Position numbers and translations under genes: made by a program
Notes under the pieces: generated by a model
What the model was told of the DNA's origin: nothing
What the model saw: only the letters and a program-made list of their open reading frames with translations
Database searches by the model: none
Part shown: piece by piece, positions 1-64,000 of the stretch
Numbering within the stretch: the stretch's first letter is position 1
Layout of the letters: every line of letters starts with the position of its first letter
Source of the DNA: an uncultured Clostridia bacterium
GTDB lineage: Bacteria > Bacillota > Clostridia > Christensenellales > UBA1242
Direction: 5' to 3'
DNA: 64,000 nucleotides
Assembly (NCBI GenBank): GCA_934747965.1
Contig: CAKVHI010000003.1
Location: forward strand, 7,025-71,024

Positions 1-251
1 GAGAAAATTACAACGATTGCGGTCAAATGATTTTTTCGAAAAATCAAAGAGTTTATCAAGGTGGAAGTGGTGCGGGATGCAGTGCCAGTGTTTTGAATGC
101 ATATATCATACCTAAATTACAAAAAGGCGAATTGAAAAAAGTTTTGTTTTGTGCAACTGGAGCCTTGTTAAGCCCTCTTTCGACACAACAAGGAGAAAGC
201 ATTCCAGGAGTTTGCCATGCTGTGGTTTTAGAAAAGGAGGATAAAAAATAA
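1..251 (+). CDS. spoVAD: Stage V sporulation protein AD, C-terminal fragment (5' end left of window)
   Basis: Frame is open to the window edge. The tail GGSGAGCSASVLN...CATGALLSPLSTQQGESIPGVCHAV matches the thiolase-like SpoVAD C-terminus. TAATG overlap with the next gene. Confidence 0.8.
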   Translation, partial: ENYNDCGQMIFSKNQRVYQGGSGAGCSASVLNAYIIPKLQKGELKKVLFCATGALLSPLSTQQGESIPGVCHAVVLEKEDKK

Positions 252-616
252 TGTGGTTGACATATCTTCAAGTGTTTTTGGTTGGTGGAACAATTTGCTT
301 GCTTGGCCAAATTTTGATTTTAAAAACAAAAATGACATCAGCAAGAATATTGGTTTTGTTTTTGGTTTTAGGGGTTGTTTTGGAGGCTCTTGACTTGTAT
401 GACCCTCTTGTGGAGTTTGGAAAAGCCGGAGCAACTGTTCCAATTATGGGATTTGGTAGGACATTGGCAAAAGGTGTTATAAATTCTGTTACATCGACTG
501 GTGTTATGGGAATTTTTACAGGAGGACTTGCAGCAACAGCAACAGGAATTGGTGCAGCAGTGTTCTTTAGTTTTATTTTTGCTTTGATATTTAACAGTCA
601 TACAAAAAAATCCTAA
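251..616 (+). CDS. spoVAE: Stage V sporulation protein AE (SpoVAC/SpoVAEB family membrane protein)
   Basis: 121 aa and hydrophobic. PIMGFGRTLAKG and GIFTGGLAATATGIGAAV are typical of the family. Translationally coupled to spoVAD. Confidence 0.8.
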   Translation: MWLTYLQVFLVGGTICLLGQILILKTKMTSARILVLFLVLGVVLEALDLYDPLVEFGKAGATVPIMGFGRTLAKGVINSVTSTGVMGIFTGGLAATATGIGAAVFFSFIFALIFNSHTKKS

Positions 617-620
617 AATT

Positions 621-656
621 TGCATAGCATATTGCATAGTATTATGCATAGTATTT
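621..656. repeat. Three tandem 12-bp units, TGCATAGCATAT / TGCATAGTATTA / TGCATAGTATTT (degenerate copy of the TGCATAGTACTA family)
   Basis: Read directly. TGCATAG recurs at 621, 633 and 645. The array lies between the spoVAE stop and the terminator. Confidence 0.9.
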
Positions 657-695
657 AAAACAAAGACAAAAATGTTATTATTTAATTACATTTTT

Positions 696-720
696 AAAGA
701 GCGATTGTCGCTCTTTTTTT
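696..720 (+). terminator. Rho-independent terminator of the spoVA operon
   Basis: Hairpin AAGAGCGA-TTG-TCGCTCTT followed by T7. Confidence 0.8.
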
Positions 721-763
721 GTTTTAGTAATTTGTTTAAAGACTTATACATATATTTATTTTG

Positions 764-1459
764 ATGAAATTGTTTAAAAAAATTTTTCGTAAAAAAGAAA
801 AGAAAAATGTTGATTTAAAGAAAAAAAGAAAAAGAAAATTTGTGTTAATCTTTGTTTTGACCATAATTTTTTCATTAATAATTTTTTTTGGGACAAACAT
901 TAGCAATATTGTTTATTCTTACAGTGAAAGTAAAGTTAGGGCGTTATCAGTTAAAGCCGTAAACAATGCCGTAAGCGAACTTGTTACAAACAAAAATATT
1001 TATGATAATTTGGTTAATATCACAACGGATAATGAAGGGAAAATTAAACTTATTCAAGCCAATTCCATTCAAATAAATATGCTAACAAAAGACTTAATCA
1101 AAACAAGCCAGATTAAACTTGAAAAAATAGGGGCAGATGGAATTAATATTCCTATTGGAACTTTCAGTGGAATTAATCTTTTAAACGGAAGGGGTCCTAG
1201 CGTAAACATAAAACTTATTCCTGTTGGCGATGTAACATGCTCATTTCAAAGTGAATTTAAGTCGGCTGGAATCAACCAAACAATCCATAAACTTTATGTT
1301 ACGGTAGACACTCAAGTTAATATCATTTTGCCTCTAAAAAACAACACTGTCAAAACAACAACAAGTATTATGATTTGTGAAAGTGTTATCGTTGGGGATA
1401 TTCCAGAAGTTTATTTAAACTCTAACAAACTAGACAATCTTTTAAACTTAATACCTTAA
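764..1459 (+). CDS. yunB: Sporulation protein YunB
   Basis: N-terminal TM segment, then PIGTFSGINLLNGRGPSVNIKLIPVGDV and SEFKSAGINQTIHKLYV, which are YunB signatures. ATG 764 is preferred over TTG 761. No SD; a CATATATT -10-like element lies 7 nt upstream. Confidence 0.7.
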   Translation: MKLFKKIFRKKEKKNVDLKKKRKRKFVLIFVLTIIFSLIIFFGTNISNIVYSYSESKVRALSVKAVNNAVSELVTNKNIYDNLVNITTDNEGKIKLIQANSIQINMLTKDLIKTSQIKLEKIGADGINIPIGTFSGINLLNGRGPSVNIKLIPVGDVTCSFQSEFKSAGINQTIHKLYVTVDTQVNIILPLKNNTVKTTTSIMICESVIVGDIPEVYLNSNKLDNLLNLIP

Positions 1460-1522
1460 TGGGAAATTAAAACCTATAAGAATAAAAATAGAACAATATA
1501 TTTTTTAATTTCAAAAAAATAA

Positions 1523-1550
1523 TTGTTTTTAGTTGTTTTTGTGATATAAT
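1523..1550 (+). promoter_or_regulatory. SigA-type promoter (TTGTTT-N16-TGaTATAAT) ending 6 nt before the ATG at 1557
   Basis: Hexamers read directly. No Shine-Dalgarno between the -10 and the ATG. Confidence 0.55.
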
Positions 1551-1556
1551 AAACTT

Positions 1557-2699
1557 ATGATTTTTTTAGATAATGCATCAACAACTAAACCTGATGATGA
1601 AACTGTTAAGAATTTTGTTGAATATCAAAAATATTTTTTTAATCCGGGAGCCAATTATTCGCCCAGTATTTTTTTGAGTGAAAAAATTGAACAAATAAGG
1701 CACAAAATATCTAAACTTTTGGGCGGAAATGAAAGTGATAACTTTATTTTTACAGCATCTAGCACAATAGCAAACAACATTATTATAAATTCTGTTGTAA
1801 CCAACAACAAAAATGAAGAATATGTGTTTTCAAGTTTAGAACATCCAAGTGTTTTTAATATTGCAACAAAACTTATGCTTGAAGGAAAGAAAGTTATTTT
1901 TATTCCTTCAACTAGCGATGGTTTTATAGACACAGAAAGTTTGTATAACTGTATAAATTCAAACACAAAATTTGTTTCCATTATAAATGTTTCGAATGAA
2001 ACAGGTGCCATAAACAACATAGCAGAGATTGCGAAAAAAATAAGGCAATTAAATCCTAAAACTCTAATCCACAGTGATGGTGTTCAAGCTCTTGGGAAAA
2101 TAAAAGTAGATGTTTCAAACCTAGATTTTTATACAATTTCTAGTCATAAAATTTATGGCTTAAAAGGTGTTGCTGGCTTTTATGTGAAAAACATCAAAAA
2201 TCTAAAACCGTTTATTTTGGGTGGTGGACAAGAATTTAATATATCAAGTGGAACGACAAATGCTCCAATGATTTTTAGTTTTTATGATTGTATAGAAAAC
2301 GCTGTTAAAAATCAAGAAGAAAATTTTGAAAGAGTTTTAAAACTTAATAATATTTTAAGGAAGAAAGTTAGTGAAATTGAAAATATTGAAATTAATTCAC
2401 CCAGCAACGAAGGTGGTTTTGTTTGTTGCTCTCCTTATGTGTTAAGTTTGTCTGTGCTAGGGCTTAATGCTGAAACAATTCAAAATATGTTAAGCGAAAA
2501 AAATATTTATGTTGGCTTAGGAAGTGCCTGCAGTGCAAAAAAAAGTGGGAATAGAATTTTGGAGAGTATGCACAAAAATAAAAGTGAAATTCTTGGAAAT
2601 TTAAGAATTAGTTTAAGCAAAAACACAACCGAGGAGGAAATTTTGATTTTTTGCAAAGAATTAGACGCTTGCATAAAACAATTAAGAGGTAATTTATAA
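1557..2699 (+). CDS. Cysteine desulfurase (NifS/IscS-like, ThiI-associated)
   Basis: PLP-lysine motif SSHKIYGLKG and catalytic Cys loop GSACSAKK. The stop overlaps the thiI start. Confidence 0.85.
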   Translation: MIFLDNASTTKPDDETVKNFVEYQKYFFNPGANYSPSIFLSEKIEQIRHKISKLLGGNESDNFIFTASSTIANNIIINSVVTNNKNEEYVFSSLEHPSVFNIATKLMLEGKKVIFIPSTSDGFIDTESLYNCINSNTKFVSIINVSNETGAINNIAEIAKKIRQLNPKTLIHSDGVQALGKIKVDVSNLDFYTISSHKIYGLKGVAGFYVKNIKNLKPFILGGGQEFNISSGTTNAPMIFSFYDCIENAVKNQEENFERVLKLNNILRKKVSEIENIEINSPSNEGGFVCCSPYVLSLSVLGLNAETIQNMLSEKNIYVGLGSACSAKKSGNRILESMHKNKSEILGNLRISLSKNTTEEEILIFCKELDACIKQLRGNL

Positions 2700-3853
2700 T
2701 GAAAAAAGTAATTTTAGTAAGATATTCAGAAATTCATTTGAAAGGAAATAATAAGCATTTTTTTGAAAAACTTTTGTTGAACAACATTAAATCAGCCCTA
2801 AAAGATTTTGATTGTAATATTAATTTTGTTCACACAAGATACACAATTTCAGATTTTGAAGAATCCAAAACAAATGAAATTATTTCATCATTAAATACGG
2901 TGTTTGGTATTTATTCATTAAGCGTTGCAGATGAAATTGACACAAGCGTTGAAAATATAGAAGAATATTTTAAAAACTTTAGGCTAGAAAACACAAGTTT
3001 CAGAGTTAGTGTTAACAGAGCAGATAAAACTTTTCCAATTAATTCAACAGAGTTTTCTAAAATTATTGGTGGAATAATTTTGGATAACAACAAAAATTTA
3101 ACAGTAGATTTGCATAATTACAAAACTGAAGTTTCTATCGATATTCGAGAAAATAAAAAGACATATATTTTTGCTAGCATTATTAAAGGGTTAAACGGAA
3201 TGCCAGTTGGTAGTGCAGGAAAAGGTTTATTGCTTTTATCTGGTGGGCTTGACAGCCCTGTTGCGGGTTACAAAATTGCCCAAAGAGGAATGATTGTTGA
3301 TGGGCTTCATTTTCACAGTTTTCCTTACACAAGCGAAAACGCAAAAAACAAGGTTATAAAACTTGCAAAGTTAATAAAACCTTACACTCATCTTAAAAGA
3401 TTATTTGTTGTTTCTTTCACAAAAATTCAAGAAGAAATTCACAAACACTGTGATGGCGACTATATGATAACCTTAATGCGAAGAATAATGATGCGAATTG
3501 CCGAACAAATTTGCAACAAATTTGAATATAAAGCAATCATCACTGGCGAAAGTTTGGGTCAAGTGGCAAGTCAAACAATAGAAAGCATAACAAGTACAAA
3601 CTCTGTTTTAAAATTAACACCTGTGCTTAGACCTTTAATTGCTTTTGATAAAGATGAAACAATCTTTTTAGCAAACAAAATAGGCACTTATGAAACTTCT
3701 ATTTTGCCTTATGAAGATTGCTGTACTGTCTTTTTACCAAAAAACCCAATTATAAAGCCAAAACTCGACCGAGTTAAAAAAGAAGAAGACAAACTTGATT
3801 TAGATATGCTTATTAAGCAAGCAATAGATAGTTTGGAGATAATTGAATTATAA
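2699..3853 (+). CDS. thiI: tRNA 4-thiouridine synthase ThiI (no rhodanese domain)
   Basis: THUMP-type N-terminus and PP-loop SGGLDSPVA; 384 aa. Confidence 0.9.
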   Translation: MKKVILVRYSEIHLKGNNKHFFEKLLLNNIKSALKDFDCNINFVHTRYTISDFEESKTNEIISSLNTVFGIYSLSVADEIDTSVENIEEYFKNFRLENTSFRVSVNRADKTFPINSTEFSKIIGGIILDNNKNLTVDLHNYKTEVSIDIRENKKTYIFASIIKGLNGMPVGSAGKGLLLLSGGLDSPVAGYKIAQRGMIVDGLHFHSFPYTSENAKNKVIKLAKLIKPYTHLKRLFVVSFTKIQEEIHKHCDGDYMITLMRRIMMRIAEQICNKFEYKAIITGESLGQVASQTIESITSTNSVLKLTPVLRPLIAFDKDETIFLANKIGTYETSILPYEDCCTVFLPKNPIIKPKLDRVKKEEDKLDLDMLIKQAIDSLEIIEL

Positions 3854-3861
3854 TTAGACAA

Positions 3862-3891
3862 AAAAGTTGATTATTTTAATTGACTTTTTTT
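3862..3891 (+). terminator. Rho-independent terminator after thiI
   Basis: Hairpin AGTTGATTA/TAATTGACT (two G-U pairs) followed by T7. Confidence 0.6.
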
Positions 3892-3974
3892 GGAAATTTA
3901 GTTAATATATTTCATATATATAGAATTGAACATTTTGTTTTTATATATAAATTTAACTAAATAGAGGTGGTATT

Positions 3975-5570
3975 ATGGCAATTAATACACTTGCTTCTAT
4001 TTTTACGATTGGTGCTGGCTACATTATGGCTTGGCTTGGAATTGGACTTTCAATAGGCTTGATTGCGGGTGCAATTTTAATGAAAGTTGTTGTTGACACA
4101 AAACTTAAAAGAGCAAAAGCATCTGCAACAAAAATTGTTGAGGATGCATTAAACGAAGCTAAAAATGTTAAGAAAGAGGCTATATTAGAAGCCAAAGAAG
4201 AAGCACATAAATTAAAAATGGAAGTTGACGGCGAAATCAGAGAACGCCGATTTGAAATTCAAAAACTTGAAGAAAAAGTTTATGGAAAAGAAGAATTTTT
4301 AAACAAAAAAGAAGAGCAGTTAGACAACAAGAGCGATTTGATAGACAAAACAAAACAAGATTTAGAAGAAAAATTAAATGCTATTGACAAAACTAAGCAA
4401 GAGCTTGAAATTGCTAAGCAATCTGTTAGCAAAGAGCTTGAAAAAGTCGCATCTTTAAGCAAAGAAGAAGCAAAAAGTATGCTTATCAATTCTTTAACCG
4501 AAGAAGCACAGAAATCTGCAGCAAAAATGGTAAGAGAAATTGAGGAAGAAGCAAAAAATTCAGCGAACAAAAAAGCACAAAACATAATAACAATGGCAAT
4601 TCAACGCTGTGCTGCTGACCATACAAGTGAAGTTACTGTATCTTCTGTTACTCTTCCAAACGAAGAAATTAAAGGAAGAATTATTGGAAGAGAAGGAAGA
4701 AATATTAAAGCACTTGAAAATGCAACAGGTGTTGATTTAATTATTGATGACACTCCAGAAAACATAGTAATTTCTGGATTTGACCCAATAAGAAGAGAAG
4801 TAGCAAGATTGAGTTTGGAAAAGCTTATCATGGACGGAAGAATTAACCCTTCAAGAATTGAAGAAGTTGTTGAAAAGGTTAAAAGAGATATTGACCAAAC
4901 AATTAAAGAGGCTGGCGAAAATGCAGTGTTTGAAGCCGATGTAAATGGACTACATCCAGAGATTGTAAAAACTCTTGGAAGGCTTAAATACAGAACAAGT
5001 TATGGTCAAAATGTTTTAAAACACAGTTTGGAAGTTTCTTACATTGCAGGCTTAATGGCTGCCGAAATTGGGGCAGATATTAAAGTTGCAAAACGAGGGG
5101 GTCTGCTTCATGATATTGGAAAAGCACTAGATCATGAAACCGAAGGGACACATGTTTCTATTGGCGTGGATCTTGCAAAAAGATATAAAGAAAGTGAAGC
5201 AGTTATTCATTGCATTGAAGCCCATCATGGCGATGTAGAATTTCATTCTGTTGAGGCTGTGTTAGTGCAAGCGGCTGATGCTATAAGCAGTTCAAGACCG
5301 GGCGCAAGGCGTGAAAGCATTGAAAATTATATAAAACGATTAGAACAACTTGAGAATATTGCAGACAACTTTAAAGGTGTTGATAAGGCTTTTGCTATTA
5401 GTGCAGGGCGTGAAGTCAGAGTTATTGTTAAACCTGAAGAAATATCAGATGATCAAGCTTTGTTTCTTGCAAAAGATATTGCCAAAAAAATTGAAGAAGA
5501 AATGGAATATCCAGGTCAAATTAAAGTTAATGTTATTCGTGAAAATCGTTGCATTGAATACGCAAAATAA
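3975..5570 (+). CDS. rny: Ribonuclease Y
   Basis: N-terminal TM, long coiled coil, KH domain ([15 protein letters not shown]) and HD domain (LLHDIGKA...HHG). Confidence 0.95.
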
Positions 5571-5572
5571 CA

Positions 5573-5600
5573 AAAGAAAGGTCAAACCTTTCTTTTTATT
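5573..5600 (+). terminator. Rho-independent terminator after rny
   Basis: Hairpin AAGAAAGGT-CAAA-CCTTTCTT followed by a T-rich tract. Confidence 0.75.
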
Positions 5601-5630
5601 GTGATTTTTTAAAGTAAAAATATATTTTGA

Positions 5631-5659
5631 TTGACTTTTTAAATTTATTGCTTTAAACT
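5631..5659 (+). promoter_or_regulatory. Promoter TTGACT-N17-TAAACT ending 6 nt before the ATG at 5666
   Basis: Hexamers read directly. No SD upstream of the ASCH gene. Confidence 0.5.
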
Positions 5660-5665
5660 TAAACT

Positions 5666-6004
5666 ATGGAAATCCATTATTTAAAATTACAAAATGACCC
5701 TTTCATGAAGATAAAAAATAAACAAAAGACAATCGAAATGCGTCTTTATGATGAAAAACGAAAGAAAATTAAAATAGATGATGAAATTGTTTTCACTAAT
5801 TTGTTGAGTGGTGAAAACTTAAAGTGTCAAGTTAAAAACATCTTTGTTTTTAACAACTTTGAAGAATTATATAAAAATTTTGATAAAACTAAACTTGGTT
5901 ACAAACAAAATGAAATTGCAAAACCTGACGATATGAATATTTACTATACAGCCAAACAGCAGTCTGAATTTGGTGTTTGTGCTATTGAAATTGTTTTGAT
6001 TTAA
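5666..6004 (+). CDS. ASCH domain protein
   Basis: 112 aa. FMKIKNKQKTIEMRLYDEKRKKIKIDDEIVF is the typical ASCH beta-barrel start. Confidence 0.7.
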   Translation: MEIHYLKLQNDPFMKIKNKQKTIEMRLYDEKRKKIKIDDEIVFTNLLSGENLKCQVKNIFVFNNFEELYKNFDKTKLGYKQNEIAKPDDMNIYYTAKQQSEFGVCAIEIVLI

Positions 6005-6007
6005 AGG

Positions 6008-6487
6008 ATGATTATGGTTGAAAAATTATTAGATGTTGACTTATATACTGACGGTGCATGCAGTGGTAACCCCGGCATTGGTGGGTGGGGATATATTTTG
6101 CTTTGCAAGAATAAAGAAAAACAAGCAAGTGGATGTTGTGAAAACAGCACAAACAATCAAATGGAATTATTGGCAGTTATTGAGGGCGTGAAGGCTATAA
6201 AAAAACCTTGTAATTTGTCTATATACACTGACAGTGCTTATGTTCATAATGCTTTTAATCAAAATTGGATTGATACTTGGCAAAAAAACGGATTTAAAAA
6301 TTCGCAAAAAAAAGAAGTTGCAAATAAAAAAATGTGGCTTGAACTTTTAGATGCTCTTCAAAAGCATAATTTTAAATTTGTAAAGGTTAAAGGACATTCC
6401 AACAATTATTACAACAATGTTTGTGATAAACTTGCAACTGATGCGATAAAGAGTTTTAAAGAAAGAAACGCAAATTCACAAGGTTAA
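6008..6487 (+). CDS. rnhA: Ribonuclease HI
   Basis: DLYTDGACSGNPGIGGWGY, NNQMELLAVIEG, YTDSAYV and KGHSNNYYNNVCDKLA carry the DEDD catalytic pattern. Confidence 0.9.
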   Translation: MIMVEKLLDVDLYTDGACSGNPGIGGWGYILLCKNKEKQASGCCENSTNNQMELLAVIEGVKAIKKPCNLSIYTDSAYVHNAFNQNWIDTWQKNGFKNSQKKEVANKKMWLELLDALQKHNFKFVKVKGHSNNYYNNVCDKLATDAIKSFKERNANSQG

Positions 6488-6512
6488 AATTATAAAAAAG
6501 AAAAATAATTTT

Positions 6513-6544
6513 AAAAAAGGAAGGGTTTAATCTCTTCCTTTTTT
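6513..6544. terminator. Bidirectional terminator between convergent rnhA and the recombinase gene
   Basis: A6-GGAAG...CTTCC-T6 hairpin. Confidence 0.6.
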
Positions 6545-7604
6545 AATCATCTTTTCTAAGTTTAACGGATGACAATGCGTCCCGCCTTAGATTTTCACTT
6601 ATTGCAGCATAATGCTTCTTTGTTGTGTTCACATCTTTATGGCCCAAAACTTCGGCAACAACATAAATATCTTTGGTTTCTTGATACAAATTAGTTCCAA
6701 AAGTAGACCTTAGTTTATGTGGCGTAATTTTTTTTAGGGGAGTTACAACTTTAGCGTATTTTTTAACCAAATTTTCAACACTTCTTACATTTATGCGTTT
6801 GTTTTGAAGTGATATAAAGAAAGGAGAGTGCAAATCTAATTCTTCATCTTTATTTTTTTGTTGTTCTTTTCTGAAATCTAAATAATTAATTAACGCATCC
6901 TTAACTTCATCCGAATAATATAAAATCATTCGACTTCCACCTTTTCTGGTTACAACAAAACTATTATCTTCAAAATTAAAATCATCAATATTAAGACCTA
7001 CCAATTCGCTAATACGAATACCTGTGCCCAAAAACAAACTAAGCATTGCAAAATCGCGTTTCTGCGTTTTTTCAAAAAAAGCCTTTTGATTTTTGCTAAA
7101 ACCATCGCCACTTTCAGCCAAATTTAGAATATTTACAACCTCATTTATGTCAAGCCTAACAATTTCTTTGTCCGTCAATTTTGGCATATCAATTTTTGTG
7201 GTAACATTTTCTTTTATTCGTTCTTTTTTATACAAATAACCAAAAAATGCTCTTAAGGCAGAAATTTTACGAGCCTTTGTTTTGTTTGAGTTTGAGTGGC
7301 TTAAATTTTCATCATCAACATAATAAGTTAAATAATCCAAATACATTTCTATATGAGTGGATGTGATTTTGTTTAAATCTTCTAATGTTAATTCTTTTAT
7401 CTTTTTGCTGTTAAATTCATACACTTCTTTTGTTAAAAAAGTAAAAAAAATTTTTAAATCTCTTGCGTAATTAACCTTGGTCAACATTGATGTTTTGCTA
7501 TCAATTCCCAAAAAAAACTCTTCGCAAAAGAAGGGAAGTTCACTTTTTAATTTTTTAAGCAAAATTGCGTTTTTATTATTTCTTTCAACAAAATAATCAT
7601 TCAT
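6543..7604 (-). CDS. Tyrosine site-specific recombinase, XerS/XerD-like
   Basis: 353 aa. N-terminal SAM-like core-binding region (YARDLKIFFTFL, ISALRAFFGYLYK). The catalytic region has GIRISELVGL, HKLRSTFGT and LGHKDVNTTKKHY. The overall layout resembles streptococcal XerS. Confidence 0.8.
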   Translation of the reverse strand: MNDYFVERNNKNAILLKKLKSELPFFCEEFFLGIDSKTSMLTKVNYARDLKIFFTFLTKEVYEFNSKKIKELTLEDLNKITSTHIEMYLDYLTYYVDDENLSHSNSNKTKARKISALRAFFGYLYKKERIKENVTTKIDMPKLTDKEIVRLDINEVVNILNLAESGDGFSKNQKAFFEKTQKRDFAMLSLFLGTGIRISELVGLNIDDFNFEDNSFVVTRKGGSRMILYYSDEVKDALINYLDFRKEQQKNKDEELDLHSPFFISLQNKRINVRSVENLVKKYAKVVTPLKKITPHKLRSTFGTNLYQETKDIYVVAEVLGHKDVNTTKKHYAAISENLRRDALSSVKLRKDD

Positions 7605-7610
7605 ATTAAC

Positions 7611-7639
7611 ATTATATCACAATGCAATAAACTTTTCAA
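7611..7639 (-). promoter_or_regulatory. Consensus promoter TTGAAA-N17-(TGa)TATAAT ending 6 nt before the recombinase ATG
   Basis: Hexamers read on the minus strand. No SD. Confidence 0.6.
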
Positions 7640-7692
7640 ATTTTTTACATTTTTATCTTATTTTTTACCATTTTATTTGCAAATTTTTTATT

Positions 7693-7728
7693 TGCATAGT
7701 ACTATGCATAGCACTATGCAAATATATA
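7693..7728. repeat. Three tandem 12-bp units, TGCATAGTACTA / TGCATAGCACTA / TGCAAATATATA
   Basis: Read directly, in the divergent region between the recombinase gene and serS. Near-perfect 28-bp palindrome. Confidence 0.9.
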
Positions 7729-7794
7729 TTTAAATACTGTGCAAACTCAATATTGAGCAATACTAACATGAATTTTTTTTATGTCTGAATTTAT

Positions 7795-7823
7795 TTGACA
7801 AATTTTTTCTAAAATATTATTAT
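7795..7823 (+). promoter_or_regulatory. serS promoter TTGACA-N17-TATTAT
   Basis: Hexamers read directly. SD AGAGGTG precedes the ATG at 7851. Confidence 0.6.
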
Positions 7824-7850
7824 ATATTATATATTTTTTAGAGGTGTAAC

Positions 7851-9137
7851 ATGATAGACATAGAATTAATCAGAAAAAATCCTAATCTTGTTAAGGAAAA
7901 CATTAAAAAGAAATTTCAAGATGAAAAAATTTCACTCGTAGATAGTGTTGCCAAACTTGATAAAGAAAATCGTGAATATAAGCAAAAAATTGATGATTTA
8001 AGGGCAATGAGAAAAAATAAAAGTGCTGAAATTGGAAATTTAATGAAAAATAAAGAACTTGACAAAGCAAATGCTTTGAAAGAAGAAGTTTCAAAAATTA
8101 ACATTAGCATTGAAGAATTTGAAAATAAACAGGTTGAACTTGAATCACAGATTAAAAACATTATGATGAAAATTCCAAACATAATTGATAGTAGTGTTCC
8201 TGTTGGAAAAGATGACAGTGAAAATGTTGAAAATGAACGCTTTGGCGAAGCTAAAGTCCCAAATTTTGAAATTCCTTATCATGCTGATATTTTGGAAAGT
8301 TTTTGTGGTTTAGACAAAGAAAGTGCTGCCAGAACAAGTGGAAATGGCTTTTATTATTTAATGGGAACACCTGCAAGAGTTGTTACTGCAATGATAAATT
8401 ATGCTCGTGATTACATGATAGACAAAGGCTTTATTTATTGCATACCACCTTTTATGATAAGAAGTGATGTTGTTAATGGTGTTATGAGTTTTGCCGAAAT
8501 GAATGCAATGATGTATAAAATCGAAGGTGAAGATTTATACTTGATTGGAACAAGTGAACACAGCATGATTGGAAGATTTAAAGACACAATTTTGAAGGAA
8601 AGTGAACTTCCTATAAGAATGACAAGTTATAGTCCTTGTTTCAGAAAAGAAGTTGGCGCACATGGCATTGAAGAGCGTGGAATTTATCGTGTGCATCAAT
8701 TTGAAAAACAAGAAATGATTGTTATTTGTAAACCCGAAGAAAGTATGGACTTTTACAACAAAATGTGGTCTTACACTGTTGAAATTTTCAGAAACCTAAA
8801 CATTCCTGTAAGGACCCTTGAGTGTTGTAGTGGCGACCTTGCCGACCTTAAGGTTAAAAGTTGTGATGTTGAGGCATGGAGCCCAAGACAACAAAAATAT
8901 TTCGAAGTTGGCTCTTGCTCAACTCTTGGCGATGCTCAAAGTCGTAGGCTTGGAATTAGAGTTAAAGGTGCAAACGGCAATTATTATCCTCACACACTTA
9001 ACAACACGGTTTTGGCTTCAACAAGAGCTTTAATAGCCTTTCTTGAGAACAATCTTAATGCTGATGGCTCAGTTACAATTCCTGAAGTTTTAAGACCATA
9101 TTTGGGTGGAATGGAAAAAATTGAAAAGGTTAAGTAA
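7851..9137 (+). CDS. serS: Seryl-tRNA synthetase
   Basis: N-terminal coiled-coil arm and class II core (FRKEVGAHG, YRVHQFEKQE, GSCSTLGDAQSRRL). Confidence 0.95.
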   Translation: MIDIELIRKNPNLVKENIKKKFQDEKISLVDSVAKLDKENREYKQKIDDLRAMRKNKSAEIGNLMKNKELDKANALKEEVSKINISIEEFENKQVELESQIKNIMMKIPNIIDSSVPVGKDDSENVENERFGEAKVPNFEIPYHADILESFCGLDKESAARTSGNGFYYLMGTPARVVTAMINYARDYMIDKGFIYCIPPFMIRSDVVNGVMSFAEMNAMMYKIEGEDLYLIGTSEHSMIGRFKDTILKESELPIRMTSYSPCFRKEVGAHGIEERGIYRVHQFEKQEMIVICKPEESMDFYNKMWSYTVEIFRNLNIPVRTLECCSGDLADLKVKSCDVEAWSPRQQKYFEVGSCSTLGDAQSRRLGIRVKGANGNYYPHTLNNTVLASTRALIAFLENNLNADGSVTIPEVLRPYLGGMEKIEKVK

Positions 9138-10078
9138 TGGACCAATTAAAGAAAGCAATCATAAATGATTTTGTTAAAGTAAAAAATAAAGAAGATGAAA
9201 AAAATTTTAATTTAGTATTAAAAAAACTAAATGGTTTTTTAACATTATTTTTTAACAAAACAAAGCAAGAATTTGAAAATAAAATTGATTTTAAAGCCAA
9301 TTTAATTGGTGACATAAGCATAAAATCTAATTACGATTTTTTGGACAACGCTACAATTATGATTGATTATTTCGGAAATAGTGATGATTTGACTTACAGT
9401 GAAAGTTACAGCAAAAAGTCTGAAATAGGAAAGATGTTGCAAGATAGTATGCATCCAACAAAAATAGCAATTCCTACGACTCAAGATTTGATTTCGAATC
9501 TTTATTATTACTTATCATTAAACACAAAAGATATGTCATTATTTCAACGCAAAAATGGCATATCCTTAAAGTTTTTTGACTTTAAATTCTTCATTTTTTT
9601 TACTTTTGCAAGTCAAAACAATAATAACCAAGAATTTGAAATTAAGGGTAAATCTTATAATTTTAATTTTGAATTATTGCATAAAAATTTGCTACAAAAA
9701 AACAAAGAAACTAAAGGTAAATTCTTTGATTTGGTCAAATTTTTTAAGATAATTGAGCGAGAGTTATCACTACTTAGCAAATTAAATTTAAACGCCTCAA
9801 AAAACCTTTATTTTTATGAAAATTTATTATATAGTTTGGATAATAAAATTTTTGAAGGTGAATATATTTATGATATTTTTCTTAAAATCTACGATTATTT
9901 ATTCAAAGTTTATAAGTATGAAAATTTTGACAATTTAAAAAATGCTGAAAATAACCCCTTGTTTTTAGATAAGGAATATAAACTATTCGCAAAATATTAT
10001 ATTACAAAATATGACCTTAAACTTGTTTTAAAGCAAAGTAAAATTTTTATTGATAACATTGATGAAATTATAAAGTAA
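9137..10078 (+). CDS. Hypothetical protein translationally coupled to serS
   Basis: 313-aa ORF with a TAATG overlap with serS. No motif I can name. Weak nucleotidyltransferase-like pattern (LIGDISIKS...ATIMIDYF...KIAIPTTQD). Confidence 0.5.
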   Translation: MDQLKKAIINDFVKVKNKEDEKNFNLVLKKLNGFLTLFFNKTKQEFENKIDFKANLIGDISIKSNYDFLDNATIMIDYFGNSDDLTYSESYSKKSEIGKMLQDSMHPTKIAIPTTQDLISNLYYYLSLNTKDMSLFQRKNGISLKFFDFKFFIFFTFASQNNNNQEFEIKGKSYNFNFELLHKNLLQKNKETKGKFFDLVKFFKIIERELSLLSKLNLNASKNLYFYENLLYSLDNKIFEGEYIYDIFLKIYDYLFKVYKYENFDNLKNAENNPLFLDKEYKLFAKYYITKYDLKLVLKQSKIFIDNIDEIIK

Positions 10079-10594
10079 AAGAAACAAGATACATTAAAAT
10101 TCAAGTGATATTGCAAACATAATTTATAAAACAAGTAAATCTTTTCATTATATAAAGTTTAATGTTTTATTACTATGCAAAAATATTTAGTAATTTGTTA
10201 TTTATGTTTTATACCAAATTATAAAAAATTTTAATATAGATTATAAAAAATTTAAAAAGTTATAAATTTTTGTTAAATATTTACCTTTTTATTCGCAAAA
10301 TCTGTATTTTGCGAATAGTTTTATAAATCAATTTTTTAATTCTCTACTCTACTATTCACAATTTTTATAATAAATTATCTAAAAATTATGTTATTCATTC
10401 CAAAAAAATAGGTATTAACCACAAAAATTTCAAACTTGTTAATCAACCATTGAAAGCGTATTTTTTGTGTCTGTAGAGCTATAAAGCTTCTGTCATACAT
10501 TTTGTCCAACCTGTTTAATTTACCAAACCACTGTATATAGTTAGTTAAAAATCAAAATTCAAAATATTGAGTTTAAATTATTTTAACTTTCCTT

Positions 10595-11272
10595 TTAAAT
10601 TAGTAAATTAAGTAAAAAGCCACATTTTTTGAGTTGCTGTTGCATAACTTTATGGTTAGGTTCAACTCGTTTTAATTCCATATAAAAGTTTTCACTATGA
10701 TTTAATTCAACTAAATGTGTTAATTCGTGAAATATAACATGGTCAATTAATTCATGAGATAAAAACAAAAGTTTATAATTCAAAAATATATTTTTTTTGC
10801 TGTCACACATTCCCCATTTTGCTTTGCTGTTTATTATAGAAACACTTTTACAGTTTAATTTCATAAAGTTAAGCAATTCTTTTGTTCTGTCTATCAAAAT
10901 TATTTCAGCATTTTGTATGTAAAACTCTTTCAATGCTTTAATTAGCCTTGAAGTTGAAAAATTGAGTTTTTGAGGCAAACATAAGGCATTATCAGTTAAT
11001 TCGATTTCAGCTTGATTTTTAATAAAGATAACTGGGTATTTTTTACCTAAAAACAAGACTTCTTCATAATTTAATAAATTTTGATTTATCTCTAGAGTGC
11101 TTTTAATTTGAGTTTGCTTTTGAGTTATCCACTTCTCTTTTTCACATATAAAATTAAAAACTTTGTTTAAGTCAACATCTTTTGGTGCAGAAACAATTAA
11201 CTGCCCACTTTTATTTATTTTAAGTGAAATATTTTTTCTGTTGCTCAAAATCAATTTATCGGGTTTTATCAT
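10595..11272 (-). CDS. YgjP-like (DUF45) zinc metallohydrolase
   Basis: 225 aa with a C-terminal HELTHLVELNHSENFY (HEXXH...H) motif typical of DUF45/M48-like proteins. Confidence 0.75.
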   Translation of the reverse strand: MIKPDKLILSNRKNISLKINKSGQLIVSAPKDVDLNKVFNFICEKEKWITQKQTQIKSTLEINQNLLNYEEVLFLGKKYPVIFIKNQAEIELTDNALCLPQKLNFSTSRLIKALKEFYIQNAEIILIDRTKELLNFMKLNCKSVSIINSKAKWGMCDSKKNIFLNYKLLFLSHELIDHVIFHELTHLVELNHSENFYMELKRVEPNHKVMQQQLKKCGFLLNLLI

Positions 11273-11278
11273 GTATTA

Positions 11279-11287
11279 ATTTTATCA
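11279..11287 (-). promoter_or_regulatory. Extended -10 (TGaTAAAAT) ending 6 nt before the DUF45 ATG
   Basis: Read on the minus strand. No SD and a weak -35. Confidence 0.4.
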
Positions 11288-11316
11288 TATTTTGCAAAAA
11301 AATAAAACAAAATTAA

Positions 11317-11339
11317 TACTATGCAAAATTTGCATAGTA
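11317..11339. promoter_or_regulatory. Inverted repeat TACTATGC-N7-GCATAGTA (operator-like) abutting the padR-like promoter
   Basis: Perfect 8-bp arms, ending 6 nt upstream of the -35 at 11346. The half-site matches the 12-bp repeat family. Confidence 0.6.
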
Positions 11340-11345
11340 ATTATA

Positions 11346-11374
11346 TTGACAAATTTTTTATTATTTTATATAAT
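11346..11374 (+). promoter_or_regulatory. Consensus promoter TTGACA-N17-TATAAT for the PadR-like gene
   Basis: Perfect hexamers read directly. Confidence 0.7.
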
Positions 11375-11400
11375 AAAAACAAATTAATGGAGTTATTCAA

Positions 11401-13326
11401 ATGAAAAGTAGCGTTGTTAGCGGTGAAAACCGTGGTAGTGTGAATGAAATTTTGTTAAAAGCCCTTCAAAGTGGCGATAAGTATGGTTATGAAATTAATA
11501 AAGAAATAGAAATTAAGAGTGCTGGTAAGTTTTTTTTGAAAGAAGCAAGTTTATATTCTGGATTGAAGCGCTTAGAAGCTGGTGGTTTTATTTCTTCTTA
11601 TTGGCAAGATGGTGATCTTGGAATTAGAAGGCATTACTACTCTATAACTCAAAAAGGTCTTAATAAACTTAATGCTTCTAACTTCACTTGGGATAGTTCA
11701 AAAGAATTTTTAGGAGAAATGTTTAAAAATCAAAAATTGGAAGATATAAAAACTAATTTTTCAAATGAAAAAGTTTCTTTAAGCAATTCATCAAATGTTG
11801 CACAAGCAGAAAATACTGAAATGAAAAAAAATCCTTTTCAAATTGAAGTGAGCCCTTTTCAACAAAGTTTTTTTGATTTTAATTCTGAAAATCAAGAAAA
11901 TAAAAATCAAAATGCTGATAATAACAACCAAAACGCTATTAACAACAGCCAATATCTTCAACAAGAACAAATAAACTCAAATGTATGCGAAGAAAAAGTT
12001 GAAAGCCAAGTTTCTGAAAATGAAAATTTAAAACCAAATGCACAATCTTTTGAACCTAAACAAACAGAAATAGAAAAACAAAAAGAGAATTTTGATGAAA
12101 ACTTCCTAAATATTGTTAATCAAAAAGAATTAGATAATAAAGCCGATGAAGTGAACAATAATTTAAGTTATGAAAAACTTATAAACAACTACGAAAATAA
12201 TAATTACACTACTTCCCTTCAAAAAGAAAATGTGATTGATATTTCAAATTTGTTTAACTCTAAAATAAATGAATCAAGCATAATTATTAACAAATCAAAC
12301 GATAATAAGCAAGAAAATGAAGGAAATCAAAGTGGCAAAATTTTAGAAAACGATAATAAAAATAATGATGAGATTCTGTCAAACTCTGACATTAAAGCCA
12401 AAGAACAAGTTAGCCTAGAAAACAAAGTTGATGAAAATTCTGGCAGTGATAATTCTGTTGCAAACAAAGAAAATTCGCTTGATTTTAAAAACATTTTTGG
12501 CTCACTGCTTGCTGATGAAAATAAAGAAGAAAAGGTTATTTCTGGGCAAATTGAAAATGATGAAACTTTAGAAAAAAAGGTTGAAGAAACTGTTGAATCT
12601 CCAAAGCCTGAACTTCCAAGGATAAATGTTGATGATGATGTTAATGTTATGTTAAAAACAGAAAAGAATTTCTATAACAATGATTACTCAAAAAATCAAA
12701 TTCAAAGCCGAAGTTATCAAGACAAAATTGTTCAGAGTAACGACAACAGCAAAGGTGTTAAGCAATACATAAACAATGTTCACAAACAAACGTTAATTTC
12801 TAGGGCAACAAAAATCACTGAAGAAGTTAATTTGGAAGGAATAAATATAAGAGAATATTCAAAAATGAATAACAAACTTATTAGAAATTCAAACTATATT
12901 TATTCAAACAAACTAAATTTTGTTTTAGCAATAATTTTGTCGTTGTTAATTGTTACTGAAAGCATTATTTCTTTTGTTGTTCTAAGCAAATTTAACCTAC
13001 TACAAACTTTTGAAATTGTTATTTTCACGCTAAGTTTACTTGCAGGATTGTTAATTAGTTTTATTTATTCTTTAAAGTTTTTTAAAGACAAATTTAAGGT
13101 TGACACAAAAAAATACAATTTTAAAACACAATTATTTTATTTTTGCTTAATTTTTGTTGTAAGTTTTGTTTTGATTTTATGTATAAACATATTTGCAGGC
13201 ATGAACGTCAATAATTCGTTTGATTTTAAAATGAAAATTATTATGGAAACATTGATGCTTTCAAATTTTATTGCCTACCCTTTGATTAAATTATTACTTT
13301 ACAAATCAAAATATTTTTCAAACTAA
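11401..13326 (+). CDS. Membrane-anchored PadR-family transcriptional regulator
   Basis: The N-terminus GYEINKEI...LYSGLKRLEAGGFISSYWQD...RRHYYSITQKG is a PadR winged helix. It is followed by a ~370-aa N/E/K/Q-rich linker and four C-terminal TM helices. Confidence 0.75.
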   Translation: MKSSVVSGENRGSVNEILLKALQSGDKYGYEINKEIEIKSAGKFFLKEASLYSGLKRLEAGGFISSYWQDGDLGIRRHYYSITQKGLNKLNASNFTWDSSKEFLGEMFKNQKLEDIKTNFSNEKVSLSNSSNVAQAENTEMKKNPFQIEVSPFQQSFFDFNSENQENKNQNADNNNQNAINNSQYLQQEQINSNVCEEKVESQVSENENLKPNAQSFEPKQTEIEKQKENFDENFLNIVNQKELDNKADEVNNNLSYEKLINNYENNNYTTSLQKENVIDISNLFNSKINESSIIINKSNDNKQENEGNQSGKILENDNKNNDEILSNSDIKAKEQVSLENKVDENSGSDNSVANKENSLDFKNIFGSLLADENKEEKVISGQIENDETLEKKVEETVESPKPELPRINVDDDVNVMLKTEKNFYNNDYSKNQIQSRSYQDKIVQSNDNSKGVKQYINNVHKQTLISRATKITEEVNLEGINIREYSKMNNKLIRNSNYIYSNKLNFVLAIILSLLIVTESIISFVVLSKFNLLQTFEIVIFTLSLLAGLLISFIYSLKFFKDKFKVDTKKYNFKTQLFYFCLIFVVSFVLILCINIFAGMNVNNSFDFKMKIIMETLMLSNFIAYPLIKLLLYKSKYFSN

Positions 13327-13345
13327 ACAAATTTGTAAATTAATA

Positions 13346-13374
13346 TTTACATCTTTATTATGTTGTGCTATAAT
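13346..13374 (+). promoter_or_regulatory. Promoter TTTACA-N17-(TGc)TATAAT upstream of the ABC genes
   Basis: Hexamers read directly. Confidence 0.55.
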
Positions 13375-13392
13375 TTTTTATTAGGAGTTTAA

Positions 13393-14340
13393 ATGGAAAA
13401 AAAATCAAATTGCGTTTTGTCTGTTCAAGGTGTTACAAAAATATTTGGAAAAGAAAGAGCGGCAGTAAATAATGTTTCTTTTAACATCTTTGCAGGCGAA
13501 ATTTATGGCTTGATAGGTCAAAATGGTGCTGGAAAAACCACTATTATAAGGGTTATTACTGGTCTTGCTAAAGCCACTAGCGGAAAAGTTTTTATTTGTG
13601 GTTATGATATTGAAAAAGATTTTCAAAAAGCAATTAAAAATGTTGGCGGAATAATTGAAAACCCTGAATTATATTCTTACATGAGCGGAATGGATAACCT
13701 TAAATATTATGCTTCTCTTTATGGAAAGGTTGACAAGAATGAAATTGATAAAATAGTTGGCATGCTTGGAATGGAAAATCGAATAAATGACAAGGTTAAA
13801 ACCTATTCCTTAGGCATGAAGCAAAGAGTTGGTATCTGCCAAGCCCTACTTCATCATCCTAAGTTGTTGATTTTGGATGAGCCAACAAATGGACTAGACC
13901 CAAATGGCATAAAAGATATGCGTATGTTTTTAAAAAAACTTGCAAAAGAACAAGGAATTGCAATTTTAATATCAAGTCATATTCTTGCGGAAATGGAATT
14001 AATTTGTGATAGAATTGGCATTATTGACAATGGAATGATTATAGAAAACAAAACAATGGAAGAATTGCAACAGGGCTTAAATTCTAAACTTCAAGTTTCA
14101 ATAAAAGTTGATTATCCAAATTATGCTGGAAAAATTTTATTAGATAAATATCCTGATGCTTCTGTGTTCTGCATAGGAAATCGAGTTATTATTGAAACTA
14201 AAAATGAGCAAATTCCAATAATTACTTCTGTTTTGATAAATAAAGGCATTTCTATTTATGGAATAAGCACAGTAACTAGAAGTTTGGAAGATATATTCCT
14301 TGACATCGTACACAAAGGAAAAGAACAAAATATTTTATAG
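13393..14340 (+). CDS. ABC transporter ATP-binding protein (ABC-2 / BcrA-like)
   Basis: Walker A GQNGAGKTT, signature YSLGMKQRV, Walker B LLILDEPTNGLD. Confidence 0.9.
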   Translation: MEKKSNCVLSVQGVTKIFGKERAAVNNVSFNIFAGEIYGLIGQNGAGKTTIIRVITGLAKATSGKVFICGYDIEKDFQKAIKNVGGIIENPELYSYMSGMDNLKYYASLYGKVDKNEIDKIVGMLGMENRINDKVKTYSLGMKQRVGICQALLHHPKLLILDEPTNGLDPNGIKDMRMFLKKLAKEQGIAILISSHILAEMELICDRIGIIDNGMIIENKTMEELQQGLNSKLQVSIKVDYPNYAGKILLDKYPDASVFCIGNRVIIETKNEQIPIITSVLINKGISIYGISTVTRSLEDIFLDIVHKGKEQNIL

Positions 14341-14357
14341 TTTTTAAAGGAAATTTT

Positions 14358-16121
14358 ATGGGAATTTTTAGATTAACCAAAGGCGAATTAAAGAAAGTAT
14401 TTTTAAAACCGGGCATTTTTGTTGTAACTGCCCTTCTTGTTGTTGTTCTAACATTATCAGCACTTTTGTTTAAGCCAGCAACTCGTCAAAACAGTGGTTT
14501 GGTGAATTTAACAGGCTCTACTGTTGGACAAATGTATGACCGAAGTTATGGCTCTACAGACACAAAAAATACACTTTCAAAAGATTATATTTCTTCAAAT
14601 CATATCATTCCGTCCACAAATATTATTGATTTTTATTTGAATGAAATAAATAATAACACCAACTCTAAAAAACAAGAATTGTTAGATAAAATCAAAGAGA
14701 TTAAAACATTTTTTGTTGATTATCAAAGAAATTCAACAATAAACAATCCTTCGAATGAAATTAAAAATTTGTTAAATGAGCAAAGGGCGGAATTAAAAAC
14801 AAAAATTACTGAATTTCAAAGTTTGTATAACAAATATATCAATGGTTTAAATGGTTTTTATTATTTGCTTTTAGAATCAACTACAAAAAATGACATAGAT
14901 GTTTATTTGTCAAAATGTTTAACTACCCCATTTTCTGGCGAAATGCCTCATTCAGAAACGGTTAAAACAATTTATTATGACCTTGATATGTTTAACACTT
15001 TAACAAACTATGTTGAACAAATGAAAACTTTTTTACCCGAAAAACAAGCACTTGAAAATGCAAAAACTAACCTTGAAGATGCAAAAACTAAAATATCTGA
15101 AATTGAAACTGATATTCAAAACTTTAAATCTGAATATTCTTTAAGTGATAAACTTGAGCATAAACAACAATTCAGAACATTAATCACAAGATTTCAACAG
15201 GCCAATGAAAATGCCTATAACCTAACATTGCACACTATCAACGCTTCTGCATTAAGTGATTTTAGCGATGATTATATTCAATCATTATATCAAAACTTTC
15301 AATTCAAAACTAAATATACCATAAATGAGCAAAAAAACATTTGTAAATTTTATTTAGATAACAATAAATATGCCTTTGAATATGCAAGCCCATTAAGTTT
15401 AAACGCAACAAGCAACACAGAGCCTAATGTGTATGATTTTATGTTTTTTGCCATTGAATTTTGCAGTTTTATTGTTGTAATATATGTTGTATTTTTAGGT
15501 GCAACCATGATTGCTGGAGAATACTCAAATGGAACAATGAAATTGCTTGCAATAAGACCTTATTCAAGACGCAAAATCTTATTTAGCAAACTTCTTGCTA
15601 CTATTTTGATTGGCTTAATTTTCTTGTTTATGTCATTTATTGTAACTTATATCATTGGTGCTATACTTTATTCTACTGCATCCCTTCCAATATTAGTTAT
15701 CTTTAATGCTGGAAATTGCACAGCAGTTAGCCCTATTCTTATAATTTTATTACTATTCTTATGCAAAATGGTAGAATTAATTTTTTACGCAATATTTGCT
15801 CTTTCTATTTCAACATGGTTTAAATCAAATGCTGGATGCATAGTTGTAAGTTTGCTTCTATACTTTATTTCATTTGTTTTAACAATGTTCACCCCAAGTT
15901 TGGGAATAATAAAATTCTTACCTTTTGTCAACACAAATTTATTTGGTTATTTTGGCTCTCATCTTATTTCAACAACATCAAGCAATATATTTGTAACTAT
16001 GTTCAGCAAAGTTATTGCAAATGATATGAATTTCTTTATTAGCTTTTCAATAATAACTTTCTTCTCTGTTATAATTTATGTTGTTACAAGTGAAATTTTT
16101 GCAAAACGAGATATTAAATAA
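14358..16121 (+). CDS. ABC-2 type permease with a large extracytoplasmic domain
   Basis: One N-terminal TM, a ~340-aa soluble helical region, then five TM helices including GEYSNGTMKLLAIRPYSR. Confidence 0.7.
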   Translation: MGIFRLTKGELKKVFLKPGIFVVTALLVVVLTLSALLFKPATRQNSGLVNLTGSTVGQMYDRSYGSTDTKNTLSKDYISSNHIIPSTNIIDFYLNEINNNTNSKKQELLDKIKEIKTFFVDYQRNSTINNPSNEIKNLLNEQRAELKTKITEFQSLYNKYINGLNGFYYLLLESTTKNDIDVYLSKCLTTPFSGEMPHSETVKTIYYDLDMFNTLTNYVEQMKTFLPEKQALENAKTNLEDAKTKISEIETDIQNFKSEYSLSDKLEHKQQFRTLITRFQQANENAYNLTLHTINASALSDFSDDYIQSLYQNFQFKTKYTINEQKNICKFYLDNNKYAFEYASPLSLNATSNTEPNVYDFMFFAIEFCSFIVVIYVVFLGATMIAGEYSNGTMKLLAIRPYSRRKILFSKLLATILIGLIFLFMSFIVTYIIGAILYSTASLPILVIFNAGNCTAVSPILIILLLFLCKMVELIFYAIFALSISTWFKSNAGCIVVSLLLYFISFVLTMFTPSLGIIKFLPFVNTNLFGYFGSHLISTTSSNIFVTMFSKVIANDMNFFISFSIITFFSVIIYVVTSEIFAKRDIK

Positions 16122-16127
16122 CATTAC

Positions 16128-16158
16128 AAAAAAGTGAAACTAAATGTTTCACTTTTTT
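16128..16158. terminator. Bidirectional terminator at the convergence of the plus and minus gene blocks
   Basis: A6-GTGAAAC-TAAA-TGTTTCAC-T6. Confidence 0.8.
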
Positions 16159-16183
16159 ATACTTAATTTTATTTGATTTTTTA

Positions 16184-17185
16184 TTATTTACACAATTTAA
16201 CGCCAATCGCATCTTTAACCTTTTCTAAGGTTTCCTTTGCAACTTTTCTGGCTTTTTCTGCCCCGATTTTAAATATTTCGTCAACTAATTGTCTGTTGGC
16301 TTGATAGTAGTCATATTTTTCTCTCATAGGAGTTAAAACTTTGTTCATAGCATTAAATAATTCTTTTTTTGCATCCCCCCAACTCATGCCACCTAAAAGT
16401 TTGTTGCAATATTCTTCATAACCTTTTTCATTTGAAAACAATTTAAAAAGTTTGCACAAAGTGTTGTCTGTGTCTTTAGGTTCGCCCGGAAGCCTTGAAT
16501 CAGTAACAATTTTGTTTACGGTCTTTTGAAGTTGCTTTTCACTGCAAAACAATTCAATGGTATTTTTATAACTTTTGCTCATTTTTCTGCCGTCTAACCC
16601 AACAATTTGACAAGTTTCATCTTCTACAACACTTTCAGGAAGAGTAAAGACTTTGCCGTATCTGTTGTTAAAACTGTTAGCTATATCTCGAGCAATCTCA
16701 ACATGTTGAGTTTGGTCTATTCCAACAGGAATTTTCTTTGCGTTAAATAGCAAAATATCAGCTGCCATAAGGATAGGATAATTATACAAGCCCATATTAA
16801 CACCAATATCTTTATCTTGACCTTCAGCTTCATTTTTTTCAACAATAGCCTTGTATGCGTGAGCCCTATTCATTAAACCTTTGCTTGTTAAGTTGCACAA
16901 AATCCAAAAAAGTTCACAATCTTCACTTACATCACTTTGCTTAAAAAAAACAACTTTATTTGGGTCTATTCCACAAGCAAGCCATGTGCAAGCAATGTTA
17001 TATGTGTTTTCAATCATTTCTTGTTTGGTTTTTACTGTGGTCAAAGCATGATAATCAGCAATAAAGTAATAACATTCAAAATCATTACTGCTATTTGCAA
17101 AATCAACTGCCTGTTTAATTGCACCAAAATAATTACCAATATGAGCAATACCTGTTGGTTTTATGCCTGTCAAAACTCTCTCCAT
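16184..17185 (-). CDS. trpS: Tryptophanyl-tRNA synthetase
   Basis: HIGH-type motif TGIAHIGNYFGA and KMSKS; 333 aa. Confidence 0.95.
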   Translation of the reverse strand: MERVLTGIKPTGIAHIGNYFGAIKQAVDFANSSNDFECYYFIADYHALTTVKTKQEMIENTYNIACTWLACGIDPNKVVFFKQSDVSEDCELFWILCNLTSKGLMNRAHAYKAIVEKNEAEGQDKDIGVNMGLYNYPILMAADILLFNAKKIPVGIDQTQHVEIARDIANSFNNRYGKVFTLPESVVEDETCQIVGLDGRKMSKSYKNTIELFCSEKQLQKTVNKIVTDSRLPGEPKDTDNTLCKLFKLFSNEKGYEEYCNKLLGGMSWGDAKKELFNAMNKVLTPMREKYDYYQANRQLVDEIFKIGAEKARKVAKETLEKVKDAIGVKLCK

Positions 17186-17269
17186 AATTTCTCCCCATAA
17201 TTAAAAGCAAAACTAGGCTTTCAAAATTTAGATTTGCTTTTTTATTAACAATATATAACTATAAATACA

Positions 17270-17298
17270 ATTATAATTTTATTACACTTTTTTGTCAA
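17270..17298 (-). promoter_or_regulatory. trpS promoter, perfect TTGACA-N17-TATAAT
   Basis: Read on the minus strand. ~85-nt leader with SD GGGGAG and no T-box sequence. Confidence 0.7.
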
Positions 17299-17319
17299 AG
17301 AAAAGTTGTTATAATTTTA

Positions 17320-17355
17320 AAAAGCATACTTTAAAATATTTTAAAATATGCTTTT
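17320..17355 (-). terminator. Terminator after argR
   Basis: AAAAGCATA...TATGCTTTT hairpin just downstream of the argR stop. Confidence 0.6.
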
Positions 17356-17376
17356 CACTTTATCTGGAATATTAAA

Positions 17377-17826
17377 TTATATAATATTAATCAATTTTTC
17401 ATAAACACTTTCAGCATCCATATTTGTTTCTGTGATGCACATAACAGTGTCATCGCCATAAACAGTACCCATAAGATTTTCTATATTCATTTTGTCTATG
17501 TAACTTGAAATTCCGCCAGCAAAGCCTTTAAGAGTTTTTACAACCACAAGGTTTTGAGCAGTTTTTACAGATATAACAACTTCTTTATATATACCCACAA
17601 CTTTGTTAGAGATTTGTTGCTTTTCAGTTTCTACATAAGCATATTTATATTTTTTGCTGTCAGACATAATCTTGATTAAACCAAGTTCTTTTATATCTCT
17701 TGAAACTGTTGCCTGAGTTACATCATAATTTAATGCACGCAAAGCATTCACAAGTTCATCTTGCGTTTCTATTTCATTTTTTGCAATAATTTCTAAAATC
17801 TTACTTTGCCTTAAAGACCTAGCCAT
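17377..17826 (-). CDS. argR: Arginine repressor
   Basis: RQSKILEIIAKNEIETQDELV...TQATVSRDIKELGL wHTH and a C-terminal GTVYGDDTVMC oligomerisation/arginine-binding motif. Start moved to MARSLRQ, which is preceded by SD AAAGGAGAAA. Confidence 0.9.
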   Translation of the reverse strand: MARSLRQSKILEIIAKNEIETQDELVNALRALNYDVTQATVSRDIKELGLIKIMSDSKKYKYAYVETEKQQISNKVVGIYKEVVISVKTAQNLVVVKTLKGFAGGISSYIDKMNIENLMGTVYGDDTVMCITETNMDAESVYEKLINII

Positions 17827-17846
17827 AAATTTCTCCTTTGCAAGTA

Positions 17847-17973
17847 TTGAATAATTATGTAAATTATTATACAACGCTTTTTATTTTTATGCAAGTGTTT
17901 TTGAATATTTATGCAAAAAATTTTTTATATTTATTCAAAAAATTGAATATTGGTTGTGAATATTTATACAAAC
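17847..17973. promoter_or_regulatory. Cluster of ARG-box-like sites around the argR promoter
   Basis: TTGAATAATTATGTAA (17847), TTGAATATTTATGCAA (17901), ATTCAAAAAATTGAAT (17933) and GTGAATATTTATACAA (17956), versus the ARG-box core TGAAT-N4-ATTCA. Confidence 0.6.
17866..17894 (-). promoter_or_regulatory. argR promoter TTGCAT-N17-TATAAT
   Basis: Hexamers read on the minus strand. Confidence 0.65.
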
Positions 17974-18120
17974 ACAACATATTGTGTTGTAAAAAGAGTG
18001 CATAATACTACATATTGTGATTAAAATTTTAAATAAAAAAGAGAATTTTTAAACAAATCCCCTTACATTTATAAATTTATGAATTTTTTTGAAAATTTAA
18101 GAACAAAACTTAAGCCAAAA

Positions 18121-18738
18121 TTACTTTGTTTCACCATTATTTTCTTTTTTGTCTTTGTCTTTCTTTTTAGATTTATCAGATTTTTTTATTTTAAAGAAAC
18201 TTAAAAATTTTCCTACCCTTAAAATTATTTGGTCAGAATTGTTTACCGCTACCCCCTTAAAAATTGCCTTTCCAAAAACGGTTAGCGAGGTAACAACACT
18301 GCTGACAAGCGCAGGAATTAATATTGCCAAAAATCCACTTTCACCTGAATAAATAAAAACTGCCAAACTAGCACCAACAGCACCCGATAATATTCCACAA
18401 CTATCGCCAACTATATCGCAACAAAAACTCGAGATTTTTTCTGCATTTTTTATTAATTTTATACTTTCCTTTGCACCATTTTCTTTTTTTGAAGCCCTTG
18501 CCAAAAATGGCTCAATGTTTCCAGCGGTAACTGCAACACCTATCATATCAAACAAAATTGATATCCCGACAAAAACAATCAAAATTAAAATAGAAATAAT
18601 AAGTCCAACACCAGAAAGCACTGCCTCACTTGAAATGTTAAGCACCAAACTTAATGAAAGTGTTATCAGCAACACCCTAATTGGATAAGCCCATGCAATT
18701 TTGGTTTTTTTCGGCTTAGATTCTTTTTCTTCTTTCAT
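18121..18738 (-). CDS. oapA: Four-TM membrane protein, candidate OLE-associated protein OapA
   Basis: 205 aa with four hydrophobic helices, a conserved-looking cytoplasmic loop (PFLARASKKENGAKESIKLIKNAEKISSFCCDIVGD) and a lysine-rich tail. It lies immediately downstream of the long ncRNA and upstream of argR. Confidence 0.5.
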   Translation of the reverse strand: MKEEKESKPKKTKIAWAYPIRVLLITLSLSLVLNISSEAVLSGVGLIISILILIVFVGISILFDMIGVAVTAGNIEPFLARASKKENGAKESIKLIKNAEKISSFCCDIVGDSCGILSGAVGASLAVFIYSGESGFLAILIPALVSSVVTSLTVFGKAIFKGVAVNNSDQIILRVGKFLSFFKIKKSDKSKKKDKDKKENNGETK

Positions 18739-18785
18739 TTCCTTTCGACCTTTTTATTTTAGATAAATTATTAATATAAAAAAAA

Positions 18786-19307
18786 TTAGAGAAAATCTTT
18801 TGAGTAAACCTTGCAACTTAGGTTCGGTTGGATTTCCCCACTAAACACACACCGTCGCCGAATGTGTCATTTCTGCTTTGGTTTAGCGCCATAAGGTACC
18901 GAATTGCCACTTAGATTACACTATAATCCCCAAAAGATATTCTGCCTAGAAGATTTCCTTAACACAAAAATTGTTTAACTAGTCTATTTTGCAAACAATG
19001 TTTCAAACATTATGTATTATCCGCAATTATTCACTCAAAACAGGCTACTCTGTACATAGCTTTTTGTTCGCCACATAGCAGGTTTAATCCCGATTAGTAG
19101 TTAATTTGTCATTATCCACCTTTCAGGTCTCCACGATAATTGGGTCGGGTATTATATGCCGTTATAATGCGCCCAAAAATCTTAACTTCCAGCATCTGCC
19201 CCAGTTTGGGCAACCAAAGCAAACACCAGAAACTTCATCGATATGCCCTTCAACGCTATTAATCGTTTTCATTAAAGTTTTTGCGACTAGGATACAGTTT
19301 CTCTAAC
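18786..19307 (-). ncRNA. Long (~520 nt) structured noncoding RNA, candidate OLE RNA
   Basis: The 616-bp gap has no minus-strand ORF of 60 aa or more and is visibly more GC-rich than other spacers. It has its own consensus promoter and ends at a T8 tract (18778-18785). Its position between xseB and a 4-TM protein gene matches OLE/oapA synteny. Confidence 0.55.
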
Positions 19308-19313
19308 AACATA

Positions 19314-19342
19314 ATTATATCATATACAATATTTTTATGCAA
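19314..19342 (-). promoter_or_regulatory. Promoter TTGCAT-N17-(TGa)TATAAT driving the long ncRNA
   Basis: Hexamers read on the minus strand, just downstream of the xseB stop. Confidence 0.65.
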
Positions 19343-19354
19343 GAGGTTTCTAAA

Positions 19355-19561
19355 TTATTTGTTTTCATCAAAATTAATTTGATTTAGATCCTCAGTTATT
19401 TCAATAATCTTACCATCGCATTTTTTAATAGATTCATAACAATCTTTTATAATCTTTCCAGCCTCTTCATACTTTTCAACGCTTCGTTCTAAGCCTGTGC
19501 TTGAATTTTCAATTTCATTAAGAATTTTTTCTAATCTCTCCAAATTTTCTTCAATCGTCAT
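19355..19561 (-). CDS. xseB: Exodeoxyribonuclease VII small subunit
   Basis: MTIEENLERLEKILNEIE is the typical XseB helical hairpin. The start was shortened from the ORF track and overlaps the xseA end. Confidence 0.9.
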   Translation of the reverse strand: MTIEENLERLEKILNEIENSSTGLERSVEKYEEAGKIIKDCYESIKKCDGKIIEITEDLNQINFDENK

Positions 19562-20729
19562 CTTGTTTAACCTCCAAAATTTTTGCACAAAAACTTCCGC
19601 CATTAAGATAAATTTTAATCTCATCCCCAGCCAAAACTTTGCCTATATTTTCAACTCTTTCCCCGTCTTTTTCAACCACAGCAAAGCCTAAGTCTTTATA
19701 CAACAAAGGATTTAACATTTCTTGCCTTCTTGCATAATCTTTTATAAAATTTTTAAGTGCTTCTTCTTTTTTTTGCAAACAAATTTTAAAATTATTCTTT
19801 AAACTTTCAAGTTTAACAACGTCATTATTTCTTTTAACAATCAAACTTCTGTTATCTTTTATTTTAAATTTTAAGCAGTTTAAGCAATTATCTTTTTTTG
19901 CCATGACCGCTTTATAAATTTGACTGTAGTAAAAATTCAACAAAGACTCATAATTTTTGCTTTCTTTAACCGCAATTTCCGCCGCAACAGAAGGCGTTGA
20001 CGCCCTAACATCTGCAACCAAATCAATCAACGTATAGTCAGTTTCATGCCCTACAGCCGAAATAATTGGCTTTTCACACTCAAAACAAGCCTTGGCAACA
20101 GTTTCGCTGTTAAAAACATTCAAATCTTCACTGCTTCCCCCGCCACGAGCAACAATAATAACATCAACTTCTTCAAAATTCGCGAAAAAATTTATACCTT
20201 TACAAATTTCTTTTTCAGCATTTTCCCCTTGCACTTTTGAAGGAAAAACATAAATATTTACATTAGGATTTCGCCTTTTTGAAACCGAGATAATATCCCT
20301 TATCACAGCACCCTTATTTGAAGTTACAACACCAATGCTTTTAACAATTTTGGGAAGTTCTTTTTTATTCAAAAAATAGCCTTCACTAGCTAGTTTTTCC
20401 TTTAACTCACAAAATCGTTTGTAAATATCCCCGTTTCCAAAACTTAATATATAAGTTACATTAAAATTAAGTTTTCCACCTTTAACATAATAATTTGGCT
20501 TTCCTACAACTTTAACCTTTTCGCCAATTTTATAATCTTTGTCAGGGCTAAACCACACACAATTTAAACTTGCGAATTCATCTTTAATAACAAAATATGC
20601 AACATTACCAGTAATCTTAAAACTTGAAATTTCTCCAACAACAGCACAGTTATAAAGCATTTCTTCACAATCTAAAATGTTTTTTATAATGTTGTTAAAT
20701 TCGACCACACTTAAATTATTAAACTGCAT
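19551..20729 (-). CDS. xseA: Exodeoxyribonuclease VII large subunit
   Basis: N-terminal OB fold (VVGEISSFK...GNVYF) and catalytic region (ARGGGSSEDL, GHETDYTL). Confidence 0.95.
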   Translation of the reverse strand: MQFNNLSVVEFNNIIKNILDCEEMLYNCAVVGEISSFKITGNVAYFVIKDEFASLNCVWFSPDKDYKIGEKVKVVGKPNYYVKGGKLNFNVTYILSFGNGDIYKRFCELKEKLASEGYFLNKKELPKIVKSIGVVTSNKGAVIRDIISVSKRRNPNVNIYVFPSKVQGENAEKEICKGINFFANFEEVDVIIVARGGGSSEDLNVFNSETVAKACFECEKPIISAVGHETDYTLIDLVADVRASTPSVAAEIAVKESKNYESLLNFYYSQIYKAVMAKKDNCLNCLKFKIKDNRSLIVKRNNDVVKLESLKNNFKICLQKKEEALKNFIKDYARRQEMLNPLLYKDLGFAVVEKDGERVENIGKVLAGDEIKIYLNGGSFCAKILEVKQDDD

Positions 20730-21111
20730 CTATCACCTTTGCAAGCAAGCCATTCACAAATTTGTAACTATTATCTAAAGAGTACTTTTTGCTTAAATCA
20801 ACTGCCTCATTAACAACAATTTTTACAGGCTCAGACAGAAATTTTAGTTGATATATTGCCGTTATCAAAATAGCCAAGTCTGTTTTGCAAATCCTGTCCA
20901 ATTTATAATTAACCAAATTTTTTTCAACAATTTCAACAATTTCATCATAATGAAGTTTAATACCTTCAAAATTTTGGTTTATATATTCTTTATCTTCTTC
21001 GCTTAGATTTTTGTCTTCTAAAAATTCATCTTCATCAAAATCACAATTCTTTTCAAAATTATAAGAAAAAACCATTTGCATAAGATTTTCTCTTGCCGAA
21101 ATTCTACTCAT
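20719..21111 (-). CDS. nusB: Transcription antitermination factor NusB
   Basis: 130 aa; RISARENLMQMVFSY and the VNEAVDLSKKY...FVNGLLAKV tail. Confidence 0.9.
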   Translation of the reverse strand: MSRISARENLMQMVFSYNFEKNCDFDEDEFLEDKNLSEEDKEYINQNFEGIKLHYDEIVEIVEKNLVNYKLDRICKTDLAILITAIYQLKFLSEPVKIVVNEAVDLSKKYSLDNSYKFVNGLLAKVIDAV

Positions 21112-21481
21112 TTGCTTCTACCCCAAATTCAACGCCCATAACATGAACATTTATACTGTTAACTTTAATATCAATCATAGATGAAATGCCGTTTTTAACA
21201 TTTTCTTGCACTCTATGTGCAACATCAGAAACGCTATAGCCATAATAAATGTTAAGATAGATGTCAACAGTTATACCATTATTTTCATACGCAACTTTAA
21301 CACCATCGCTAACATTGCTTGAAAAAATCCTTTTCAACCCACTATAAAAATTACTACACAAACCTTGAACACCCGAAATTTCTTTCGCAGCCAAACTTAT
21401 TATAGAAAGCAAAACCTCTTTATTGCAATTAACCTTACCTTTATTTTTGTTGCCAGAATCTTCGCCAATTTGATAATTCAT
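21104..21481 (-). CDS. Asp23/Gls24 family envelope stress protein
   Basis: SIISLAAKEISGV...VDIYLNIYYGYSVSDVAHRVQENV is the Asp23 signature. Confidence 0.85.
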   Translation of the reverse strand: MNYQIGEDSGNKNKGKVNCNKEVLLSIISLAAKEISGVQGLCSNFYSGLKRIFSSNVSDGVKVAYENNGITVDIYLNIYYGYSVSDVAHRVQENVKNGISSMIDIKVNSINVHVMGVEFGVEANE

Positions 21482-21517
21482 AACTTCCCCTTAATTAGTA
21501 TAAATTAAATATAATAA

Positions 21518-21547
21518 ATTATAATAGAAAAATTACGCTTTTGTCAA
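21518..21547 (-). promoter_or_regulatory. Promoter TTGACA-N18-TATAAT for the asp23-nusB-xseAB block
   Basis: Hexamers read on the minus strand. Confidence 0.55.
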
Positions 21548-21631
21548 TCTAATTTTTAAATTAATTTTTTTGTTTAAAAAAACTTTAAACAAACTTCTAA
21601 TCTGCTTAAAGTTTTAAAATCATTTTTGTTT

Positions 21632-22105
21632 TTATTCCACAGGAATAACCTTTATATTGTCAAAACTTGTGCCTGTTTGCTCTTTAACAATAGAGAAAAT
21701 CTTTTTAATTTCAGCTTTTCCAAGTTCGCCAGATTTGATAATAACATTTACAGTGTTAGCTGAAGTTGTTACGATACAATCTTCAAATCCTTGAGCTTTT
21801 ATTAGTCCTTCTGTAACAAGTTCAGTTTCCATAGCAGAAATTAAACTTAATTTTTTGCTTTCAGCAAGATTTTTTGAGTCGGCACTTGAAGTTTCACTGT
21901 TCAAAATCGCATCATAGTATAACAATTCCTGATCTCTTGTTGTTTGCCTGTCTGTTCTGTATGTTACAAAGAAATTTCCTGTTGTAACTGTAGTTGAAGT
22001 GTTAGACGCTGTTAAATTATTGTTCAAAACAATGTTTAAAACCCCCGTTACAATAAGCAAACACATCATAACGCTTAAAATGATAATTTTTTTCTTTTTA
22101 CTCAT
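21632..22105 (-). CDS. spoIIIAH: Stage III sporulation protein AH
   Basis: Last gene of the spoIIIA operon, with an N-terminal TM and a YscJ/FliF-like C-terminus. Start set at MSKKKK, behind SD AAGGGGTG. Confidence 0.8.
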   Translation of the reverse strand: MSKKKKIIILSVMMCLLIVTGVLNIVLNNNLTASNTSTTVTTGNFFVTYRTDRQTTRDQELLYYDAILNSETSSADSKNLAESKKLSLISAMETELVTEGLIKAQGFEDCIVTTSANTVNVIIKSGELGKAEIKKIFSIVKEQTGTSFDNIKVIPVE

Positions 22106-22118
22106 AATACACCCCTTT

Positions 22119-22700
22119 TTATTTTCCTGCAAAAACTTGGATATTTTCGCTAGGAATAGATACTATTGCTTCTACGGCTTTCAAGATGTTAAGTTTAACA
22201 TTAATATCTTCAGCCCCACCAGCAACAACCAAAACTCCGTTAACTTTTGGCAAAATCTCCATCAAAATTATGGGTTTGCTTGTCCCGTTCTCTGTAACAA
22301 TAATCGGAGTTTTAACAACTGTTACATTTTTTCCTTTTTCGTTTTCCACTGTTTTTTCCTCAACATTGTTAGCAATCACAACTTCTCCACCACTTGAAAC
22401 ACTAACCACAACAGCAACATTTTTAACACCTTTCAAACTACTTAAAGTCGAAGTTAGTTTTTCTTCCAAAAGTTTGGCGTATTCACTTGAACTTGTAACC
22501 AAAACTTGGGAAGAAGATTCAGCATTTGTTTTTGTACTGCTTTTTTGAGGACTGAAATTTACAAAATAGATAACAAGCAGTAAACTAATAAATATTATGC
22601 AAATTATTATTTCAATATGCTTAACATTTTTAAGTTTTTTGAACAACGGCAATTTAAAAAGATTTTCAACTAATTTTCCATCTTTTTTATTCTCACTCAC
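22119..22700 (-). CDS. spoIIIAG: Stage III sporulation protein AG
   Basis: Operon position, a single TM, and a C-terminal VAVVVSVSSGGE...VNGVLVVAGGAED ring-building motif. Confidence 0.85.
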   Translation of the reverse strand: MSENKKDGKLVENLFKLPLFKKLKNVKHIEIIICIIFISLLLVIYFVNFSPQKSSTKTNAESSSQVLVTSSSEYAKLLEEKLTSTLSSLKGVKNVAVVVSVSSGGEVVIANNVEEKTVENEKGKNVTVVKTPIIVTENGTSKPIILMEILPKVNGVLVVAGGAEDINVKLNILKAVEAIVSIPSENIQVFAGK

Positions 22701-23184
22701 TTATCACCACCTTTTCACTTTCTATCCCCAAAACAGAAATAATGATTGATTTTATTTCCTGATATTTATCTATATGCAAGCCATTATTATTGATAACTAA
22801 ATTTTTCAAATTAACATTAACTTTTTCAATTTGAAATCTCTTTGTCGACAAATTCAAACCAATTTCTACTTTACCCCCCCAAAAACCCTTACTATTAAGT
22901 TGTTCTACACAAACTTTTTCCAAATTTTCTTTATATGAATTATTATAATTTTTTATATAATCTTCATTTATTTCAACACTTGATTGATTGTAAATAAACT
23001 TATTAAAATCTATATCATTTATATTTATTTTAAGAACAGGTGAAATCATAACAAACACAACAAAAACAGAAAAAATCGCTTTTATATATTTTTGCATTTC
23101 ACCTTCAGGCAATATCAAATCAACAAGCACACTAATAATAACAATCCCAACAACAGACAAAAGCCATCCAGAAATCAAACTCAT
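22693..23184 (-). CDS. spoIIIAF: Stage III sporulation protein AF
   Basis: Operon position and two N-terminal TM helices; 163 aa. Confidence 0.8.
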   Translation of the reverse strand: MSLISGWLLSVVGIVIISVLVDLILPEGEMQKYIKAIFSVFVVFVMISPVLKININDIDFNKFIYNQSSVEINEDYIKNYNNSYKENLEKVCVEQLNSKGFWGGKVEIGLNLSTKRFQIEKVNVNLKNLVINNNGLHIDKYQEIKSIIISVLGIESEKVVISE

Positions 23185-23187
23185 TCT

Positions 23188-24384
23188 TTACCCCCAATAA
23201 ACATTACCTGAAGTCATTAAAAGTCCAACAGAAATAAGATACATAAGAGCGACACACAAAATTGACGCAATAAGCATATTTATTGCCTTAGAAACCGAAA
23301 ACAAAAAGTTTGAAATTTTGTCATCCATCATAGGCTCAAGAACAGCCGACAATAGATGAAGAGCCCATTTAAACACCAAAATCGTAACTATAGGCGACAA
23401 AATAGACAAAATAATAAGCAATAGTCCTGCAGTGCCAACAGCATTTTTAATCAAAACCGAACTTGCCATTATAAGGTTAAAACCATCACTTAAATAACCC
23501 CCAACAATAGGAACATAAGTCTTTAAAGCATATTTTGTCGTTCTTATTGAAACACTATCAAAACTTCCGGCGCTTATACCTTTTATAGCCATAGTGCCGG
23601 TAAACACAGTAAAAACAATGCCTATAACCCATTTAAAAACATCATTTAATAAACTAGAAAATTTGTTTAATTTAACATTATTTGATAAATTTCCAACGAC
23701 CGAAATAACAAAACTTACCAAAAAAATAGGCAAAACAATGTAACTAAAAACATTTATAATCAGCCCACTAAGCATAGCCATTATCGGCTGGTAAATTCCA
23801 ACACTTACGGTATTCCCAACAGAAGCCATAAGAGTTAAAATTATTGGAAAAATAACTTCCATTTGGTTTTGCATAGATTTTATAGAAGAAGTTGCAATAT
23901 TTACCAAGTTTGTAATGCTTGCACAAACAATTATAATAACTGCCGAATAACAAACAAAGTGAACAATACTAGACAAATTTTTGTTGCCTTTTGTTTTGAA
24001 ATGTCCAACAACATTTGAAAGTATTGCCAAGGCAAAAACCGAAGCCAAAAGCGGAATTATCTTTTTAAAATCAGACAAAAAAGTTTTTAAAAAGGAAGAA
24101 AACAAATCTTTAAAATCAAATGAATACTCGCCACTTATAAGCTTTTTAACCTTGTCTAAAAAACTACTTGCCCCAAAGTTTTCCGAGTTTTCTAGTTTGC
24201 TTAATTCATCATCTAAATCTTTAAAATCAAAGAAACCGAGTTTATCGTCCGTTTCTTTTTGTAAATCTTCTTCAATAGATATTGAATAGTTAAGCCCTTC
24301 ACTTTTACAATCTTTGTTAAAACAAACAAAACTACAAGAGATTAAGGCTATTATAAATACCAAAATCAAAAAACGCTTTTTCAT
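23188..24384 (-). CDS. spoIIIAE: Stage III sporulation protein AE
   Basis: Polytopic membrane protein with a signal-like N-terminus. The start at MKKRF gives an ATGA overlap with the spoIIIAD stop. Confidence 0.85.
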   Translation of the reverse strand: MKKRFLILVFIIALISCSFVCFNKDCKSEGLNYSISIEEDLQKETDDKLGFFDFKDLDDELSKLENSENFGASSFLDKVKKLISGEYSFDFKDLFSSFLKTFLSDFKKIIPLLASVFALAILSNVVGHFKTKGNKNLSSIVHFVCYSAVIIIVCASITNLVNIATSSIKSMQNQMEVIFPIILTLMASVGNTVSVGIYQPIMAMLSGLIINVFSYIVLPIFLVSFVISVVGNLSNNVKLNKFSSLLNDVFKWVIGIVFTVFTGTMAIKGISAGSFDSVSIRTTKYALKTYVPIVGGYLSDGFNLIMASSVLIKNAVGTAGLLLIILSILSPIVTILVFKWALHLLSAVLEPMMDDKISNFLFSVSKAINMLIASILCVALMYLISVGLLMTSGNVYWG

Positions 24385-24836
24385 TTTATAATACCCACAA
24401 TAGTAGTTATCATTGAACTTATTATCGGAAGAGCCAAACATAAAATTATTACCTTCCCAGCAAGCAAAACCTTGTCAGCGACCGAACTGTTTCCCGTATC
24501 TTGGCAAACATTTGCGCCAAATTCAGTTATATAACCAACACCTACTATTTTTAATACGCTAGAAAACAACGCAAAATCAACTTTTGTTTTACTCACAATT
24601 TGGACAAACGAATTAACAATTTGCCCTAAATAATTTACTAAACTTATCAAAATTATAATTCCGCCAGCCAAAGAAACCAAAATCGACAATTCTGGTTTAA
24701 ATTGCTTTAGAACAATAGTAGCAACACAAGTAACAACTCCTATAATAATAATTTTGATTATATCCACACCGCCCCCATAAGAAAAATAATAAGTTAGCAC
24801 AAGCCTTGTTACAAATAAAATTAGCATTACAAACAC
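24381..24836 (-). CDS. spoIIIAD: Stage III sporulation protein AD (start uncertain; the GTG near 24767 would give the usual ~128 aa)
   Basis: KIVGVGYITEFGANVCQDTGNSSVADKVLLAGKVIIL matches the SpoIIIAD core. Confidence 0.8.
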   Translation of the reverse strand: MFVMLILFVTRLVLTYYFSYGGGVDIIKIIIIGVVTCVATIVLKQFKPELSILVSLAGGIIILISLVNYLGQIVNSFVQIVSKTKVDFALFSSVLKIVGVGYITEFGANVCQDTGNSSVADKVLLAGKVIILCLALPIISSMITTIVGIIK

Positions 24837-24881
24837 GGATAAGTAAAGTTATATTTTAATAACATTAAAACTCAAATCCAC

Positions 24882-25079
24882 TCAAAACAAGGTAAACAAA
24901 TTTTTAACTGTTGTAAACAACTCGTTAATAAGTTTTACCACCATTAAAAGTACAATTATTAACCCAGACAAAGTTGTAAAAGTTGCAATTTCATCCTTTC
25001 CTGCATATTTTAAAACTTGATTTACGACCGCTGTTAAAATTCCTATTCCCGCTATCTTAAAAATTATTTCAACACCCAT
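24882..25079 (-). CDS. spoIIIAC: Stage III sporulation protein AC
   Basis: 65 aa, two TM helices, IFKIAGIGILTAVVNQVLK. SD AAGGGG. Confidence 0.85.
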   Translation of the reverse strand: MGVEIIFKIAGIGILTAVVNQVLKYAGKDEIATFTTLSGLIIVLLMVVKLINELFTTVKNLFTLF

Positions 25080-25091
25080 TTTTACCCCTTT

Positions 25092-25139
25092 TGCATAGTA
25101 TTTTGCATAGTACTATGCATAGTACTATGCAAAACTAAA
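25092..25139. repeat. Four tandem 12-bp units, TGCATAGTATTT / TGCATAGTACTA / TGCATAGTACTA / TGCAAAACTAAA
   Basis: Read directly. 25104-25131 is a perfect 28-bp palindrome. The array fills the spacer between the spoIIIAB stop and the spoIIIAC SD. Confidence 0.95.
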
Positions 25140-25605
25140 TTAAGATTATACAAACCAATATTGCCACCAAAATTGACAGTTTTTTGTACATACTTCCTTG
25201 CTTATCATTATTCAATTTTGCCTGTTTCAACAAACTATCAAAGATTTCAAGATTTTTATCGATATACTCTTTTTGACTTTCGCAATCGCTTTTTCCCAAA
25301 CCTTTAAAAAAATCTTTTAATTTGTTGTTTTCCTCTTTAGAAATCAAATTCAAATCAACAAATTCTTTATCTTGCAAACTATTTTTATAATTCAACAATA
25401 ACTCTGTCAAGTCAGTATTTTTCGTTTTGTAATTGTCAACAATTTCAACAATATCCCTTTCAAAAAAACCTATTTCACTTTTAAGATAAATTAAAAAATT
25501 TTTAAATTCATAGTAAAATTTTTCTTTTTTCTTAAATTTGTTTCCTATATTAAAACCTAAAACACAAATTGACCCGAAAATTAAACCCAAAATTAAGCTT
25601 TTCAT
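25135..25605 (-). CDS. spoIIIAB: Stage III sporulation protein AB
   Basis: Operon position with TM helices at both ends; 156 aa. Confidence 0.8.
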   Translation of the reverse strand: MKSLILGLIFGSICVLGFNIGNKFKKKEKFYYEFKNFLIYLKSEIGFFERDIVEIVDNYKTKNTDLTELLLNYKNSLQDKEFVDLNLISKEENNKLKDFFKGLGKSDCESQKEYIDKNLEIFDSLLKQAKLNNDKQGSMYKKLSILVAILVCIILI

Positions 25606-26516
25606 AACAACCTGACTAAATTCTCATCAAAGATACCTTCAAGCGTTCCTGCCCCATTTTTTTTGCTTAAAACAACATAGCGTTTAAATACCTTTTTTGT
25701 AAGAATTTCATTAAATAATTTTTTTTCTTTCAAATCATTAATATCTTTTGAATGTGTAGTGGCAACAATATTAACTCCACTATTACAAGCATAAATTAAA
25801 CTATCAACATCATCTTTGTTGCAAATTTCATCTGTTATAATAACATTAGGGTTCATTGTTCTTATCCCATTTTCAAAGCCTGTTTTTTTGTTTCCAAACT
25901 GAATTATGTCTGTAAATTTCCCCACATCCATGCCGGCTTCGCCTTTGTTTAAACTCGAAATCTCATTTCTTTCATCCAAAATTAATAAATTTATGGGATA
26001 GTTTCGTTTACCAATTTGATAGCATAAATCTCTTATAAAAGTCGTTTTTCCACTTCCAGGGCTCGAAATGATTAATGTATTCAAAACTTGTCCTGCTTCG
26101 ACAATGAAATTTAATGAATTTAAACTACAATTTCTAACTTCGTGAGGAAATCTTATATTCAAACTATTAAAGTTTTTAACGGTTTTTATGTAGCCATTTT
26201 CTTCAACCACTTCGCCACACAGTCCGATTCTTATTCCGCTGCTTAAAGCGATAAATCCTCTTTTTAAATCTTCATTTACACTATAAAGTGAATAGTTGCT
26301 TGCTTTCATAACTACGCTATCAATCAAATTTCTTGTGCATATTATAGCATTTTCCTCATCATTGCAAAGACCTTCCGGGCTTAAAAAATAAAGTTTGCTT
26401 CCATAATTAATAACAATAGGCTTTGAAATTCTTAATCTAATTTCAAACAAAAAACTATACTTAACTGTTTTTGCAATAAGTTCATACAAGTCTGTTGGCA
26501 AAATTTTATCTAACAT
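25602..26516 (-). CDS. spoIIIAA: Stage III sporulation protein AA (secretion-type ATPase)
   Basis: Walker A SSPGSGKTT and Walker B LILDE. ATG 26516 is preferred over TTG 26522 (SD AAGGA). Confidence 0.9.
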   Translation of the reverse strand: MLDKILPTDLYELIAKTVKYSFLFEIRLRISKPIVINYGSKLYFLSPEGLCNDEENAIICTRNLIDSVVMKASNYSLYSVNEDLKRGFIALSSGIRIGLCGEVVEENGYIKTVKNFNSLNIRFPHEVRNCSLNSLNFIVEAGQVLNTLIISSPGSGKTTFIRDLCYQIGKRNYPINLLILDERNEISSLNKGEAGMDVGKFTDIIQFGNKKTGFENGIRTMNPNVIITDEICNKDDVDSLIYACNSGVNIVATTHSKDINDLKEKKLFNEILTKKVFKRYVVLSKKNGAGTLEGIFDENLVRLL

Positions 26517-26546
26517 ATACAATTCCTTTTTACTATAAATATTTAT

Positions 26547-26607
26547 AAAAAAAGCCTATTATTACAATAGGCAAATAAAAAACACAAGATTACATTTTTC
26601 TTGTGTT
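26547..26607 (-). terminator. Two tandem rho-independent terminators after efp
   Basis: ACACAAG...CTTGTGT + T6 and GCCTATT...AATAGGC + T7, on the minus strand. Confidence 0.75.
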
Positions 26608-26622
26608 TTCGCTATTAAATTA

Positions 26623-27177
26623 TTATACTCTTTCCATATATTCGCCAGTTCTTGTGTCAATTCTAATTCTGTCATGATTGTTAACGAATAGTGGCACTCT
26701 TAATTCTTTTCCAGTTTCAACTTTTGCCATTTTAGAAGCACTTGTAGCAGTGTTTCCTGCAACTGCTGGGTCACATTCAACAATTTCAAGTTCAACAAAA
26801 AGAGGTGGTTCAACTGAAATAATTTTTCCACTAGCTGAAACAACTGTGCACATCAAGCCATCCATTAGATAATCAAAAATAGCTGTGCAATCTTTGCTGT
26901 TTACTGGAAGTTGTTCATAAGTTTCTGGATCCATAAAATAATAAATTTCACCATCATTATAAAGATATTGCATTTCTTTTCTTTCAACTTGTACGGCTTC
27001 AACTTTTTCGTTAGTTTTGAAGTTTCTTTCAATTACTTGTCCAGTTTCAACATTCTTGATTTTTCCACGAATGAAAGCAGCAAGCCTAGGTTGACAAACA
27101 TGTTGCCATTCAATAGCTTGATACAATTTTCCCTCCCATTCAAAAGTTGTTCCCACTTTAACATCTGCTGTTAACAT
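26623..27177 (-). CDS. efp: Elongation factor P (Arg at the loop tip)
   Basis: 184 aa. Aligns without gaps to Bacillus EF-P through WQHVCQPRLAAFIRGKIKNVETG. Confidence 0.95.
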   Translation of the reverse strand: MLTADVKVGTTFEWEGKLYQAIEWQHVCQPRLAAFIRGKIKNVETGQVIERNFKTNEKVEAVQVERKEMQYLYNDGEIYYFMDPETYEQLPVNSKDCTAIFDYLMDGLMCTVVSASGKIISVEPPLFVELEIVECDPAVAGNTATSASKMAKVETGKELRVPLFVNNHDRIRIDTRTGEYMERV

Positions 27178-27189
27178 TATTATTCCTCC

Positions 27190-28035
27190 TTATAAATTAT
27201 TATATATATTTTTAAGTTTAAGGGCATCTGTCGCCATTTTGCCCTTAGACTCACAAATAACTGTTGGATTTAGTTTATATTCCTTAATCACTTTCGCCAA
27301 ATTTTCAAAATCAGGCCCAAACTTTGTGTCCGACAAATCAAGATGTTTTAATTCTCCTTTTTCTGAATAAGCGATTTTAGAAAAATGGATATGAACATTT
27401 TGAGTTTTATTTATTCCAAGTTTTTTAATTGAATAATCAAAAATCTTTCTAAAATCATCTTCGGTTTTCAAACCACCTTGCATAACACAATTAATATGTC
27501 CAAAATCAAATGTAGGAATTAGGCACTTATCAAGAGTGCATAAATCAATAATTTCTTGATAACTTCCAATCTGTGAATATTTACCCATAGTTTCTGGACA
27601 AATTATAAAATTATTTAAACCTTTTTCGTACACTTCACAAAGCAATGCATCATAACCTTGATATAAAACTTTAAGTGCTTCACTTCTTGTATTTTCTAAA
27701 TTTGTTCCGCTGTGAACAACCAGCTTTTTGCCACCAAACAAATTCAAAATATTTAGACTGTTTAAAACATAATTTATAGATTTTTGCCGTGCTTCCAAAC
27801 TAGGATTTGCAAAATTAATAAAATATGGAGCATGAACACTAACTTCAATATTTTGCTTTTTTGCTTCAGCACCCAAAAGGCTAGCCGATTCAGGTTTGAT
27901 TGTTATTCCATTTCCTAGCGAATATTCAAACAATTCTAACCCCAAATTGTTTAGCCATTCAAAAACTTCAATAGTTTTTTTATGTCCTTCACTATAAAAC
28001 AATTCATCATTTCCACTTGGACCAAATTTAACCAT
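27190..28035 (-). CDS. Endonuclease IV-like TIM-barrel protein (xylose isomerase-like fold)
   Basis: SVHAPYFINFANP, VVHSG, CPETMG, FDFGHIN and HIHFS metal-ligand pattern. Start set at MVKFGPSG. Confidence 0.7.
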   Translation of the reverse strand: MVKFGPSGNDELFYSEGHKKTIEVFEWLNNLGLELFEYSLGNGITIKPESASLLGAEAKKQNIEVSVHAPYFINFANPSLEARQKSINYVLNSLNILNLFGGKKLVVHSGTNLENTRSEALKVLYQGYDALLCEVYEKGLNNFIICPETMGKYSQIGSYQEIIDLCTLDKCLIPTFDFGHINCVMQGGLKTEDDFRKIFDYSIKKLGINKTQNVHIHFSKIAYSEKGELKHLDLSDTKFGPDFENLAKVIKEYKLNPTVICESKGKMATDALKLKNIYNNL

Positions 28036-28037
28036 AT

Positions 28038-28895
28038 TTATACCTGCAAATTTGTTTTGATTGAAAGCAAATTGGCACAAACACTGCCAATCCCTATTAA
28101 CTTATTTTGACAATAAACAACAAGATTGTTGGCGTTTTCATGTTCAACTTTAACTTTAACCCCATTAGAAACTTTAAATAACAAATTATCATCTAAAATC
28201 AATTTTTGATAGTCTTTAAGCAAAGTATCTAACTCAGTAATTTTATCAGAAAAGTTGGTATTTGTCAAACTTTTGTAGTAGGTTGAATTTAAAATATCAA
28301 ATTTTCCGCTTTCAACCCTTATTAAAGCACTCATAAAAGCACAAGAATTAGTTAATTTCCCCAAATCTCTTGCAAGACTTCTAATATAAGTTCCACCCTC
28401 ACAAACAATATTAAACAAAAAACTACTTTCGTTTATTTTGCAAATTAATTCAAAATTCTCAACCACAACTTCCTTAGGCTTAATTTCAAAACTTTTACCA
28501 CTTCTTGCAAGTTCGTAAGCCCTTGTTCCATTAATGTTTTTTGCACTGAAATTTGGCGGAATTTGACTGATTTTTCCAACAAGTTGTTTTAATGCAATTT
28601 TTAACTCTTCTTCAGTAGGAATTTTTTTGCAAGTTTTAATAACTTTTCCTTCACTATCAAGAGTATCCGTTTCTTTTCCAAAACAAAATATTGCTCTATA
28701 GACTTTCTTTTTGCTCAAATAATAATCAAAAAGTTTTGTTCCCTTATTAACCATAACAGGCAAAACACCACAAGCCAAGGGGTCAAGAGTGCCTAAGTGC
28801 CCTAATTTTTTTATGTTTAAATTTCTTTTGAGATTAGTCAAAACATAATTACTAGAAATTCCACAAGGTTTATACACATTTATTATTCCGTGCAT
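28038..28895 (-). CDS. truB: tRNA pseudouridine-55 synthase
   Basis: GIINVYKPCGISS...GHLGTLDPLACGVLPV has the catalytic Asp motif. Confidence 0.95.
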   Translation of the reverse strand: MHGIINVYKPCGISSNYVLTNLKRNLNIKKLGHLGTLDPLACGVLPVMVNKGTKLFDYYLSKKKVYRAIFCFGKETDTLDSEGKVIKTCKKIPTEEELKIALKQLVGKISQIPPNFSAKNINGTRAYELARSGKSFEIKPKEVVVENFELICKINESSFLFNIVCEGGTYIRSLARDLGKLTNSCAFMSALIRVESGKFDILNSTYYKSLTNTNFSDKITELDTLLKDYQKLILDDNLLFKVSNGVKVKVEHENANNLVVYCQNKLIGIGSVCANLLSIKTNLQV

Positions 28896-29839
28896 TTAAG
28901 ATATTCCTTTGCTTTTTCAATAATTTTTTTCTTTACACTGTTTTTGTTGCCATAAATTTTGCACCCAGAAGCAAATTTATGTCCTCCACCGCCAAAAAGA
29001 CGGGCAAAATTACAAACATCAGTATTTGCACTTCTAAACGAAACCCTAAACACGCCTTCTTTTTCTTCACAAATTACGCAAATAATTTTGTAGTTTTCAA
29101 GCCCAGATAACGAAAAAATAATGCATGGTGTATAGTCTATTTCAACATCGTACTTTTGTAAATCTTTTTGCAAAATATAGGTTAATGCCAAACTATTGTC
29201 AAAAAAACTTTCAAGCCTTTGTATTGTTTCTGCTGTTAATTTTAATTGATTTAATTTCTTTTCCCTAAACAATGTGTAATTAATTTTTTCTATCTCTTCA
29301 TTTATATCCTTACAAAGGTTTTCAGCAACCTCATATAAGTTGTTTGTTATGTTATACAAAAAACACCCACTATCCGTTGCTAAACCCGTGTAAAGCGAAA
29401 TTTTAATGCTTTTTGTGAAATTTATTTTTAATTCTTTTAAAAAATAATACAATATTTCACATGTAGAGCTTGCATCACTATTAACAACCTGAAATTTAGT
29501 AAAATTTTCATTATTTAAATGATGGTCAATATTTATGATATTTTCGCAATTTTTTAATACTTTTTCCATCGTGCCTATTCGTTTAATTTCACCACAATCA
29601 AGCACAAAGGCTAGGTCATATTTTTTGTTTTGACACTCAGTTTTTATTTCATCAGTTTTCAAAAACCACAAACGGTCGCCAATTTCGTCTTGAGAAAATA
29701 CATCAACATTTTTTCCAAGTTGTTCCAAAGCTTCTTTAAGTGCCAAACTAGACCCTATAGCATCGCCATCTGGATTAATATGAAAAAATATTGCAATATT
29801 TTTTGATTTTTCAATTAAAGTTTTAATCTCTTTTGTCAT
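28883..29839 (-). CDS. nrnA: DHH/DHHA1 phosphoesterase, NrnA-like oligoribonuclease/pAp phosphatase
   Basis: HINPDGDAIGS, NIDHH and GGGGHKFASG motifs. Confidence 0.85.
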   Translation of the reverse strand: MTKEIKTLIEKSKNIAIFFHINPDGDAIGSSLALKEALEQLGKNVDVFSQDEIGDRLWFLKTDEIKTECQNKKYDLAFVLDCGEIKRIGTMEKVLKNCENIINIDHHLNNENFTKFQVVNSDASSTCEILYYFLKELKINFTKSIKISLYTGLATDSGCFLYNITNNLYEVAENLCKDINEEIEKINYTLFREKKLNQLKLTAETIQRLESFFDNSLALTYILQKDLQKYDVEIDYTPCIIFSLSGLENYKIICVICEEKEGVFRVSFRSANTDVCNFARLFGGGGHKFASGCKIYGNKNSVKKKIIEKAKEYLKCTE

Positions 29840-30176
29840 TATTAAGCCCTTTTAAAAGTTCATTTATGCGGTTTTCATTATTTATTCCTTCATCCAAAGA
29901 AAAAACAAGTTCTGGAGTTATCCTTAATTTAACATTTTTAGCAATTTCACGCCTTAAAAACGGAATGCTATTTTTTATTATATTAAAACTCATCTCTTTT
30001 TTGTCATCAGGGAAAATGCTTAATTTTATTTTTGCATGGCTTAAATCTGGTGAAGTATCAACATCAAGAACAGACACAAAAACTCCTTGCAATCTTGGAT
30101 CAGAAAGTTTAAAAGATATAAGTTTTGATAATTCTTTTTGAATTTCACTGTTTATTTTTAAAATTCGATTTGACAT
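29823..30176 (-). CDS. rbfA: Ribosome-binding factor A
   Basis: 117 aa; RILKINSEIQKELSKLI and its position after infB. Confidence 0.9.
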   Translation of the reverse strand: MSNRILKINSEIQKELSKLISFKLSDPRLQGVFVSVLDVDTSPDLSHAKIKLSIFPDDKKEMSFNIIKNSIPFLRREIAKNVKLRITPELVFSLDEGINNENRINELLKGLNNDKRD

Positions 30177-30186
30177 AACACCACCT

Positions 30187-32598
30187 CTAAAAAACTACTC
30201 TTTCCAAATTATATGCACTAATTTTGTCGCCAACTTCAAATTTTTCAAAGCCCTCAAGCTTGATACCACATTCAAAAGTTACACCAACTTCTTTAACATC
30301 ATCCTTTTTGATTTTCAAACTTTCAAGTTTATATGCTCCAATTTCTTCGCCATTACGAATAACCTTACACAATGCCCCTCTTTGAATTTTCCCATCAAGA
30401 ACGATGCTTCCAGCAACAATGCCAATTCCAGTAATTTTGTACACCATTCTAACTTCAGCAGAGCCTGTATAAATTTCGTTAAATTTAGGTGCAAACATAC
30501 TCTTCATTTTATTTGTTAAATAGTCTATAACATCATAAATAATTTTTGAATAATAAACTTCGATTTTTTCTTTTTCGATAATATCTCTTGCCTTGTTATC
30601 TGTTTTTGTGTTGAAGCAAATAATAACCGAATTTGTTGTTTTTGCAAGATTTGCATCAGTTTCATTAACATTACCAACAGAGCTTGAAATAACATTAACT
30701 TTAACTTCTTCACTTTGAATAGCCAAAACACTTTGTTTTAGTGCTTCACTAGAGCCCTGAACATCGGCTTTTATGATAACATTTAATTGCTTTTTCATAT
30801 TGTCTTCGGCTTTATGGAACAAATCTTCTGCCGAAACGCCAGATGAATTAGAAATTCTTTCTCGTTTCAAATTTGTTTTTCTTTCTTCAATTAGTTGTTT
30901 AGACATTTTTTCATCAACAACATAGGCTTTATCCCCTGCTTGAGGCACTGCATCCAAACCTAAAACCGATATAGGCATACTTGGTCCAGCAGATTTAACA
31001 TTTTTACCATTTTCATCAATCATTGCTCTTATTCTTCCAAGTGCAAGACCAACAACCATAGTATCTCCAACATGAAGCGTTCCGTTTTGAATAAGAATTG
31101 TTGCAACCGGACCTTTACCTTTGTCTAGTTTAGATTCAATAACAGAGCCTGTTGCTTTTTGAGTTGGATCGGCTTTTAAATCTAACACATCGGCTTGTAA
31201 CAAAACCATCTCAAGCAATTTATCAATATTTTGATTTTGCTTAGCACTTATTGGCACCATAATTGTATCTCCGCCCCATTCATCGCTCAAAACATCATGG
31301 TCAGCAAGTTGTTGTTTTACTTTTTCTATGTTTGCAGTTGGTTTATCAATTTTGTTAATTGCAACAACCATTGGAACATTTGCATTTTTTATGTGTTTAA
31401 TTGCTTCCAAAGTTTGAGGCATCAATCCGTCATCTGCCGCAACAACCAAAATAGCAACATCTGTAATATTTGCACCACGCTCACGCATTGCCGTGAAAGC
31501 AGCATGACCCGGAGTGTCAATAAAAGTTATCATTCTATTGTTAATCTTAACTGTATAGGCTCCGATATGTTGTGTTATACCGCCCGCTTCTCCGCTTATA
31601 ACATTTGTTTTTCTTATTGCATCCAAAAGAGAGGTTTTGCCGTGGTCAACATGGCCCATAACCGTAACAACTGGTGCACGCCTAACCAAATTACCCTCAA
31701 CGGTTTCTCCGACCATTTTGCTTAATTTTTCCTCAAAAGTTTCAGGTTTTTTATATTCAAGACTAACTCCAAGTTCACTGCAAACAAGTTCAGCCGTGTC
31801 AAAATCAATAGAGCTGTTAATAGTGCTCATAATGCCCAAAATGAATAATTTTTTAACAATTTCAGCAACTGGTTTACCAATTTTTTCACTCAAATCTTTA
31901 ACACTTATGGTTTCAGTATCCATAACGGCTTTATCAATAACAGAAATCACTTGTTGTTGCACTTTTTCTTTCTTAGTTTTAACTCTTCTATATTTTACGC
32001 TTTCGCTTTCATTAAGGTCATCATTAATCAAACTCATTTTAAATTGAGCTTTTTTATTCAATGTCTTTTTCTCTTGAGTTTGTTCAACAGGTTTTTTCTT
32101 AATTCTTGTTCGTTCTTTTTCTTTTAAGTCAATAAGGGGTTCAACAAAACTTGGCTTTCCAAAAGGTTTTTGACCAGATTTAACAAAAGGTCTTTGTGAA
32201 TTATTTTTATTGAAAGGACGATCTCCATTAGGTTTGTCTTGCTTGATAAATGGTTTGCCAAAATTACGCTTATCATTATCAAAACGCCTTTCTCCGTTAA
32301 AAGGTCTGTTTGTTCTGTCAAAAGGTCTTTTAACTTCCTTTTGTTGTTCTTTTTCGGTTCTTTGTTGTTGTAAAATAGCCTTTTGTCTTTCTTTTTCTTG
32401 TTTTTCCGCTTCTTTTGCTTCTTCAAGTTGTGCAACCTTTAAAGAATTAAATTTTTCCGCAAGTTTTCCACAAAAAATATCCAAACTGTCTTTGGCTTTT
32501 CTAAGTTCGGCTATACTTTTATCAACAACTTTGTCTTGTCTTAAATTTTCCAAATTTTTGATGTTTTCAATTTTGTTGTTTTCTTCTTTATTTATCAT
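30187..32598 (-). CDS. infB: Translation initiation factor IF-2
   Basis: GTPase motifs [17 protein letters not shown] and NKID, with a long basic N-terminal region. Confidence 0.97.
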
Positions 32599-32599
32599 A

Positions 32600-32851
32600 C
32601 TACCCCTTAAATTCTTCTAGTTTCTCATACACTTCATTATTAACGTTGCTTTTAAACACTTTGTTAATTAGTTTATTTTTTATTACTTTGTTTATGCATT
32701 CAACATCTTTGCAAATATAACAACTTCTTCCATTTTGTGGTGTATCATCAATCAAAATTTTGTTAGAAGTGCTTTTAGTTATTTTTATTAAATTTGTTTT
32801 TGTTTTGTCAAACTTTTGTCTGCAAGCAATACAAGTTCTAATATTTTTCAT
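32600..32851 (-). CDS. ylxR: YlxR/RnpM family RNA-binding protein (DUF448)
   Basis: RTCIACRQKFDKTKTNLIKI motif, between nusA and infB. Start set at MKNIRTC. Confidence 0.85.
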   Translation of the reverse strand: MKNIRTCIACRQKFDKTKTNLIKITKSTSNKILIDDTPQNGRSCYICKDVECINKVIKNKLINKVFKSNVNNEVYEKLEEFKG

Positions 32852-32852
32852 A

Positions 32853-33959
32853 CTAATCCTTAAACATATCATCTAAATCTGTTGGCAAATCTTCAAAAGT
32901 ATTAACTATAGGTTTTTCTTCCTTACTGCTTTCAGCCTTAACATCAATTTTAATGCCAACCAATCTTGCTGCAAGTCTAACATTAATTCCGCCCGCACCA
33001 ATCGCTAAAGATAATTTATCATCAGGAACGATTGCTCTTGTAGTTTTTTCATCAACAAAACTAACGGAATTAACTTTTCCTGGGCTCAATGCTCTTGCAA
33101 CAAACACAAGCGGGTCATCAGACCATAAAATAATATCAATTTTTTCGCCATTAAGTTCATTAACAATAGAATTGATTCTCATTCCTCTGTTACCAACACA
33201 AGCACCAACAGCATCAATGTTTTCATTAGAAGAATAAACTGCAATTTTTGTTCTTTGACCAGCTTCACGGCTAATGCTTTTTATTTCAACTTCACCATTT
33301 TGGATTTCTGGCACCTCAAGTTCAAACAATTTTCTTACAAAACCAGTATTTGCTCTTGAAACTTGAACAACAGGAGATTTCACATCATCTTCTCTAATTT
33401 TTTTCACATAAACTTTAATTTTTGTGTTAATATAATATTTTTCGCCTTTAATTTGGTCATTTTCTCCCATTACAGCTTCCAAACCATTGTTTCCAATTTC
33501 AACAAAAACATTTTTATTTTCAATTCTTCTAACAATGCCTGTAACAATCTCATCTTCTTTTTCAGTTATTTCGCCAATCATTCGTTCTCTTTCAAGTTCA
33601 CGAAGTTTTTGCATAACAACTTGTTTTGCTGTTTGTGCTGCAATTCTTCCAAAGTCTTTTGGAGTTTCTTCTTTTTCAACTAAGTCGCCAATCTTATAAG
33701 ATTTTTTTATAAGTCTTGCATCTTCCAAACTAATTTCTTTATCTGGATCTTCAACCACTTCTTTAACTTCTTTATAAGAATAAACCCTAATAGTGTTTTT
33801 TTCGGGATTCAATTTTACGCTTGCAAGTTTTGCTTCTCCTATGTGTTTTTTATAGGCACTTGTAAGTGCAGTTTCCAAAGCCTTAACAAAACTTTCCTTG
33901 CTTATTTTTCTTTCTCTTTCCAAATCATCTAGTGCTTGAAAAAAATCTTTACTTATCAT
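32853..33959 (-). CDS. nusA: Transcription termination/antitermination factor NusA
   Basis: NTD, S1 and two KH domains (GACVGNRGMRINSIVNEL, LAIGAGGINVRLAARL). Confidence 0.97.
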   Translation of the reverse strand: MISKDFFQALDDLERERKISKESFVKALETALTSAYKKHIGEAKLASVKLNPEKNTIRVYSYKEVKEVVEDPDKEISLEDARLIKKSYKIGDLVEKEETPKDFGRIAAQTAKQVVMQKLRELERERMIGEITEKEDEIVTGIVRRIENKNVFVEIGNNGLEAVMGENDQIKGEKYYINTKIKVYVKKIREDDVKSPVVQVSRANTGFVRKLFELEVPEIQNGEVEIKSISREAGQRTKIAVYSSNENIDAVGACVGNRGMRINSIVNELNGEKIDIILWSDDPLVFVARALSPGKVNSVSFVDEKTTRAIVPDDKLSLAIGAGGINVRLAARLVGIKIDVKAESSKEEKPIVNTFEDLPTDLDDMFKD

Positions 33960-33973
33960 TCTATAGTTCTCCT

Positions 33974-34423
33974 TTAAAACTTAATATAAGGCATTGCCTT
34001 TAAATTCTTCGTAATTTTTACTGTTTTTGTTGTGTTTTTTATTTTAAGTTTGACCTCATCATCAAAAACATCCAACACAGTCGCAACTTGTTTTTTGTTG
34101 TCAACAAAAATTTCAATTTCTTTGCCTAAAAACCTTTCAAAATCTCGCTTAACCAAAATAGGTCTGTCTAGCCCCAAACTAGAAACATTAAGACTATAAC
34201 TTAAATCACAGGTAGGATTAAGTTCATCTAATGGTTCATCCAAGGCCTTAGAAACAGTTTTGCAGTCGTCAAAAGTTATTCCTTTATCGTTGTAGATAAC
34301 AATAGTAATATAGCGTTCGCCTTCCACTTCTTCATACTTTGCTTCAACAAATTCATAACCCAAATTTTCAACAATAGGTTTGCAAAGATTTGAAACATCC
34401 TCTATTATTTTTTGTTTGTTCAT
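33974..34423 (-). CDS. rimP: Ribosome maturation factor RimP
   Basis: 149 aa; GYEFVEAKYEEVEGERYITIVI..., just upstream of nusA. Confidence 0.9.
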   Translation of the reverse strand: MNKQKIIEDVSNLCKPIVENLGYEFVEAKYEEVEGERYITIVIYNDKGITFDDCKTVSKALDEPLDELNPTCDLSYSLNVSSLGLDRPILVKRDFERFLGKEIEIFVDNKKQVATVLDVFDDEVKLKIKNTTKTVKITKNLKAMPYIKF

Positions 34424-34441
34424 AACCTTCCTTTTTAATAA

Positions 34442-34470
34442 TTAGGAGCGGACTTTTTTGCCCACTCCTA
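34442..34470 (-). promoter_or_regulatory. GC-rich leader hairpin in the rimP-nusA-infB 5'UTR (possible attenuator)
   Basis: Minus strand TAGGAGTGGGC-AAAAAAG-TCCGCTCCTA followed by ATTATT. It lies between the promoter and the rimP SD. Confidence 0.45.
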
Positions 34471-34483
34471 ACTTAGTAATAGT

Positions 34484-34512
34484 ATTTTAACACACTTAAA
34501 AAATTTTTGCAA
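34484..34512 (-). promoter_or_regulatory. Promoter TTGCAA-N17-(TGt)TAAAAT for the rimP operon
   Basis: Hexamers read on the minus strand. Confidence 0.6.
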
Positions 34513-34517
34513 CAATT

Positions 34518-36026
34518 TTAATAAAATTTTTCAACTAATTTTATAAAAACTTTTGCTGTCGCTAAAGCATCATTTATCGCCCTATGTGCATTAATTAATG
34601 GAACATTCAAGGCTTCAGAAATTGTTTTTAATTTATAATTTCTTAAAAAGATGTGTTTTTTTGCAATATTTAGTGTATCCTCCATTTTGTTAGAAAAAAC
34701 ATAATCTATTCGTCTTGAATAATAATCAATAAATCCAAAGTCGAATTGAATATTCTGCCCAACCAAAATGGCATTTTTTGTGAATTTATAAAAATCAGGA
34801 AGTATATCTTCAAGTTGAGGAGCATCTTTAACCATTTCATCAGTTATGCCTGTAATTCTTGTTATTTCTTTGCTGATTTTTTGCATAGGATTTACAAATC
34901 CCGAAAAAGTTTCAACAATTCTTCCATTTTTAATTTTAACAGCACCAATTTCGGTAACTTTATTGGTTTTGTAATCAAGCCCTGTTGTTTCAAGGTCAAA
35001 CACAACAAATTCGTTATTCTGTAAATATTCTTTTTGTACAAAATTATCAAATAAATTTGCTTGGTTAATTTCAACATATTCGGTTGGATGAATAAAGCGA
35101 TAATCATTATATTCCCTGTTTATTTCTTTTTTTGGCTTTTCATATTCACATATTTCACATTTTGCAATAGATTTTATCTTAAAACTTAAATTATTATTAA
35201 AATTATCCAAACTACCTTGCATTATTATGTCAATTCCATTAACTATAGTTTTTGCAATTTCCAAATTTTTCTTTGATGGAAAAAAACTAGCATTAAAAAC
35301 TTTGTCTAAACATTTAACTATCAAAGCATACCTAATCCCCTTTGTCTGTCCATCCTTTTTTGTAAATTCAATTTCTTCGATTTTTTCAAGGTGTCCACAC
35401 AAACAGATATTTTCTTCAGGATTTTTATAATACTCAAATGGATAGCAACTAGTATCTTGAATTTCACCAATAATGTTTTCAACTTTGTTTACCTTCATTT
35501 TGTTAATCAAAATAGGTTCTAGCAAATTGTTTAAAATTTCGTTTTTATGCTCATCAAGATTTTTTTGCTCACACTCAATAATGTTGGTTGAAATTTCAAA
35601 ATTATAAAAATATAGACTGTTTAAATATTCTAATATTTTCTGTTTAATAGTCTGAGTTTCACTTTCAGTCAGAGCAAGAGAAAGACTAATATAAAACGAG
35701 TTGTCAGTTTGTTTTGAGTTTATTTCTTTCAAACTGTAGTAGCACGCAACAAAATGAGATTTTAAATAATTTTTAATCATGCTGTTTAATCTTTCTTCAT
35801 CCAAAAAAGCCTTAATAATCTTAATGTTATAATTTATATCAAGATTTCCCACATATTTTTTAACTAAATTTTCAATAACATCTTTCTTGCTTAAAAAATC
35901 ATCATAATTTAATTCTTCACACAAAAAAGTTAGATTAAGTTGATTTTTGCTTTTTTCAAAAACAACTTCGCCTAACTTTAAATTATTAACATCATTATTT
36001 TTTAAATAATCAAGAATTTTTTCCAT
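34518..36026 (-). CDS. PolC-like N-terminal/OB domain fused to a DEDDh 3'-5' exonuclease (no PHP or polymerase domains)
   Basis: The C-terminal 170 aa carry FVVFDLETTGL, GQNIQFDFGF and HRAINDALATAKVF. The upstream 330 aa resemble the PolC NTD and OB fold. The gene sits in the polC slot between rseP and rimP. Confidence 0.7.
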   Translation of the reverse strand: MEKILDYLKNNDVNNLKLGEVVFEKSKNQLNLTFLCEELNYDDFLSKKDVIENLVKKYVGNLDINYNIKIIKAFLDEERLNSMIKNYLKSHFVACYYSLKEINSKQTDNSFYISLSLALTESETQTIKQKILEYLNSLYFYNFEISTNIIECEQKNLDEHKNEILNNLLEPILINKMKVNKVENIIGEIQDTSCYPFEYYKNPEENICLCGHLEKIEEIEFTKKDGQTKGIRYALIVKCLDKVFNASFFPSKKNLEIAKTIVNGIDIIMQGSLDNFNNNLSFKIKSIAKCEICEYEKPKKEINREYNDYRFIHPTEYVEINQANLFDNFVQKEYLQNNEFVVFDLETTGLDYKTNKVTEIGAVKIKNGRIVETFSGFVNPMQKISKEITRITGITDEMVKDAPQLEDILPDFYKFTKNAILVGQNIQFDFGFIDYYSRRIDYVFSNKMEDTLNIAKKHIFLRNYKLKTISEALNVPLINAHRAINDALATAKVFIKLVEKFY

Positions 36027-36073
36027 AGTTAAAACTAAAAGATATTTTAATATGCTTTAAAAAATTTGTCAAG

Positions 36074-37090
36074 TTAAAATATTAAGTGATACAAATCAGC
36101 TATAATTACAATAGCAAACAAAACAATAAGCCCTATGGTATGAATACGATTTTCAACCTTCTGATTGATTGGTTTTCCTCTTATCCATTCAACTGTCGTG
36201 AACACCATTTTAGACCCGTCAAGAGCCGGAATTGGAAGCCAATTAAATATTGCAAGGTTTGTTGACAATAGTGGTAATAACACCAAAATATTACTTGCCC
36301 CCTGCATAGACAAGGTTGCCATCGTTTTGATTGTGGTTATTGGTCCACCCAAATTTGAGAGTGCCAATCTTCCCGTTAACAAATGCCAGAACAAAACTAA
36401 AATTTGCCACCCCAGAACAAAAGTAAAAGGAATACACTTTAAAAGTGCTTCGCCAAAACTATATGGAACACTTGTCATATTTATGCCAACTTTAACACTT
36501 TTGTCTGTATCTTCAAAAAATTTAAGATTAATATCTTGTGTTTCACCATTTCTTACAACAGTGATAGTCGCAGTTTCACCAGCCTTATATTTTAAAAGTA
36601 AATCTGTAAAATTATTTCCGTTAATAAAACTTATTTTTGTTCCCTCAACATGAGTGATAATGTCGCCGACCAACAATTCATCTTGTCTTTGACCATTAAT
36701 TTCAACTATATTTGTAATTTTTGGAATATCATATCCAACACTTACAAGCAAAATAAACGAAAATATAATCGCGCTTAAAAAATTAAAAAATGCCCCAAAA
36801 AACAAAACAATCAACCGTTTCCAAGGTTTTTGTTTCATAAAACTTGTTTCTGTTTCTTTATCTGATTCTTCCCCGTCAAAAGCACAATATCCCCCAAGAG
36901 GCACGCACCTTATAGAGAATTTTTCCCCATTTTTTTTGTTTGTTTTAGAAAACAGCGCAGGACCAAAACCAATCGAAAATTCATTAATTTTAAATCCTAA
37001 CATCTTTCCTGCAGTGTAATGACCAAATTCGTGAATTGTTACCATAAAAAGCAAAATCACTATTGCTAAAAGAATATATAAAACTATCAA
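36074..37090 (-). CDS. rseP: RIP metalloprotease RseP/RasP (site-2 protease)
   Basis: HEFGHY zinc motif, a PDZ domain and a C-terminal NWLPIPALDG. TTG 37090 behind SD AAAGGAG is preferred over the ORF-track start 37123. Confidence 0.9.
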   Translation of the reverse strand: MIVLYILLAIVILLFMVTIHEFGHYTAGKMLGFKINEFSIGFGPALFSKTNKKNGEKFSIRCVPLGGYCAFDGEESDKETETSFMKQKPWKRLIVLFFGAFFNFLSAIIFSFILLVSVGYDIPKITNIVEINGQRQDELLVGDIITHVEGTKISFINGNNFTDLLLKYKAGETATITVVRNGETQDINLKFFEDTDKSVKVGINMTSVPYSFGEALLKCIPFTFVLGWQILVLFWHLLTGRLALSNLGGPITTIKTMATLSMQGASNILVLLPLLSTNLAIFNWLPIPALDGSKMVFTTVEWIRGKPINQKVENRIHTIGLIVLFAIVIIADLYHLIF

Positions 37091-37172
37091 ATTTACTCCT
37101 TTATAATCTAAACAATTTAACAAATTTAAATTTTTAAATAAAATTTATTTTCAATATTAATTATATTCCTTT

Positions 37173-38108
37173 TTAAAAAATAAATAACAAGAAAAATAAC
37201 AAAGTAAAGAAAACTGAAAAACTTATACCGTCAAGTCTATCCATAAATCCGCCATGCCCAGGGAAAATTGATGAATAGTCTTTTGTGCGTGCTTTTCTTT
37301 TTATGATAGAAGCACAAATATCGCCTATTTCACTTAAAATAGAGGCTAAGATTGTGTATATAACAATTATATATGCTGGAAGCATAGCCTCTAAAAGCCC
37401 GCAAGCAACAAAAATTCCATAAATTCCAAAGCCAAATATAATTCCACCCAAAATGCCACCAACAGCCCCACTTATTGTTTTGTTAGGACTAATTAATGGG
37501 CAAAGTTTTGGACCCTTAATTAAACTTCCAACAAAATAAGCAAAAGTGTCTGTTGCGACTGTGGTCAAAATTGGAAGAAGCAATAAAAACAATCCAAAAT
37601 CAACTTGTCCAAAACGAGAAATATTTAAATATTCAAAATTAGCAATATTGTTTATAAAAAACATACTTGAAAGCAAAAGTGCAGGATAAAGCATTATAAA
37701 TCCAGTAAGCAACACTTTGTTTGTGCAAAATTCAACAAATGTTTTTGTTAATTTTGTTTTTTCAAACTCAGTTTTAAGTTTGTTTTTAGTTAAAAAAACA
37801 ACTAACATTTCAACAAGCATTAAAAGAACAATAATTGCCAAAAACATAAGCAAAATAAACCAAATATTAAGTTTATATTTCATACCCAAAAAGAACGCAC
37901 AATAGCATAAAATTGGATAAATTGTGATTAATGTTCCGTTATTAAGTCTGCCACTTCGATTAAAAACCCTTGAAACTTCATTTGCTGACACAATAATAAC
38001 CAAACACAACAAAGCATCAAAAATATATGTGCTAACAAATTGCCTAAGCACAAAAACTAACGCAACAACAATATTCAATATAATCGCTGTTATAACTCTT
38101 TGTTTCAT
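37173..38108 (-). CDS. cdsA: Phosphatidate cytidylyltransferase
   Basis: Polytopic; signature SIIKRKARTKDYSSIFPGHGGFMDRLD. Start at MKQRV behind SD GAGGAG. Confidence 0.9.
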   Translation of the reverse strand: MKQRVITAIILNIVVALVFVLRQFVSTYIFDALLCLVIIVSANEVSRVFNRSGRLNNGTLITIYPILCYCAFFLGMKYKLNIWFILLMFLAIIVLLMLVEMLVVFLTKNKLKTEFEKTKLTKTFVEFCTNKVLLTGFIMLYPALLLSSMFFINNIANFEYLNISRFGQVDFGLFLLLLPILTTVATDTFAYFVGSLIKGPKLCPLISPNKTISGAVGGILGGIIFGFGIYGIFVACGLLEAMLPAYIIVIYTILASILSEIGDICASIIKRKARTKDYSSIFPGHGGFMDRLDGISFSVFFTLLFFLLFIF

Positions 38109-38115
38109 ATTCTCC

Positions 38116-38805
38116 TCACGCTTTCCCAAAACGCCTTTCTCGTTTGTTATAATCTTTTAAAGCCTTTGTTAAAGTCTTTTTATCAAAATCTGGCCATAAA
38201 GTTTTTGTAAAATAAAGTTCAGCATAAGCCAAATCATAAAGCATAAAATTTGACAATCTTTCTTCGCCACTTGTTCTGATAACAAAATCTAAATCTGGCA
38301 AATCTTTGGTGTAAAGCAAGTGCTTAAAACTTTCTTCATCTACCCTTTCAATTCCAAGTTTTATGGCGTTATTGCAAGCATTTATAATATCTTGCCTACC
38401 ACCATAATTAAGGCACATATTAACAATCATTCTATTATTATTTTTTGTTTTTTCAATGCATTTAGCCAAACTTTTTTGTAAATTTTCTGGAAGCCTAGAC
38501 AAATCTCCGCTTATCACCAATCTAATGTTTTTATCATTAAATTCATCAAGGTCAGATTTAATGTAATCATCCAAAAGTTCAAAAATGTTGTCTATTTCCT
38601 CTTTATCTCGCTTGAAATTTTCAGTTGAAAACACAAAAAAAGAACAAAATTTTATGCCAAAATCTAAGCAAGCATTAATTGTTTTCTTAACTGCCTTAAC
38701 ACCTTCATTGTGCCCAAATTTTCTTGGAAGCAACCGCCTTTTTGCCCACCTTCCGTTGCCATCAATTATAAAGCCAATATGATAAGGTAATTTGTTTATT
38801 TTCAT
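38116..38805 (-). CDS. uppS: Undecaprenyl diphosphate synthase
   Basis: HIGFIIDGNGRWA, FSTENFKR and IRTSGEERLSNFMLYDLAYAELYF. Confidence 0.95.
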   Translation of the reverse strand: MKINKLPYHIGFIIDGNGRWAKRRLLPRKFGHNEGVKAVKKTINACLDFGIKFCSFFVFSTENFKRDKEEIDNIFELLDDYIKSDLDEFNDKNIRLVISGDLSRLPENLQKSLAKCIEKTKNNNRMIVNMCLNYGGRQDIINACNNAIKLGIERVDEESFKHLLYTKDLPDLDFVIRTSGEERLSNFMLYDLAYAELYFTKTLWPDFDKKTLTKALKDYNKRERRFGKA

Positions 38806-38812
38806 AATCCCC

Positions 38813-39001
38813 CTAAACTTCTAATTTGAATTTATCAAAATATAAAATCAATTTATTGTTTATATATTCAAATTTAACCAAAAGTTGTGTATCAAAAAAC
38901 TTGTTTTCATCAAATTCCACAATATCATATTCAACTTTTTCTTCATTTAAAAGTTTCAAAACTTCATTTTTTGGATATCCAATAAAATTTTCAATTTTCA
39001 T
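38813..39001 (-). CDS. Small hypothetical protein (62 aa) coupled between frr and uppS
   Basis: TAATG overlap with the frr stop. PASTA-like beta-alpha pattern (IGYPKNEVLKLLNEEKVEYDIVE). Confidence 0.45.
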   Translation of the reverse strand: MKIENFIGYPKNEVLKLLNEEKVEYDIVEFDENKFFDTQLLVKFEYINNKLILYFDKFKLEV

Positions 39002-39564
39002 TAAATTTCCATAATTTCCTTTTCTTTGTCTTGCGAAATTTTGTCAATTTTTGCAATATAATCATCCAATATTTTTTGCACTTCTTTTTCGCTCAATTTT
39101 TCGCCATCTTCAGTAATTAAATTATCTTTTTTAAGTTGTTTTACATTATCAAGAGCAACTCTTCTTTCATTTCTTGCACTAACTTTAACTTCTTCAGCAA
39201 TCTTTTTTGTTTGTTTAACAAGTTCTTTTCTTCTTTCTTCCGTCAAAACCGGAAAAACAAGCCTAATAACTTTGCCATCATCATTAGGATTTATCCCAAT
39301 ATTTGCCTCATTAATTGCTTTAACAACTTCTTTAATCATACTGGTGTCCCAAAGAGAAATTAAAAGCATTCGTGGCTCAGGAACAGAAATATTAGCCATT
39401 TGATAAAGAGGAGTTGGTGTTCCGTAGTAATCTACCAAAACTTTATCTAATATCTTCGGATTTGCTCTTCCCGCCCTTACAGAAGAAAATTCAACATTTA
39501 AGTGGTTGATAACTTTTTCTAAATTTTGTTTAAGTTCATCATAAACTTCTTTTTGTGTTGTCAT
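39001..39564 (-). CDS. frr: Ribosome recycling factor
   Basis: 187 aa; FSSVRAGRANPKILD...VDYYG and TEERRKELVK. Confidence 0.97.
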   Translation of the reverse strand: MTTQKEVYDELKQNLEKVINHLNVEFSSVRAGRANPKILDKVLVDYYGTPTPLYQMANISVPEPRMLLISLWDTSMIKEVVKAINEANIGINPNDDGKVIRLVFPVLTEERRKELVKQTKKIAEEVKVSARNERRVALDNVKQLKKDNLITEDGEKLSEKEVQKILDDYIAKIDKISQDKEKEIMEI

Positions 39565-39711
39565 AAAATACTCCTTTAAAGTTTGTGAATAGTATTTTCA
39601 CAAAATATACAAGAATATAATACTAAATTTAAAGCAAAAATGCAAATAAAAAATAACTATTAAATTTTATTTTTTGTAAAAAAACTAAAAATTTAACAAT
39701 TAAAAAAACTA

Positions 39712-39740
39712 TTGAAATTTTTTACTATATGTGATATTAT
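39712..39740 (+). promoter_or_regulatory. Promoter TTGAAA-N17-(TGa)TATTAT for the plus-strand two-gene cassette
   Basis: Hexamers read directly. SD AAGAGGTG precedes the ATG at 39762. Confidence 0.6.
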
Positions 39741-39761
39741 ATAATTATATAAGAGGTGCTT

Positions 39762-40388
39762 ATGATTAAACAAGTTGAAATTTGCGACAAATGTGCCAAA
39801 TGCGGATATGAGCAAAATTTTTTTGTTGTTGAAGGAATTGATTTTGAAAATTTTGAAACTAACAAATTAATTGATTTTTCAACATACTCTGCCTTCAAAA
39901 ATCCTTGCTTAAATGTGTGTGAAAATTGCGGATACATCAATTTTGACCTAACCGAAAACTTAGAGAAATTTGCCACTTTCAACAAAGATAACACAAAATA
40001 TAATGACGGAGTTATTGGGATTGATGCAATTTTTCAGCAATATGTTGAAAAAGCTCCGTTTACATTAAAATCTATTCAAGCCTTGGCAAAAATTTTTACA
40101 TTACAAAAATTTTCTTACAATTCATTTGTAAGCAAAAACTTCAGAAAAAAAACTGAATATTTTGACAAAATGATTTCTCTTCACAATCAACTTATTTCAC
40201 AAATAAGCTATGCCTGTGAAATTTATTTGCAGTTAAACAAAAATAATTTTGTTAGTTGTTTTTATGTTGAGATTTTGGCTGATTTAGGAAAAAAAGACCA
40301 AGCAACTTCAATTTTAAATTCTTTACCTTTAAAGGATGACCTTAAAGACTATTTGCTTGAATGTATTGAAATTGGAGGTAATGAATAA
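39762..40388 (+). CDS. Zinc-ribbon protein with a helical (TPR-like) C-terminus, DUF2225-like
   Basis: Two CxxC pairs (CDKCAKCG ... CENCGY) about 45 aa apart, then a helical region. TAATG overlap with the following PHP gene. Confidence 0.55.
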   Translation: MIKQVEICDKCAKCGYEQNFFVVEGIDFENFETNKLIDFSTYSAFKNPCLNVCENCGYINFDLTENLEKFATFNKDNTKYNDGVIGIDAIFQQYVEKAPFTLKSIQALAKIFTLQKFSYNSFVSKNFRKKTEYFDKMISLHNQLISQISYACEIYLQLNKNNFVSCFYVEILADLGKKDQATSILNSLPLKDDLKDYLLECIEIGGNE

Positions 40389-42106
40389 TGCTTCAATTTT
40401 ATAACCGAATTCTTCCAAAATGTGGGTTTGTTGACCTCCACAATCACACAAACGACAGTTATGGCGAAGAAATGAATCAAATGAATATCACGCCTGAGGA
40501 ATTGCTTGAAAGTGCTTATGAATACACCAAGCAAACATCTTCTGATGTCACTTTTGCAATAACCGACCACAACAGCATAGAAGGTGTGCAAAAAGTTGAT
40601 TTACTTTTGAAAAGCAATCCAAAAAAATACGACAAAATAAACTTTATATCTGGCTGTGAATTTACATGCAGTGCCGGAAGTTTGGGCGAAATAACAAATG
40701 ATGAAGGACACATTAAAAACATATATTCAAACTTTCATATGCTTGCGTATGGTTTTAATGCTTTTGATGAAACACTTTCCTTTTTATGCAAACTTCATTC
40801 AACAAAAAGAGCAAATTCAGTATTAGTGAAAACCGATAAAGCCACAATTAAAATTTCTGCTGGTGCTTATGTTTTGTCTATAAAGAACATTTTAAAAGAC
40901 TACGGAATTATACTTTCACTTGAAGATTTCAAAGATGTTAACCTTAAAACAGACAATATCGATGAAAAAACTTATATTAACTATTTAATGACATACATTG
41001 AAAAATTCAAACTTGAAGAAATGGTAAAAAAAGACATTTTCTATCAACTTTGCAATCGTAACATCATAAGTTTGGGTCGCCTAGATTGTTTGGAAGTTAT
41101 GGAAGTTGTTGAATCTGCTGGTGGCGTGTGTGTTTTGGCTCATCCTTTTTTAATTAGACTTGGGACTTTTGCAAAAGACAATGAAAAAAAGACAATGGCT
41201 TTATTGAAAAGAAAACTAAAAAAAATTGGTGAAAAGTTTAATGATGATGATAATGTATATATTCTTTCCTTAAAATATATTGTTAGCAAATTAAGCAAAC
41301 ACGCCCATTCTCTTGATAATAACAAACGACTAAAAGGTATTGTTGGAATAGAAAATTTGCATTTTTCGTCTACCCTTCATTCAAATTTTTTTGAAAGAGT
41401 TAATAACATTGCAAAAGAAAATAATCTTTACATTACTTGCGGAAGTGATTCTCATGGTTCGCTAAAAGCACCGAATATGCTTTCTATGTTTACTGCGAAA
41501 TCTGAATTAACAAACAATGTTAAAAATGACATAGTTGCTAAAAACTGTTTATTTGCTGAAAAACTGCTTGACGGTTCTATAAAAAACGATCTAAAATGTA
41601 ACAAAAGTTTTGATGAGCAAATAACACTTGTTCAAAATCAAAACAATAAAGACAATGTAATTAAATTACAAGACTATTGTAATTTAATTATCAACACAAG
41701 TGTTGATAGACCCCACACTAGTAAAAAACAGAATCATGAAAATAAAGAGAAAAATATAGAATTTTCAAAAGTTATATATAACGGCAAAACAAACATCAAC
41801 ACGGCAATCTTTCTTATCACAAGAGCAATAGACAAAAGTAGCACAGACAAAAGTATCCTTGCAAAAGAATTTAAAAATATTAAGGCTCTTGTGCCTTCAA
41901 TCAATTTAGCACTTGAAACGATAAGCAAAAATAAAGAAGATTTGAAAGATAAAAAGTATGTAATAAACTTTTTGAAACTATATCAAAATTACTTGAAAGT
42001 AAGAAAAAAATATAAACTATGCCTAAAATCAGCTCAAGATGAGTATAAACAAGAAAAGAAGAAAATTAGACTAGATAAACATAACAAAGATGAAAAAACC
42101 TTATAG
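40388..42106 (+). CDS. PHP-domain phosphoesterase (TrpH/RNase AM-like core) with an insertion and a ~200-aa Lys/Asn-rich helical tail
   Basis: All PHP metal motifs are present: DLHNHT, ITDHN, GCEF, FHMLAYG, LAHP and GSDSHG. Confidence 0.7.
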   Translation: MLQFYNRILPKCGFVDLHNHTNDSYGEEMNQMNITPEELLESAYEYTKQTSSDVTFAITDHNSIEGVQKVDLLLKSNPKKYDKINFISGCEFTCSAGSLGEITNDEGHIKNIYSNFHMLAYGFNAFDETLSFLCKLHSTKRANSVLVKTDKATIKISAGAYVLSIKNILKDYGIILSLEDFKDVNLKTDNIDEKTYINYLMTYIEKFKLEEMVKKDIFYQLCNRNIISLGRLDCLEVMEVVESAGGVCVLAHPFLIRLGTFAKDNEKKTMALLKRKLKKIGEKFNDDDNVYILSLKYIVSKLSKHAHSLDNNKRLKGIVGIENLHFSSTLHSNFFERVNNIAKENNLYITCGSDSHGSLKAPNMLSMFTAKSELTNNVKNDIVAKNCLFAEKLLDGSIKNDLKCNKSFDEQITLVQNQNNKDNVIKLQDYCNLIINTSVDRPHTSKKQNHENKEKNIEFSKVIYNGKTNINTAIFLITRAIDKSSTDKSILAKEFKNIKALVPSINLALETISKNKEDLKDKKYVINFLKLYQNYLKVRKKYKLCLKSAQDEYKQEKKKIRLDKHNKDEKTL

Positions 42107-42125
42107 ATCTTATAAGGTTTTTTTA
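42094..42125 (+). terminator. Terminator of the cassette (the hairpin includes the stop codon)
   Basis: AAAACCTTATA-GATC-TTATAAGGTTTT + T7. Confidence 0.75.
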
Positions 42126-42148
42126 AATTTAAAGCGTTATGTTTAAAT

Positions 42149-42178
42149 AAAAAATGATATATGAATTTCATATATCAC
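42149..42178 (-). terminator. tsf terminator
   Basis: Minus strand GTGATATATGA-AAT-TCATATATCA + T6. Confidence 0.75.
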
Positions 42179-42186
42179 TTTCAAAA

Positions 42187-43071
42187 TTATTCATGTTTGC
42201 CCATTTTTGCAACTTCTTCAGCAAAGTTTTCGTTTTTCTTCTCTAAACCTTCGCCCATTTCAAAACGAACAAATCTTGAAATTGTAAAGTTGTTTCCAAC
42301 AACTTCTTCAATAGTTTTAGAATCATCTTTAACAAAAAGTTGATTTAACAAGCAATTTTCTGTATAGAATTTTCCAATTTTACCCATAACAATTTTTTCC
42401 AAAATTTCTTTTGGTTTGTTGGCATTTTTTTCATCATTTTGCATTTGAGCAAGCAAAATTTCTTTTTCTTTATCAAGTTCTTCAGCTGGCACTTCATTTT
42501 TGTTTAAATAAGTTGGTTTTGCTGCTGCAATTTGAAGAGCAACATCATGAAGGATATCTTCCCCACCGTTAAATGGATTAGCATCAACCATAACACCAAC
42601 TTTTCCACCCATGTGAATATAAGTTTCAATTTTGCCTGCAGTTTCAAACAAAGCGAATCTTCTGATTGAAAGTTTTTCGCCAATAACCATAGTTTGTTCT
42701 GTCATATATTCGCTAACTGACATACCATTAATTTCGCAAGAATTTAATGCTTCAACATTTTCTGGTTTATTTTTGATAATACATTCAGCAATATCGCTAA
42801 CTATTGCTTGAAATTTTTCGCCTTTAGAAACGAAATCTGATTCACAGTTAATTTCAACCAAAGCGCCGATATTTCCGCAAACTTTTGCACCAACGGCACC
42901 TTCTGCAGCAATACGACTTGCCTTTTTAGCAGCCTTTGCAACGCCTTTTTCACGCAAAACTTCAATGGCTTTATCAAAATCGCCATTAGTTTCAGTTAAA
43001 GCATTTTTGCAATCAAGCATACCTGCACCAGTCATTTCTCTTAAATTTTTTACATCACTTGCTGTAAACAT
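42187..43071 (-). CDS. tsf: Elongation factor Ts
   Basis: ASDVKNLREMTGAGMLDCKNAL UBA-like N-terminus. Start at MFTASD behind SD GGAGG. Confidence 0.97.
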   Translation of the reverse strand: MFTASDVKNLREMTGAGMLDCKNALTETNGDFDKAIEVLREKGVAKAAKKASRIAAEGAVGAKVCGNIGALVEINCESDFVSKGEKFQAIVSDIAECIIKNKPENVEALNSCEINGMSVSEYMTEQTMVIGEKLSIRRFALFETAGKIETYIHMGGKVGVMVDANPFNGGEDILHDVALQIAAAKPTYLNKNEVPAEELDKEKEILLAQMQNDEKNANKPKEILEKIVMGKIGKFYTENCLLNQLFVKDDSKTIEEVVGNNFTISRFVRFEMGEGLEKKNENFAEEVAKMGKHE

Positions 43072-43083
43072 AGTTTCCTCCAA

Positions 43084-43902
43084 TTATTCTTTATCTGTTT
43101 TTTCTTCAACTTTTTCTTCTGCTTTTGCTTCAGTTTCAGCAAATGCTTTTTCAATATCATCAATAGCTTTTTCGCTTGACTTTTCGCCATCTTCTTCTGG
43201 AAGTTCAACAGTTAATTGAACACCTTCTTTTGCTTCAATAACAGCGTTAGCCATAGCAGCAGCAATCAATTTTACAGAACGAATAGCATCATCGTTGCCC
43301 GGAATAACATGAGTTATGTTTTCAGGATCGCAGTTTGTGTCAATCAAACCTACAGTAGGAATACCTAAAGTTTTTGCTTCTTTAACGCAAATATGTTCTT
43401 TTTTAGAGTCAACAACAAAAATAACGCCAGGAAGTTTAGTCATTTCTTTAATACCGCCAAGGTTCTTTTCAAGTTTATCTCTTTCAGCTTTAAGTTTGAT
43501 AACTTCTTTTTTAGGAAGAAGGTCAAATTCCCCTGTTTTTTCCATTTGGTTTAATTTGTTTAATCTTTCAATACTCTTTTTAACAGTTTTGAAATTTGTT
43601 AAAGTACCACCAAGCCAACGAGTGTTAATGTAATACATTCCACATCTTTCAGCTTCTTCTTTAATGGCATCTTGAGCTTGTTTTTTTGTTCCAACAAACA
43701 AAACAGTTTTGCCTTCGTTAACACTTTCTTTAATAAAATCATAGGCTTTGTCAACTAAGTCTAGGGTTTGCTCTAAGTCAATAATATGAATATCTTTACG
43801 AGCAGTGAAGATATACTTATCCATTTTTGGATTCCATTTTCTAGTTTGGTGACCAAAATGTACACCAGCTTCTAGAAGTTGTTTCATAGAAACAGCACTC
43901 AT
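43084..43902 (-). CDS. rpsB: 30S ribosomal protein S2 with an acidic C-terminal extension
   Basis: [22 protein letters not shown]. Start at MSAVSMKQ behind SD AAAGGAGAA. The ORF-track start at 44061 is an over-extension. Confidence 0.97.
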
Positions 43903-44094
43903 TTTTAATTCTCCTTTAAATTTTGTTTTAGTCTTCCTAAGTGTTTTAAAACTCTGCAAGCCACCAAGATTTGGCAACGACTTAACAAATTTACACTTAG
44001 TGCGAATTTTGACCATATAAAATATACCATAACAAAAAAAAATTTGCAAGAATTTTAGCAAACTTTTTTATTAACTTTATAAATTTTTGTCATT

Positions 44095-44423
44095 CTACTT
44101 AGTTTTCATATTTTTTATAATATTCAAAACACTTTCCTTTGACTCTTCACTCATGTTTTTTATTAGAGTATATAATTCATTATCTTTTTCATAAGTTTGA
44201 TAATTATTAGAAAAAAATTGTTCTTTAGAGATACCAAATTCATTTATCATTTTATAAACAACTGTTATTGGCATAACAAACCCTTTTGATTTATATAACT
44301 TGAGTGTTTATTCAATCTTAAGCTTAATTCTCTTGCACTAAGTTTTAATTTATTTCTAAAATAATATTCACGCAATGCAATATCTTTAATTATTTCTAAA
44401 TCTTCTTTTTCTTCTAAGTTCAT
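44095..44423 (-). pseudogene. Frameshifted XRE-family helix-turn-helix regulator
   Basis: My own translation gives MNLEEKEDLEIIKDIALREYYFRNKLKLSARELSLRLNKHSSYINQKG, which stops at 44265. The +1 frame continues FVMPITVVYKMINEFGISKEQFF...MKTK*. The break falls inside the HTH at an A4G3 run. Total length is 329 nt, not a multiple of 3. Confidence 0.6.
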
Positions 44424-44551
44424 AAAACCATCCTATAATTTTTTATTATAAAAAACTCCAAACTAAGCTCGGCAAAAAAGCCAAGATAGAAATGAATGGT
44501 TGTTCATGACTATTTTGGTGCGCTTTAAAAACTCTTTATTGCGAAGTTTTT

Positions 44552-44866
44552 TTACTCACTCATAAGTTTGTCGTATTCAGAGAAAACTATATCGATTATA
44601 TCTTCATCTTCTTCAGGATCAAGCAAATTCAACAACTCTTCACCTTCAGGTGTTTCTTCAAGTTCAAAAACAAGGGCTTCATTTTCGCCTACGCCTTCCA
44701 TTTCTTTCACTGGTTTTAAAATTGCATAAACTTGTTCTTTAACAGGAATGACAGCAATTTGTTCAAATTCAATTTCTTTTTCATTTTCATCAATCAAAAT
44801 AATGTTTGAATCATCATTTTCATCAAGCAGATGTTCAAAAACACTTTTTTCTTCTTTTTCTTCCAT
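44552..44866 (-). CDS. DUF1292 family acidic protein
   Basis: 104 aa and highly acidic; EIEFEQIAVIPVKEQVYAILKPV core. Follows ruvX, as in other Firmicutes. Confidence 0.8.
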   Translation of the reverse strand: MEEKEEKSVFEHLLDENDDSNIILIDENEKEIEFEQIAVIPVKEQVYAILKPVKEMEGVGENEALVFELEETPEGEELLNLLDPEEDEDIIDIVFSEYDKLMSE

Positions 44867-44898
44867 ACTAATCTCCTTTAAATAAATAATCCAAAATT

Positions 44899-45306
44899 TT
44901 ATTTTGAATCAAGATAGGTTTGCAAAATTATGCTGGCGGACACTTGGTCTAAAAGTTTTTTACGCTGTTTCCAATCTTTTATTGTAAGTTTTAATTGTTC
45001 TTCAGCTTCGACACTAGATAATCTTTCATCAACAAAAACGATTTTCACACCCGAAAAATTTTTAAGTTTTTCAGCAAATTCTTCAACCAATTTACAGGTT
45101 TCCCCTTTGCTTCCACTCATTTCAAACGGATAACCAATAACAACGGTTTCAACCTTAAATTCTTTTATAATTTTATCCAAAAACTCAAAGTCTTCTTTTT
45201 CAGTTGTTCTTGTGAGTGTGCTGTAAGGCGAAGCCAAAAAACCCATAATATCCGAAAGTGCAATTCCAATTCTAGCCTTTCCAAAGTCTAGCCCCATAAT
45301 TTTCAT
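44899..45306 (-). CDS. ruvX: Holliday junction resolvase-like nuclease RuvX/YqgF
   Basis: IMGLDFGKARIGIALSD...VVIGYP...DERLSSVEAE. Confidence 0.92.
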   Translation of the reverse strand: MKIMGLDFGKARIGIALSDIMGFLASPYSTLTRTTEKEDFEFLDKIIKEFKVETVVIGYPFEMSGSKGETCKLVEEFAEKLKNFSGVKIVFVDERLSSVEAEEQLKLTIKDWKQRKKLLDQVSASIILQTYLDSK

Positions 45307-45472
45307 AGAAAAACCTCTATTAACATTTTAACAAAATAAAAAAAATTAAACAAACAATTTAGCAAATTTTATGTTCAAATTTAATTTATTTTTACAAAAC
45401 ACCATTCAATGCCAAATTTTTCCTTAATATTTGATAATATTTTGCAAACAATAATAGTAGGAGGAAATAATT

Positions 45473-45607
45473 ATGAAAGAATGTTTTACATTTGGTTTAG
45501 CAATGGGAATGCTTGTTGGCGCAGTGATTGTTCACATGAGCCCAAAAGCACAACAAATTATGGATAAAGGCGAAAAATGCTTGAAAGAGAAAGTAAATAA
45601 CCTTTAA
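45473..45607 (+). CDS. Small membrane protein (44 aa)
   Basis: Not in the ORF track because it is shorter than 60 aa. Strong SD AGGAGG lies 7 nt upstream. Sequence MKECFTFGLAMGMLVGAVIVHMSPKAQQIMDKGEKCLKEKVNNL, followed by a terminator. Confidence 0.55.
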   Translation: MKECFTFGLAMGMLVGAVIVHMSPKAQQIMDKGEKCLKEKVNNL

Positions 45608-45609
45608 TT

Positions 45610-45642
45610 AAAAAAGCCAAGAAAACTTTTCTTGGTCTTTTT
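45610..45642. terminator. Bidirectional terminator shared by the small ORF and the iscU-like gene
   Basis: A6-GCCAAGAAAA-C-TTTTCTTGGT-CT5. Confidence 0.75.
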
Positions 45643-45643
45643 A

Positions 45644-46024
45644 TTATTGAGCAGATTTTAACTTCTCAAGTTTTTTATAATAATCTTTAATTGCTTCATG
45701 AATTGCCTTTTCTGCCAAAATGCCACAATAAAATTTATATTCTGGAAGTTCACCCATATCTTTCAAAATTTGATCAAAAGTGATTTTTAATGCATCTTCA
45801 ACTTTCTTGCCTTTTATTTTATCACAAGCATAATCACTAGACACAATAGTTACAACACCACCCAAAGTTTTGAATTTAGCATCCATAATAATGCCGTCTT
45901 CAACTTTAAGATAAATTCTTATAATATCGCCATTTTGCGAAGCCTCACCAACCCCGCTGGCATTTTTAATTAAGCCAACATTTTTGAGATTAAGAAATCT
46001 TGTCATAATAATTTTGTTATACAT
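45644..46024 (-). CDS. IscU/NifU-like scaffold homologue lacking two of three cluster cysteines
   Basis: Aligns to IscU throughout (NVG...GD..R.YLKVEDGII.DAKFKT.G..., ...YCGILAEKAIHEAIKDY), but has SQNGD in place of ACGD and LGGVV in place of YGCGS. Confidence 0.8.
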   Translation of the reverse strand: MYNKIIMTRFLNLKNVGLIKNASGVGEASQNGDIIRIYLKVEDGIIMDAKFKTLGGVVTIVSSDYACDKIKGKKVEDALKITFDQILKDMGELPEYKFYCGILAEKAIHEAIKDYYKKLEKLKSAQ

Positions 46025-47202
46025 TATTTCTTACCCCCTTTAAGTTGAATTGGCGAAATAGCTCTTAATTTTTCTATAATTTTTACCAATTTTTCAACAA
46101 CGAAGTCCATATCTTCTTTGGTGTTAGATTTTAAAATCGAAAATCTGATAGATCCGTTATTAAGTTCACTTGGAACACCCATAGCCTCAAGCACATGACT
46201 TGGTTCCAACGACCCACTAGTGCAAGCTGAGCCTGTTGAAGCACAAATTCCTTCCAAGTCAAGCATTGCTAACAAACTTTCTTTTTCAACACATTCAAAA
46301 CTTAGATTTAAAATATGTGGAAGTCTTTGATGAGGATGACCATTAAACTTAACGCCTGCAATTTTTGAACAAATTTCATTTTGAAGATAATCTCTTAAGC
46401 CCTTAAGTTTTGTGTTAACTGCGTGCATATCTCTGTTTGCAATTTCTGCAGCCTTTCCAAAGCCGACAATCGCTGGTGTGTTTAAAGTACCACCTCGTTT
46501 GCCTCGTTCTTGATTTCCACCAATTATAAGGTTATCAATTTTAGTCCCTTTTTTAACATACAAACATCCTGCACCTTTGGGACCATAAATTTTATGACTA
46601 GAAATTGTTAAAGCATCAATACCTATTTCTTCAACATTAATGTTTATGTGAGAATATGCTTGAACACAATCAGTATGAAAAATTATACCCTCTTTTTCAT
46701 GACAAGTTTGAGCGATTGCTTTTAAATGTTCAATAGTTCCAACTTCATTATTTGCTGCTTGAATAGAAACCAAAATAGTTTCATCACAAATATAATGCAT
46801 TAAATCGGCAAGTTTAACAATACCTGTTTCATCAACATCTAAATATGTAACCCTAAAACCTTCTTTTTCAAGTTGCTTACAAGCCTCTAATATGCTGTGA
46901 TGCTCAATTTTTGAAGTGATAATATGATTACCTTTACTTGAATTTGCATAAGCTAGACCTCTTATTGCCCAGTTATTAGCTTCTGTTCCACCAGATGTAA
47001 AATAAATTTCATTAGGTTTTGCATTAATAGTTTTTGCAATTCTTTCCCTAGACTCATCAACCTTTGCGTTTGCATATTGACCCATTGCATGCAAACTTGA
47101 TGGATTTGCAAAATTAGCATTAAACATTGGCATCATTTCAGACAACACTTCACTGTTTACATAAGTTGTTGCTGCCGAATCTAAATAAACTTTTCTTTCC
47201 AT
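46024..47202 (-). CDS. nifS: Cysteine desulfurase NifS/IscS
   Basis: SSHKIYGPKGAG PLP lysine and the STGSACTSGSLEPSHVL active-site loop. Confidence 0.95.
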   Translation of the reverse strand: MERKVYLDSAATTYVNSEVLSEMMPMFNANFANPSSLHAMGQYANAKVDESRERIAKTINAKPNEIYFTSGGTEANNWAIRGLAYANSSKGNHIITSKIEHHSILEACKQLEKEGFRVTYLDVDETGIVKLADLMHYICDETILVSIQAANNEVGTIEHLKAIAQTCHEKEGIIFHTDCVQAYSHININVEEIGIDALTISSHKIYGPKGAGCLYVKKGTKIDNLIIGGNQERGKRGGTLNTPAIVGFGKAAEIANRDMHAVNTKLKGLRDYLQNEICSKIAGVKFNGHPHQRLPHILNLSFECVEKESLLAMLDLEGICASTGSACTSGSLEPSHVLEAMGVPSELNNGSIRFSILKSNTKEDMDFVVEKLVKIIEKLRAISPIQLKGGKK

Positions 47203-47294
47203 AATAACTCCTAATAAAATGCTATCACTTTAGCCAAAATTTGTCAATACTCAATTTTAATTTTTAATGAAATTAAAGACAATTTTTTGACAAT

Positions 47295-47609
47295 TTAGTT
47301 TTTAACCATATCAACGATAAAATCTTTGTTTTTAAGACCTATTGCTCTTTTAACTTCTTTCCCGTCTTTAAACAAAATTAATGTTGGAACACTCATAACA
47401 CCATAACTTTTTGCAAGGTCAAAACTTTCATCAATATCAACTTTACAAATTTGCTCGTTTTCAAGTTCATTATTAACTTCTTCTAGTATTGGCGCTAACA
47501 TTTTACAAGGTCCACACCAAGAAGCATAAAAATCAACCAAAACTGTTCCGCCTTGCTCCATAACAATATCATTAAATTCTTCAATACCTATATGTTTAAT
47601 TTCTTTCAT
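47295..47609 (-). CDS. trxA: Thioredoxin
   Basis: WCGPCK active site; 104 aa. Confidence 0.95.
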   Translation of the reverse strand: MKEIKHIGIEEFNDIVMEQGGTVLVDFYASWCGPCKMLAPILEEVNNELENEQICKVDIDESFDLAKSYGVMSVPTLILFKDGKEVKRAIGLKNKDFIVDMVKN

Positions 47610-47752
47610 AAATAACTCCTTTTAACATAAATTTATAATCTATTTTACCCATTTAATAAATTTTTATTGTAGATAATTTTTGAATAAAAATAATTTAAAA
47701 TGCATAATTATACAAGCCTATTAAAATTTGATAAACAAATATTTACTCAATT

Positions 47753-48436
47753 TTAGTTGTTTATTATATCATTAATAACAAAACTAGCAATAGTAATTCC
47801 GCACAAAGCAACATTATAACTTATAGAAAACACTTTAGTTTTGTCCGTGGTGTTATCACTTGCACTGTCGGTTGAGCAAACAGTTAAATTTTTTATCCCC
47901 AATTTTCTAAGTTCAAGCCTTAGTTTCCGAGCCAAAGCATTGTTTTGAGTTTTGTATATATCCAAAATTTTGAATGTAGTTGACTTATACCTGTTTCCTG
48001 CACCCATTGATGAAATTATGTTAATATTATTTTTTTTACAATATTCAATTAAAGCAAGTTTGTCTTTAAAACTGTCTATACAATCAATAACATAATCATA
48101 TTGAGAAAGGTAAAAATCATCCAAATTCTCTTTACAAACCCTTTCTGTTGAAATATGCAAATTTATGCATGGATTAATATCCAAAATACGGTCTTTAAAA
48201 GCACTCACTTTAAAATGTCCAACATTAGAATTAGTTGCGATAATTTGTCTGTTAATATTGCTGTCATTAATTTTATCAAAATCAATAATTGTTAGATTAT
48301 TCACCCCGCTTCTAACAAGCATTTCAACAACATAGCCACCAACTCCACCAACACCAAAAACTATAATTTTTTTGCTCTGAATTTTGTCAAAATTATTGCT
48401 GCCTATCAAATTAATTGTCCGCTCAAATGCACTCAT
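47753..48436 (-). CDS. tcdA: tRNA threonylcarbamoyladenosine dehydratase (ThiF/E1-like)
   Basis: VFGVGGVGGYVVEMLVRSGV...IDFDKINDSNINRQ. Confidence 0.85.
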   Translation of the reverse strand: MSAFERTINLIGSNNFDKIQSKKIIVFGVGGVGGYVVEMLVRSGVNNLTIIDFDKINDSNINRQIIATNSNVGHFKVSAFKDRILDINPCINLHISTERVCKENLDDFYLSQYDYVIDCIDSFKDKLALIEYCKKNNINIISSMGAGNRYKSTTFKILDIYKTQNNALARKLRLELRKLGIKNLTVCSTDSASDNTTDKTKVFSISYNVALCGITIASFVINDIINN

Positions 48437-48442
48437 ATAATT

Positions 48443-48471
48443 ATTATATCAATTTATAACTAGCAAGTCAA
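48443..48471 (-). promoter_or_regulatory. Consensus promoter TTGACT-N17-(TGa)TATAAT ending 6 nt before the tcdA ATG
   Basis: Hexamers read on the minus strand. No SD. Confidence 0.6.
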
Positions 48472-48481
48472 ATGCTATAAA

Positions 48482-48512
48482 AAAATCCTAAACAAATTGT
48501 TTAAGATTTTTT
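48482..48512 (-). terminator. hslU terminator
   Basis: AATCTTAAACAA-TTT-GTTTAGGATT + T7, on the minus strand. Confidence 0.7.
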
Positions 48513-48614
48513 ATTACTTAAAAATCATGTATAAATGAAAAGAAAATGTTTTAAATATTTTTTGTGGTTTTGTTTGCGTAAGTTAAATCTACCACTTAAT
48601 TAGTTTTAAAAAAT

Positions 48615-49922
48615 TTATAGAATAAATTTATTCAAGTCAAATTTTTTGATAGTAGAATCAAATGTTTTGTCAACATAAGCCTTGTCAATAACCATTTTAA
48701 ACGGCTCAAAACTTCCGTCAGCATTAAAACTTATGTCCTCAATAAGTTTTTCAATAATCGTGTGAAGTCTTCTTGCACCAATATTTTCACTTGTTTCATT
48801 TTCATGCTCAGAAATCAAAGCAATTTCTTCAATAGCATCTTGCGTAAATTCAAGTTCAATGTTATCGACCTTTAAAAGTTCTTCATATTGCATCGTTATT
48901 GCATTCTTAGGCTCAGTTAAAATCTTAACAAAGTCTTCTTTTGTTAAGTTCGTAAGTTCAACTCTAATCGGAAATCTTCCTTGAAGTTCAGGAATAAGAT
49001 TTTCTACCGCTGCAATGTGGAAAGCACCCGCTGCAATAAACAAAATATAATCGGTTTTTATTGTTCCATATTTGGTTGTAACCGAACAACCTTCAACAAA
49101 AGGAAGAATATCTCTTTGAACACCTTCGCGAGAAACATCTTGACTGTTAGAGCTACCTTTAACGGCTATTTTGTCGATTTCATCAATAAAGATTATTCCT
49201 TCTTGTTCGGCTCTTTTTATGGCTTCGGCATTTACGCTTTCCATATCGATAAGTTTAGAGCTTTCTTCATCCAAAAGTTCTTTTTTTGCTTGTTTAACTG
49301 TCATTTTACGCTTTTTTCTTGCTCCACCCGGCATCATATTAGAAAAAATATCCCCAAGATTAATTTCATTTGCACTGGCGATTGATATTTCCATTGCTTG
49401 AGGTTTAACTTGAACATCAAGTTCTATTGTTTCATCGTCATAATCACCATTTTCTAATGCTTTTTTAATACGGTCTTTATCTTCATCTATCAAAGCATTA
49501 GGGTCTTTTTTTATTGGATAAACAATATTAAAAAGTTTACTCAAAACACTAGGCATGGCTTTTTCTTTCACGCTTTGCATTTTTTCTTCTTTAACCATTC
49601 TGACCGAAACTTCAACCAAATCTCTAATCATGCTCTCGCAATCTCTTCCAACATACCCAACTTCAGTAAATTTTGTTGCTTCAACCTTAACAAAAGGCGC
49701 TTTAACAAGTTTTGCAAGTCTTCTTGCAATCTCTGTTTTACCAACCCCTGTTGGACCTTTCATAATAATATTTTTTGGTGTAATTTCTTCTTGAAGTTCT
49801 TGTGGAAGTTTGCTTCTTCTGTATCTGTTTCTAAGAGCCACCGCAACGGCTTTTTTGGCTTCATTTTGACCAATAATATATTTATCTAATTCATTAACAA
49901 TTTGTTTTGGACTTAAATTCAT
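48615..49922 (-). CDS. hslU: ATP-dependent protease ATPase subunit HslU
   Basis: PKNIIMKGPTGVGKTEIARRLA and IIFIDEIDKIA, with an I-domain insertion. Confidence 0.97.
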   Translation of the reverse strand: MNLSPKQIVNELDKYIIGQNEAKKAVAVALRNRYRRSKLPQELQEEITPKNIIMKGPTGVGKTEIARRLAKLVKAPFVKVEATKFTEVGYVGRDCESMIRDLVEVSVRMVKEEKMQSVKEKAMPSVLSKLFNIVYPIKKDPNALIDEDKDRIKKALENGDYDDETIELDVQVKPQAMEISIASANEINLGDIFSNMMPGGARKKRKMTVKQAKKELLDEESSKLIDMESVNAEAIKRAEQEGIIFIDEIDKIAVKGSSNSQDVSREGVQRDILPFVEGCSVTTKYGTIKTDYILFIAAGAFHIAAVENLIPELQGRFPIRVELTNLTKEDFVKILTEPKNAITMQYEELLKVDNIELEFTQDAIEEIALISEHENETSENIGARRLHTIIEKLIEDISFNADGSFEPFKMVIDKAYVDKTFDSTIKKFDLNKFIL

Positions 49923-49932
49923 AATTTTCTCC

Positions 49933-50469
49933 TTAAACCTTTTCTAGTGTGATATGGTCATTTGTATAAACACAAATGCTTGAAGCAATATTAAGTGCTT
50001 TTCTTGCAATTTCTTCACTAGAAAGTTCAGTATTTTCCATTAATGCTTTGGCTGCCGCATAAGCGTAATTTCCACCACTTCCAATCGCACATATATCGCA
50101 ATCTGGCTCAACAACTTCACCTGTTCCGCTAATAACCAAAATTTTTTCTTTGTCTGCAACAATCATCATTGCTTCCAATTTTCTTGCAATTTCATCTCGC
50201 CTAAACTGAACAGCAAGTTCAACAGCACTTCGCATTAAATTTCCAGAAAACTTGTTAAGCATCTCTTCAAACCTAGAGCTTAAACTAAAAGCATCCGCAA
50301 CAGATCCTGCAAAGCCTATTACCACTTTATCATTATAAATTCTTCTAACTTTAACTGCACTACTTTTCATAATAATGCTTTGACTCATCGTTACTTGACC
50401 ATCACCGGCAATAACAGTTTCATTATTCCTTTTAACCGCAACAATAGTTGTTCCTTTAAGTTGTTCCAT
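49933..50469 (-). CDS. hslV: ATP-dependent protease subunit HslV (with a 6-aa propeptide before TTIV)
   Basis: GTTIVAVKRN...GDGQVT...GFAGSVADAF. Confidence 0.95.
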   Translation of the reverse strand: MEQLKGTTIVAVKRNNETVIAGDGQVTMSQSIIMKSSAVKVRRIYNDKVVIGFAGSVADAFSLSSRFEEMLNKFSGNLMRSAVELAVQFRRDEIARKLEAMMIVADKEKILVISGTGEVVEPDCDICAIGSGGNYAYAAAKALMENTELSSEEIARKALNIASSICVYTNDHITLEKV

Positions 50470-51763
50470 TAATTTCCTCCTTAATTTTGTTAATATAGTT
50501 TAAACTATTATTAACTAATTCTAACTTATTTTTACATATTTGTCTATTAATATTACTCATTAAAACTCCAAAATTTGTATTCATTGGCTGAAAATGTTTC
50601 GGATTAAAATGAGTAATAAAATATGGTAGCCCACCAATGCAAGTGAAATTTGGAAGAATAAAAGGTGGCTTTCCACTTAAATAATTAAACATATTAATTC
50701 CAGCATACAAACCACTCGAAATTGATTCAACATAACCTTCAACTCCACTTAATTGCCCAACAACAAAAATATTTGGATATTTTTTTAATTGAAAAGTTTG
50801 AGTTAAATTTAAGGGAGCATTAATAAATGTGTTTTTGTGCATTTGTCCGTATCTCACAAACTCTGCATTTTTAAGTGCAGGAATTAACGAAAATACTCTT
50901 TTTTGTTCGCCAAATTTTAAATTTGTTTGAAAGCCCACCAAATTATACATATTCCCGCTTGCGTTTTCTTTTCTTAATTGCACAACAGCATAGGGTCTTT
51001 TGTCTGTTTTCGGGTCTATTAAACCAACTGGTTTTAGTGGTCCAAACAAAAGGGCTTTCTCGCCTCGTTTTGCCAAAACTTCAACAGCCATACACCCTTC
51101 AAAAACCTTTTTATTTTCAAAATCTTCAAGCGGTGCTGTTTGAGCATTAATCAGTTCTTTATAAAAAATTTCGTATTCTTCTTTTGTCATCGGACAGTTA
51201 ATATAGTCATCATCGCCTTTTTGGTATCTGTCTTGAACAAAATAATTGTTTTTATCAAGACTATCAAAACCAACAATAGGGCTCATGGCATCAAAAAAAT
51301 ATAAACTATCATCATTCAAAAGATTTTTTAAACTTTCAAGCAATTTTTCACTCGTAAGTGGTCCAGTTGCAATAATCGTAGGCACATTAACGTCAATTTC
51401 TTCAATTTCTTGGCTAACAAAATTCAGATTTTCAAAACTTTTTAATTTTTCAGTTACTTTTTTAGAAAATAATTCTCTGTCAACAGCCAAACTTTGCCCA
51501 GCAGGAACCTCAGTTTCATACGCAACGCTCAAAAGCAAACTATCTAACAAGTTAAGTTCTTGTTTTAAAAGCCCCTTACAACTTTCTGGATTTTTTGATT
51601 TTAAGCTGTTAGAGCACACAAGTTCAGCAAAATTTGGGTTTGAATGGGCAGGAGAAAATTTGTTTGGCTTCATGTCAAACAAATTTACTTTAACGCCACG
51701 CTTCAAAAGTTGATATGCCGATTCACAACCAGCAAGACCAGCACCAATAATGTTAACTGTCAA
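50456..51763 (-). CDS. trmFO: Methylenetetrahydrofolate-tRNA-(uracil-5)-methyltransferase TrmFO
   Basis: VNIIGAGLAGCESAYQL FAD motif and GQLSGVEGYVESISSG. Confidence 0.95.
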   Translation of the reverse strand: MTVNIIGAGLAGCESAYQLLKRGVKVNLFDMKPNKFSPAHSNPNFAELVCSNSLKSKNPESCKGLLKQELNLLDSLLLSVAYETEVPAGQSLAVDRELFSKKVTEKLKSFENLNFVSQEIEEIDVNVPTIIATGPLTSEKLLESLKNLLNDDSLYFFDAMSPIVGFDSLDKNNYFVQDRYQKGDDDYINCPMTKEEYEIFYKELINAQTAPLEDFENKKVFEGCMAVEVLAKRGEKALLFGPLKPVGLIDPKTDKRPYAVVQLRKENASGNMYNLVGFQTNLKFGEQKRVFSLIPALKNAEFVRYGQMHKNTFINAPLNLTQTFQLKKYPNIFVVGQLSGVEGYVESISSGLYAGINMFNYLSGKPPFILPNFTCIGGLPYFITHFNPKHFQPMNTNFGVLMSNINRQICKNKLELVNNSLNYINKIKEEINGTT

Positions 51764-53855
51764 TTTTCTTCCCCTTTTCGATTTTTACAATGTTTTTGCA
51801 TTTAGGATAATTAGGACAAGCATAGAAATAGCCAAATTTCCCTTTTTTTAAGGTCATGTTTGCACCGCACTTTTCACAAATAACAATTTTTTCTGGGTCA
51901 ACACCTTCGGGATAAATATTTTTAATAAAATCACACTTAGGATAATTTGAACAACCCAAAAATTTCCCAAATTTCCCTTGTTTTTCAACCATTTTTGCAC
52001 CGCACTTTTCGCAAATTATGTCCGTAATTTTGTCCTCTTTTTTTTCAGTCCCGTCAACATTTTTTATGTTTTTGCATTTTGGATAGTTAGGGCAAGCCAA
52101 AAATTTCCCATACTTGCTTTCCCTCTCAACCATTCTAGCACCACATTTTTCACAAATAACATCACTAACTTTTACTTCGCCAACACTAGCGCCCGCACTT
52201 TTAAGTTGCGGAACAAATTTTTGATAAAAACCGTCAATAAGTTTATGCCAATCTCTTTTTCCTTCAGCAATTTCATCTAATGCCGTTTCCATTTGAGCGG
52301 TAAAATTGATATTTATTGTTTTTGAAAAATTCTTTTCCAAAAACTCCATAACTTTAAAGGCTGTTTCGGTTGGCACTATGCTCTTTCCGTCTTTATTGCA
52401 ATATCTTGAAAGCAAAACATTAATAGTTGCAGCATAAGTCGCAGGTCTTCCAATACCTTTGTCTTCCATTGCCTTAACTATTGATGCTTCAGTATATCTA
52501 GGTTCTGGTTTTGTAAATTTTTGTTCAGGCAAAAATTCTAAAACTTTTAAGTTATCATTATTTTCAAGCGGTGGAAGTTTCACTTCATTTTCTTTATCTT
52601 TATCAACATAAACTGCTGTATAACCCAAAAATTTTGGAGTTTTTCCATTCACTTTAAAAATATAATCCCCAGCACTAATTTCAACACTTACACTGTTATA
52701 TTCAGCCTCACTCATTTGGCTTGCCAAAAAGCGGTTATAAATCAATTTATAAAGTTTATACAAATCATTATCAATTTTATCTTTCAAACTTTCAGGGGTT
52801 CGATTTATGTCAATCGGTCTTATTGCTTCGTGTGCATCTTGAGCATCATCTTTAGACTTATAAACATTAAATCTTTTAGGTGCAAAATTTTCGCCAAATT
52901 TTTCTTGAATAAAACTTCTTGCTTTTATTTGAGCACCTTCACTAACTCTTGTAGAGTCTGACCTGATGTAGGTTACTAATGCAATTTTGCCTTCGCCCAA
53001 AATATCTGTGCCTGCATACAAAGTTTGAGCAAGACTTGTTGTTTTTTTAACACTAAAATTAAGTTTATTGCCAGCATCTTGTTGCATTGTTGAAGTTGTG
53101 AAAGGTGGTTGAGGTTTGCTTTTTGTTACTGTTTTTTTAACATTTTTTACAATAAAGTTTTGATTTTTAAGTTCATCTAAAACCTTATCCATTTCTTCTT
53201 TATTTTTTATTTTTTCATCATTTTTTAAATTTAGTTGAGCCTTAAAATTAGGTTTTTCGCCGACTTTTTCCAAGTTCGCATTAAGAGTCCAATATTCTTC
53301 TGGCTTAAATGCCAAAATTTCTTTTTCTCTGTCAACAATAAGTTTTAAAGCCGCACTTTGAACACGACCTGCACTTAGGTTCGGTTTAATCTTTTTGCAT
53401 AAAATCGGAGAAATTTTGTAACCCACAAGTCTGTCCAAAACCCTTCGTGCTTGTTGAGCATTAACAAGGTCTTGATCAATAATTCGTGGCTCTTGCAAAG
53501 CCTTGTTAATGGTGTCTTTATCAATACTGTTAAAAGCAACCCTTACTTTTTTGTTTGGATCTAAATTTAAAATTGTGGCAATATGATATGCTATGGCTTC
53601 ACCTTCTCTATCCGGGTCGGTTGCAATAAAAATATTATCGGCTTTCTTTGCCAAATTGATAAGTTGATTAACAACCTTTTGTTTGTCTGGCATTATTTCA
53701 TAAATTGGTTCGTAATTATTGTTTATTTGAACAGCCAAACTTTTTGTAGGCAAATCTCTAACATGACCAACAGTTGCAAAAACCTTAAAATCTTTTCCAA
53801 GATATTTATTAACTGATTCTTCCTTGTTAGGTGCTTCTATAATAAATAAATTCAT
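51753..53855 (-). CDS. topA: DNA topoisomerase I
   Basis: TOPRIM (LFIIEAPNK, ATDPDREGEAIA), active-site YIRSDS, and three C-terminal CxxC...CxxC zinc ribbons. Confidence 0.97.
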   Translation of the reverse strand: MNLFIIEAPNKEESVNKYLGKDFKVFATVGHVRDLPTKSLAVQINNNYEPIYEIMPDKQKVVNQLINLAKKADNIFIATDPDREGEAIAYHIATILNLDPNKKVRVAFNSIDKDTINKALQEPRIIDQDLVNAQQARRVLDRLVGYKISPILCKKIKPNLSAGRVQSAALKLIVDREKEILAFKPEEYWTLNANLEKVGEKPNFKAQLNLKNDEKIKNKEEMDKVLDELKNQNFIVKNVKKTVTKSKPQPPFTTSTMQQDAGNKLNFSVKKTTSLAQTLYAGTDILGEGKIALVTYIRSDSTRVSEGAQIKARSFIQEKFGENFAPKRFNVYKSKDDAQDAHEAIRPIDINRTPESLKDKIDNDLYKLYKLIYNRFLASQMSEAEYNSVSVEISAGDYIFKVNGKTPKFLGYTAVYVDKDKENEVKLPPLENNDNLKVLEFLPEQKFTKPEPRYTEASIVKAMEDKGIGRPATYAATINVLLSRYCNKDGKSIVPTETAFKVMEFLEKNFSKTININFTAQMETALDEIAEGKRDWHKLIDGFYQKFVPQLKSAGASVGEVKVSDVICEKCGARMVERESKYGKFLACPNYPKCKNIKNVDGTEKKEDKITDIICEKCGAKMVEKQGKFGKFLGCSNYPKCDFIKNIYPEGVDPEKIVICEKCGANMTLKKGKFGYFYACPNYPKCKNIVKIEKGKKIDS

Positions 53856-53863
53856 AAAACTCC

Positions 53864-54958
53864 TTAAAGCGAGTAAATATTGCCCGCCAATTTTTTAATT
53901 ATTCCACGAATAGTCATCATTGTCAACAAATTTGTTAGGGTTTTAACATCAAAATTGGTTTTTAGCAAAATTTCGTCAAAAGTTTGCTCTCCACACTTTA
54001 AAATTTCAAAAATCATTGCTTCATCCAAATTAAGTTGCACAGTTTTTGGCTTAATTTTGTATTTAGGCTTGTTAAAAACCTCCAAAATATCGTTAACATT
54101 CAAAACTATTGTCCCTTGCATACTCTTAATCAAACTATTGCAGCCTTCACTTTGGCTGTTTGTAATGTTGCCCGGAACAACAAACAATTCTTTTCCAAAT
54201 TCTAGAGCATATTCTTTCGTGTGCATAGTTCCACTTTTCAAACTCGCTTCCGTAATCAAAACCCCACCCGACAGTGCAGCAATAATTCTGTTTCGTATCG
54301 GGAAATCATAATTTTGCGCCGAATAACAAGGTGGTTTTTCGGTTAATAACAACCCAGTTTTTGCAATTTCTTCGCTAAGTTTTGTGTTCAAAACGGGATA
54401 AATTTTGTCAAGCCCACCTGCCACAACGGCAATAGTTTTTCCTCCTGCTTTCAAGCAAGCCTTGTGTGAAATTGTGTCAACGCCATCCGCAAGTCCGCTA
54501 ACAATGTTAAAACCGTTTTCTGAAAGTTCTGTAGAAAATTTTTCAGTTATTTCTTTTCCGTAATTAGTTGGCTTTCGTGTTCCTACCATTGCGATGTTAA
54601 GATTTTTAGTGCAGTCTAGCAAGGTTATATCACCCTTGCAATATAGCACAAGCGGTGGGTTATTTTCTTCTCCAATATTTTTTAAATTTTCAGGGTAATT
54701 ATCACTGTAAAGTGTGATTATTTTTATTCCCTTACTTAAAAGTGAATTTATATAATCATCAACATTATTGTTTTTTAAGTCAATTTGCATTTTTGAAAAT
54801 TGAGAATAAGAAATAAATTTGTCAATTTTTCCAAAACTAGAAATAAACTCATTAAAAAAGTTTTCCGAAAAAAGTGTATCAAAAATTTTAACACGCTTTT
54901 TGTATGTTAAAAATTCAAATTTATCTAACCAAATTAACACTTTTTCTTCAATCTTCAA
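53864..54958 (-). CDS. dprA: DNA processing protein DprA
   Basis: AMVGTRKPTNYG, SGLADGVDT and FPIRNRIIAALS Rossmann-like core. TTG start. Confidence 0.9.
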   Translation of the reverse strand: MKIEEKVLIWLDKFEFLTYKKRVKIFDTLFSENFFNEFISSFGKIDKFISYSQFSKMQIDLKNNNVDDYINSLLSKGIKIITLYSDNYPENLKNIGEENNPPLVLYCKGDITLLDCTKNLNIAMVGTRKPTNYGKEITEKFSTELSENGFNIVSGLADGVDTISHKACLKAGGKTIAVVAGGLDKIYPVLNTKLSEEIAKTGLLLTEKPPCYSAQNYDFPIRNRIIAALSGGVLITEASLKSGTMHTKEYALEFGKELFVVPGNITNSQSEGCNSLIKSMQGTIVLNVNDILEVFNKPKYKIKPKTVQLNLDEAMIFEILKCGEQTFDEILLKTNFDVKTLTNLLTMMTIRGIIKKLAGNIYSL

Positions 54959-54961
54959 TTC

Positions 54962-56497
54962 TTACACCCAAAATTTATTGTCTAATGTTCTGTAACTAAT
55001 CGCTTCCAGAATATGACTTTCTTTAATATTTTCTTCGCCATCTAAATCGGCAATAGTTCGTGCCACTTTCAAAATTCTATTGTTCGCTCTTGCAGTTAAA
55101 TTATAAGTTTCAAAAGCCGTTTTCATAATTTTTTGACATTCTTCACTTAATTTGCAATATTTTGTGCACATTTTGTTTGTCATGCTTGCATTATTAAACA
55201 CATTAGCATTTTTAAATCTTTCAGTTTGTATTTTTCTTGCCTTGTCTACCCTTTGTTTTATTTGCTCACTCGTTTCTTCTTGCCTTGTTGATTGAAGGTC
55301 TGAATATTCAACACTTTCAACCTCAACATGCAAATCAATTCTGTCCATAATTGGTCCACTAAGTTTGTTCAAATATTTATGTATTTGACTTGCCGTGCAT
55401 TTACATTCATGCTTCTTACTTCCGTAATAACCACAAGGACAAGGGTTCATGCTGGCAATCAAATTAAATCTTGCGGGATATTCAACTGTTTGAGCAAGCC
55501 TAGAAACAGTTATAACACCATCTTCAAGTGGCTGACGCATTGCTTCAACAACACTTCGATTATATTCTGGAAGTTCATCCAAAAAAAGCACTCCGTTATG
55601 GGCAAGGCTAATTTCGCCCGGTTTAGCAAGCCTTCCGCCACCAGTCAATGCAACAATAGTTGCTGTGTGATGAGGTGCTCTAAAAGGTCTGTTCACAATA
55701 ATTCCGTCTTTACTATCTAAGGTTCCAGCCACACTATGAATTTTTGTAACTTCCAACGCTTCTTCAAATGTCATGTCTGGAAGGATTGTTGGAAAACATC
55801 TTGCAAGCATGGTTTTTCCGCTTCCCGGAGGTCCAATCATAAGCATATTATGTCCGCCAGCAGCAGCAATCTCTAATGCTCTCTTTGCCGTGTATTGCCC
55901 TTTAACTTGACTGAAGTCTTCAGCAAAAAAACTTTTTGATTTGATTTCTTGATATTTAGTTGCCTTTATAGGTTCACAACTTTTTTCTTTGTTTAAAAAT
56001 TCAACAACTTCTTTTAAGGTTTTAAAAGCATAAGTTTCAACCCCTTCAATAAAACTTGCTTCTTGTTTGTTTTCAAAAGGAATGATAACTTTTTTAAAGC
56101 CTGCTAGTCGCATAGAAATTAATATTGGCAAAATACCATTAACTTTTCTTAAATCGCCGTTCAATGAAAGTTCACCAATCAAAACAAAACTATTTATATC
56201 TTCATTTTTTATTTGGTCTGTTGCAACCAAAATTCCAACGGCTATTGCAAGGTCATAATAAGTGCCTTCTTTCTTTGTGTCGGCAGGAGCCAAATTTACC
56301 ACAATTTTATTTTTAGGAAATTCAAGACCTATTGTGTTTTTTATTGCACTTTTCACCCTTTCTTTACTTTCCTTAATTGCAGTGTCAGCAAGCCCAACCA
56401 CATCATAACCCGGAAGTCCGTTGTGAATGTCAACTTCAACTTGAACACTATAGCCATCAATTCCAATTAATCCAAAACTCAAAACTTTACTAATCAT
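54962..56497 (-). CDS. comM: YifB/ComM family Mg-chelatase-like AAA+ ATPase
   Basis: Lon-like N-terminal domain, GPPGSGKTM, and VLFLDELPE. Confidence 0.92.
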   Translation of the reverse strand: MISKVLSFGLIGIDGYSVQVEVDIHNGLPGYDVVGLADTAIKESKERVKSAIKNTIGLEFPKNKIVVNLAPADTKKEGTYYDLAIAVGILVATDQIKNEDINSFVLIGELSLNGDLRKVNGILPILISMRLAGFKKVIIPFENKQEASFIEGVETYAFKTLKEVVEFLNKEKSCEPIKATKYQEIKSKSFFAEDFSQVKGQYTAKRALEIAAAGGHNMLMIGPPGSGKTMLARCFPTILPDMTFEEALEVTKIHSVAGTLDSKDGIIVNRPFRAPHHTATIVALTGGGRLAKPGEISLAHNGVLFLDELPEYNRSVVEAMRQPLEDGVITVSRLAQTVEYPARFNLIASMNPCPCGYYGSKKHECKCTASQIHKYLNKLSGPIMDRIDLHVEVESVEYSDLQSTRQEETSEQIKQRVDKARKIQTERFKNANVFNNASMTNKMCTKYCKLSEECQKIMKTAFETYNLTARANNRILKVARTIADLDGEENIKESHILEAISYRTLDNKFWV

Positions 56498-56562
56498 TTG
56501 TCACCTAATTTTTATTATAACAAAATTTTTTAAATAAAAAAAACAAAATCAACCAATTAATT

Positions 56563-56594
56563 AAAAATGCCTTAACCAATTTTTAAGGCATAAA
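56563..56594 (-). terminator. nrdR terminator
   Basis: ATGCCTTAA-AAATTGG-TTAAGGCAT + T5, on the minus strand. Confidence 0.75.
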
Positions 56595-56600
56595 AACTAA

Positions 56601-57065
56601 CTATTTTCTTTCATTTTTTTTGTTAAATTCGTTCAAAAAATCTATAAAATTTGTTGCATCTGTAAAATAACGATATAGACTTGCAAACCTTATGTATGCA
56701 ATTTCATCCAAGGTTTTCAGTTTGTCCATAACCAAACTTCCAATCAATTTTGTTTCAACTTCACTTTTCAAAGTGTTCTGAATTTCCTTTTCAACGCTGT
56801 CAACAAGTTCGTTAATTTGTTCAATAGAAACTGGTCGTTTGCCACAAGCCTTAATAACACCATTTTTTATTTTCTCTTTACTAAACGGTTCGCGCGTTTG
56901 GTCGTTTTTAATAACCAAAATTGGTGTTGTTTCGATAGTTTCAAAAGTTGTGAATCTTTTTCCACACTTCAAGCACTCACGCCTTCTTCTTATACATTTT
57001 CCGTCTTCAATAACCCTAGAGTCTATAACTTTATCTTCATCATTGCCACAATTTAAACATTTCAT
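56601..57065 (-). CDS. nrdR: Transcriptional repressor NrdR
   Basis: Zinc ribbon CLNCG...CLKCGKRFTTFE and an ATP-cone. Confidence 0.95.
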   Translation of the reverse strand: MKCLNCGNDEDKVIDSRVIEDGKCIRRRRECLKCGKRFTTFETIETTPILVIKNDQTREPFSKEKIKNGVIKACGKRPVSIEQINELVDSVEKEIQNTLKSEVETKLIGSLVMDKLKTLDEIAYIRFASLYRYFTDATNFIDFLNEFNKKNERK

Positions 57066-57071
57066 ATTTTT

Positions 57072-57099
57072 ATTATAGCAAAATTTAAAAATTATTCAA
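57072..57099 (-). promoter_or_regulatory. Promoter TTGAAT-N16-(TGc)TATAAT ending 6 nt before the nrdR ATG
   Basis: Hexamers read on the minus strand. No SD. Confidence 0.6.
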
Positions 57100-57142
57100 A
57101 CGATTTTAAAAAATATTTTTAACAAAAAAAGCGGAAAGCAAA

Positions 57143-57148
57143 TATAAT
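57143..57148 (+). promoter_or_regulatory. TATAAT -10 hexamer ending 6 nt before the ZIP transporter ATG
   Basis: Read directly. Weak -35 and no SD. Confidence 0.4.
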
Positions 57149-57154
57149 GCTAAT

Positions 57155-57913
57155 ATGACTTTATACACGATAATTGGAATAATGTTCGCTTTTGTTATGA
57201 CACTTTTAGGTTCAAGCCTAGTGTTTTTCTTTAAAAAGCCGATTAACTCAAAAATCAGCACAATTTTTTATGGGCTAAGTGCGGGAATAATGCTCGCCGC
57301 AACAATATGGTCTTTAATAATTCCTTCAATAGAAGCGAGTGAAAACTATGGCTGTTTTAAATTTATCCCATCAGTTTCTGGAATTATTTTTGGGGCTTTA
57401 TCTATTGTTTTTCTTGATTTTATTGCTTGCAAAATAAAAAAAAGCCCAAACGGACTAAGCAAAAATATGAAAGTTTTTGTTGCAGTAACAGTCCACAACA
57501 TTCCCGAAGGATTGGCAGTAGGCTTTGCTTTTGGCGTTGCTTTGTTTTCTAACAGTATGCCATTATGTATGTCTGCGCTAAGTTTGGCGATTGGAATGGG
57601 TATACAAAATTTCCCTGAAGGCAGTGCAATTTCGCTTCCCATGAAAGAAACATATAACAGCAGTTTCAAAGCCTTTATGTTTGGCTTTTATTCTGCCATA
57701 GTAGAGCCTATTGCAAGTGTCATAGGTATTTTTCTTGCATACACTCTTTCTTCGATATATGCCTACATTTTAGGCTTCGCTGCAGGTGCTATGATTTATG
57801 TTATTATTGAAGAAATGTTGCCAGAAGCAAACTTAAGTGGATATAACAAATGGGGAACATGGAGTTTTATTATCGGATTTTGCATAATGCTTATTTTGGA
57901 TGTTGTTTTTTAA
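57155..57913 (+). CDS. ZIP family divalent metal transporter (ZupT-like)
   Basis: Eight-TM layout; VTVHNIPEGLAVG and GIQNFPEGSAIS motifs. Confidence 0.85.
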   Translation: MTLYTIIGIMFAFVMTLLGSSLVFFFKKPINSKISTIFYGLSAGIMLAATIWSLIIPSIEASENYGCFKFIPSVSGIIFGALSIVFLDFIACKIKKSPNGLSKNMKVFVAVTVHNIPEGLAVGFAFGVALFSNSMPLCMSALSLAIGMGIQNFPEGSAISLPMKETYNSSFKAFMFGFYSAIVEPIASVIGIFLAYTLSSIYAYILGFAAGAMIYVIIEEMLPEANLSGYNKWGTWSFIIGFCIMLILDVVF

Positions 57914-57930
57914 AGCACAGAAAATTATAA

Positions 57931-58359
57931 TTAGTAATCAATTTTATCATAATAATTTTTATATTGATTTTCATATTCATTAGTTTCATTATTTGTATTA
58001 TTTTCTAAATTTATAACTTCACTATTATTACTTTGCAAATTTGTGTTTTGCTTTGTTTGGTTGTCATCTAGTATCCCGATAAAATTATTAAACTTGTCTT
58101 TAGCTTGTTTTGAATCAACACAAAGGCGCACCAAAATGCAGTCAATTCCAACCTTACAAACACAAGAATAAGGAATAAAAATAGTTTCACAAGGCTTAAA
58201 CCAACCTCTTTTTTCGCCAGGCACAACAAAGCCCAAAATCTTCCCCGTTTGGGGGAAGAAAATTATATCTATTATATTCCCTAAAATTTTCCCATCAAGC
58301 ACATTAATAACAAGTTTACATTTAAGGTCTTGAAAAGAAAACTCTTGACCGCATTGCAT
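57931..58359 (-). CDS. ymxH: YlmC/YmxH family PRC-barrel sporulation protein with an Asn-rich tail
   Basis: VINVLDGKILGNIIDIIF...GKILGFVVPG...IPYSCVCKVGIDCILV. Start uncertain (ATG 58359 or TTG 58398). Confidence 0.7.
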   Translation of the reverse strand: MQCGQEFSFQDLKCKLVINVLDGKILGNIIDIIFFPQTGKILGFVVPGEKRGWFKPCETIFIPYSCVCKVGIDCILVRLCVDSKQAKDKFNNFIGILDDNQTKQNTNLQSNNSEVINLENNTNNETNEYENQYKNYYDKIDY

Positions 58360-58477
58360 AATTAAATATATGAAACATTTTTCTTTTTTATTCGCCAAAA
58401 AAATTTAAAATAATTTAAAAACTGCAAAACAATTATATTTTATTTGCTTATAAGCAATTTACGACATTTTTAATTTG

Positions 58478-60280
58478 CTATTTTACTTTATCTTCCAATT
58501 TTTTTTCTTTTTTAAATAACTTTGTTAAAAGTTTTGCTTTCAAAGATTTAAACTTTACTTTTGACAAAAATTTCTTTTTTAATGTTTTGTTATTATAAAG
58601 AAAATTATCTCCATACTCAGTTAAATTAGGTAATGATAAATTTTTTAATTCTTCATTGCTATAAAGAAAATTATCTCCACAACTAGTCAATTTTGGTAAA
58701 GATAAATTAGTTAAGATATTGTTATAACAAAGAAAACCACACCCACACTTGGTTAAATTAGGTAATGTTAAATTCTTTATTGCTTCATTGCTATAAAGAA
58801 AAGTATACTCACATCTAGTTAAATTAGGTAATGTTAAATCGCTTAAAAACTTGTTATAATAAAGAAAACCACCTCCACTTTCAGTTAAATTGGGTAAAAT
58901 TAAATTAGTTAATGCCTCGTTATAACAAAGAAAACCACACCCACACTTGGTTAAATTAGGTAATGATAAATCGGTTAAAACCTTGTTATAATAAAGAAAA
59001 TTATCTCTGCACTCAGTTAAATTGGGTAATGATAAATTTTTTAATTCTTCATTACGAGGAAGAAAATTATCTCCACAACTAGTCAATTTTGGTAAAGATA
59101 AATTAGTTAGGATATTGTTATGACAAAGAAAACTACACCCACACTCGGTTAAATTGGGTAATGTTAAATTCTTTATTGCTTCATTACTATTAAGAAAAGC
59201 ATGCCCACATCTAGTTAAATTAGGTAATGTTAAATCGCTTAAAACCTTGTTATAATAAAGAAAATTATCTCCGCACTCAGTTAAATTTTCGTTGCAATAG
59301 CCAGTAATTCTTCGTCTATTGTCAAATGTGATAATAGCATCTTTTTTGTCTTTCATTTTTATAGTCAAAGTGTTATTTTTAACTTCCATACTTTCAATAT
59401 CTGAAAAACCATCTAAAAATGAATCTGATTTATAAATAGAAGAAACTGTTTTATTTTTTATGTTAAACGCAAAATAGTCAAGCAAAATATTGTGTTGTGA
59501 TAATCTCATTGGTGTAAAATCTTTTATGAGCACATTATTTGGGCAATAATAAATGTTGTCAATTTCATAATTATATTTAAAATACATTTCCCGTGCAAAA
59601 ACATAATCTATTAATTCAAATTCTCTATATTTAACAATTCTGTCTTTAACGCCATAATCTTGATAAAAAGCATCAGTAAGTCCTGGAATTATGTTATCCA
59701 AGTTGCTATTAAAAGTGTTGTCAGGGTTGTTAACTGTGTGATTATATCGGTTTTTGATAGACAGCGTTTGTAAATTGTTTTTGACAAATTGAATGCTTAT
59801 AACACTTGTGCCATATTCATCTTGACGGCGAGGATTAAAAAAATTTTTTCTTTTAATATTTTCGCAATCTTTCTTCACCGCAAACCAAACTCGGCAACTA
59901 TTCAATCTTCCGCCCCTAAATGTGCAAAGTTCTTCATTCTTTGCCCAATATTTTCTGAAACTTTGAATATCCTTTTCAGTTTTACATTCTGGATATAAAA
60001 TATATCCTGCTTCATCCATTAATTGAACTGCCGACTTTTTTATAATTTCTTTAGGTTTTGAACCTTCAACATTAACAAATGAAAAAATATAATCTTTAAA
60101 AGCATCAATTTTGTTTTGTTCAATAATATCATCAGCCAAATCTCTTTGTTGAAAAAAGTGGTCTTGTAATAATTTGGGCAACAATCCTTCTTGCTCTAAT
60201 ATTTTATAAAAATTCTCTCTGCAAAGATGCATCATTTTTTCGCCATAATGCTTCTTAATCCATTTCAAATCTTTTTCCAC
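58478..60280 (-). CDS. Cytoplasmic leucine-rich-repeat protein with an uncharacterised ~330-aa N-terminal domain
   Basis: About eleven 22-aa repeats, LxLPNLTxCGxxFLxxNxxLxx. No signal peptide or TM segment. The GTG start overlaps the upstream ORF stop. Confidence 0.7.
   Translation of the reverse strand: MEKDLKWIKKHYGEKMMHLCRENFYKILEQEGLLPKLLQDHFFQQRDLADDIIEQNKIDAFKDYIFSFVNVEGSKPKEIIKKSAVQLMDEAGYILYPECKTEKDIQSFRKYWAKNEELCTFRGGRLNSCRVWFAVKKDCENIKRKNFFNPRRQDEYGTSVISIQFVKNNLQTLSIKNRYNHTVNNPDNTFNSNLDNIIPGLTDAFYQDYGVKDRIVKYREFELIDYVFAREMYFKYNYEIDNIYYCPNNVLIKDFTPMRLSQHNILLDYFAFNIKNKTVSSIYKSDSFLDGFSDIESMEVKNNTLTIKMKDKKDAIITFDNRRRITGYCNENLTECGDNFLYYNKVLSDLTLPNLTRCGHAFLNSNEAIKNLTLPNLTECGCSFLCHNNILTNLSLPKLTSCGDNFLPRNEELKNLSLPNLTECRDNFLYYNKVLTDLSLPNLTKCGCGFLCYNEALTNLILPNLTESGGGFLYYNKFLSDLTLPNLTRCEYTFLYSNEAIKNLTLPNLTKCGCGFLCYNNILTNLSLPKLTSCGDNFLYSNEELKNLSLPNLTEYGDNFLYNNKTLKKKFLSKVKFKSLKAKLLTKLFKKEKKLEDKVK
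58558..59278 (-). repeat. About 11 tandem 66-bp coding repeats (the LRR units)
   Basis: The periodic DNA motif AAATTAGGTAATGWTAAAT...AAAGAAAAYTATCTCC is visible on the plus strand. Confidence 0.85.
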
Positions 60281-60576
60281 TATCCATATATCCTTTTAAG
60301 CAAATATATCTTATTATTTGATTTCAAAATTGCACAATCTTTTAACTCTTTTTCATCTATATCGTCTATGTTTATATTCTTTTGAAATTCAAATGCATAA
60401 GGTTGAGTGTAAAATTGTGAATTTATGTCTAACAAATCAGTTTGCAAAGCAATTTTATCGCCAACTTTTGGATTATCCACCCCATAAAACTCTAATGTTT
60501 GTTCATAAGTTTTATCTTTACATCTCAAAACATATCCATTGTTTTGCAAAACTTTTATAACTTCACACTTTATCAT
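60280..60576 (-). CDS. Hypothetical 98-aa protein coupled to the LRR gene
   Basis: SD AAAGGTGAG precedes ATG 60576. The stop overlaps the LRR GTG by 1 nt. No recognisable motif. Confidence 0.5.
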   Translation of the reverse strand: MIKCEVIKVLQNNGYVLRCKDKTYEQTLEFYGVDNPKVGDKIALQTDLLDINSQFYTQPYAFEFQKNINIDDIDEKELKDCAILKSNNKIYLLKRIYG

Positions 60577-60678
60577 AAACTCACCTTTCATTTATTTTAA
60601 CACATATAAATTGTTTTGTAAAGACCGAAATTTTTTTGTTTTATCGCTAAAAATATTATTTAAAATTTTATTTTCATA

Positions 60679-62112
60679 TCATTTAATCACTTTGTTTGTT
60701 TGCTTTTTAAACTCGCTTTCCGAAAAAAGTTCTTTTTTCTTTTCAATCATTTCGTCAACACGATTATTATACTCTTTTATATCTTTAACATTTGCAAATC
60801 TTTCAATACGGTTGGTTAAACTAAAAATTCGTTTGCTAATACCATTTGCTCCACACGCAACAATGCTTGAAAGTTCGTCCATAGAATCAATGTTAAAATA
60901 GCAAATTTTGTTGTCAATAAAATAGCCCACATTTTCTTGACCACTTACCATATTTTTTTGCCTATATAAGTAATAGGGTTTATAACCATTTTCTTTTAGT
61001 TTGGTGGTTGCAATTTTGCTCATTTTCATAACTTTGCTTTCGTTTTTAAAAATATTTTCATTATCTTCTTTAAGTTTTGATGCTCTTTTAAGTGCCAAGG
61101 TATGAATGGTTATGTTTTCGGGTTTAAGATATAAGGCAATATCCATAGTTTCGGAAAAGCTTTTTATTGTGTCTTTATTTAACCCCATAATCAAATCCAT
61201 GTTGATGTCAAAATTATAATTCCTTGCAAGTTTATATGCATCAAGGGCTTCCATTGCGGTGTGTTTTCTTCCAATAGTTTTCAAAACTTTATCATTAAAA
61301 GTCTGTGGATTGATTGAAATTCGAGATACACCATATTTTTGCAACAAATCAAGTTTTTCTTTTGTTATAGTGTCTGGTCGACCTGCCTCAACAGTAAATT
61401 CTTTAACTTTAAAACTAACGCTTTGAAGAATTTTTTCAAGTTGATTTACATTTAAACTTGTGGGTGTTCCACCACCAATATAAACGCTTTTAACAATAAA
61501 ATAATTTTCCATCAAAAATTGTTTAGTTTTTTCAATTTCATAAACAAGTTTATCAACATATTCATCAACAAGTTTACCTGCTTTTTCTGTTTCCATTGAA
61601 ATGAAACTGCAATAAGCACACCTTGACGGACAAAAAGGAATATTAATATAAAAATCAACAAGTTTATCGTTAAGGTCAAGATTTTTTTGATTTATAATAA
61701 TATCAATAATTAAATCTACTTTCTCTTTTGAAACATGATAATTATTTTTTAAAAAGTTTTCAATAGAAGTTTTAGGAAGCCCTTTTTTAAACAAATCATA
61801 GCAAAATTTAACAGGTCTAATTCCAGTCAATGCTCCGTATGGCATAGATTTGTTAAAAATTTTGCTTAAAATTTCATAAAGACCAATTTTGGCAAAACTT
61901 TTAGAAGATATAAAATTTGAAACATCGCTAATTTTTTCGTAATCAAATTCTTGCTTTTGATTAATTATTTTATATTTATTATATATTTTATTTTCTTTTT
62001 CTTCTAATTCATGATTAACAACAATATCATATTCTTCAAAATTTTGAGGAATAAAAAGTTTTATTATGTCTTGAAAATCATAATTATTTTCTATGTTTGT
62101 ATTAATTTCCAT
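60679..62112 (-). CDS. Radical SAM protein, HemZ/HemN-like (coproporphyrinogen dehydrogenase family)
   Basis: CPSRCAYCSF CxxxCxxC motif and YIGGGTPT, with a ~150-aa N-terminal extension as in HemZ. Confidence 0.8.
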   Translation of the reverse strand: MEINTNIENNYDFQDIIKLFIPQNFEEYDIVVNHELEEKENKIYNKYKIINQKQEFDYEKISDVSNFISSKSFAKIGLYEILSKIFNKSMPYGALTGIRPVKFCYDLFKKGLPKTSIENFLKNNYHVSKEKVDLIIDIIINQKNLDLNDKLVDFYINIPFCPSRCAYCSFISMETEKAGKLVDEYVDKLVYEIEKTKQFLMENYFIVKSVYIGGGTPTSLNVNQLEKILQSVSFKVKEFTVEAGRPDTITKEKLDLLQKYGVSRISINPQTFNDKVLKTIGRKHTAMEALDAYKLARNYNFDINMDLIMGLNKDTIKSFSETMDIALYLKPENITIHTLALKRASKLKEDNENIFKNESKVMKMSKIATTKLKENGYKPYYLYRQKNMVSGQENVGYFIDNKICYFNIDSMDELSSIVACGANGISKRIFSLTNRIERFANVKDIKEYNNRVDEMIEKKKELFSESEFKKQTNKVIK

Positions 62113-64000
62113 TATTCCCCCTTTGCCCTAGCCACGCTCAACACATTTGGCATATCTTTAAGTTTGTTTATAAGCATATTCAATTCAACTAAGTTTTTAA
62201 CATCAACAAAAACATCAACCACTACTACATCTTGATTGTTGTTCACATTCACACCCGTTAAATTTATTTTTTCGTTGATAATAATTTTTGTAATATTCAA
62301 AACCAAATTATTATTTTTGCTTGCAACAATTCGAAGATGAGCATTAAATTCATTGCTTTGTTCATCTAAAAATTTTGCACCAATCAACCTTTCTTTGCTC
62401 AAATTTTTAACATTTCCGCAATCTTTTGTATGAATTGTAATTCCTCTTCCATGTGAGATAAATCCTACAATTTCATCCCCCGGCACAGGCAAACAACATT
62501 TTGCAAATCTAACCAAAAGTCCATTAACACCATTATCAAAAACGATGCCCTTTTCCGAATTTTTTGGCTTTGTTTGTTTTGCAATGTTTTCTGGTTTAAT
62601 TTCAACAGTTTGCCTATATCTATTTAAAAGTTTATTAACAACTTGCGTGCTAGTAAGTGAGCCATGCCCAACACTTGCAAACAAGTCTTCCAAGCCTTTA
62701 AGCGTCCACTTATCAAAAAGTTCGTCAAGCCAATCATCTTGAAGCAAATTCTTAAGTTCAACATGCTTTGATTTGCATGTATCTTCAAGCATTTGCTTTC
62801 CCCGTTTTATATTTTCTTCCTTTAGTTCTTTTTTAAAATAAGAATTTAATTTATTTCTTGCTTCTTTTGTATTAATAAATTTAAGCCAATCTCTGCTTGG
62901 TTTTCCATTTGCATTTGTTAAAATTTCAATAACATCGCCATTGTTCAACGATGTGTTTAATGGCACAATTTTTCCATTAACTTTAGCGCCAACGCATTTA
63001 TTTCCAACATCACTGTGAATTGCATAAGCAAAATCAATAGGTGTTGAATTTTCTTTTAAACTTATAACTTTTCCAAGCGGACTTTGAACAAAAATCTCAT
63101 TGGCATAAAGGTCATTTTTAAGTTCTGTTAAATAATCTTGAGCGGTGCAAAATTCACTGTTTTCTATAAGTTTTTTAACCCAAATTAATTTTTCATCAAG
63201 ACCTGATTTTTTTGATTGTTTTTCTTTATACAAAAAATGTGCCGCAACCCCGTATTCTGCAAAATCATGCATTTGGTATGTTCTGATTTGAATTTCTAAG
63301 GGGTCGTTATTTTCGGTTATAACCGTTGTGTGAATACTTTGATAACCATTAGGTTTTGGTCTTATAATATAGTCTTTAAACCTATTATCAATAGGCGTAT
63401 AATAAGAATTAATCAATGAAAGCACTTCATAGCATTTACTAACATCATCAACCAGAATTCTTACTGCCAAAAGGTCATAAATTTGATTTAGGTTGTAATT
63501 TTTGTCTTGCAATTTGTTAAAAATACTTGAAACATGTTTAACTCTTCCATAAACCTTTGCTTTTATTCCGTTCTTTTGCAAAAATTCATCGATTTTTTTT
63601 ATGTTGATTTCAATTTCTTCATTTCGGTTTTTACAAATTTTGTCAAGTTCAAAACTTATTTTGTCATATTCTTCTTTATGAAAAAATCTAATGTTATAAT
63701 CTTGCAAAGCACTTTTAATAACACTCAAACCAAGTCTTGCCGAAATTGGAGCGTAAAGTTCTTTAACAAGTGTGTGAAATCTTTGAATTTTTATTTTATC
63801 TTTTTCAGACAAACCCAAATCAAGCATTTTGTTATATTTTTCACATCTTGCCAAAACTTCAGCAAGTTTAACCAAAATAACCCTAATGTCGTTTGCAATA
63901 GATAGCAATAAATTTTTTATATTTTCGGTTGAAATTTCATCATTATTTATTTTAACTTCTTCGGTTTTTATGATTGTGCTTAAAATTTCGTAACAGTCAT
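62112..64000 (-). CDS. relA: Long RelA/SpoT homologue (p)ppGpp synthetase, N-terminus beyond the window
   Basis: Frame is open to the window edge. Synthetase motifs RVKHVSSIFNKL, DLLAVRILV, GYQSIHTTV and EIQIRT, plus TGS and ACT regions. The TTG at 63908 in the ORF track is internal. Confidence 0.92.
   Translation of the reverse strand, partial: DCYEILSTIIKTEEVKINNDEISTENIKNLLLSIANDIRVILVKLAEVLARCEKYNKMLDLGLSEKDKIKIQRFHTLVKELYAPISARLGLSVIKSALQDYNIRFFHKEEYDKISFELDKICKNRNEEIEINIKKIDEFLQKNGIKAKVYGRVKHVSSIFNKLQDKNYNLNQIYDLLAVRILVDDVSKCYEVLSLINSYYTPIDNRFKDYIIRPKPNGYQSIHTTVITENNDPLEIQIRTYQMHDFAEYGVAAHFLYKEKQSKKSGLDEKLIWVKKLIENSEFCTAQDYLTELKNDLYANEIFVQSPLGKVISLKENSTPIDFAYAIHSDVGNKCVGAKVNGKIVPLNTSLNNGDVIEILTNANGKPSRDWLKFINTKEARNKLNSYFKKELKEENIKRGKQMLEDTCKSKHVELKNLLQDDWLDELFDKWTLKGLEDLFASVGHGSLTSTQVVNKLLNRYRQTVEIKPENIAKQTKPKNSEKGIVFDNGVNGLLVRFAKCCLPVPGDEIVGFISHGRGITIHTKDCGNVKNLSKERLIGAKFLDEQSNEFNAHLRIVASKNNNLVLNITKIIINEKINLTGVNVNNNQDVVVVDVFVDVKNLVELNMLINKLKDMPNVLSVARAKGE

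What the first reader, a model, noticed from the sequence alone, without database searches (positions are those of the whole stretch)
18121..19342. Promoter-driven ~520-nt noncoding RNA plus 4-TM protein in the OLE RNA/oapA position
The 616-bp space between xseB and the next gene is the longest ORF-free stretch on the coding strand in this compact window. It is clearly more GC-rich than the other spacers. It has a near-perfect promoter (TTGCAT-N17-TGaTATAAT, 19314-19342) and ends at a T8 run just before the SD of a 205-aa four-TM protein, which is followed by argR. In Bacillus halodurans and many anaerobic Firmicutes, the OLE (ornate, large, extremophilic) RNA and its membrane partner OapA sit in this same nusB-xseA-xseB-(ispA)-OLE-oapA-(dxs)-argR-recN neighbourhood. 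Two things are unusual here. The isoprenoid genes ispA and dxs that normally flank OLE are absent, and the RNA appears to have its own strong promoter.
Basis: partly seen in the sequence, partly recalled or inferred. Interest (0 to 1): 0.7.

Follow-up and report, generated by a model that had tools for sequence, protein, structure and literature searches.

The report
Known OLE RNA with its OapA partner
The long gene-free stretch is a copy of OLE RNA, a large bacterial noncoding RNA first described in 2006, followed by the gene for its membrane partner OapA; this copy is a trimmed-down version, but the missing isoprenoid genes and the RNA's own promoter are normal for this RNA family.

Summary
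The 616-bp spacer between xseB and the 205-aa ORF encodes an OLE RNA (Rfam RF01071, 332 bits against a cutoff of 50, E 6.5e-94, full model). The ORF is OapA: it has four TM helices, an invariant DxxxD motif and a CNNM/CorB-like fold, and it lies directly downstream of ole.

An OLE-proximal promoter was shown experimentally in B. halodurans (Wallace 2012). I find a TG-extended -10 at the same place in 68 of 78 related loci. The layout xseB-OLE-oapA-argR without ispA or dxs occurs in every close relative whose flanks are present. In 33 of 62 OLE loci with full flanks, neither gene is adjacent.

The RNA itself is a reduced form (about 521 nt from P1 to P1). It lacks the P13 hairpin that docks OapB, the distal P9 element carrying the self-complementary kissing loop (one of three dimer bridges in the cryo-EM structure), and a small hairpin. 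It is still the most conserved segment of the locus. This fits the published "variant 1" OLE of reduced-genome gut Clostridia.

Verdict: a known element, low novelty, with modest value as a natural minimal OLE.

The parts
19314..19342 (-). Dedicated sigma-A-type promoter of ole: -35 TTGCAT (19342-19337), 17-nt spacer with TG at 19322-19321, -10 TATAAT (19319-19314). The predicted start is near G19307.
   Evidence: Read from the sequence. The same TTGcat/TTGaca-N17-TGnTATAAT arrangement sits at a fixed distance 5' of P1 in 68 of 78 related loci, against 4.9% of shuffles. A functional proximal promoter has been shown in B. halodurans (PMC3413148). The start site is inferred, not measured.
18786..19306 (-). 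OLE RNA from P1 to P1 (521 nt). The Rfam hit is slightly wider (18773-19319) because the model includes flanking sequence.
   Evidence: Rfam RF01071: 332.2 bits, E 6.5e-94, model positions 1-616. RNAalifold on 25 homologues gives 142 pairs, 96 with compensatory changes. The RNA is 92.8% and 84.2% identical to L001 and L002, higher than any flanking gene.
19298..19306 (-). P1 5' strand, UUAGAGAAA. It pairs with 18794-18786.
   Evidence: 9 bp read from the sequence. The pairing is kept by compensatory changes in relatives: GAAGGUG/UACCUUC, GGCGGCG/CGCCGCC, AUGGCGC/UUGCCAU.
19252..19267 (-). 5'-proximal hairpin AACG-AUUAAUAG-CGUU (Rfam model positions 54-73). It corresponds to the loop that forms A-A inter-chain pairs (L4) in the C. 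acetobutylicum dimer. Here the loop is not an A-run and contains the self-complementary word AUUAAU.
   Evidence: cmscan alignment, alignment A2 and PMC12286853. The match to L4 is my inference from the model consensus CUAAAAAU.
19179..19239 (-). P5/P5.1 long hairpin (19232-19186) with flanking GAUGAAG and UUAAGAU, the nucleotides that form the OapC-binding k-turn in B. halodurans. They match the family consensus here.
   Evidence: cmscan alignment: GAUGAAGUUUCUGG...CUGGAAGUUAAGAU against consensus GAUGAAGuUcCugG...CUgGgAgUUAAGG. The k-turn location is from PMC9723947. The C-G pair at A2 columns 89/129 is present.
19006..19018 (-). Stub that replaces the distal P9 element: 4 bp AAUA/UGUU capped by CAUAA. 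The 39-61 nt element with the self-complementary kissing loop found in all 22 other homologues is deleted.
   Evidence: cmscan shows 44 model nt replaced by 5. A2 columns ~357-425 are empty only in WIN, L001 and L002. Palindrome survey. L9.3 kissing loop as dimer bridge B3 (PMC12286853).
18889..18896 (-). Vestige of P13 (CC-UUAU-GG) directly after the P12.2 5' strand (18903-18898). It has no GNRA tetraloop and no bulged nucleotide, so the primary OapB docking site is absent.
   Evidence: cmscan shows 15 nt replaced by 2. Segment comparison and A2 columns 566-597. The vestige differs among WIN, L001 and L002. OapB site definition from PMC7936274.
18847..18867 (-). P14.1 hairpin with a GCGA tetraloop (18858-18855), retained. 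This is the weak secondary OapB site in B. halodurans.
   Evidence: PMC7936274.
18786..18794 (-). P1 3' strand, UUUCUCUAA.
18778..18785 (-). U8 tract directly abutting the P1 3' strand. It is probably a 3'-end or partial-termination signal with read-through into oapA.
   Evidence: Sequence. A run of at least 6 U at the same position occurs in all 13 loci with OapA at least 55% identical, window included. No separate GC-rich terminator hairpin was found. The function is inferred.
18121..18738 (-). oapA, encoding the 205-aa OLE-associated membrane protein A. The DxxxD motif (D108-D112) is encoded at 18417-18403.
   Evidence: Pfam CNNM at 30 bits, just above the cutoff. DxxxD is invariant in 31 homologues. 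AF2 model with TM helices 17-43, 46-72, 99-129 and 136-166 plus a basic C-terminal helix. The top six Foldseek hits are CorB/CorC CNNM TM domains, including 7M1U. An OLE gene lies directly upstream of the homologue in 84 of 87 loci.
17377..17826 (-). argR, the conserved downstream neighbour of oapA in this lineage. Context only; it is not shown to be part of the RNP.
   Evidence: Pfam and NCBIfam. Conserved position in relatives. ArgR is named as a candidate OLE partner, as unpublished lab data, in PMC12265935.

Best explanation
This is the ole-oapA locus of an uncultured, low-GC (29.7%), spore-forming gut Clostridia lineage. NCBI labels a close relative Christensenellales.

Shown here: the spacer encodes an OLE RNA, and the gene after it encodes OapA.

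Inferred from sequence: a TG-extended sigma-A promoter starts transcription about 1-3 nt before the P1 helix. The RNA runs about 521-530 nt to a U8 tract that abuts the 3' strand of P1. Some transcripts probably read through into oapA, which has no promoter of its own in the 39-nt gap before its ATG.

Inferred by homology to H. halodurans and C. acetobutylicum: the RNA folds into the conserved OLE architecture, is tethered to the membrane by OapA dimers, and acts as a stress-adaptation ribonucleoprotein (alcohol, cold, Mg2+, poor carbon sources). Its chemical function is still unknown in the field.

This copy is a reduced OLE. It has lost the P13 hairpin (primary OapB site), the distal P9 element with the kissing loop (dimer bridge B3), and a small hairpin before the GGGGAUUAUAGUG motif. 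It keeps the core, the k-turn nucleotides and P14.1. This matches the text description of 'variant 1' OLE from reduced-genome gut Clostridia.
For: RNA identity: Rfam OLE at 332 bits over the full model, the only Rfam hit in 64 kb. An independent RNAalifold run gives 142 pairs, 96 with compensatory changes, including P1.

Conservation: OLE is the most conserved segment of the locus, at 92.8% and 84.2% identity, against 61-87% for the flanking genes and 52-74% at their synonymous third positions.

OapA: DxxxD is invariant. The model has four TM helices. The fold matches CorB/CorC, including 7M1U, the published top match for H. halodurans OapA (PMC11332333). Pfam CNNM scores just above its cutoff, as published for OapA.

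Linkage: OLE lies directly upstream of the oapA homologue in 84 of 87 loci and in 10 of 10 by Rfam.

Promoter: conserved in position in 68 of 78 loci, and a proximal OLE promoter is experimentally established.

Reduced architecture: compared with the published variants.
Against: There are no expression data for this organism, so the start site, the 3' end and read-through into oapA are all inferred.

P1 is AU-rich (9 bp, 2 G-C pairs), so a terminator role for P1 plus U8 is weak. The terminator scan found nothing.

The single-sequence fold is only modestly better than shuffles (z = -2.2). Support for the structure comes from the covariance model and covariation, not from thermodynamics.

Assignment to 'variant 1' rests on the paper's text. 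I could not view the figure, and my helix numbers for P7-P11 come from counting helices.

I could not establish whether the host lineage is TANB77.

Only 64 kb is available, so I could not test whether the genome encodes OapB, OapC or MpfA.
Confidence: 0.95

Rival explanations
1. The conserved RNA is mainly a long structured 5' leader that controls oapA expression in cis, like a riboswitch or attenuator, and is not a stable trans-acting RNP component.
For: oapA begins 39 nt after the U8 tract and no promoter was found in between, so oapA must be transcribed through OLE. A P1-plus-U-tract arrangement could work as a conditional terminator. The U-tract is conserved in the window's wider clade.
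Against: In B. halodurans, OLE is a discrete, very stable and abundant RNA that binds OapA, OapB and OapC and is required in trans-complementation experiments (PMC3413148; PMC9723947). The RNA forms an ordered homodimer on its own (PMC12286853). Many relatives have no U-tract, or have a separate hairpin terminator, so attenuation is not a family-wide property. Co-transcription and a stable processed RNA can both be true.
Confidence: 0.04
2. The RNA is a decaying remnant of OLE in a reduced genome. The lost P13, distal P9 and small hairpin mark erosion, and the element no longer functions.
For: Three peripheral elements are missing. The P13 vestige differs among the three closest relatives, as expected for unconstrained sequence. 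Reduced-genome clades largely lack OapB and OapC (PMC11332333).
Against: P1 to P1, the RNA is the most conserved segment of the locus: 92.8% and 84.2% identity against 52-74% at synonymous sites of neighbouring genes. P1 and the internal helices keep pairing through compensatory changes. The promoter is conserved. oapA is intact with an invariant DxxxD. The Rfam score is still 332 bits.
Confidence: 0.01

Closest known systems
OLE RNA (Rfam RF01071) of Halalkalibacterium (Bacillus) halodurans and Clostridium acetobutylicum
   Same: The covariance model matches over its full length. The invariant core motifs are the same. The P1 closing helix is present. The k-turn-forming nucleotides flanking P5 are present. 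The P12.2/P14/P14.1/P15 junction is present. oapA lies immediately downstream. There is a proximal promoter whose start lies at the foot of P1, as mapped in B. halodurans.
   Different: The RNA is about 521 nt from P1 to P1, against 577 nt in C. acetobutylicum and about 610-630 nt in H. halodurans. It has no P13 GNRA hairpin or bulge, which is the OapB site. It has no distal P9 element, so there is no L9.3 kissing loop, which is dimer bridge B3. It lacks a small hairpin (Rfam model positions 429-440). The L4-equivalent loop is AUUAAUAG and not an A-run. The flanking genes are xseB and argR, not ispA and dxs.
'Variant 1' OLE RNA of reduced-genome gut Clostridia (TANB77 clade; Fernando & Breaker 2024, PMC11332333)
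   Same: The published text describes shorter P7, P8 and P9 stems and frequent loss of the OapB-binding nucleotides at the tip of P13, in uncultured gut organisms with reduced genomes. The window RNA has the P13 loss and a truncated P9. Its P7 and P8 equivalents are shorter than those of the Oscillospiraceae-type RNAs. Its relatives are gut-metagenome MAGs.
   Different: I could not view the variant-1 consensus figure or confirm that the host belongs to TANB77. P13 is lost in all compact-layout relatives aligned (17 of the 19 non-subclade sequences in A2 that lack a GNRA P13; L029 keeps a long P13 without a GNRA loop). Loss of the distal P9 element and the small hairpin is restricted to the window's own subclade (WIN, L001-L004). 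The window RNA may therefore be a further-reduced tip within that trend.
OapA (OLE-associated protein A) and the CNNM/CorB/MpfA Mg2+ transporter TM domain
   Same: It is a small protein with four TM helices and a DxxxD motif in TM3. It is encoded directly 3' of ole. It gives a weak Pfam CNNM match, and its best structural matches are MtCorB (7M1T, 7M1U) and CorC (7CFF, 7CFG). This is the same pattern published for H. halodurans OapA.
   Different: Unlike CNNM/MpfA proteins it has no CBS-pair or CorC_HlyC domains; it is a TM domain plus a basic C-terminal tail. No characterised OapA sequence was available for direct alignment, so similarity to H. halodurans OapA is established only through shared hallmarks.

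Membership tests
OLE RNA (RF01071) | Covariance-model score above Rfam's gathering threshold over most of the model | tested here: met
   332.2 bits against 50, E 6.5e-94, model positions 1-616, not truncated.
OLE RNA (RF01071) | Conserved multi-helix secondary structure supported by covariation, including the P1 helix that joins the 5' and 3' ends | tested here: met
   RNAalifold on 25 homologues: 142 pairs, 96 with compensatory double changes. P1 pairs show GC/AU/UA/CG exchanges. Window P1 is UUAGAGAAA/UUUCUCUAA.
OLE RNA (RF01071) | oapA gene immediately downstream | tested here: met
   oapA starts 47 nt after P1. The same adjacency holds in 84 of 87 related loci.
OLE RNA (RF01071) | Host is an anaerobic or extremophilic member of Bacillota | tested here: met
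   The window carries spoIIIA, spoVA and other sporulation genes. Relatives are Clostridia/Christensenellales gut MAGs. Anaerobiosis is inferred from the gut origin.
OLE RNA, full-length form | P13 hairpin with GNRA tetraloop and single-nucleotide bulge (primary OapB site) | tested here: not met
   Only CC-UUAU-GG remains (18896-18889). 15 model nt are replaced by 2. Site definition from PMC7936274.
OLE RNA, full-length form | Distal P9 element with a self-complementary loop (L9.3 kissing loop, dimer bridge B3) | tested here: not met
   44 model nt are replaced by 5. All 22 other homologues have a GC-containing palindrome at the same offset, and WIN and L001 have none. The equation with P9.3/L9.3 is inferred from PMC12286853.
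OLE RNA, full-length form | k-turn-forming nucleotides flanking P5 (OapC site) | tested here: met
   The sequence matches the consensus on both flanks, and the C-G pair next to the bulge is present (PMC9723947). OapC binding itself was not tested.
OLE RNA | Membrane localisation, RNP formation and stress phenotypes | not testable with these tools
   These need experiments in the organism or in a heterologous host.
OLE variant 1 (Fernando & Breaker 2024) | Shorter P7, P8 and P9, and missing OapB-binding nucleotides at the tip of P13 | tested here: inconclusive
   P13 loss and P9 truncation are clear. The P7 and P8 equivalents are about 22 and 16 nt shorter than in Oscillospiraceae-type OLE but similar to other relatives. 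The helix numbering was inferred and the consensus figure was not available.
OLE variant 1 (Fernando & Breaker 2024) | Host in the GTDB TANB77 clade, with OapB and OapC largely absent from the genome | not testable with these tools
   No GTDB taxonomy is available. Supplement and literature look-ups found nothing. Only 64 kb of the genome is in hand, and 10 small ORFs scanned showed no L7Ae or KOW protein.
OapA | DxxxD motif | tested here: met
   D108-I-V-G-D112, invariant in 31 homologues. Described as a distinctive OapA feature in PMC11332333.
OapA | Four transmembrane helices, with no cytosolic CBS or CorC domains | tested here: met
   The AF2 model has helices 17-43, 46-72, 99-129 and 136-166. 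Three of the four stand out on the hydropathy profile; the DxxxD helix is less hydrophobic. The protein is 205 aa and CNNM is its only Pfam match.
OapA | Distant CNNM-domain similarity (weak Pfam hit, CorB-like fold) | tested here: met
   PF01595 at 30.0 bits against a cutoff of 28.4. The top six Foldseek hits are 7M1T, 7M1U, 7CFF and 7CFG, with probability 0.98-1.0 and TMq 0.38-0.53.
OapA | Lacks the conserved proline typical of CNNM domains | not tested
   I did not map the CNNM proline onto this protein. It has prolines at positions 9, 19, 77 and 142.
OapA | Binds OLE RNA at 2:1 and localises it to the membrane | not testable with these tools
   Biochemical property.

The most novel reading that the evidence does not exclude
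The window's subclade carries a naturally minimised OLE ribonucleoprotein. The RNA has lost the OapB docking hairpin (P13), one of the three RNA-RNA dimer bridges seen by cryo-EM (the self-complementary L9.3 kissing loop) and a small hairpin. It is nevertheless the most strongly conserved sequence in the locus.

If the particle still does the same job, then OapB docking at P13 and bridge B3 are dispensable for the core function. Dimerisation would have to rely on the remaining bridges. The L4-equivalent loop may have been rewired, since in the window it contains the self-complementary word AUUAAU in place of an A-run. Such an RNA would be a ready-made minimal construct for structural and functional work on an RNA whose chemistry is still unknown.
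Probability: 0.4. Interest if true: 0.35.

Novelty: already known. Interest (0 to 1): 0.15.

Why it matters
It matters little as a discovery. OLE RNA, OapA, the proximal promoter and reduced OLE variants in gut Clostridia are all published, and any Rfam-based annotation would label this locus.

Its modest value is comparative, in three ways.

First, it shows that the link between OLE and the isoprenoid genes ispA and dxs is lineage-specific. In this sample the link is confined to loci with OapA 39-50% identical to the window's (mostly Oscillospiraceae-type MAGs), while the ole-oapA pair is close to invariant. ArgR, which the Breaker laboratory mentions as a candidate partner, stays adjacent in the compact layout.

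Second, the varying but always self-complementary loop word in the distal P9 element (GGCC, GACGUC, UGCGCA, UGUACA, GGGCCC and others) is sequence-level support for the kissing-loop dimer bridge seen by cryo-EM.

Third, the complete loss of that element in a subclade where the RNA is still under strong constraint marks it as non-essential.

Tried and rejected
- Protein-coding reading of the spacer: rejected. There are 12-19 stops per frame and the longest open stretch is 46 codons. The 66-aa plus-strand ORF at 19106-19306 is spurious and lies inside the RNA.
- Consensus promoter and terminator scan: it missed the real promoter because the -35 matches only 3 of 6 positions, and it found no terminator. 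I therefore assessed the promoter by conservation instead.
- NCBIfam scan of the 205-aa protein: no family.
- PDB sequence search with the OapA profile: no hit even at E up to 1. A fold search was needed.
- Direct alignment to characterised H. halodurans OapA: not possible.
- Assigning the lineage to TANB77: the supplement of PMC11332333 and the literature on Ca. Onthoplasma gave nothing.
- Looking for OapB or OapC in the window: 10 small ORFs showed no KOW or L7Ae protein. The rimP-nusA-ylxR-infB operon lacks the L7Ae gene ylxQ. This says nothing about the rest of the genome.
- My first regex extraction of the P12.2-P15 segment mis-anchored in many loci. I checked its conclusions against the MAFFT alignment.
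- Single-sequence folding is only weakly better than shuffles (z = -2.2), so I did not use it as evidence.
Full report
**Observation.**
The xseB stop codon is at 19357-19355 and the next ORF starts at 18738. That leaves a 616-bp spacer (18739-19354), the longest intergenic stretch in the window. All three minus-strand frames are closed, with 12-19 stops and a longest open stretch of 46 codons. GC content is 35.1% for the spacer and 38.5% for the RNA proper, against 14-26% for nearly all other spacers.

The promoter elements are at the stated positions: TTGCAT at 19342-19337, a 17-nt spacer with TG at 19322-19321, and TATAAT at 19319-19314. The -35 matches the TTGACA consensus at only 3 of 6 positions, which is why the consensus scan missed it. 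The T8 run is at 18785-18778.

The surrounding genes are all on the minus strand: the spoIIIA genes, Asp23, nusB, xseA, xseB, the spacer, the 205-aa ORF, argR and trpS.

**Identity of the RNA.**
The Rfam scan of the whole window gives a single hit. It is OLE (RF01071) at 18773-19319 on the minus strand, with 332.2 bits against a gathering score of 50, E 6.5e-94, and model positions 1-616 untruncated.

To check this independently of Rfam, I collected 87 loci that encode relatives of the 205-aa protein. A sequence profile finds OLE directly upstream of that gene in 84 of them. At least two of the three exceptions (L064, L081) are cut off by a contig end. Rfam confirms OLE in 10 of 10 loci tested.

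RNAalifold on 25 of these RNAs predicts 142 pairs, and 96 of them have compensatory double changes. These include the P1 helix that joins the two ends. In the window, P1 is UUAGAGAAA (19306-19298) paired with UUUCUCUAA (18794-18786). Relatives have GAAGGUG/UACCUUC, GGCGGCG/CGCCGCC or AUGGCGC/UUGCCAU.

**Identity of the protein.**
The ORF only just passes Pfam CNNM (30.0 bits against 28.4) and has no NCBIfam match. That is the published behaviour of OapA, which clusters as the next-closest group to MpfA in CNNM HMM scores (PMC11332333).

The distinctive DxxxD motif is present (D108-IVG-D112) and invariant in 31 homologues. An AlphaFold2 model (pLDDT 77, pTM 0.65) shows four long helices at 17-43, 46-72, 99-129 and 136-166, followed by a basic C-terminal helix.

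The top six PDB fold matches are all CNNM/CorB/CorC transmembrane domains: 7M1T, 7M1U, 7CFF and 7CFG. 7M1U is the entry reported as the top match for H. halodurans OapA.

No characterised OapA sequence was available, so I could not make a direct alignment. Membership rests on these hallmarks and on the near-invariant position 3' of ole.

**The two 'unusual' features.**
[quoted passage not shown] Expression depends on it more than 100-fold, and the 5' ends map near the start of P1 (PMC3413148; PMC9723947).

I anchored all loci on the invariant AGUAUYCUAGUC motif. A TG-extended -10 lies 10-35 nt upstream of the anchor in 68 of 78 loci, against 4.9% of shuffled controls. This includes 15 of 19 loci that have ispA upstream. 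The promoter is real, but it is a family trait.

*Missing ispA and dxs.* Pfam confirmed which flanking gene clusters are Dxs, IspA, TlyA and NadK. Every locus with OapA at least 53% identical to the window's lacks both ispA and dxs. Those with the flanks present have xseB-OLE-oapA-argR.

Of 62 loci with full flanks, 15 have the compact layout, 29 have dxs downstream and 33 have neither gene adjacent. The 29 with dxs have OapA identities of 39-50%, are mostly Oscillospiraceae-type, and have a median OLE length of 654 nt.

Neither gene occurs anywhere in the 64-kb window. The layout is lineage-wide. Whether these genomes encode the pathway elsewhere could not be tested.

**What is particular about this copy.**
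The RNA is short: 521 nt from P1 to P1. The Rfam hit spans 547 nt, against 579-678 nt in the seven more distant relatives with full-length Rfam hits. The alignment locates three deletions.

(a) The P13 hairpin is reduced to CC-UUAU-GG (18896-18889). In B. halodurans, its GNRA tetraloop and single bulged nucleotide form the primary OapB site (PMC7936274). This loss is shared with all compact-layout relatives aligned. The vestige differs among the three closest relatives. The P14.1 GCGA loop, a weak second OapB site, is retained.

(b) The distal part of the long stem after GAGUGA...GGAUA is replaced by a 4-bp stub with loop CAUAA (19018-19006). Only the window's subclade (WIN, L001-L004) has this deletion. 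In all 22 other aligned RNAs this element carries a GC-containing self-complementary word at the same offset. The word varies between lineages: GGCC, GACGUC, AGGCCU, UGCGCA, AGCGCU, CGCGCG, UGUACA and GGGCCC. Palindromy that is kept while the sequence changes is what a homodimeric kissing loop predicts. The cryo-EM dimer of C. acetobutylicum OLE has such a bridge at L9.3 (PMC12286853). The window RNA cannot form it.

(c) A small hairpin (Rfam model positions 429-440) is also absent from the subclade.

The k-turn nucleotides flanking P5, which form the OapC site, match the consensus.

**Is the reduced RNA functional?**
From P1 to P1 the RNA is 92.8% identical to L001 and 84.2% identical to L002. 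The flanking coding genes are 72-87% and 61-75% identical, and their synonymous third positions are 59-74% and 52-64% identical. The RNA is therefore the most constrained sequence in the locus. The promoter and oapA are intact. A decaying remnant is very unlikely.

**Relation to published variants.**
Fernando and Breaker (2024) describe 'variant 1' OLE, most common in the TANB77 clade of uncultured gut bacteria with reduced genomes. It has shorter P7, P8 and P9 and often lacks the OapB-binding nucleotides at the tip of P13. Those clades largely lack OapB and OapC.

The window RNA fits that description. There are two caveats. My helix numbers beyond P6 were obtained by counting helices and cross-checking against text statements. 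I also could not confirm that the host is TANB77. NCBI labels a member of the 86%-identical OapA cluster as Christensenellales, and other look-ups failed.

**Mechanism (shown versus inferred).**
*Shown:* the OLE fold, the OapA hallmarks, the conserved promoter position, the conserved U-tract abutting P1 in the wider clade, and strong constraint on the RNA.

*Inferred from sequence:* transcription starts near 19307. The 3' end lies in the U8 tract. Some transcripts read through into oapA, since no promoter was found in the 39-nt gap and no terminator hairpin was found either.

*Inferred by homology:* the RNA dimerises, is tethered to the membrane through OapA, and has a role in stress adaptation. 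The biochemical function of OLE is unknown in the field, and nothing here changes that.

**Verdict.**
It is a known RNA-protein pair in a known type of reduced form, and neither flagged oddity is odd. Interest is low. The residual value lies in using this subclade as a natural minimal OLE, and in the sequence-level support for the kissing-loop dimer bridge.

Noticed in passing
L009-L087 and L005 (alignment A2 columns ~385-400); absent from window 19006-19018: The loop of the distal P9 element of OLE carries a self-complementary word in all 22 aligned RNAs outside the window subclade. The word differs between lineages (GGCC, GACGUC, UGCGCA, AGCGCU, CGCGCG, UGUACA, GGGCCC). Palindromy is conserved while the sequence varies, which independently supports the L9.3 kissing-loop dimer bridge seen by cryo-EM. 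In L002 the shortened loop is itself the palindrome GAAUAUUC.
   Followed up: partly
window 19256-19263 (minus strand): The loop equivalent to L4, which forms four inter-chain A-A pairs in the C. acetobutylicum OLE dimer, is AUUAAUAG here and in L001. It contains the self-complementary hexamer AUUAAU in place of the consensus A-run. L002 has AAUAAUGG. This could be a rewired dimer contact or just AT-rich drift.
   Followed up: no
window 17839-18111 (oapA-argR spacer): This AT-rich (19% GC) 246-bp spacer holds several copies and inverted copies of a TGAATATTTATGCAAA-like 16-22-mer that overlap a TTGCAT-N17-TATAAT promoter. They resemble ARG boxes (from my own knowledge of the ArgR/AhrC operator consensus), suggesting that argR regulates itself. 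The review PMC12265935 mentions ArgR as a candidate OLE partner (unpublished), and argR stays next to oapA in the compact layout.
   Followed up: partly
window 44095-44423 (minus strand): Two overlapping short ORFs (52 aa and 59 aa) in different frames fill most of a 490-bp 'spacer'. The first reads like an XRE-type helix-turn-helix (…LSARELSLRLNKHSSYINQ…). They may be one small regulator gene split by a frameshift, or an assembly error.
   Followed up: no
window 10079-10594: This is the second-longest spacer (516 bp, 19% GC), lying between convergent genes. It has no Rfam hit and no ORF longer than 45 aa. Its content is unexplained.
   Followed up: no
window 29823-34423 (minus strand): The rimP-nusA-ylxR-infB-rbfA operon lacks the L7Ae-family gene ylxQ, which in Bacillus subtilis (from memory) lies between ylxR and infB. 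Here ylxR ends at 32600 and infB starts at 32598. This may be relevant because the OLE partner OapC is an L7Ae-family k-turn binder.
   Followed up: no
window 1-64000: The 64-kb window has no tRNA genes (ARAGORN) and no Rfam family other than OLE at gathering threshold. There is no T-box upstream of trpS (16184-17185), which follows argR after a 191-bp spacer.
   Followed up: partly
L001 19141-20097; L002 16983-17912; L003 14616-15545: The closest relatives carry a gene with a CD_NTase_C domain (PF26305) next to serS, a few kb beyond the ABC transporter downstream of the ole locus. I did not check whether the window has the equivalent gene.
   Followed up: no
L024, L015, L017, L016, L033, L026, L009, L083 (3' flank of OLE): In these relatives, P1 is followed by a separate canonical hairpin-plus-U terminator. 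The window's clade instead has a U-tract directly abutting P1, and I saw neither feature in most of the Oscillospiraceae-type loci. The way the OLE 3' end is made appears to differ between lineages.
   Followed up: partly

Follow-up and report, generated by a model that had tools for sequence, protein, structure and literature searches.

A conserved, tiled palindromic box inside the spoIIIA operon of uncultured Clostridia as a candidate PadR-family operator array

We found that a 12-bp repeat array fills the spacer between spoIIIAB and spoIIIAC in a 64,000-nucleotide stretch of DNA from an uncultured Clostridia bacterium (the window). The array is real, non-random and conserved in position among relatives. 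On balance, we think it probable that it is a DNA-level array of overlapping operator sites for a PadR-family regulator, for which the protein encoded at 11401-13326 is the best candidate and a close PadR paralogue an alternative binder. The array and its neighbouring genes are arranged as follows.

25602-26522, minus strand: spoIIIAA (Pfam)
25135-25605, minus strand: spoIIIAB (Pfam PF09548), stop codon TAG at 25135-25137
25092-25131, unstranded: 12-bp repeat array in the spoIIIAB-spoIIIAC spacer, three overlapping 16-bp palindromic boxes
25092-25107: box 1 of the array, TGCATAGTATTTTGCA, two mismatches
25104-25119 and 25116-25131: boxes 2 and 3 of the array, each a perfect TGCATAGTACTATGCA
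24882-25079, minus strand: spoIIIAC (Pfam PF06686), ribosome-binding site AAGGGG directly after the last box

The array reads TGCATAGTATTT TGCATAGTACTA TGCATAGTACTA TGCA over positions 25092-25131, and Tandem Repeats Finder assigned it a period of 12, 3.3 copies and 92% matches (unit TGCATAGTACTA). Positions 25104-25131 form a perfect 28-bp palindrome. A preliminary description of this DNA had reported a self-complementary 12-bp tandem array with this palindrome, and both the sequence and the repeat finder bore it out. It had also placed the array in a 55-nt spacer; the spoIIIAB-spoIIIAC spacer is indeed filled, but its 55 nt (25080-25134) run from stop codon to start codon rather than from stop codon to Shine-Dalgarno sequence. 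The array runs from 3 nt past the stop codon of spoIIIAB to 12 nt short of the spoIIIAC start codon, in an operon ordered spoIIIAA, AB, AC and then AD to AH on the minus strand. As the units tile every 12 bp and share their outer TGCA, the spacer holds three overlapping sites. The perfect 16-bp TGCATAGTACTATGCA, which occurs twice, falls within the dyad length of about 14-20 bp that is characteristic of an operator for a PadR winged-helix dimer.

The spacer contained no recognisable promoter, that is, no −35/−10 pair. We checked the array by hand against consensus spacings for sigma-70, sigma-54 and sigma-E, F, G and K promoters, and none fits: its 12- or 24-bp phasing suits none of them, and the −24 GG of sigma-54 is absent. 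A literature search with the array's sequence string returned primers only.

Four further loci in the window carry the same element.

621-656, unstranded: box array of three boxes or half boxes, starting 4 nt past the spoVAEB stop codon
7693-7743, unstranded: box array with overlapping boxes at 7693-7708 (perfect) and 7705-7720 (one mismatch) and a half box at 7735-7743
10171-10179, unstranded: single exact half box, intergenic, between the gene at 9137-10078 and a ygjP-like gene
11317-11339, unstranded: inverted box pair, TACTATGCA-N5-TGCATAGTA, before the promoter of the PadR gene

The first array lies upstream of a terminator (696-716) and of yunB, and the second lies between a divergent XerS-like recombinase gene and serS. 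All four had been noticed before (the second as 7693-7728, of which the two overlapping boxes occupy 7693-7720). The preliminary description had called for a count with mismatches and a test of intergenic enrichment, which we ran on the window. The 12-mer with up to two mismatches gave 20 matches against 4.4 expected, and the exact 9-mer TGCATAGTA gave 12 copies on both strands against 0.44 expected; none of 100 shuffles reached either number. All 12 exact copies are in non-coding DNA, which makes up 8.65% of the window, and they fall into five loci within 25 kb, at a density of 0.19 per kb over the window. In related loci, we found about one non-seed box cluster per 70 kb. A DNA uptake sequence (DUS/USS), with about one copy per kb in coding and non-coding DNA alike, was rejected because the element is too sparse, clustered and entirely non-coding in the window.

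The GC skew changes sign at about 14000-18000 of the window (from about +0.1 to −0.3), and near 16 kb the genes change over from lying mainly on the plus strand to lying mainly on the minus strand, a combination that resembles a replication terminus. Each of the five box loci is within about 16 kb of the switch, and the remaining 39 kb has none. Two other features of the window are distinct from the boxes.

18773-19319, minus strand: full-length OLE (ornate large extremophilic) RNA (Rfam RF01071, 332 bits, E = 6.5e-94)
58578-59288: long coding tandem repeat, period 66/132/198 nt, about 10.8 copies of 66

The OLE RNA lies between the xseA/xseB region and a 205-residue gene (18121-18738) whose homologue in L001 has a CNNM domain, and the tandem repeat lies inside a 600-residue open reading frame on the minus strand (58478-60280).

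Across the clade, the conserved element is a 10-nt word, TGCATAGTAC (complement GTACTATGCA), which is unchanged in genomes of up to 46% G+C; this constancy argues for a conserved reader. Its commonest arrangement is the TGCATAGTACTATGCA palindrome (core GCATA-GTAC-TATGC; in pattern form, GCATAGTAC) repeated every 12 bp, with neighbours sharing TGCA. The word also occurs in single copies, in direct repeats 11-13 or 20-24 nt apart and in inverted pairs whose loops vary; some of these pairs make up the stem of a terminator-like hairpin, in part with a T-run after it. Direct repeats of extra boxes at spacings of 11-13 or 20-23 nt would suit helical phasing, in favour of a protein-bound operator. 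The pair at 11317-11339 scores as terminator-like, as do only some box pairs other than the spoIIIA array. That the word appears in any orientation and spacing suggests recognition of the word itself rather than of one fixed structure.

The preliminary description had offered a hairpin, a cruciform or a protein-binding array as readings. Protein binding is the best supported of these; a hairpin is indeed predicted for the transcribed spoIIIA array (−21.3 kcal/mol, z = −3.8), but it fails on the direct repeats and on the distance to the −35 element. The corresponding RNA-level explanation is an intercistronic hairpin that serves processing, or protects the 5′ end of spoIIIAC-AH or the 3′ end of spoIIIAA-AB, and thereby sets differing expression, with the sequence kept through an RNA-binding factor or an RNase. 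Consistent with this explanation, arrays abut the downstream ribosome-binding site in spoIIIA, between obg and yhbY, between murE and a mur gene and at ygjP in L087; inverted box pairs have variable loops and some are followed by T-runs; and G-U-compatible substitutions on the sense strand outnumber others by 27 to 12, although this bias is about what the strand GC skew alone predicts. However, an intrinsic terminator immediately precedes several arrays. The spoIIIA hairpin has no T-run after it on either strand, whereas an intrinsic terminator combines a GC-rich stem with a T-run, and a search of Rfam 15 with the array gave no family at gathering score, only sub-threshold generic hairpin matches. 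Above all, a hairpin cannot explain the word, because it also occurs as non-pairing direct repeats and at a fixed distance upstream of −35 elements, that is, in untranscribed DNA. We consider an RNA-level explanation unlikely, although the predicted fold may add an effect on mRNA processing or stability beside regulation by a PadR protein.

To determine whether the array is kept at the orthologous position, as the preliminary description had proposed, we examined five relatives chosen by protein identity alone (L001, L004, L006, L168 and L169), whose SpoIIIAB proteins are 47-66% identical. SpoIIIAB homologues were few, all from Christensenellales-like metagenomic assemblies. Absence from relatives had been named as the outcome pointing to neutral expansion; the array was present in the orthologous spoIIIAB-spoIIIAC spacer of all five, and this presence argues that it is not neutral. 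Unit number and arrangement vary between these spacers, from two to six units, and the loci with a spoIIIA-spacer array range from about 23 to 37% G+C. A pattern scan for TGCATAGTNNTATGCATAGT, with one genome per species, yielded 73 loci. About 58 were from uncultured Clostridia, Christensenella or Clostridiales genomes, several of which gave more than one locus, and about 15 were spread over unrelated phyla, roughly the number expected by chance. The Clostridia matches included the spoIIIAB-spoIIIAC spacer array in nine further genomes.

Arrays also recurred at other orthologous positions: between the XerS-like recombinase gene and serS, between punA and dacF, between sipL and spoIIR, upstream of a tRNA-Ser promoter, between ygjP and the PadR gene, between murE and a mur gene, between spmB and yaaT, and between obg and yhbY. 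Around five of about 35 distinct contexts are near sporulation genes, an enrichment that is suggestive but statistically not strong. Two orthologous loci (L054, at 2168-2230, and L078) have arrays before a tRNA-Ser(GGA) gene, at 54-110 nt upstream of its −35 element; with the array before serS in the window, two serine-decoding components are thus preceded by arrays.

Many arrays follow stop codons or terminators or lie between convergent genes, and not at promoters. An initial count of about 12-16 convergent against 3-5 divergent contexts overstated this 3′-end placement, because at least one such spacer, that of the L054/L078 pair, holds the tRNA-Ser gene with its own promoter. The preliminary description had seen no clean copy within coding sequence, and this held for the window but not for the relatives, in which arrays occur in frame inside genes (L022, 3694-3750; L013, 839-877; also L018 and L036) and read as MHSTMHST. 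The array in L022 lies in an insertion in a surface loop of GlmS, of about 24 extra residues relative to E. coli GlmS, and a metallo-beta-lactamase-fold protein of the same genome (L013) has a 45-nt element identical to the GlmS copy. Two loci of one genome (L062 and L072) have arrays that are identical over 52 nt.

One possible explanation for these features is a selfish or neutral REP-like palindrome that spreads by insertion, slippage or gene conversion, is tolerated and has no function in spoIIIA. The in-frame insertions with their shared 45 nt, the identical arrays of one genome, the copy number of two to six units between species and the many copies just past stop codons all fit such an element. 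It accounts poorly for the retention of the spoIIIA array at about 47-66% SpoIIIAB identity and of arrays at several other orthologous positions, and for a word that is constant across the clade. Moreover, there was no transposase among about 50 annotated flanking genes, viral contigs contained no real arrays, and TGCATAGTAC contains no GTAG, whereas the palindromes of REP elements have a conserved GTAG/CTAC tetranucleotide at their 5′ end; GTAG is present only in rare variants of the word, such as TGCGTAGTA in L069. We regard a functionless repeat as quite improbable. A phage or plasmid origin was rejected, the viral scan having given chance matches only. Placement at stop codons, terminators and convergent genes, terminator-like stems and in-frame insertions nevertheless recall REP elements and count against a PadR operator; duplicative spread of the box would be in keeping with one.

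The operators against which the preliminary description had compared the array without a match left out the PadR family, and it is to a PadR-family binder that the evidence points. The window encodes such a protein beside the inverted box pair.

11401-13326, plus strand: candidate trans-acting factor of 641 residues, 12 kb from the array (Pfam, NCBIfam, PDB relatives and hydropathy)

This protein has an N-terminal PadR-s2 winged-helix domain, a long N/Q/E-rich low-complexity linker and three or four C-terminal transmembrane helices. The N-terminal domain matches PF03551 (E = 7e-16) and is related to PadR proteins in the PDB (E down to 8e-19), LmrR and cdPadR1 among them; the region SLYS.L.R.E, which we presume to be the recognition helix, is invariant in six aligned PadR homologues. 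A cognate protein, as expected for a PadR-family operator, is thus encoded in the window.

Consistent with autoregulation, which is also expected of such an operator, the box is found at the promoter of this gene, both in syntenic genomes and upstream of homologues. In the window, the promoter is a perfect TTGACA-17-TATAAT (11346-11374), and the second box ends 6 nt upstream of its −35 element. At the PadR gene, all seven syntenic genomes that we examined have TGCATAGTA followed after 4-7 nt by TTGAC(A/T)-17-TATAAT, including some in which the neighbouring recombinase is only 58-61% identical. A second type of PadR protein is tied to the same box by L010 (1-1900), where the promoter of a soluble 104-residue PadR protein, TTGACA-17-TATACT, is overlapped by a dense box array, so the binder may be a PadR protein other than that encoded at 11401-13326. 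That gene is followed by two open reading frames of 208 (a membrane protein) and 296 residues, which by eye resemble a DUF1700-DUF4097 module.

We then scanned metagenomes with a PadR-domain alignment and obtained 80 loci. The closest homologues are likewise membrane-anchored, at 440-960 residues, and the very closest of them (for example, L088-L093 and L128) have two direct-repeat boxes 20-24 nt apart adjoining the −35 element, which are often the sole exact words in 10 kb. In a de novo count of 7-mers upstream of 72 homologues, CATAGTA was the most widespread, in 51 of 72 against 1.4 expected, a proportion that overstates the number of independent lineages, roughly ten, because many of the loci are close relatives. 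CATAGTA was absent within 200 nt upstream of about 20 homologues, mostly distant ones at about 45-50% identity. In distant, soluble 108-residue homologues from soil, ACATAGTA...TGT lies inside the −35/−10 spacer and the −10 element is about 7 nt from the start codon, a position of the box that would suit autorepression. These sequence comparisons tie the box to the PadR subfamily's own promoters across deep divergence, and no other member of the box family is as widely conserved as that at the promoter of the 11401-13326 gene. We conclude that the conserved word is a candidate box of this PadR subfamily; by analogy with cdPadR1, we infer that the 11401-13326 protein physically binds it.

Sequence-specific binding by a protein outside the PadR family was also considered, in its specific version as a dif-like site of the recombinase encoded next to the 7693 array.

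6543-7604, minus strand: tyrosine recombinase of 353 residues, highly conserved (best NCBIfam match XerS, 196.7 bits, below the cut-off of 267)

The 28-bp palindrome can be read as a dif-like 11-6-11, the recombinase best matches XerS and is encoded about 8 kb from the switch in GC skew and gene strand, and a distance of 54 nt separates an array from the recombinase promoter downstream of it, both in the window and at the orthologous recombinase-serS loci of L016, L051, L060/L081, L061, L072, L082 and L084. However, the recombinase gene of four relatives (L083, L085, L086 and L087) is not preceded by a box, a two-arm architecture is missing from the single and direct-repeat forms, and active recombination sites in tens of copies would put a genome at risk. 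A Xer/dif site proper, of which there should be a single one at the terminus wherever the recombinase is encoded, was rejected on finding five loci in 25 kb and the four relatives that are boxless at the recombinase. We consider binding by a non-PadR protein very improbable. The recombinase promoter itself (TTGAAA-17-TATAAT, 7639-7611) reaches to 6 nt from the ATG, so its mRNA may be leaderless, and the ygjP-like gene (10595-11272) looks leaderless too.

An ArgR box was another rejected candidate: the ARG boxes of the clade share the TGCATA half site but have four central base pairs against six, and are located at argR. In the window, tandem ARG-box-like repeats at 17899-17951 and 17972-17987 (TTGAATAAATAT.../TTGCATAAATATTCAA) lie upstream of argR (17377-17874), and the palindrome ACACAATATGTTGTGT adjoining them resembles an NrdR box.

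Under the PadR reading, each 16-bp TGCATAGTACTATGCA would be one site for a PadR-family winged-helix dimer. Since the spoIIIAB-spoIIIAC spacer has no recognisable promoter, a regulatory effect there must act by roadblock or through RNA, and the array probably serves in spoIIIA as an intra-operon operator or roadblock. The bound, possibly oligomerised, protein would block RNA polymerase arriving from the spoIIIA promoter, which would lower spoIIIAC-AH relative to spoIIIAA-AB and uncouple the two parts of the operon; a signal sensed through the membrane domain would release the block. In this clade, the box has spread in the form of arrays over tens of intergenic loci, many of them beside sporulation, cell-wall and cell-division genes.

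A further, speculative extension, to which we give little credence, is that a membrane-anchored PadR protein on high-affinity tiled arrays at tens of loci acts globally, either as a signal-releasable roadblock or by tethering the chromosome to the membrane, so that sporulation and division would be coupled to the state of the envelope. Such a role would draw on sites inside spoIIIA and by dacF, spoIIR/sipL, spmB, ftsK/spoIIIE, ftsA and mur genes, and the arrays may be concentrated near the replication terminus. To our knowledge, no comparable global role has been described for the PadR family.

If the PadR reading is right, it would provide a DNA box and a candidate regulon for the widespread, unstudied membrane-tethered PadR proteins of gut Clostridia, in which a normally local regulator family would have grown into a dispersed system of tiled arrays. 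An operator conserved within the spoIIIA feeding-tube operon, midway between its genes, would also suggest a checkpoint between the ATPase genes (AA-AB) and the channel genes (AC-AH).

The autoregulated PadR-family operator is the known part of this picture. The compact palindrome tiled every 12 bp, its spread over tens of loci in one clade, its conserved place in a sporulation operon and a membrane-anchored candidate regulator appear to be new. The closest described system is cdPadR1 (CDR20291_0991) of Clostridioides difficile, a soluble 109-residue protein that recognises GTACTAT(N2)ATTATA(N)AGTA by way of inverted TACT/AGTA repeats; the spacer in its operator is AT-rich and 11-12 nt long (PMC5050560). 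Its own promoter is among its targets, changes in spacing are tolerated, the authors attributed extra shifted complexes to higher-order oligomerisation, and about half of its predicted sites are within open reading frames or between convergent genes (PMC5050560). Like the candidate described here, cdPadR1 is a PadR-s2 protein from Clostridia, and its half site GTACTAT/AGTAC is contained in the GTACTATGCA word. By contrast, the box here is a compact GCATA-GTAC-TATGC tiled every 12 bp and the candidate protein is membrane-anchored; sequence relatedness of cdPadR1 to the 11401-13326 protein is modest (E about 1e-12).

The canonical PadR/LmrR operator is ATGT-N8-ACAT (PMC5050560). It shares with the box a 16-bp dyad for a winged-helix dimer, usually at the regulator's own promoter, but differs in its bases (the soluble relatives found here use ACATA-N4-TATGT), and canonical regulators act locally, through a single operator or a few.

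The array works like the metboxes of MetJ in placing a short palindromic unit head to tail in a copy number that varies between operators. Metboxes are tandem 8-bp palindromic boxes, two to five per operator, at which neighbouring dimers bind cooperatively. MetJ has an unrelated ribbon-helix-helix fold, however, and metboxes are at promoters rather than inside operons. Enterobacterial REP/BIME elements are short extragenic palindromes of variable copy number that can act on mRNA stability and, like the arrays here, are often just past stop codons or between convergent genes. Unlike them, the array lacks GTAG, has no RAYT gene among the roughly 50 annotated flanking genes, and has a word that has persisted over far greater divergence and is found in a promoter at a constant position. 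A further PadR-family regulator is AphA. Its box in Vibrio is ATATGCA-N6-TGCATAT (PMC3440409), of which the half site contains TATGCA, as does the word here, with a different spacing, organism and regulon.

Follow-up and report, generated by a model that had tools for sequence, protein, structure and literature searches.

A two-gene operon, encoding an enlarged PHP-type phosphoesterase and a partner protein of a new, unannotated family, occupies the frr-tsf interval of a small set of uncultured Clostridia from the gut, in which it is fixed and vertically inherited. The operon was analyzed within a stretch of 64 kb of genomic DNA (hereafter, the window), and the same frr-tsf slot holds the pair in a total of nine loci, the window and eight related loci. 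With a probability that we put at roughly 0.5, the operon specifies a two-subunit metal-dependent phosphoesterase, probably engaged in maturation or turnover of endogenous RNA ends and not in immunity.

Gene organization between frr and tsf

The gene string rpsB-tsf-pyrH-frr is among the most conserved in bacteria. In the 64-kb window, pyrH is missing from the slot between tsf and frr, and in its place are two plus-strand genes on the ORF list, in head-on orientation; the original prediction of a self-contained unit on the opposite strand was thus upheld, and the ORFs lie where it had placed them. The left flank is frr, the gene for ribosome recycling factor (39001-39564, minus strand; Pfam RRF, 1.1e-63), and the right flank is tsf, the gene for EF-Ts (42187-43071/43083, minus strand; Pfam EF_TS, 1.5e-64), for which gene calls point to 43071 as the likely start of a 294-aa protein. 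The search for pyrH in the window gave no match at E<=10 by tblastn with E. coli PyrH as query, and nothing was found by regular-expression search for pyrH motifs. In 17 related loci, the same query gave only three tblastn matches at chance level (E 2.5-7.8).

The first gene of the pair codes for the partner protein of 208 aa (39762-40388, plus strand; ORF and gene calls, with the ORF extending from 39756). Its start was set at the ATG at 39762, because this codon is located 5 nt past the GAGG of AAGAGGTG, the homologues begin with MIKQ, and the gene calls give 208 aa. The second gene codes for the PHP protein of 572 aa (40388-42106, plus strand; ORF). The two genes share a TAATG stop/start overlap (40386-40390, plus strand), in agreement with the translational coupling proposed earlier, and in all the related loci the two genes either overlap or are separated by at most 26 nt.

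Transcription signals of the operon

A promoter for the operon was identified by consensus scan and conservation at 39712-39740 (plus strand), consisting of −35 TTGAAA, a 17-nt spacer, and an extended −10 TGaTATTAT. In the scan it showed 10 of 12 consensus matches plus the TG, a quality that is reached at chance frequency in the AT-rich DNA of this region. The promoter is supported because the motif is kept across nine divergent orthologous spacers, in which −35 TTG.A, the TG, and −10 TA..(A)T showed no change; on this conservation, the assignment of an own promoter to the unit stands. On the opposite strand, the scan located a divergent promoter for frr at 39617-39646 (minus strand; −35 TTTGCA/TTGCAA, −10 TATTAT), of which the GCAA and TATAATACTAAAT blocks are kept in nine loci. 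The transcription of frr is independent of tsf.

Downstream of the pair, folding analysis identified an intrinsic-terminator-like hairpin at 42091-42125, composed of an A-run, a 7-bp core stem CCTTATA/TATAAGG, and a T-run. Its folding energy was −14.4 on the plus strand and −11.7 on the minus strand (z about −5), and none of 200 shuffled sequences folded as well. Since the hairpin carries both the A-run and the T-run, it is considered to be bidirectional, serving the PHP gene and the convergent tsf gene. Equivalent hairpins were present in 8/8 related spacers. The unit has a terminator as originally predicted, but this terminator is common to tsf. Rfam search of the spacers for RNA elements found nothing. 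Taken as a unit, the operon would be transcribed from its own sigma-A-type promoter, located back-to-back with the frr promoter, and its transcription would end at the bidirectional terminator common to tsf.

Inheritance and divergence of the pair

All the related loci retrieved via the PHP homologue carried the pair at the same place, with Frr being 79-98% identical, and among strain-level contigs with identical Frr that reach upstream, the pair was found in 6/6. In the lineage of loci L005 and L006, the pair is still located beside frr, while tsf and rpsB are elsewhere. The original prediction had named universal conservation of the pair at this position in the clade, together with a known housekeeping annotation, as evidence against itself: the positional conservation across the clade was found, and the known housekeeping annotation was not. 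The GC content of the pair is 29.1% as compared with 29.7% for the locus. Horizontal insertion was rejected, since no compositional island was detected by GC or GC-skew, the skew flipping merely with the coding strand.

Within species, the PHP gene had a pN/pS ratio of 0.10 and the partner gene one of 0.08, as compared with 0.12 for uppS and 0.04 for cdsA, all being crude estimates from small counts and non-independent samples. The ratio of about 0.1 argues against diversifying selection within species. Over longer distances, the pair, above all the partner, diverges faster than all 18 syntenic neighbors compared; for instance, identity to locus L015 is 37% for the partner and 57% for the PHP protein, with the neighbors at 56-98%.

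The PHP protein is an enlarged TrpH/RNase AM-type enzyme

The PHP protein is an enlarged enzyme of the TrpH/YciV (RNase AM) type, as the original prediction had placed it on the basis of its motifs. It is composed of a TrpH/YciV-type core (residues 1-360), an alpha/beta subdomain of about 80 aa (361-440), and a fast-evolving, Lys-rich helical tail of about 130 aa (441-572; 22% K, net charge +17), the C-terminal extension making up 212 aa in total. The AF2 model (pLDDT 87.8) gave its best Foldseek matches, all with probability 1.00, to V. cholerae RNase AM (9etk; E 4e-9), Cv1693 (2yb1; 4.7e-9), and E. coli RNase AM (7ug9; 2e-6), and the PHP profile matched 3e0f/3o0f and 7ug9 among PDB sequences. 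By hhalign against 13 ordinary TrpH proteins, residues 15-359 including the insertion domain were aligned at 99.95% and E 5e-38. At the level of single families, the N-terminus (15-95) matched NCBIfam RNase RNM (NF047791) at 7.7e-8 but scored 31.9 bits, well short of the curated cut-off of 375, and a weak match to the NCBIfam 3',5'-nucleoside bisphosphate phosphatase was observed at 1.1e-5; Pfam, including PHP (PF02811), gave no match at E<=0.1. A PHP of the PolC or PolIII type was rejected, PolIII-alpha being only a weak Foldseek match (E 0.03).

The metal ligands D16/H18/H20, D60/H61, E91, H117, H252, and H356 are unchanged in 28 sequences, and D354 is retained in at least 90% of them. The motifs listed in the original prediction are present, but eight of the nine canonical ligands are kept: where TrpH proteins have the Asp of 'SDG', the PHP protein has Tyr25 (SYG), and the family has Tyr or Phe. 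A six-residue insert after SYG carries the invariant E28, which might substitute for the lost Asp. The third metal site may thus be altered, and with it the chemistry. The Arg pair by which RNase AM binds its substrate shows no strict conservation.

As compared with RNase AM/YciV/TrpH and Cv1693, the PHP protein has the same PHP barrel and TrpH-type helical insertion domain, but identity to the solved RNase AM/TrpH structures is only 14-15%. Ordinary TrpH proteins, about 280-300 aa in length versus 572 aa here, are about 21-29% identical to it. Additions to the TrpH plan include extra hairpins (about 97-112 and 141-158) and, at about 257-315, a helical insert of about 45 aa. An insertion of about 130 aa had been noted between H117 and H252; it turned out to be mostly the ordinary TrpH insertion domain, leaving about 20 extra residues. 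Likewise, the 200-aa coiled tail described before includes the Lys-rich helical tail, but its first 80 aa or so form the alpha/beta subdomain. Among solved structures, the best profile match was BAD_1165, a putative metal-dependent phosphoesterase of Bifidobacterium adolescentis (3e0f/3o0f; 6.8e-6), which shares the motifs HMLAY, AGG.VVAH, and GGSD.HG with the PHP protein but is different in being a single-domain protein of 301 aa with neither partner nor tail.

The partner protein represents a new family

The partner protein consists of an N-terminal 4-Cys zinc ribbon (about 1-60) and a six-helix TPR-like domain (87-204). Both parts of this layout, foreseen from the sequence as a zinc ribbon and a helical C-terminus, agree with the AF2 model (pLDDT 85.8) and with the cysteines C11, C14, C53, and C56, which are unchanged in 44 family members. 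No family was matched in Pfam, NCBIfam, PADLOC, or PHROGs. The likeness to DUF2225 that had been suggested received no HMM support: PF09986 was not matched by the window protein and 11 close members (E<=10) or by 10 distant members of the family (E<=0.01). The DUF2225 proteins of Firmicutes, about 210-230 aa in length, place TPR-like helices after a pair of CxxC knuckles that are spaced by about 38 residues, and the partner resembles this plan in overall layout but differs in lacking the PF09986 match. DUF2225 is itself an uncharacterized family.

Foldseek matches of the partner to TPR, 14-3-3, and IFIT-like proteins were weak (E >= 0.14); TPR_19 remained below threshold (E 0.21), and no Pfam TPR match above threshold was found. 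The last helices carry a conserved E..L...G....A pattern, and the partner profile gave weak PPR matches at E about 0.015. Superposition of the six helices on IFIT5 (PDB 4hor) was weak, with a TMq of 0.38 and an rmsd of 3.8 Å over 117 columns. In contrast to TPR, IFIT, 14-3-3, and PPR proteins, the partner is much smaller and adds the N-terminal zinc ribbon.

Association of the two genes and distribution of the family

In every PHP homologue examined, the partner gene was located directly upstream. Six distant relatives of the partner or the PHP protein, on six contigs, all showed the order partner-then-PHP (6/6) in five unrelated contexts, and distant partner relatives of about 20% identity were in 4/4 cases followed by a PHP protein of the same subfamily (hmmsearch E 1e-25 to 1e-107). 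The same arrangement was found in L060 and L009/L010. The co-occurrence that the original prediction proposed to look for across genomes was therefore found in all relatives examined, and the pairing, undescribed and translationally coupled as then stated, is conserved far beyond the source genome. Ordinary TrpH genes are different in this respect, for at 37 loci of ordinary TrpH of about 280 aa no partner of this kind, about 200 aa in size, was found upstream.

Of 1.84 billion representatives searched exhaustively with the HMM, the family accounted for only 40 clusters (50% identity), and scans of metagenomes and GTDB with the PHP profile, which detected mostly generic TrpH, added at least four and at least one family loci, respectively. 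The family is patchy across Clostridia and is found in unrelated contexts. Such a rare and patchy family is unusual for a housekeeping function. The neighbors of the pair are housekeeping genes. In one context (L055), the module directly follows, in the same orientation, the genes for Ku and for the LigD ligase, phosphoesterase, and primase-polymerase. As evidence of function, a position beside translation genes is weak. No second copy of the pair was detected in the window or in the flanks of 6-10 kb on either side of the related loci.

Possible functions of the pair

In E. coli, to our knowledge, no 5'→3' exoribonucleases are known other than PHP enzymes of the RNase AM type, and those studied so far have been stand-alone proteins of Proteobacteria. 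RNase AM acts as a 5'→3' exoribonuclease that matures the 5' ends of 5S, 16S, and 23S rRNA (PMC7261194). The family also hydrolyzes pAp and short oligonucleotides with diribonuclease activity (PMC11528712) and has deFADding activity (PMC9410882), the exoribonuclease and pAp activities being known for the E. coli, P. aeruginosa, and C. violaceum enzymes (PMC7261194, PMC11528712).

We infer complex formation, substrate, and physiological role of the pair, and its mechanistic steps are drawn by analogy with proteins of about 14-25% identity. The PHP subunit would remove nucleotides or phosphates from 5'-phosphorylated ends of RNA or oligonucleotides, acting as a 5'→3' exonuclease, nanoRNase, or pAp-phosphatase as its relatives do. 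The basic helical tail may hold polyanionic substrates such as RNA or ribosomal particles, or else mediate assembly. The partner, with its zinc ribbon and acidic TPR-like domain, is predicted to associate with the enzyme and to gate or target it; the two are complementary in charge, with a median net charge of −6.5 for the partner and +9 for the C-terminal extension of PHP.

The original prediction favored a defence or toxin-type module inserted into a core operon, with housekeeping RNA processing as the alternative. It is possible, though unlikely, that the pair is a conflict system, anti-phage or toxin-antitoxin-like, that became fixed next to frr, and similarly doubtful that in such a system the partner senses an invader or neutralizes the nuclease while PHP as the effector degrades nucleic acids or nucleotide signals. 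The tight coupling of a sensor-like repeat protein to a nuclease-type effector agrees with this view, as do the partner being the fastest-evolving gene of the neighborhood with a fast-evolving PHP tail, the rarity and patchiness of the family with variable contexts of its distant lineages, and the combination of an acidic partner with a basic enzyme tail, which could fit an inhibitor. In addition, two XRE-type HTH genes are located immediately upstream of the pair in L009/L010, and such upstream genes are common for regulated defence or TA modules.

The tests for a conflict system, however, were negative throughout. Neither protein matched PADLOC-DB v2 (5027 models; distant family members included) or PHROGs; no relatives of the pair were detected on phages, plasmids, or IMG/VR viral contigs, tblastn included; and the BFVD fold search was negative. 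No integrase, transposase, or defence gene was found beside the pair in the loci examined, and its presence in defence islands was thus not borne out. The pair stays in the same slot over species-to-genus divergence, with no strain-level presence/absence seen. A type II toxin-antitoxin system is unlikely, because the upstream protein of 208 aa showed no DNA-binding fold (no match to HTH, RHH, or AbrB) and would be an atypical antitoxin, and because neither a second copy, in the window or the 6-10-kb flanks of the related loci, nor any mobile association was found. Together with the fixed slot, the host-like GC content, and the purifying rather than diversifying pN/pS, these results argue against the defence or toxin module, and the housekeeping RNA-processing alternative is the better supported of the two.

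Less likely still is a small-molecule nucleotide phosphatase, whose substrate might be, for instance, 3',5'-pAp, some cyclic or bisphosphorylated nucleotide, or a different phosphoester, and which the partner would regulate allosterically. Such an activity was reportedly the first one described for Cv1693 and BAD_1165, and the closest solved structures (2yb1 and 3e0f/3o0f) are those of nucleotide phosphoesterases with bound AMP or phosphate. The weak NCBIfam bisphosphate phosphatase match is in the same direction, and the alteration of the 'SDG' ligand suggests that the active site has changed; but the 212-aa extension, the +17 Lys-rich tail, and the dedicated partner are hard to explain for such an enzyme. 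Equally doubtful is a new kind of 5'-end surveillance nuclease taking the place of pyrH in the translation-factor gene string, in which a fast-evolving Zn-ribbon/TPR sensor resembling IFIT would gate a 5'→3' exonuclease of the RNase AM type in an immune, toxic, or RNA quality-control role. A role in DNA-end processing or repair is improbable, whether by exonuclease action or by removal of 3'-phosphates or damage from DNA ends, after the manner of the PHP domain in bacterial PolX, and so is recognition of DNA ends by the zinc-ribbon partner. The Ku-LigD neighborhood of L055 and the weak PolIII-alpha match favor such a role, and in PolX and Pol III the PHP domains serve as exonucleases or phosphoesterases on DNA, but repair genes are neighbors in one of six contexts only, the best relatives by fold and sequence are RNase AM/TrpH and not PolX, and the acidic partner is unlike a DNA binder.

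The locus represents a clean case in which the rpsB-tsf-pyrH-frr string has been interrupted and a lineage-specific operon fills the gap, and the hosts of the refilled string are abundant, uncultured gut Clostridia. It also reveals a Firmicute branch of the RNase AM-type enzyme with twice the usual size and an obligatory partner, gained from an unannotated family, and this combination offers a handle on the targeting or regulation of RNase AM chemistry. If the partner is a sensor or inhibitor, the pair would define a new regulated nuclease system; if not, an RNA-maturation factor would be added to a poorly known clade.

Organization of the pair in the pyrH slot

Between the minus-strand genes frr (39001-39564; Pfam RRF, 1e-63) and tsf (42187-43071/43083; Pfam EF_TS, 1.5e-64), two plus-strand ORFs, encoding a 208-aa partner (39762-40388) and a 572-aa PHP protein (40388-42106), form the head-on unit that was originally predicted, including its coupling by TAATG, in which the partner stop codon and the PHP start codon overlap. 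The partner starts at ATG 39762, located 5 nt 3' of GAGG in AAGAGGTG, and the same start was adopted by independent gene calls. The absence of pyrH from this gene string was also confirmed, as none was detected in the 64-kb window by motif search or by tblastn (E<=10) with an E. coli PyrH query, and the same query gave chance-level matches alone (E 2.5-7.8) in 17 related loci. The GC content is 29.1% for the pair versus 29.7% for the surroundings, and the GC skew flips with the coding strand, nothing more.

In the surrounding sequence, a 62-aa minus-strand ORF without Pfam family (38813-39001) overlaps the frr stop codon; located between frr and uppS, it is kept in most related loci (50-74% identity), and several assemblies annotate it as a gene. 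Upstream of rpsB, two overlapping minus-strand ORFs of 59 and 52 aa (44095-44423) jointly resemble one XRE-type HTH gene, which at the corresponding position of the related locus L015 (12762-13118) is intact (118 aa); the two ORFs probably result from a frameshift in a pseudogene or from an error in the assembly. The interval between rseP and rimP, in Firmicutes the usual place of proS-polC, carries a minus-strand gene (34518-36026) for a 502-aa protein that ends in a DnaQ/RNase_T exonuclease domain and is 59-77% identical across the clade. A full-length OLE (ornate large extremophilic) RNA at 18773-19319 on the minus strand (RF01071, 332 bits, E 6.5e-94) was the sole Rfam match in the window, and no tRNA gene was found within the 64 kb.

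Promoters and terminator

A consensus scan identified a near-consensus sigma-70-type promoter for the pair on the plus strand at 39712-39740 (TTGAAA, 17 nt, TG-n-TATTAT), such matches being no commoner here than in shuffled sequence. On alignment of nine orthologous frr-partner spacers, the -35 TTG.A, the TG and the -10 were invariant and the rest divergent and AT-rich, in agreement with the proposal of an own promoter, which is of constitutive type. A second conserved block pair in this alignment fits a divergent frr promoter on the minus strand (39617-39646). The hairpin proposed as the pair's own terminator is real (42091-42125; folding energies of -14.4 and -11.7 kcal/mol for the plus and minus strands, z about -5), and similar hairpins were present in all eight related spacers examined. 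Since it folds on both strands and lies between an A-run and a T-run, it is a bidirectional terminator common to the PHP gene and the convergent tsf, not private to the pair.

The PHP protein

The PHP protein proves to be a structural member of the TrpH/RNase AM branch with its metal site largely preserved. The only significant PDB neighbours of its AlphaFold2 model (pLDDT 87.8) were V. cholerae RNase AM (9etk, 4e-9), Cv1693 (2yb1, 4.7e-9) and the PHP domain of E. coli RNase AM (7ug9, 2e-6); its sequence profile matched 3e0f/3o0f and 7ug9, and residues 15-359 matched 13 ordinary TrpH proteins of ~280 aa with 99.95% probability. The predicted metal ligands were borne out by an alignment of 28 sequences, in which D16, H18, H20, D60, H61, E91, H117, H252, E322 and H356 never vary and D354 is retained in 90% or more. 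Pfam gave no match, and in NCBIfam the N-terminus matched weakly with RNase RNM (7.7e-8) and 3',5'-nucleoside bisphosphate phosphatase, in both cases far under the curated cut-offs. A collection of 5.8 billion proteins contained 33 homologues, the sole name among them being [quoted passage not shown].

By comparison with the 13 TrpH proteins, the stretch H117-H252, earlier regarded as a special ~130-aa insertion, is an essentially normal TrpH insertion domain. The additions of this family are instead an insert of 6 residues following HxH, hairpins at ~97-112 and ~141-158, a helical insert at ~257-315, and everything beyond residue 360. In the extended family, Tyr or Phe occupies the position of the canonical Asp in the TrpH "SDG" motif, and the invariant E28, within the insert adjoining this motif, is a candidate stand-in for that Asp. 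The extension consists of a moderately conserved alpha/beta subdomain (361-440, with Q411 invariant) and three long helices (441-572; 22% Lys, net charge +17), which are poorly conserved (8-45% identity) and absent from some relatives.

The partner protein

The predicted four-Cys zinc ribbon and helical C-terminus were both recovered: C11, C14, C53 and C56 are invariant among 44 partner sequences, and the AlphaFold2 model (pLDDT 85.8) has a beta zinc ribbon at residues 1-60 and six helices at 87-204, joined by a poorly modelled linker. E170 and A181, near-invariant in the same sequences, lie within a TPR-like E..L...G....A pattern. Profile searches gave weak PPR or TPR matches, none stronger, and Foldseek against PDB and BFVD gave nothing significant (best 14-3-3, TPR and IFIT5, E >= 0.14). 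The suggested likeness to DUF2225 was not supported, as none of the family members scanned matched DUF2225, or any other family, in Pfam. The median net charge is -6.5 for the acidic partner family versus +9 for the basic PHP extension.

Co-occurrence and distribution

The two translationally coupled genes form a deeply conserved pair. Within the focal clade, a partner of ~200-220 aa immediately precedes each PHP homologue with a retrieved contig, stop and start overlapping or nearly abutting. The order frr<- ->partner-PHP <-tsf was observed in nine loci (the window, L001, L003, L007, L011, L013, L014, L015 and L017); in L005 and L006 the pair still adjoins frr, and tsf and rpsB are elsewhere. 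An exhaustive HMM search of 1.84 billion representatives yielded no more than 40 partner clusters at 50% identity. Distant partner relatives are of 220-237 aa, and for all four looked up the same extended PHP subfamily is encoded directly 3' (hmmsearch E against A1 of 6e-107 for P0059 on L055, 7e-74 for P0066 on L058, 3e-43 for P0058 on L059 and 1e-25 for P0060 on L056). The partner-then-PHP order also holds in L060 and in L009 and L010, the most distant contigs recovered by the PHP homologue search, and the claim of pairing thus stands. At least four close relatives are GTDB species representatives, those listed being all gut "Catabacter", "Christensenella" or Clostridia MAGs. In 37 other genomes, the ordinary TrpH genes lacked such a partner, and no description of this pairing was found in the literature.

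The contexts in distant lineages are mutually unrelated: Ku-LigD, asnA, rplJ, and XRE regulators with FAD oxidoreductases. In L055 (1747-7156) the module is encoded on the same strand as Ku and a set of three LigD genes (phosphoesterase/ligase, then primase-polymerase) and lies immediately 3' of them. Directly 5' of the module, L009 (815-1322) carries two XRE-type HTH genes (65-68 aa), one divergent and one co-directional, and L010 (728-1235) a divergent 68-aa HTH gene and a 47-aa ORF without Pfam match; these HTH genes match the generic PADLOC models capH, control-protein and RmrA. In two deltaproteobacterial-type MAGs, L018 (7620-9563) and L048 (7622-8861), a TrpH-like PHP gene (520 aa in L018) directly follows a 120-aa ORF that contains two CxxC motifs; this arrangement may be an independently arisen or very distant form of the Zn-ribbon and PHP pairing.

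Inheritance and divergence

Searches of 50,697 phage records, 72,556 plasmids and 2.9 million IMG/VR contigs revealed no homologue of either protein, PHROGs and PADLOC contain no family for the pair or its distant members, and all six contigs having identical Frr and reaching upstream carry the pair. Among strain-level variants, 34 synonymous and 14 nonsynonymous changes in the PHP gene give a crude pN/pS of 0.10, and 6 and 2 such changes in the partner give 0.08, values similar to those of uppS (0.12) and cdsA (0.04). No integrase, transposase or defence gene was found near the pair. It is therefore functional, fixed and inherited vertically.

Between species, the pair (39762-42106) is the fastest-diverging unit of the syntenic block (neighbours at 33974-50469), with identities of 29-37% for the partner and 39-57% for PHP versus 44-98% for the 18 neighbours compared. 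In L015, identity is 98% for Frr, 96% for RpsB, 89% for Tsf and 56-95% for the other neighbours, against 57% for PHP and 37% for the partner. The PHP divergence is mostly in the extension (core 47-76%, tail 8-45%).

Possible role of the pair

Enzymes of the TrpH/RNase AM branch trim 5S, 16S and 23S rRNA precursors as 5'->3' exoribonucleases (PMC7261194), hydrolyse pAp, short 5'-phosphorylated oligonucleotides and diribonucleotides (PMC11528712), and catalyse deFADding (PMC9410882). The 572-aa protein would be a metal-dependent 5'-end phosphoesterase or exonuclease, of which the basic tail might bind a polyanionic substrate or assemble the enzyme, and the acidic partner could be a stoichiometric subunit targeting or restraining it. 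A role in endogenous RNA processing or turnover, given a probability of about one half, is favoured because of the stable residence at one locus, the constitutive-type promoter, the purifying selection and the lack of mobile or defence signals. A conflict system, for defence or as a toxin, is unlikely but keeps some weight because of the rapid evolution, the rarity of the family and a layout that combines a sensor with a nuclease. Recent insertion as a defence cassette is less favoured because the pair is kept at the same position across the clade; the original prediction had set such conservation, together with a known housekeeping annotation, against itself, and only the conservation was found. 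That the enzyme is a small-molecule phosphatase is somewhat more doubtful than a conflict role, and repair of DNA ends, hinted at solely by the Ku-LigD neighbourhood in L055, is improbable.

The kind of enzyme is already known. What is new is its enlarged architecture and changed ligand motif, the location of the pair in the pyrH slot, and the obligatory association with a partner whose family lacks annotation.
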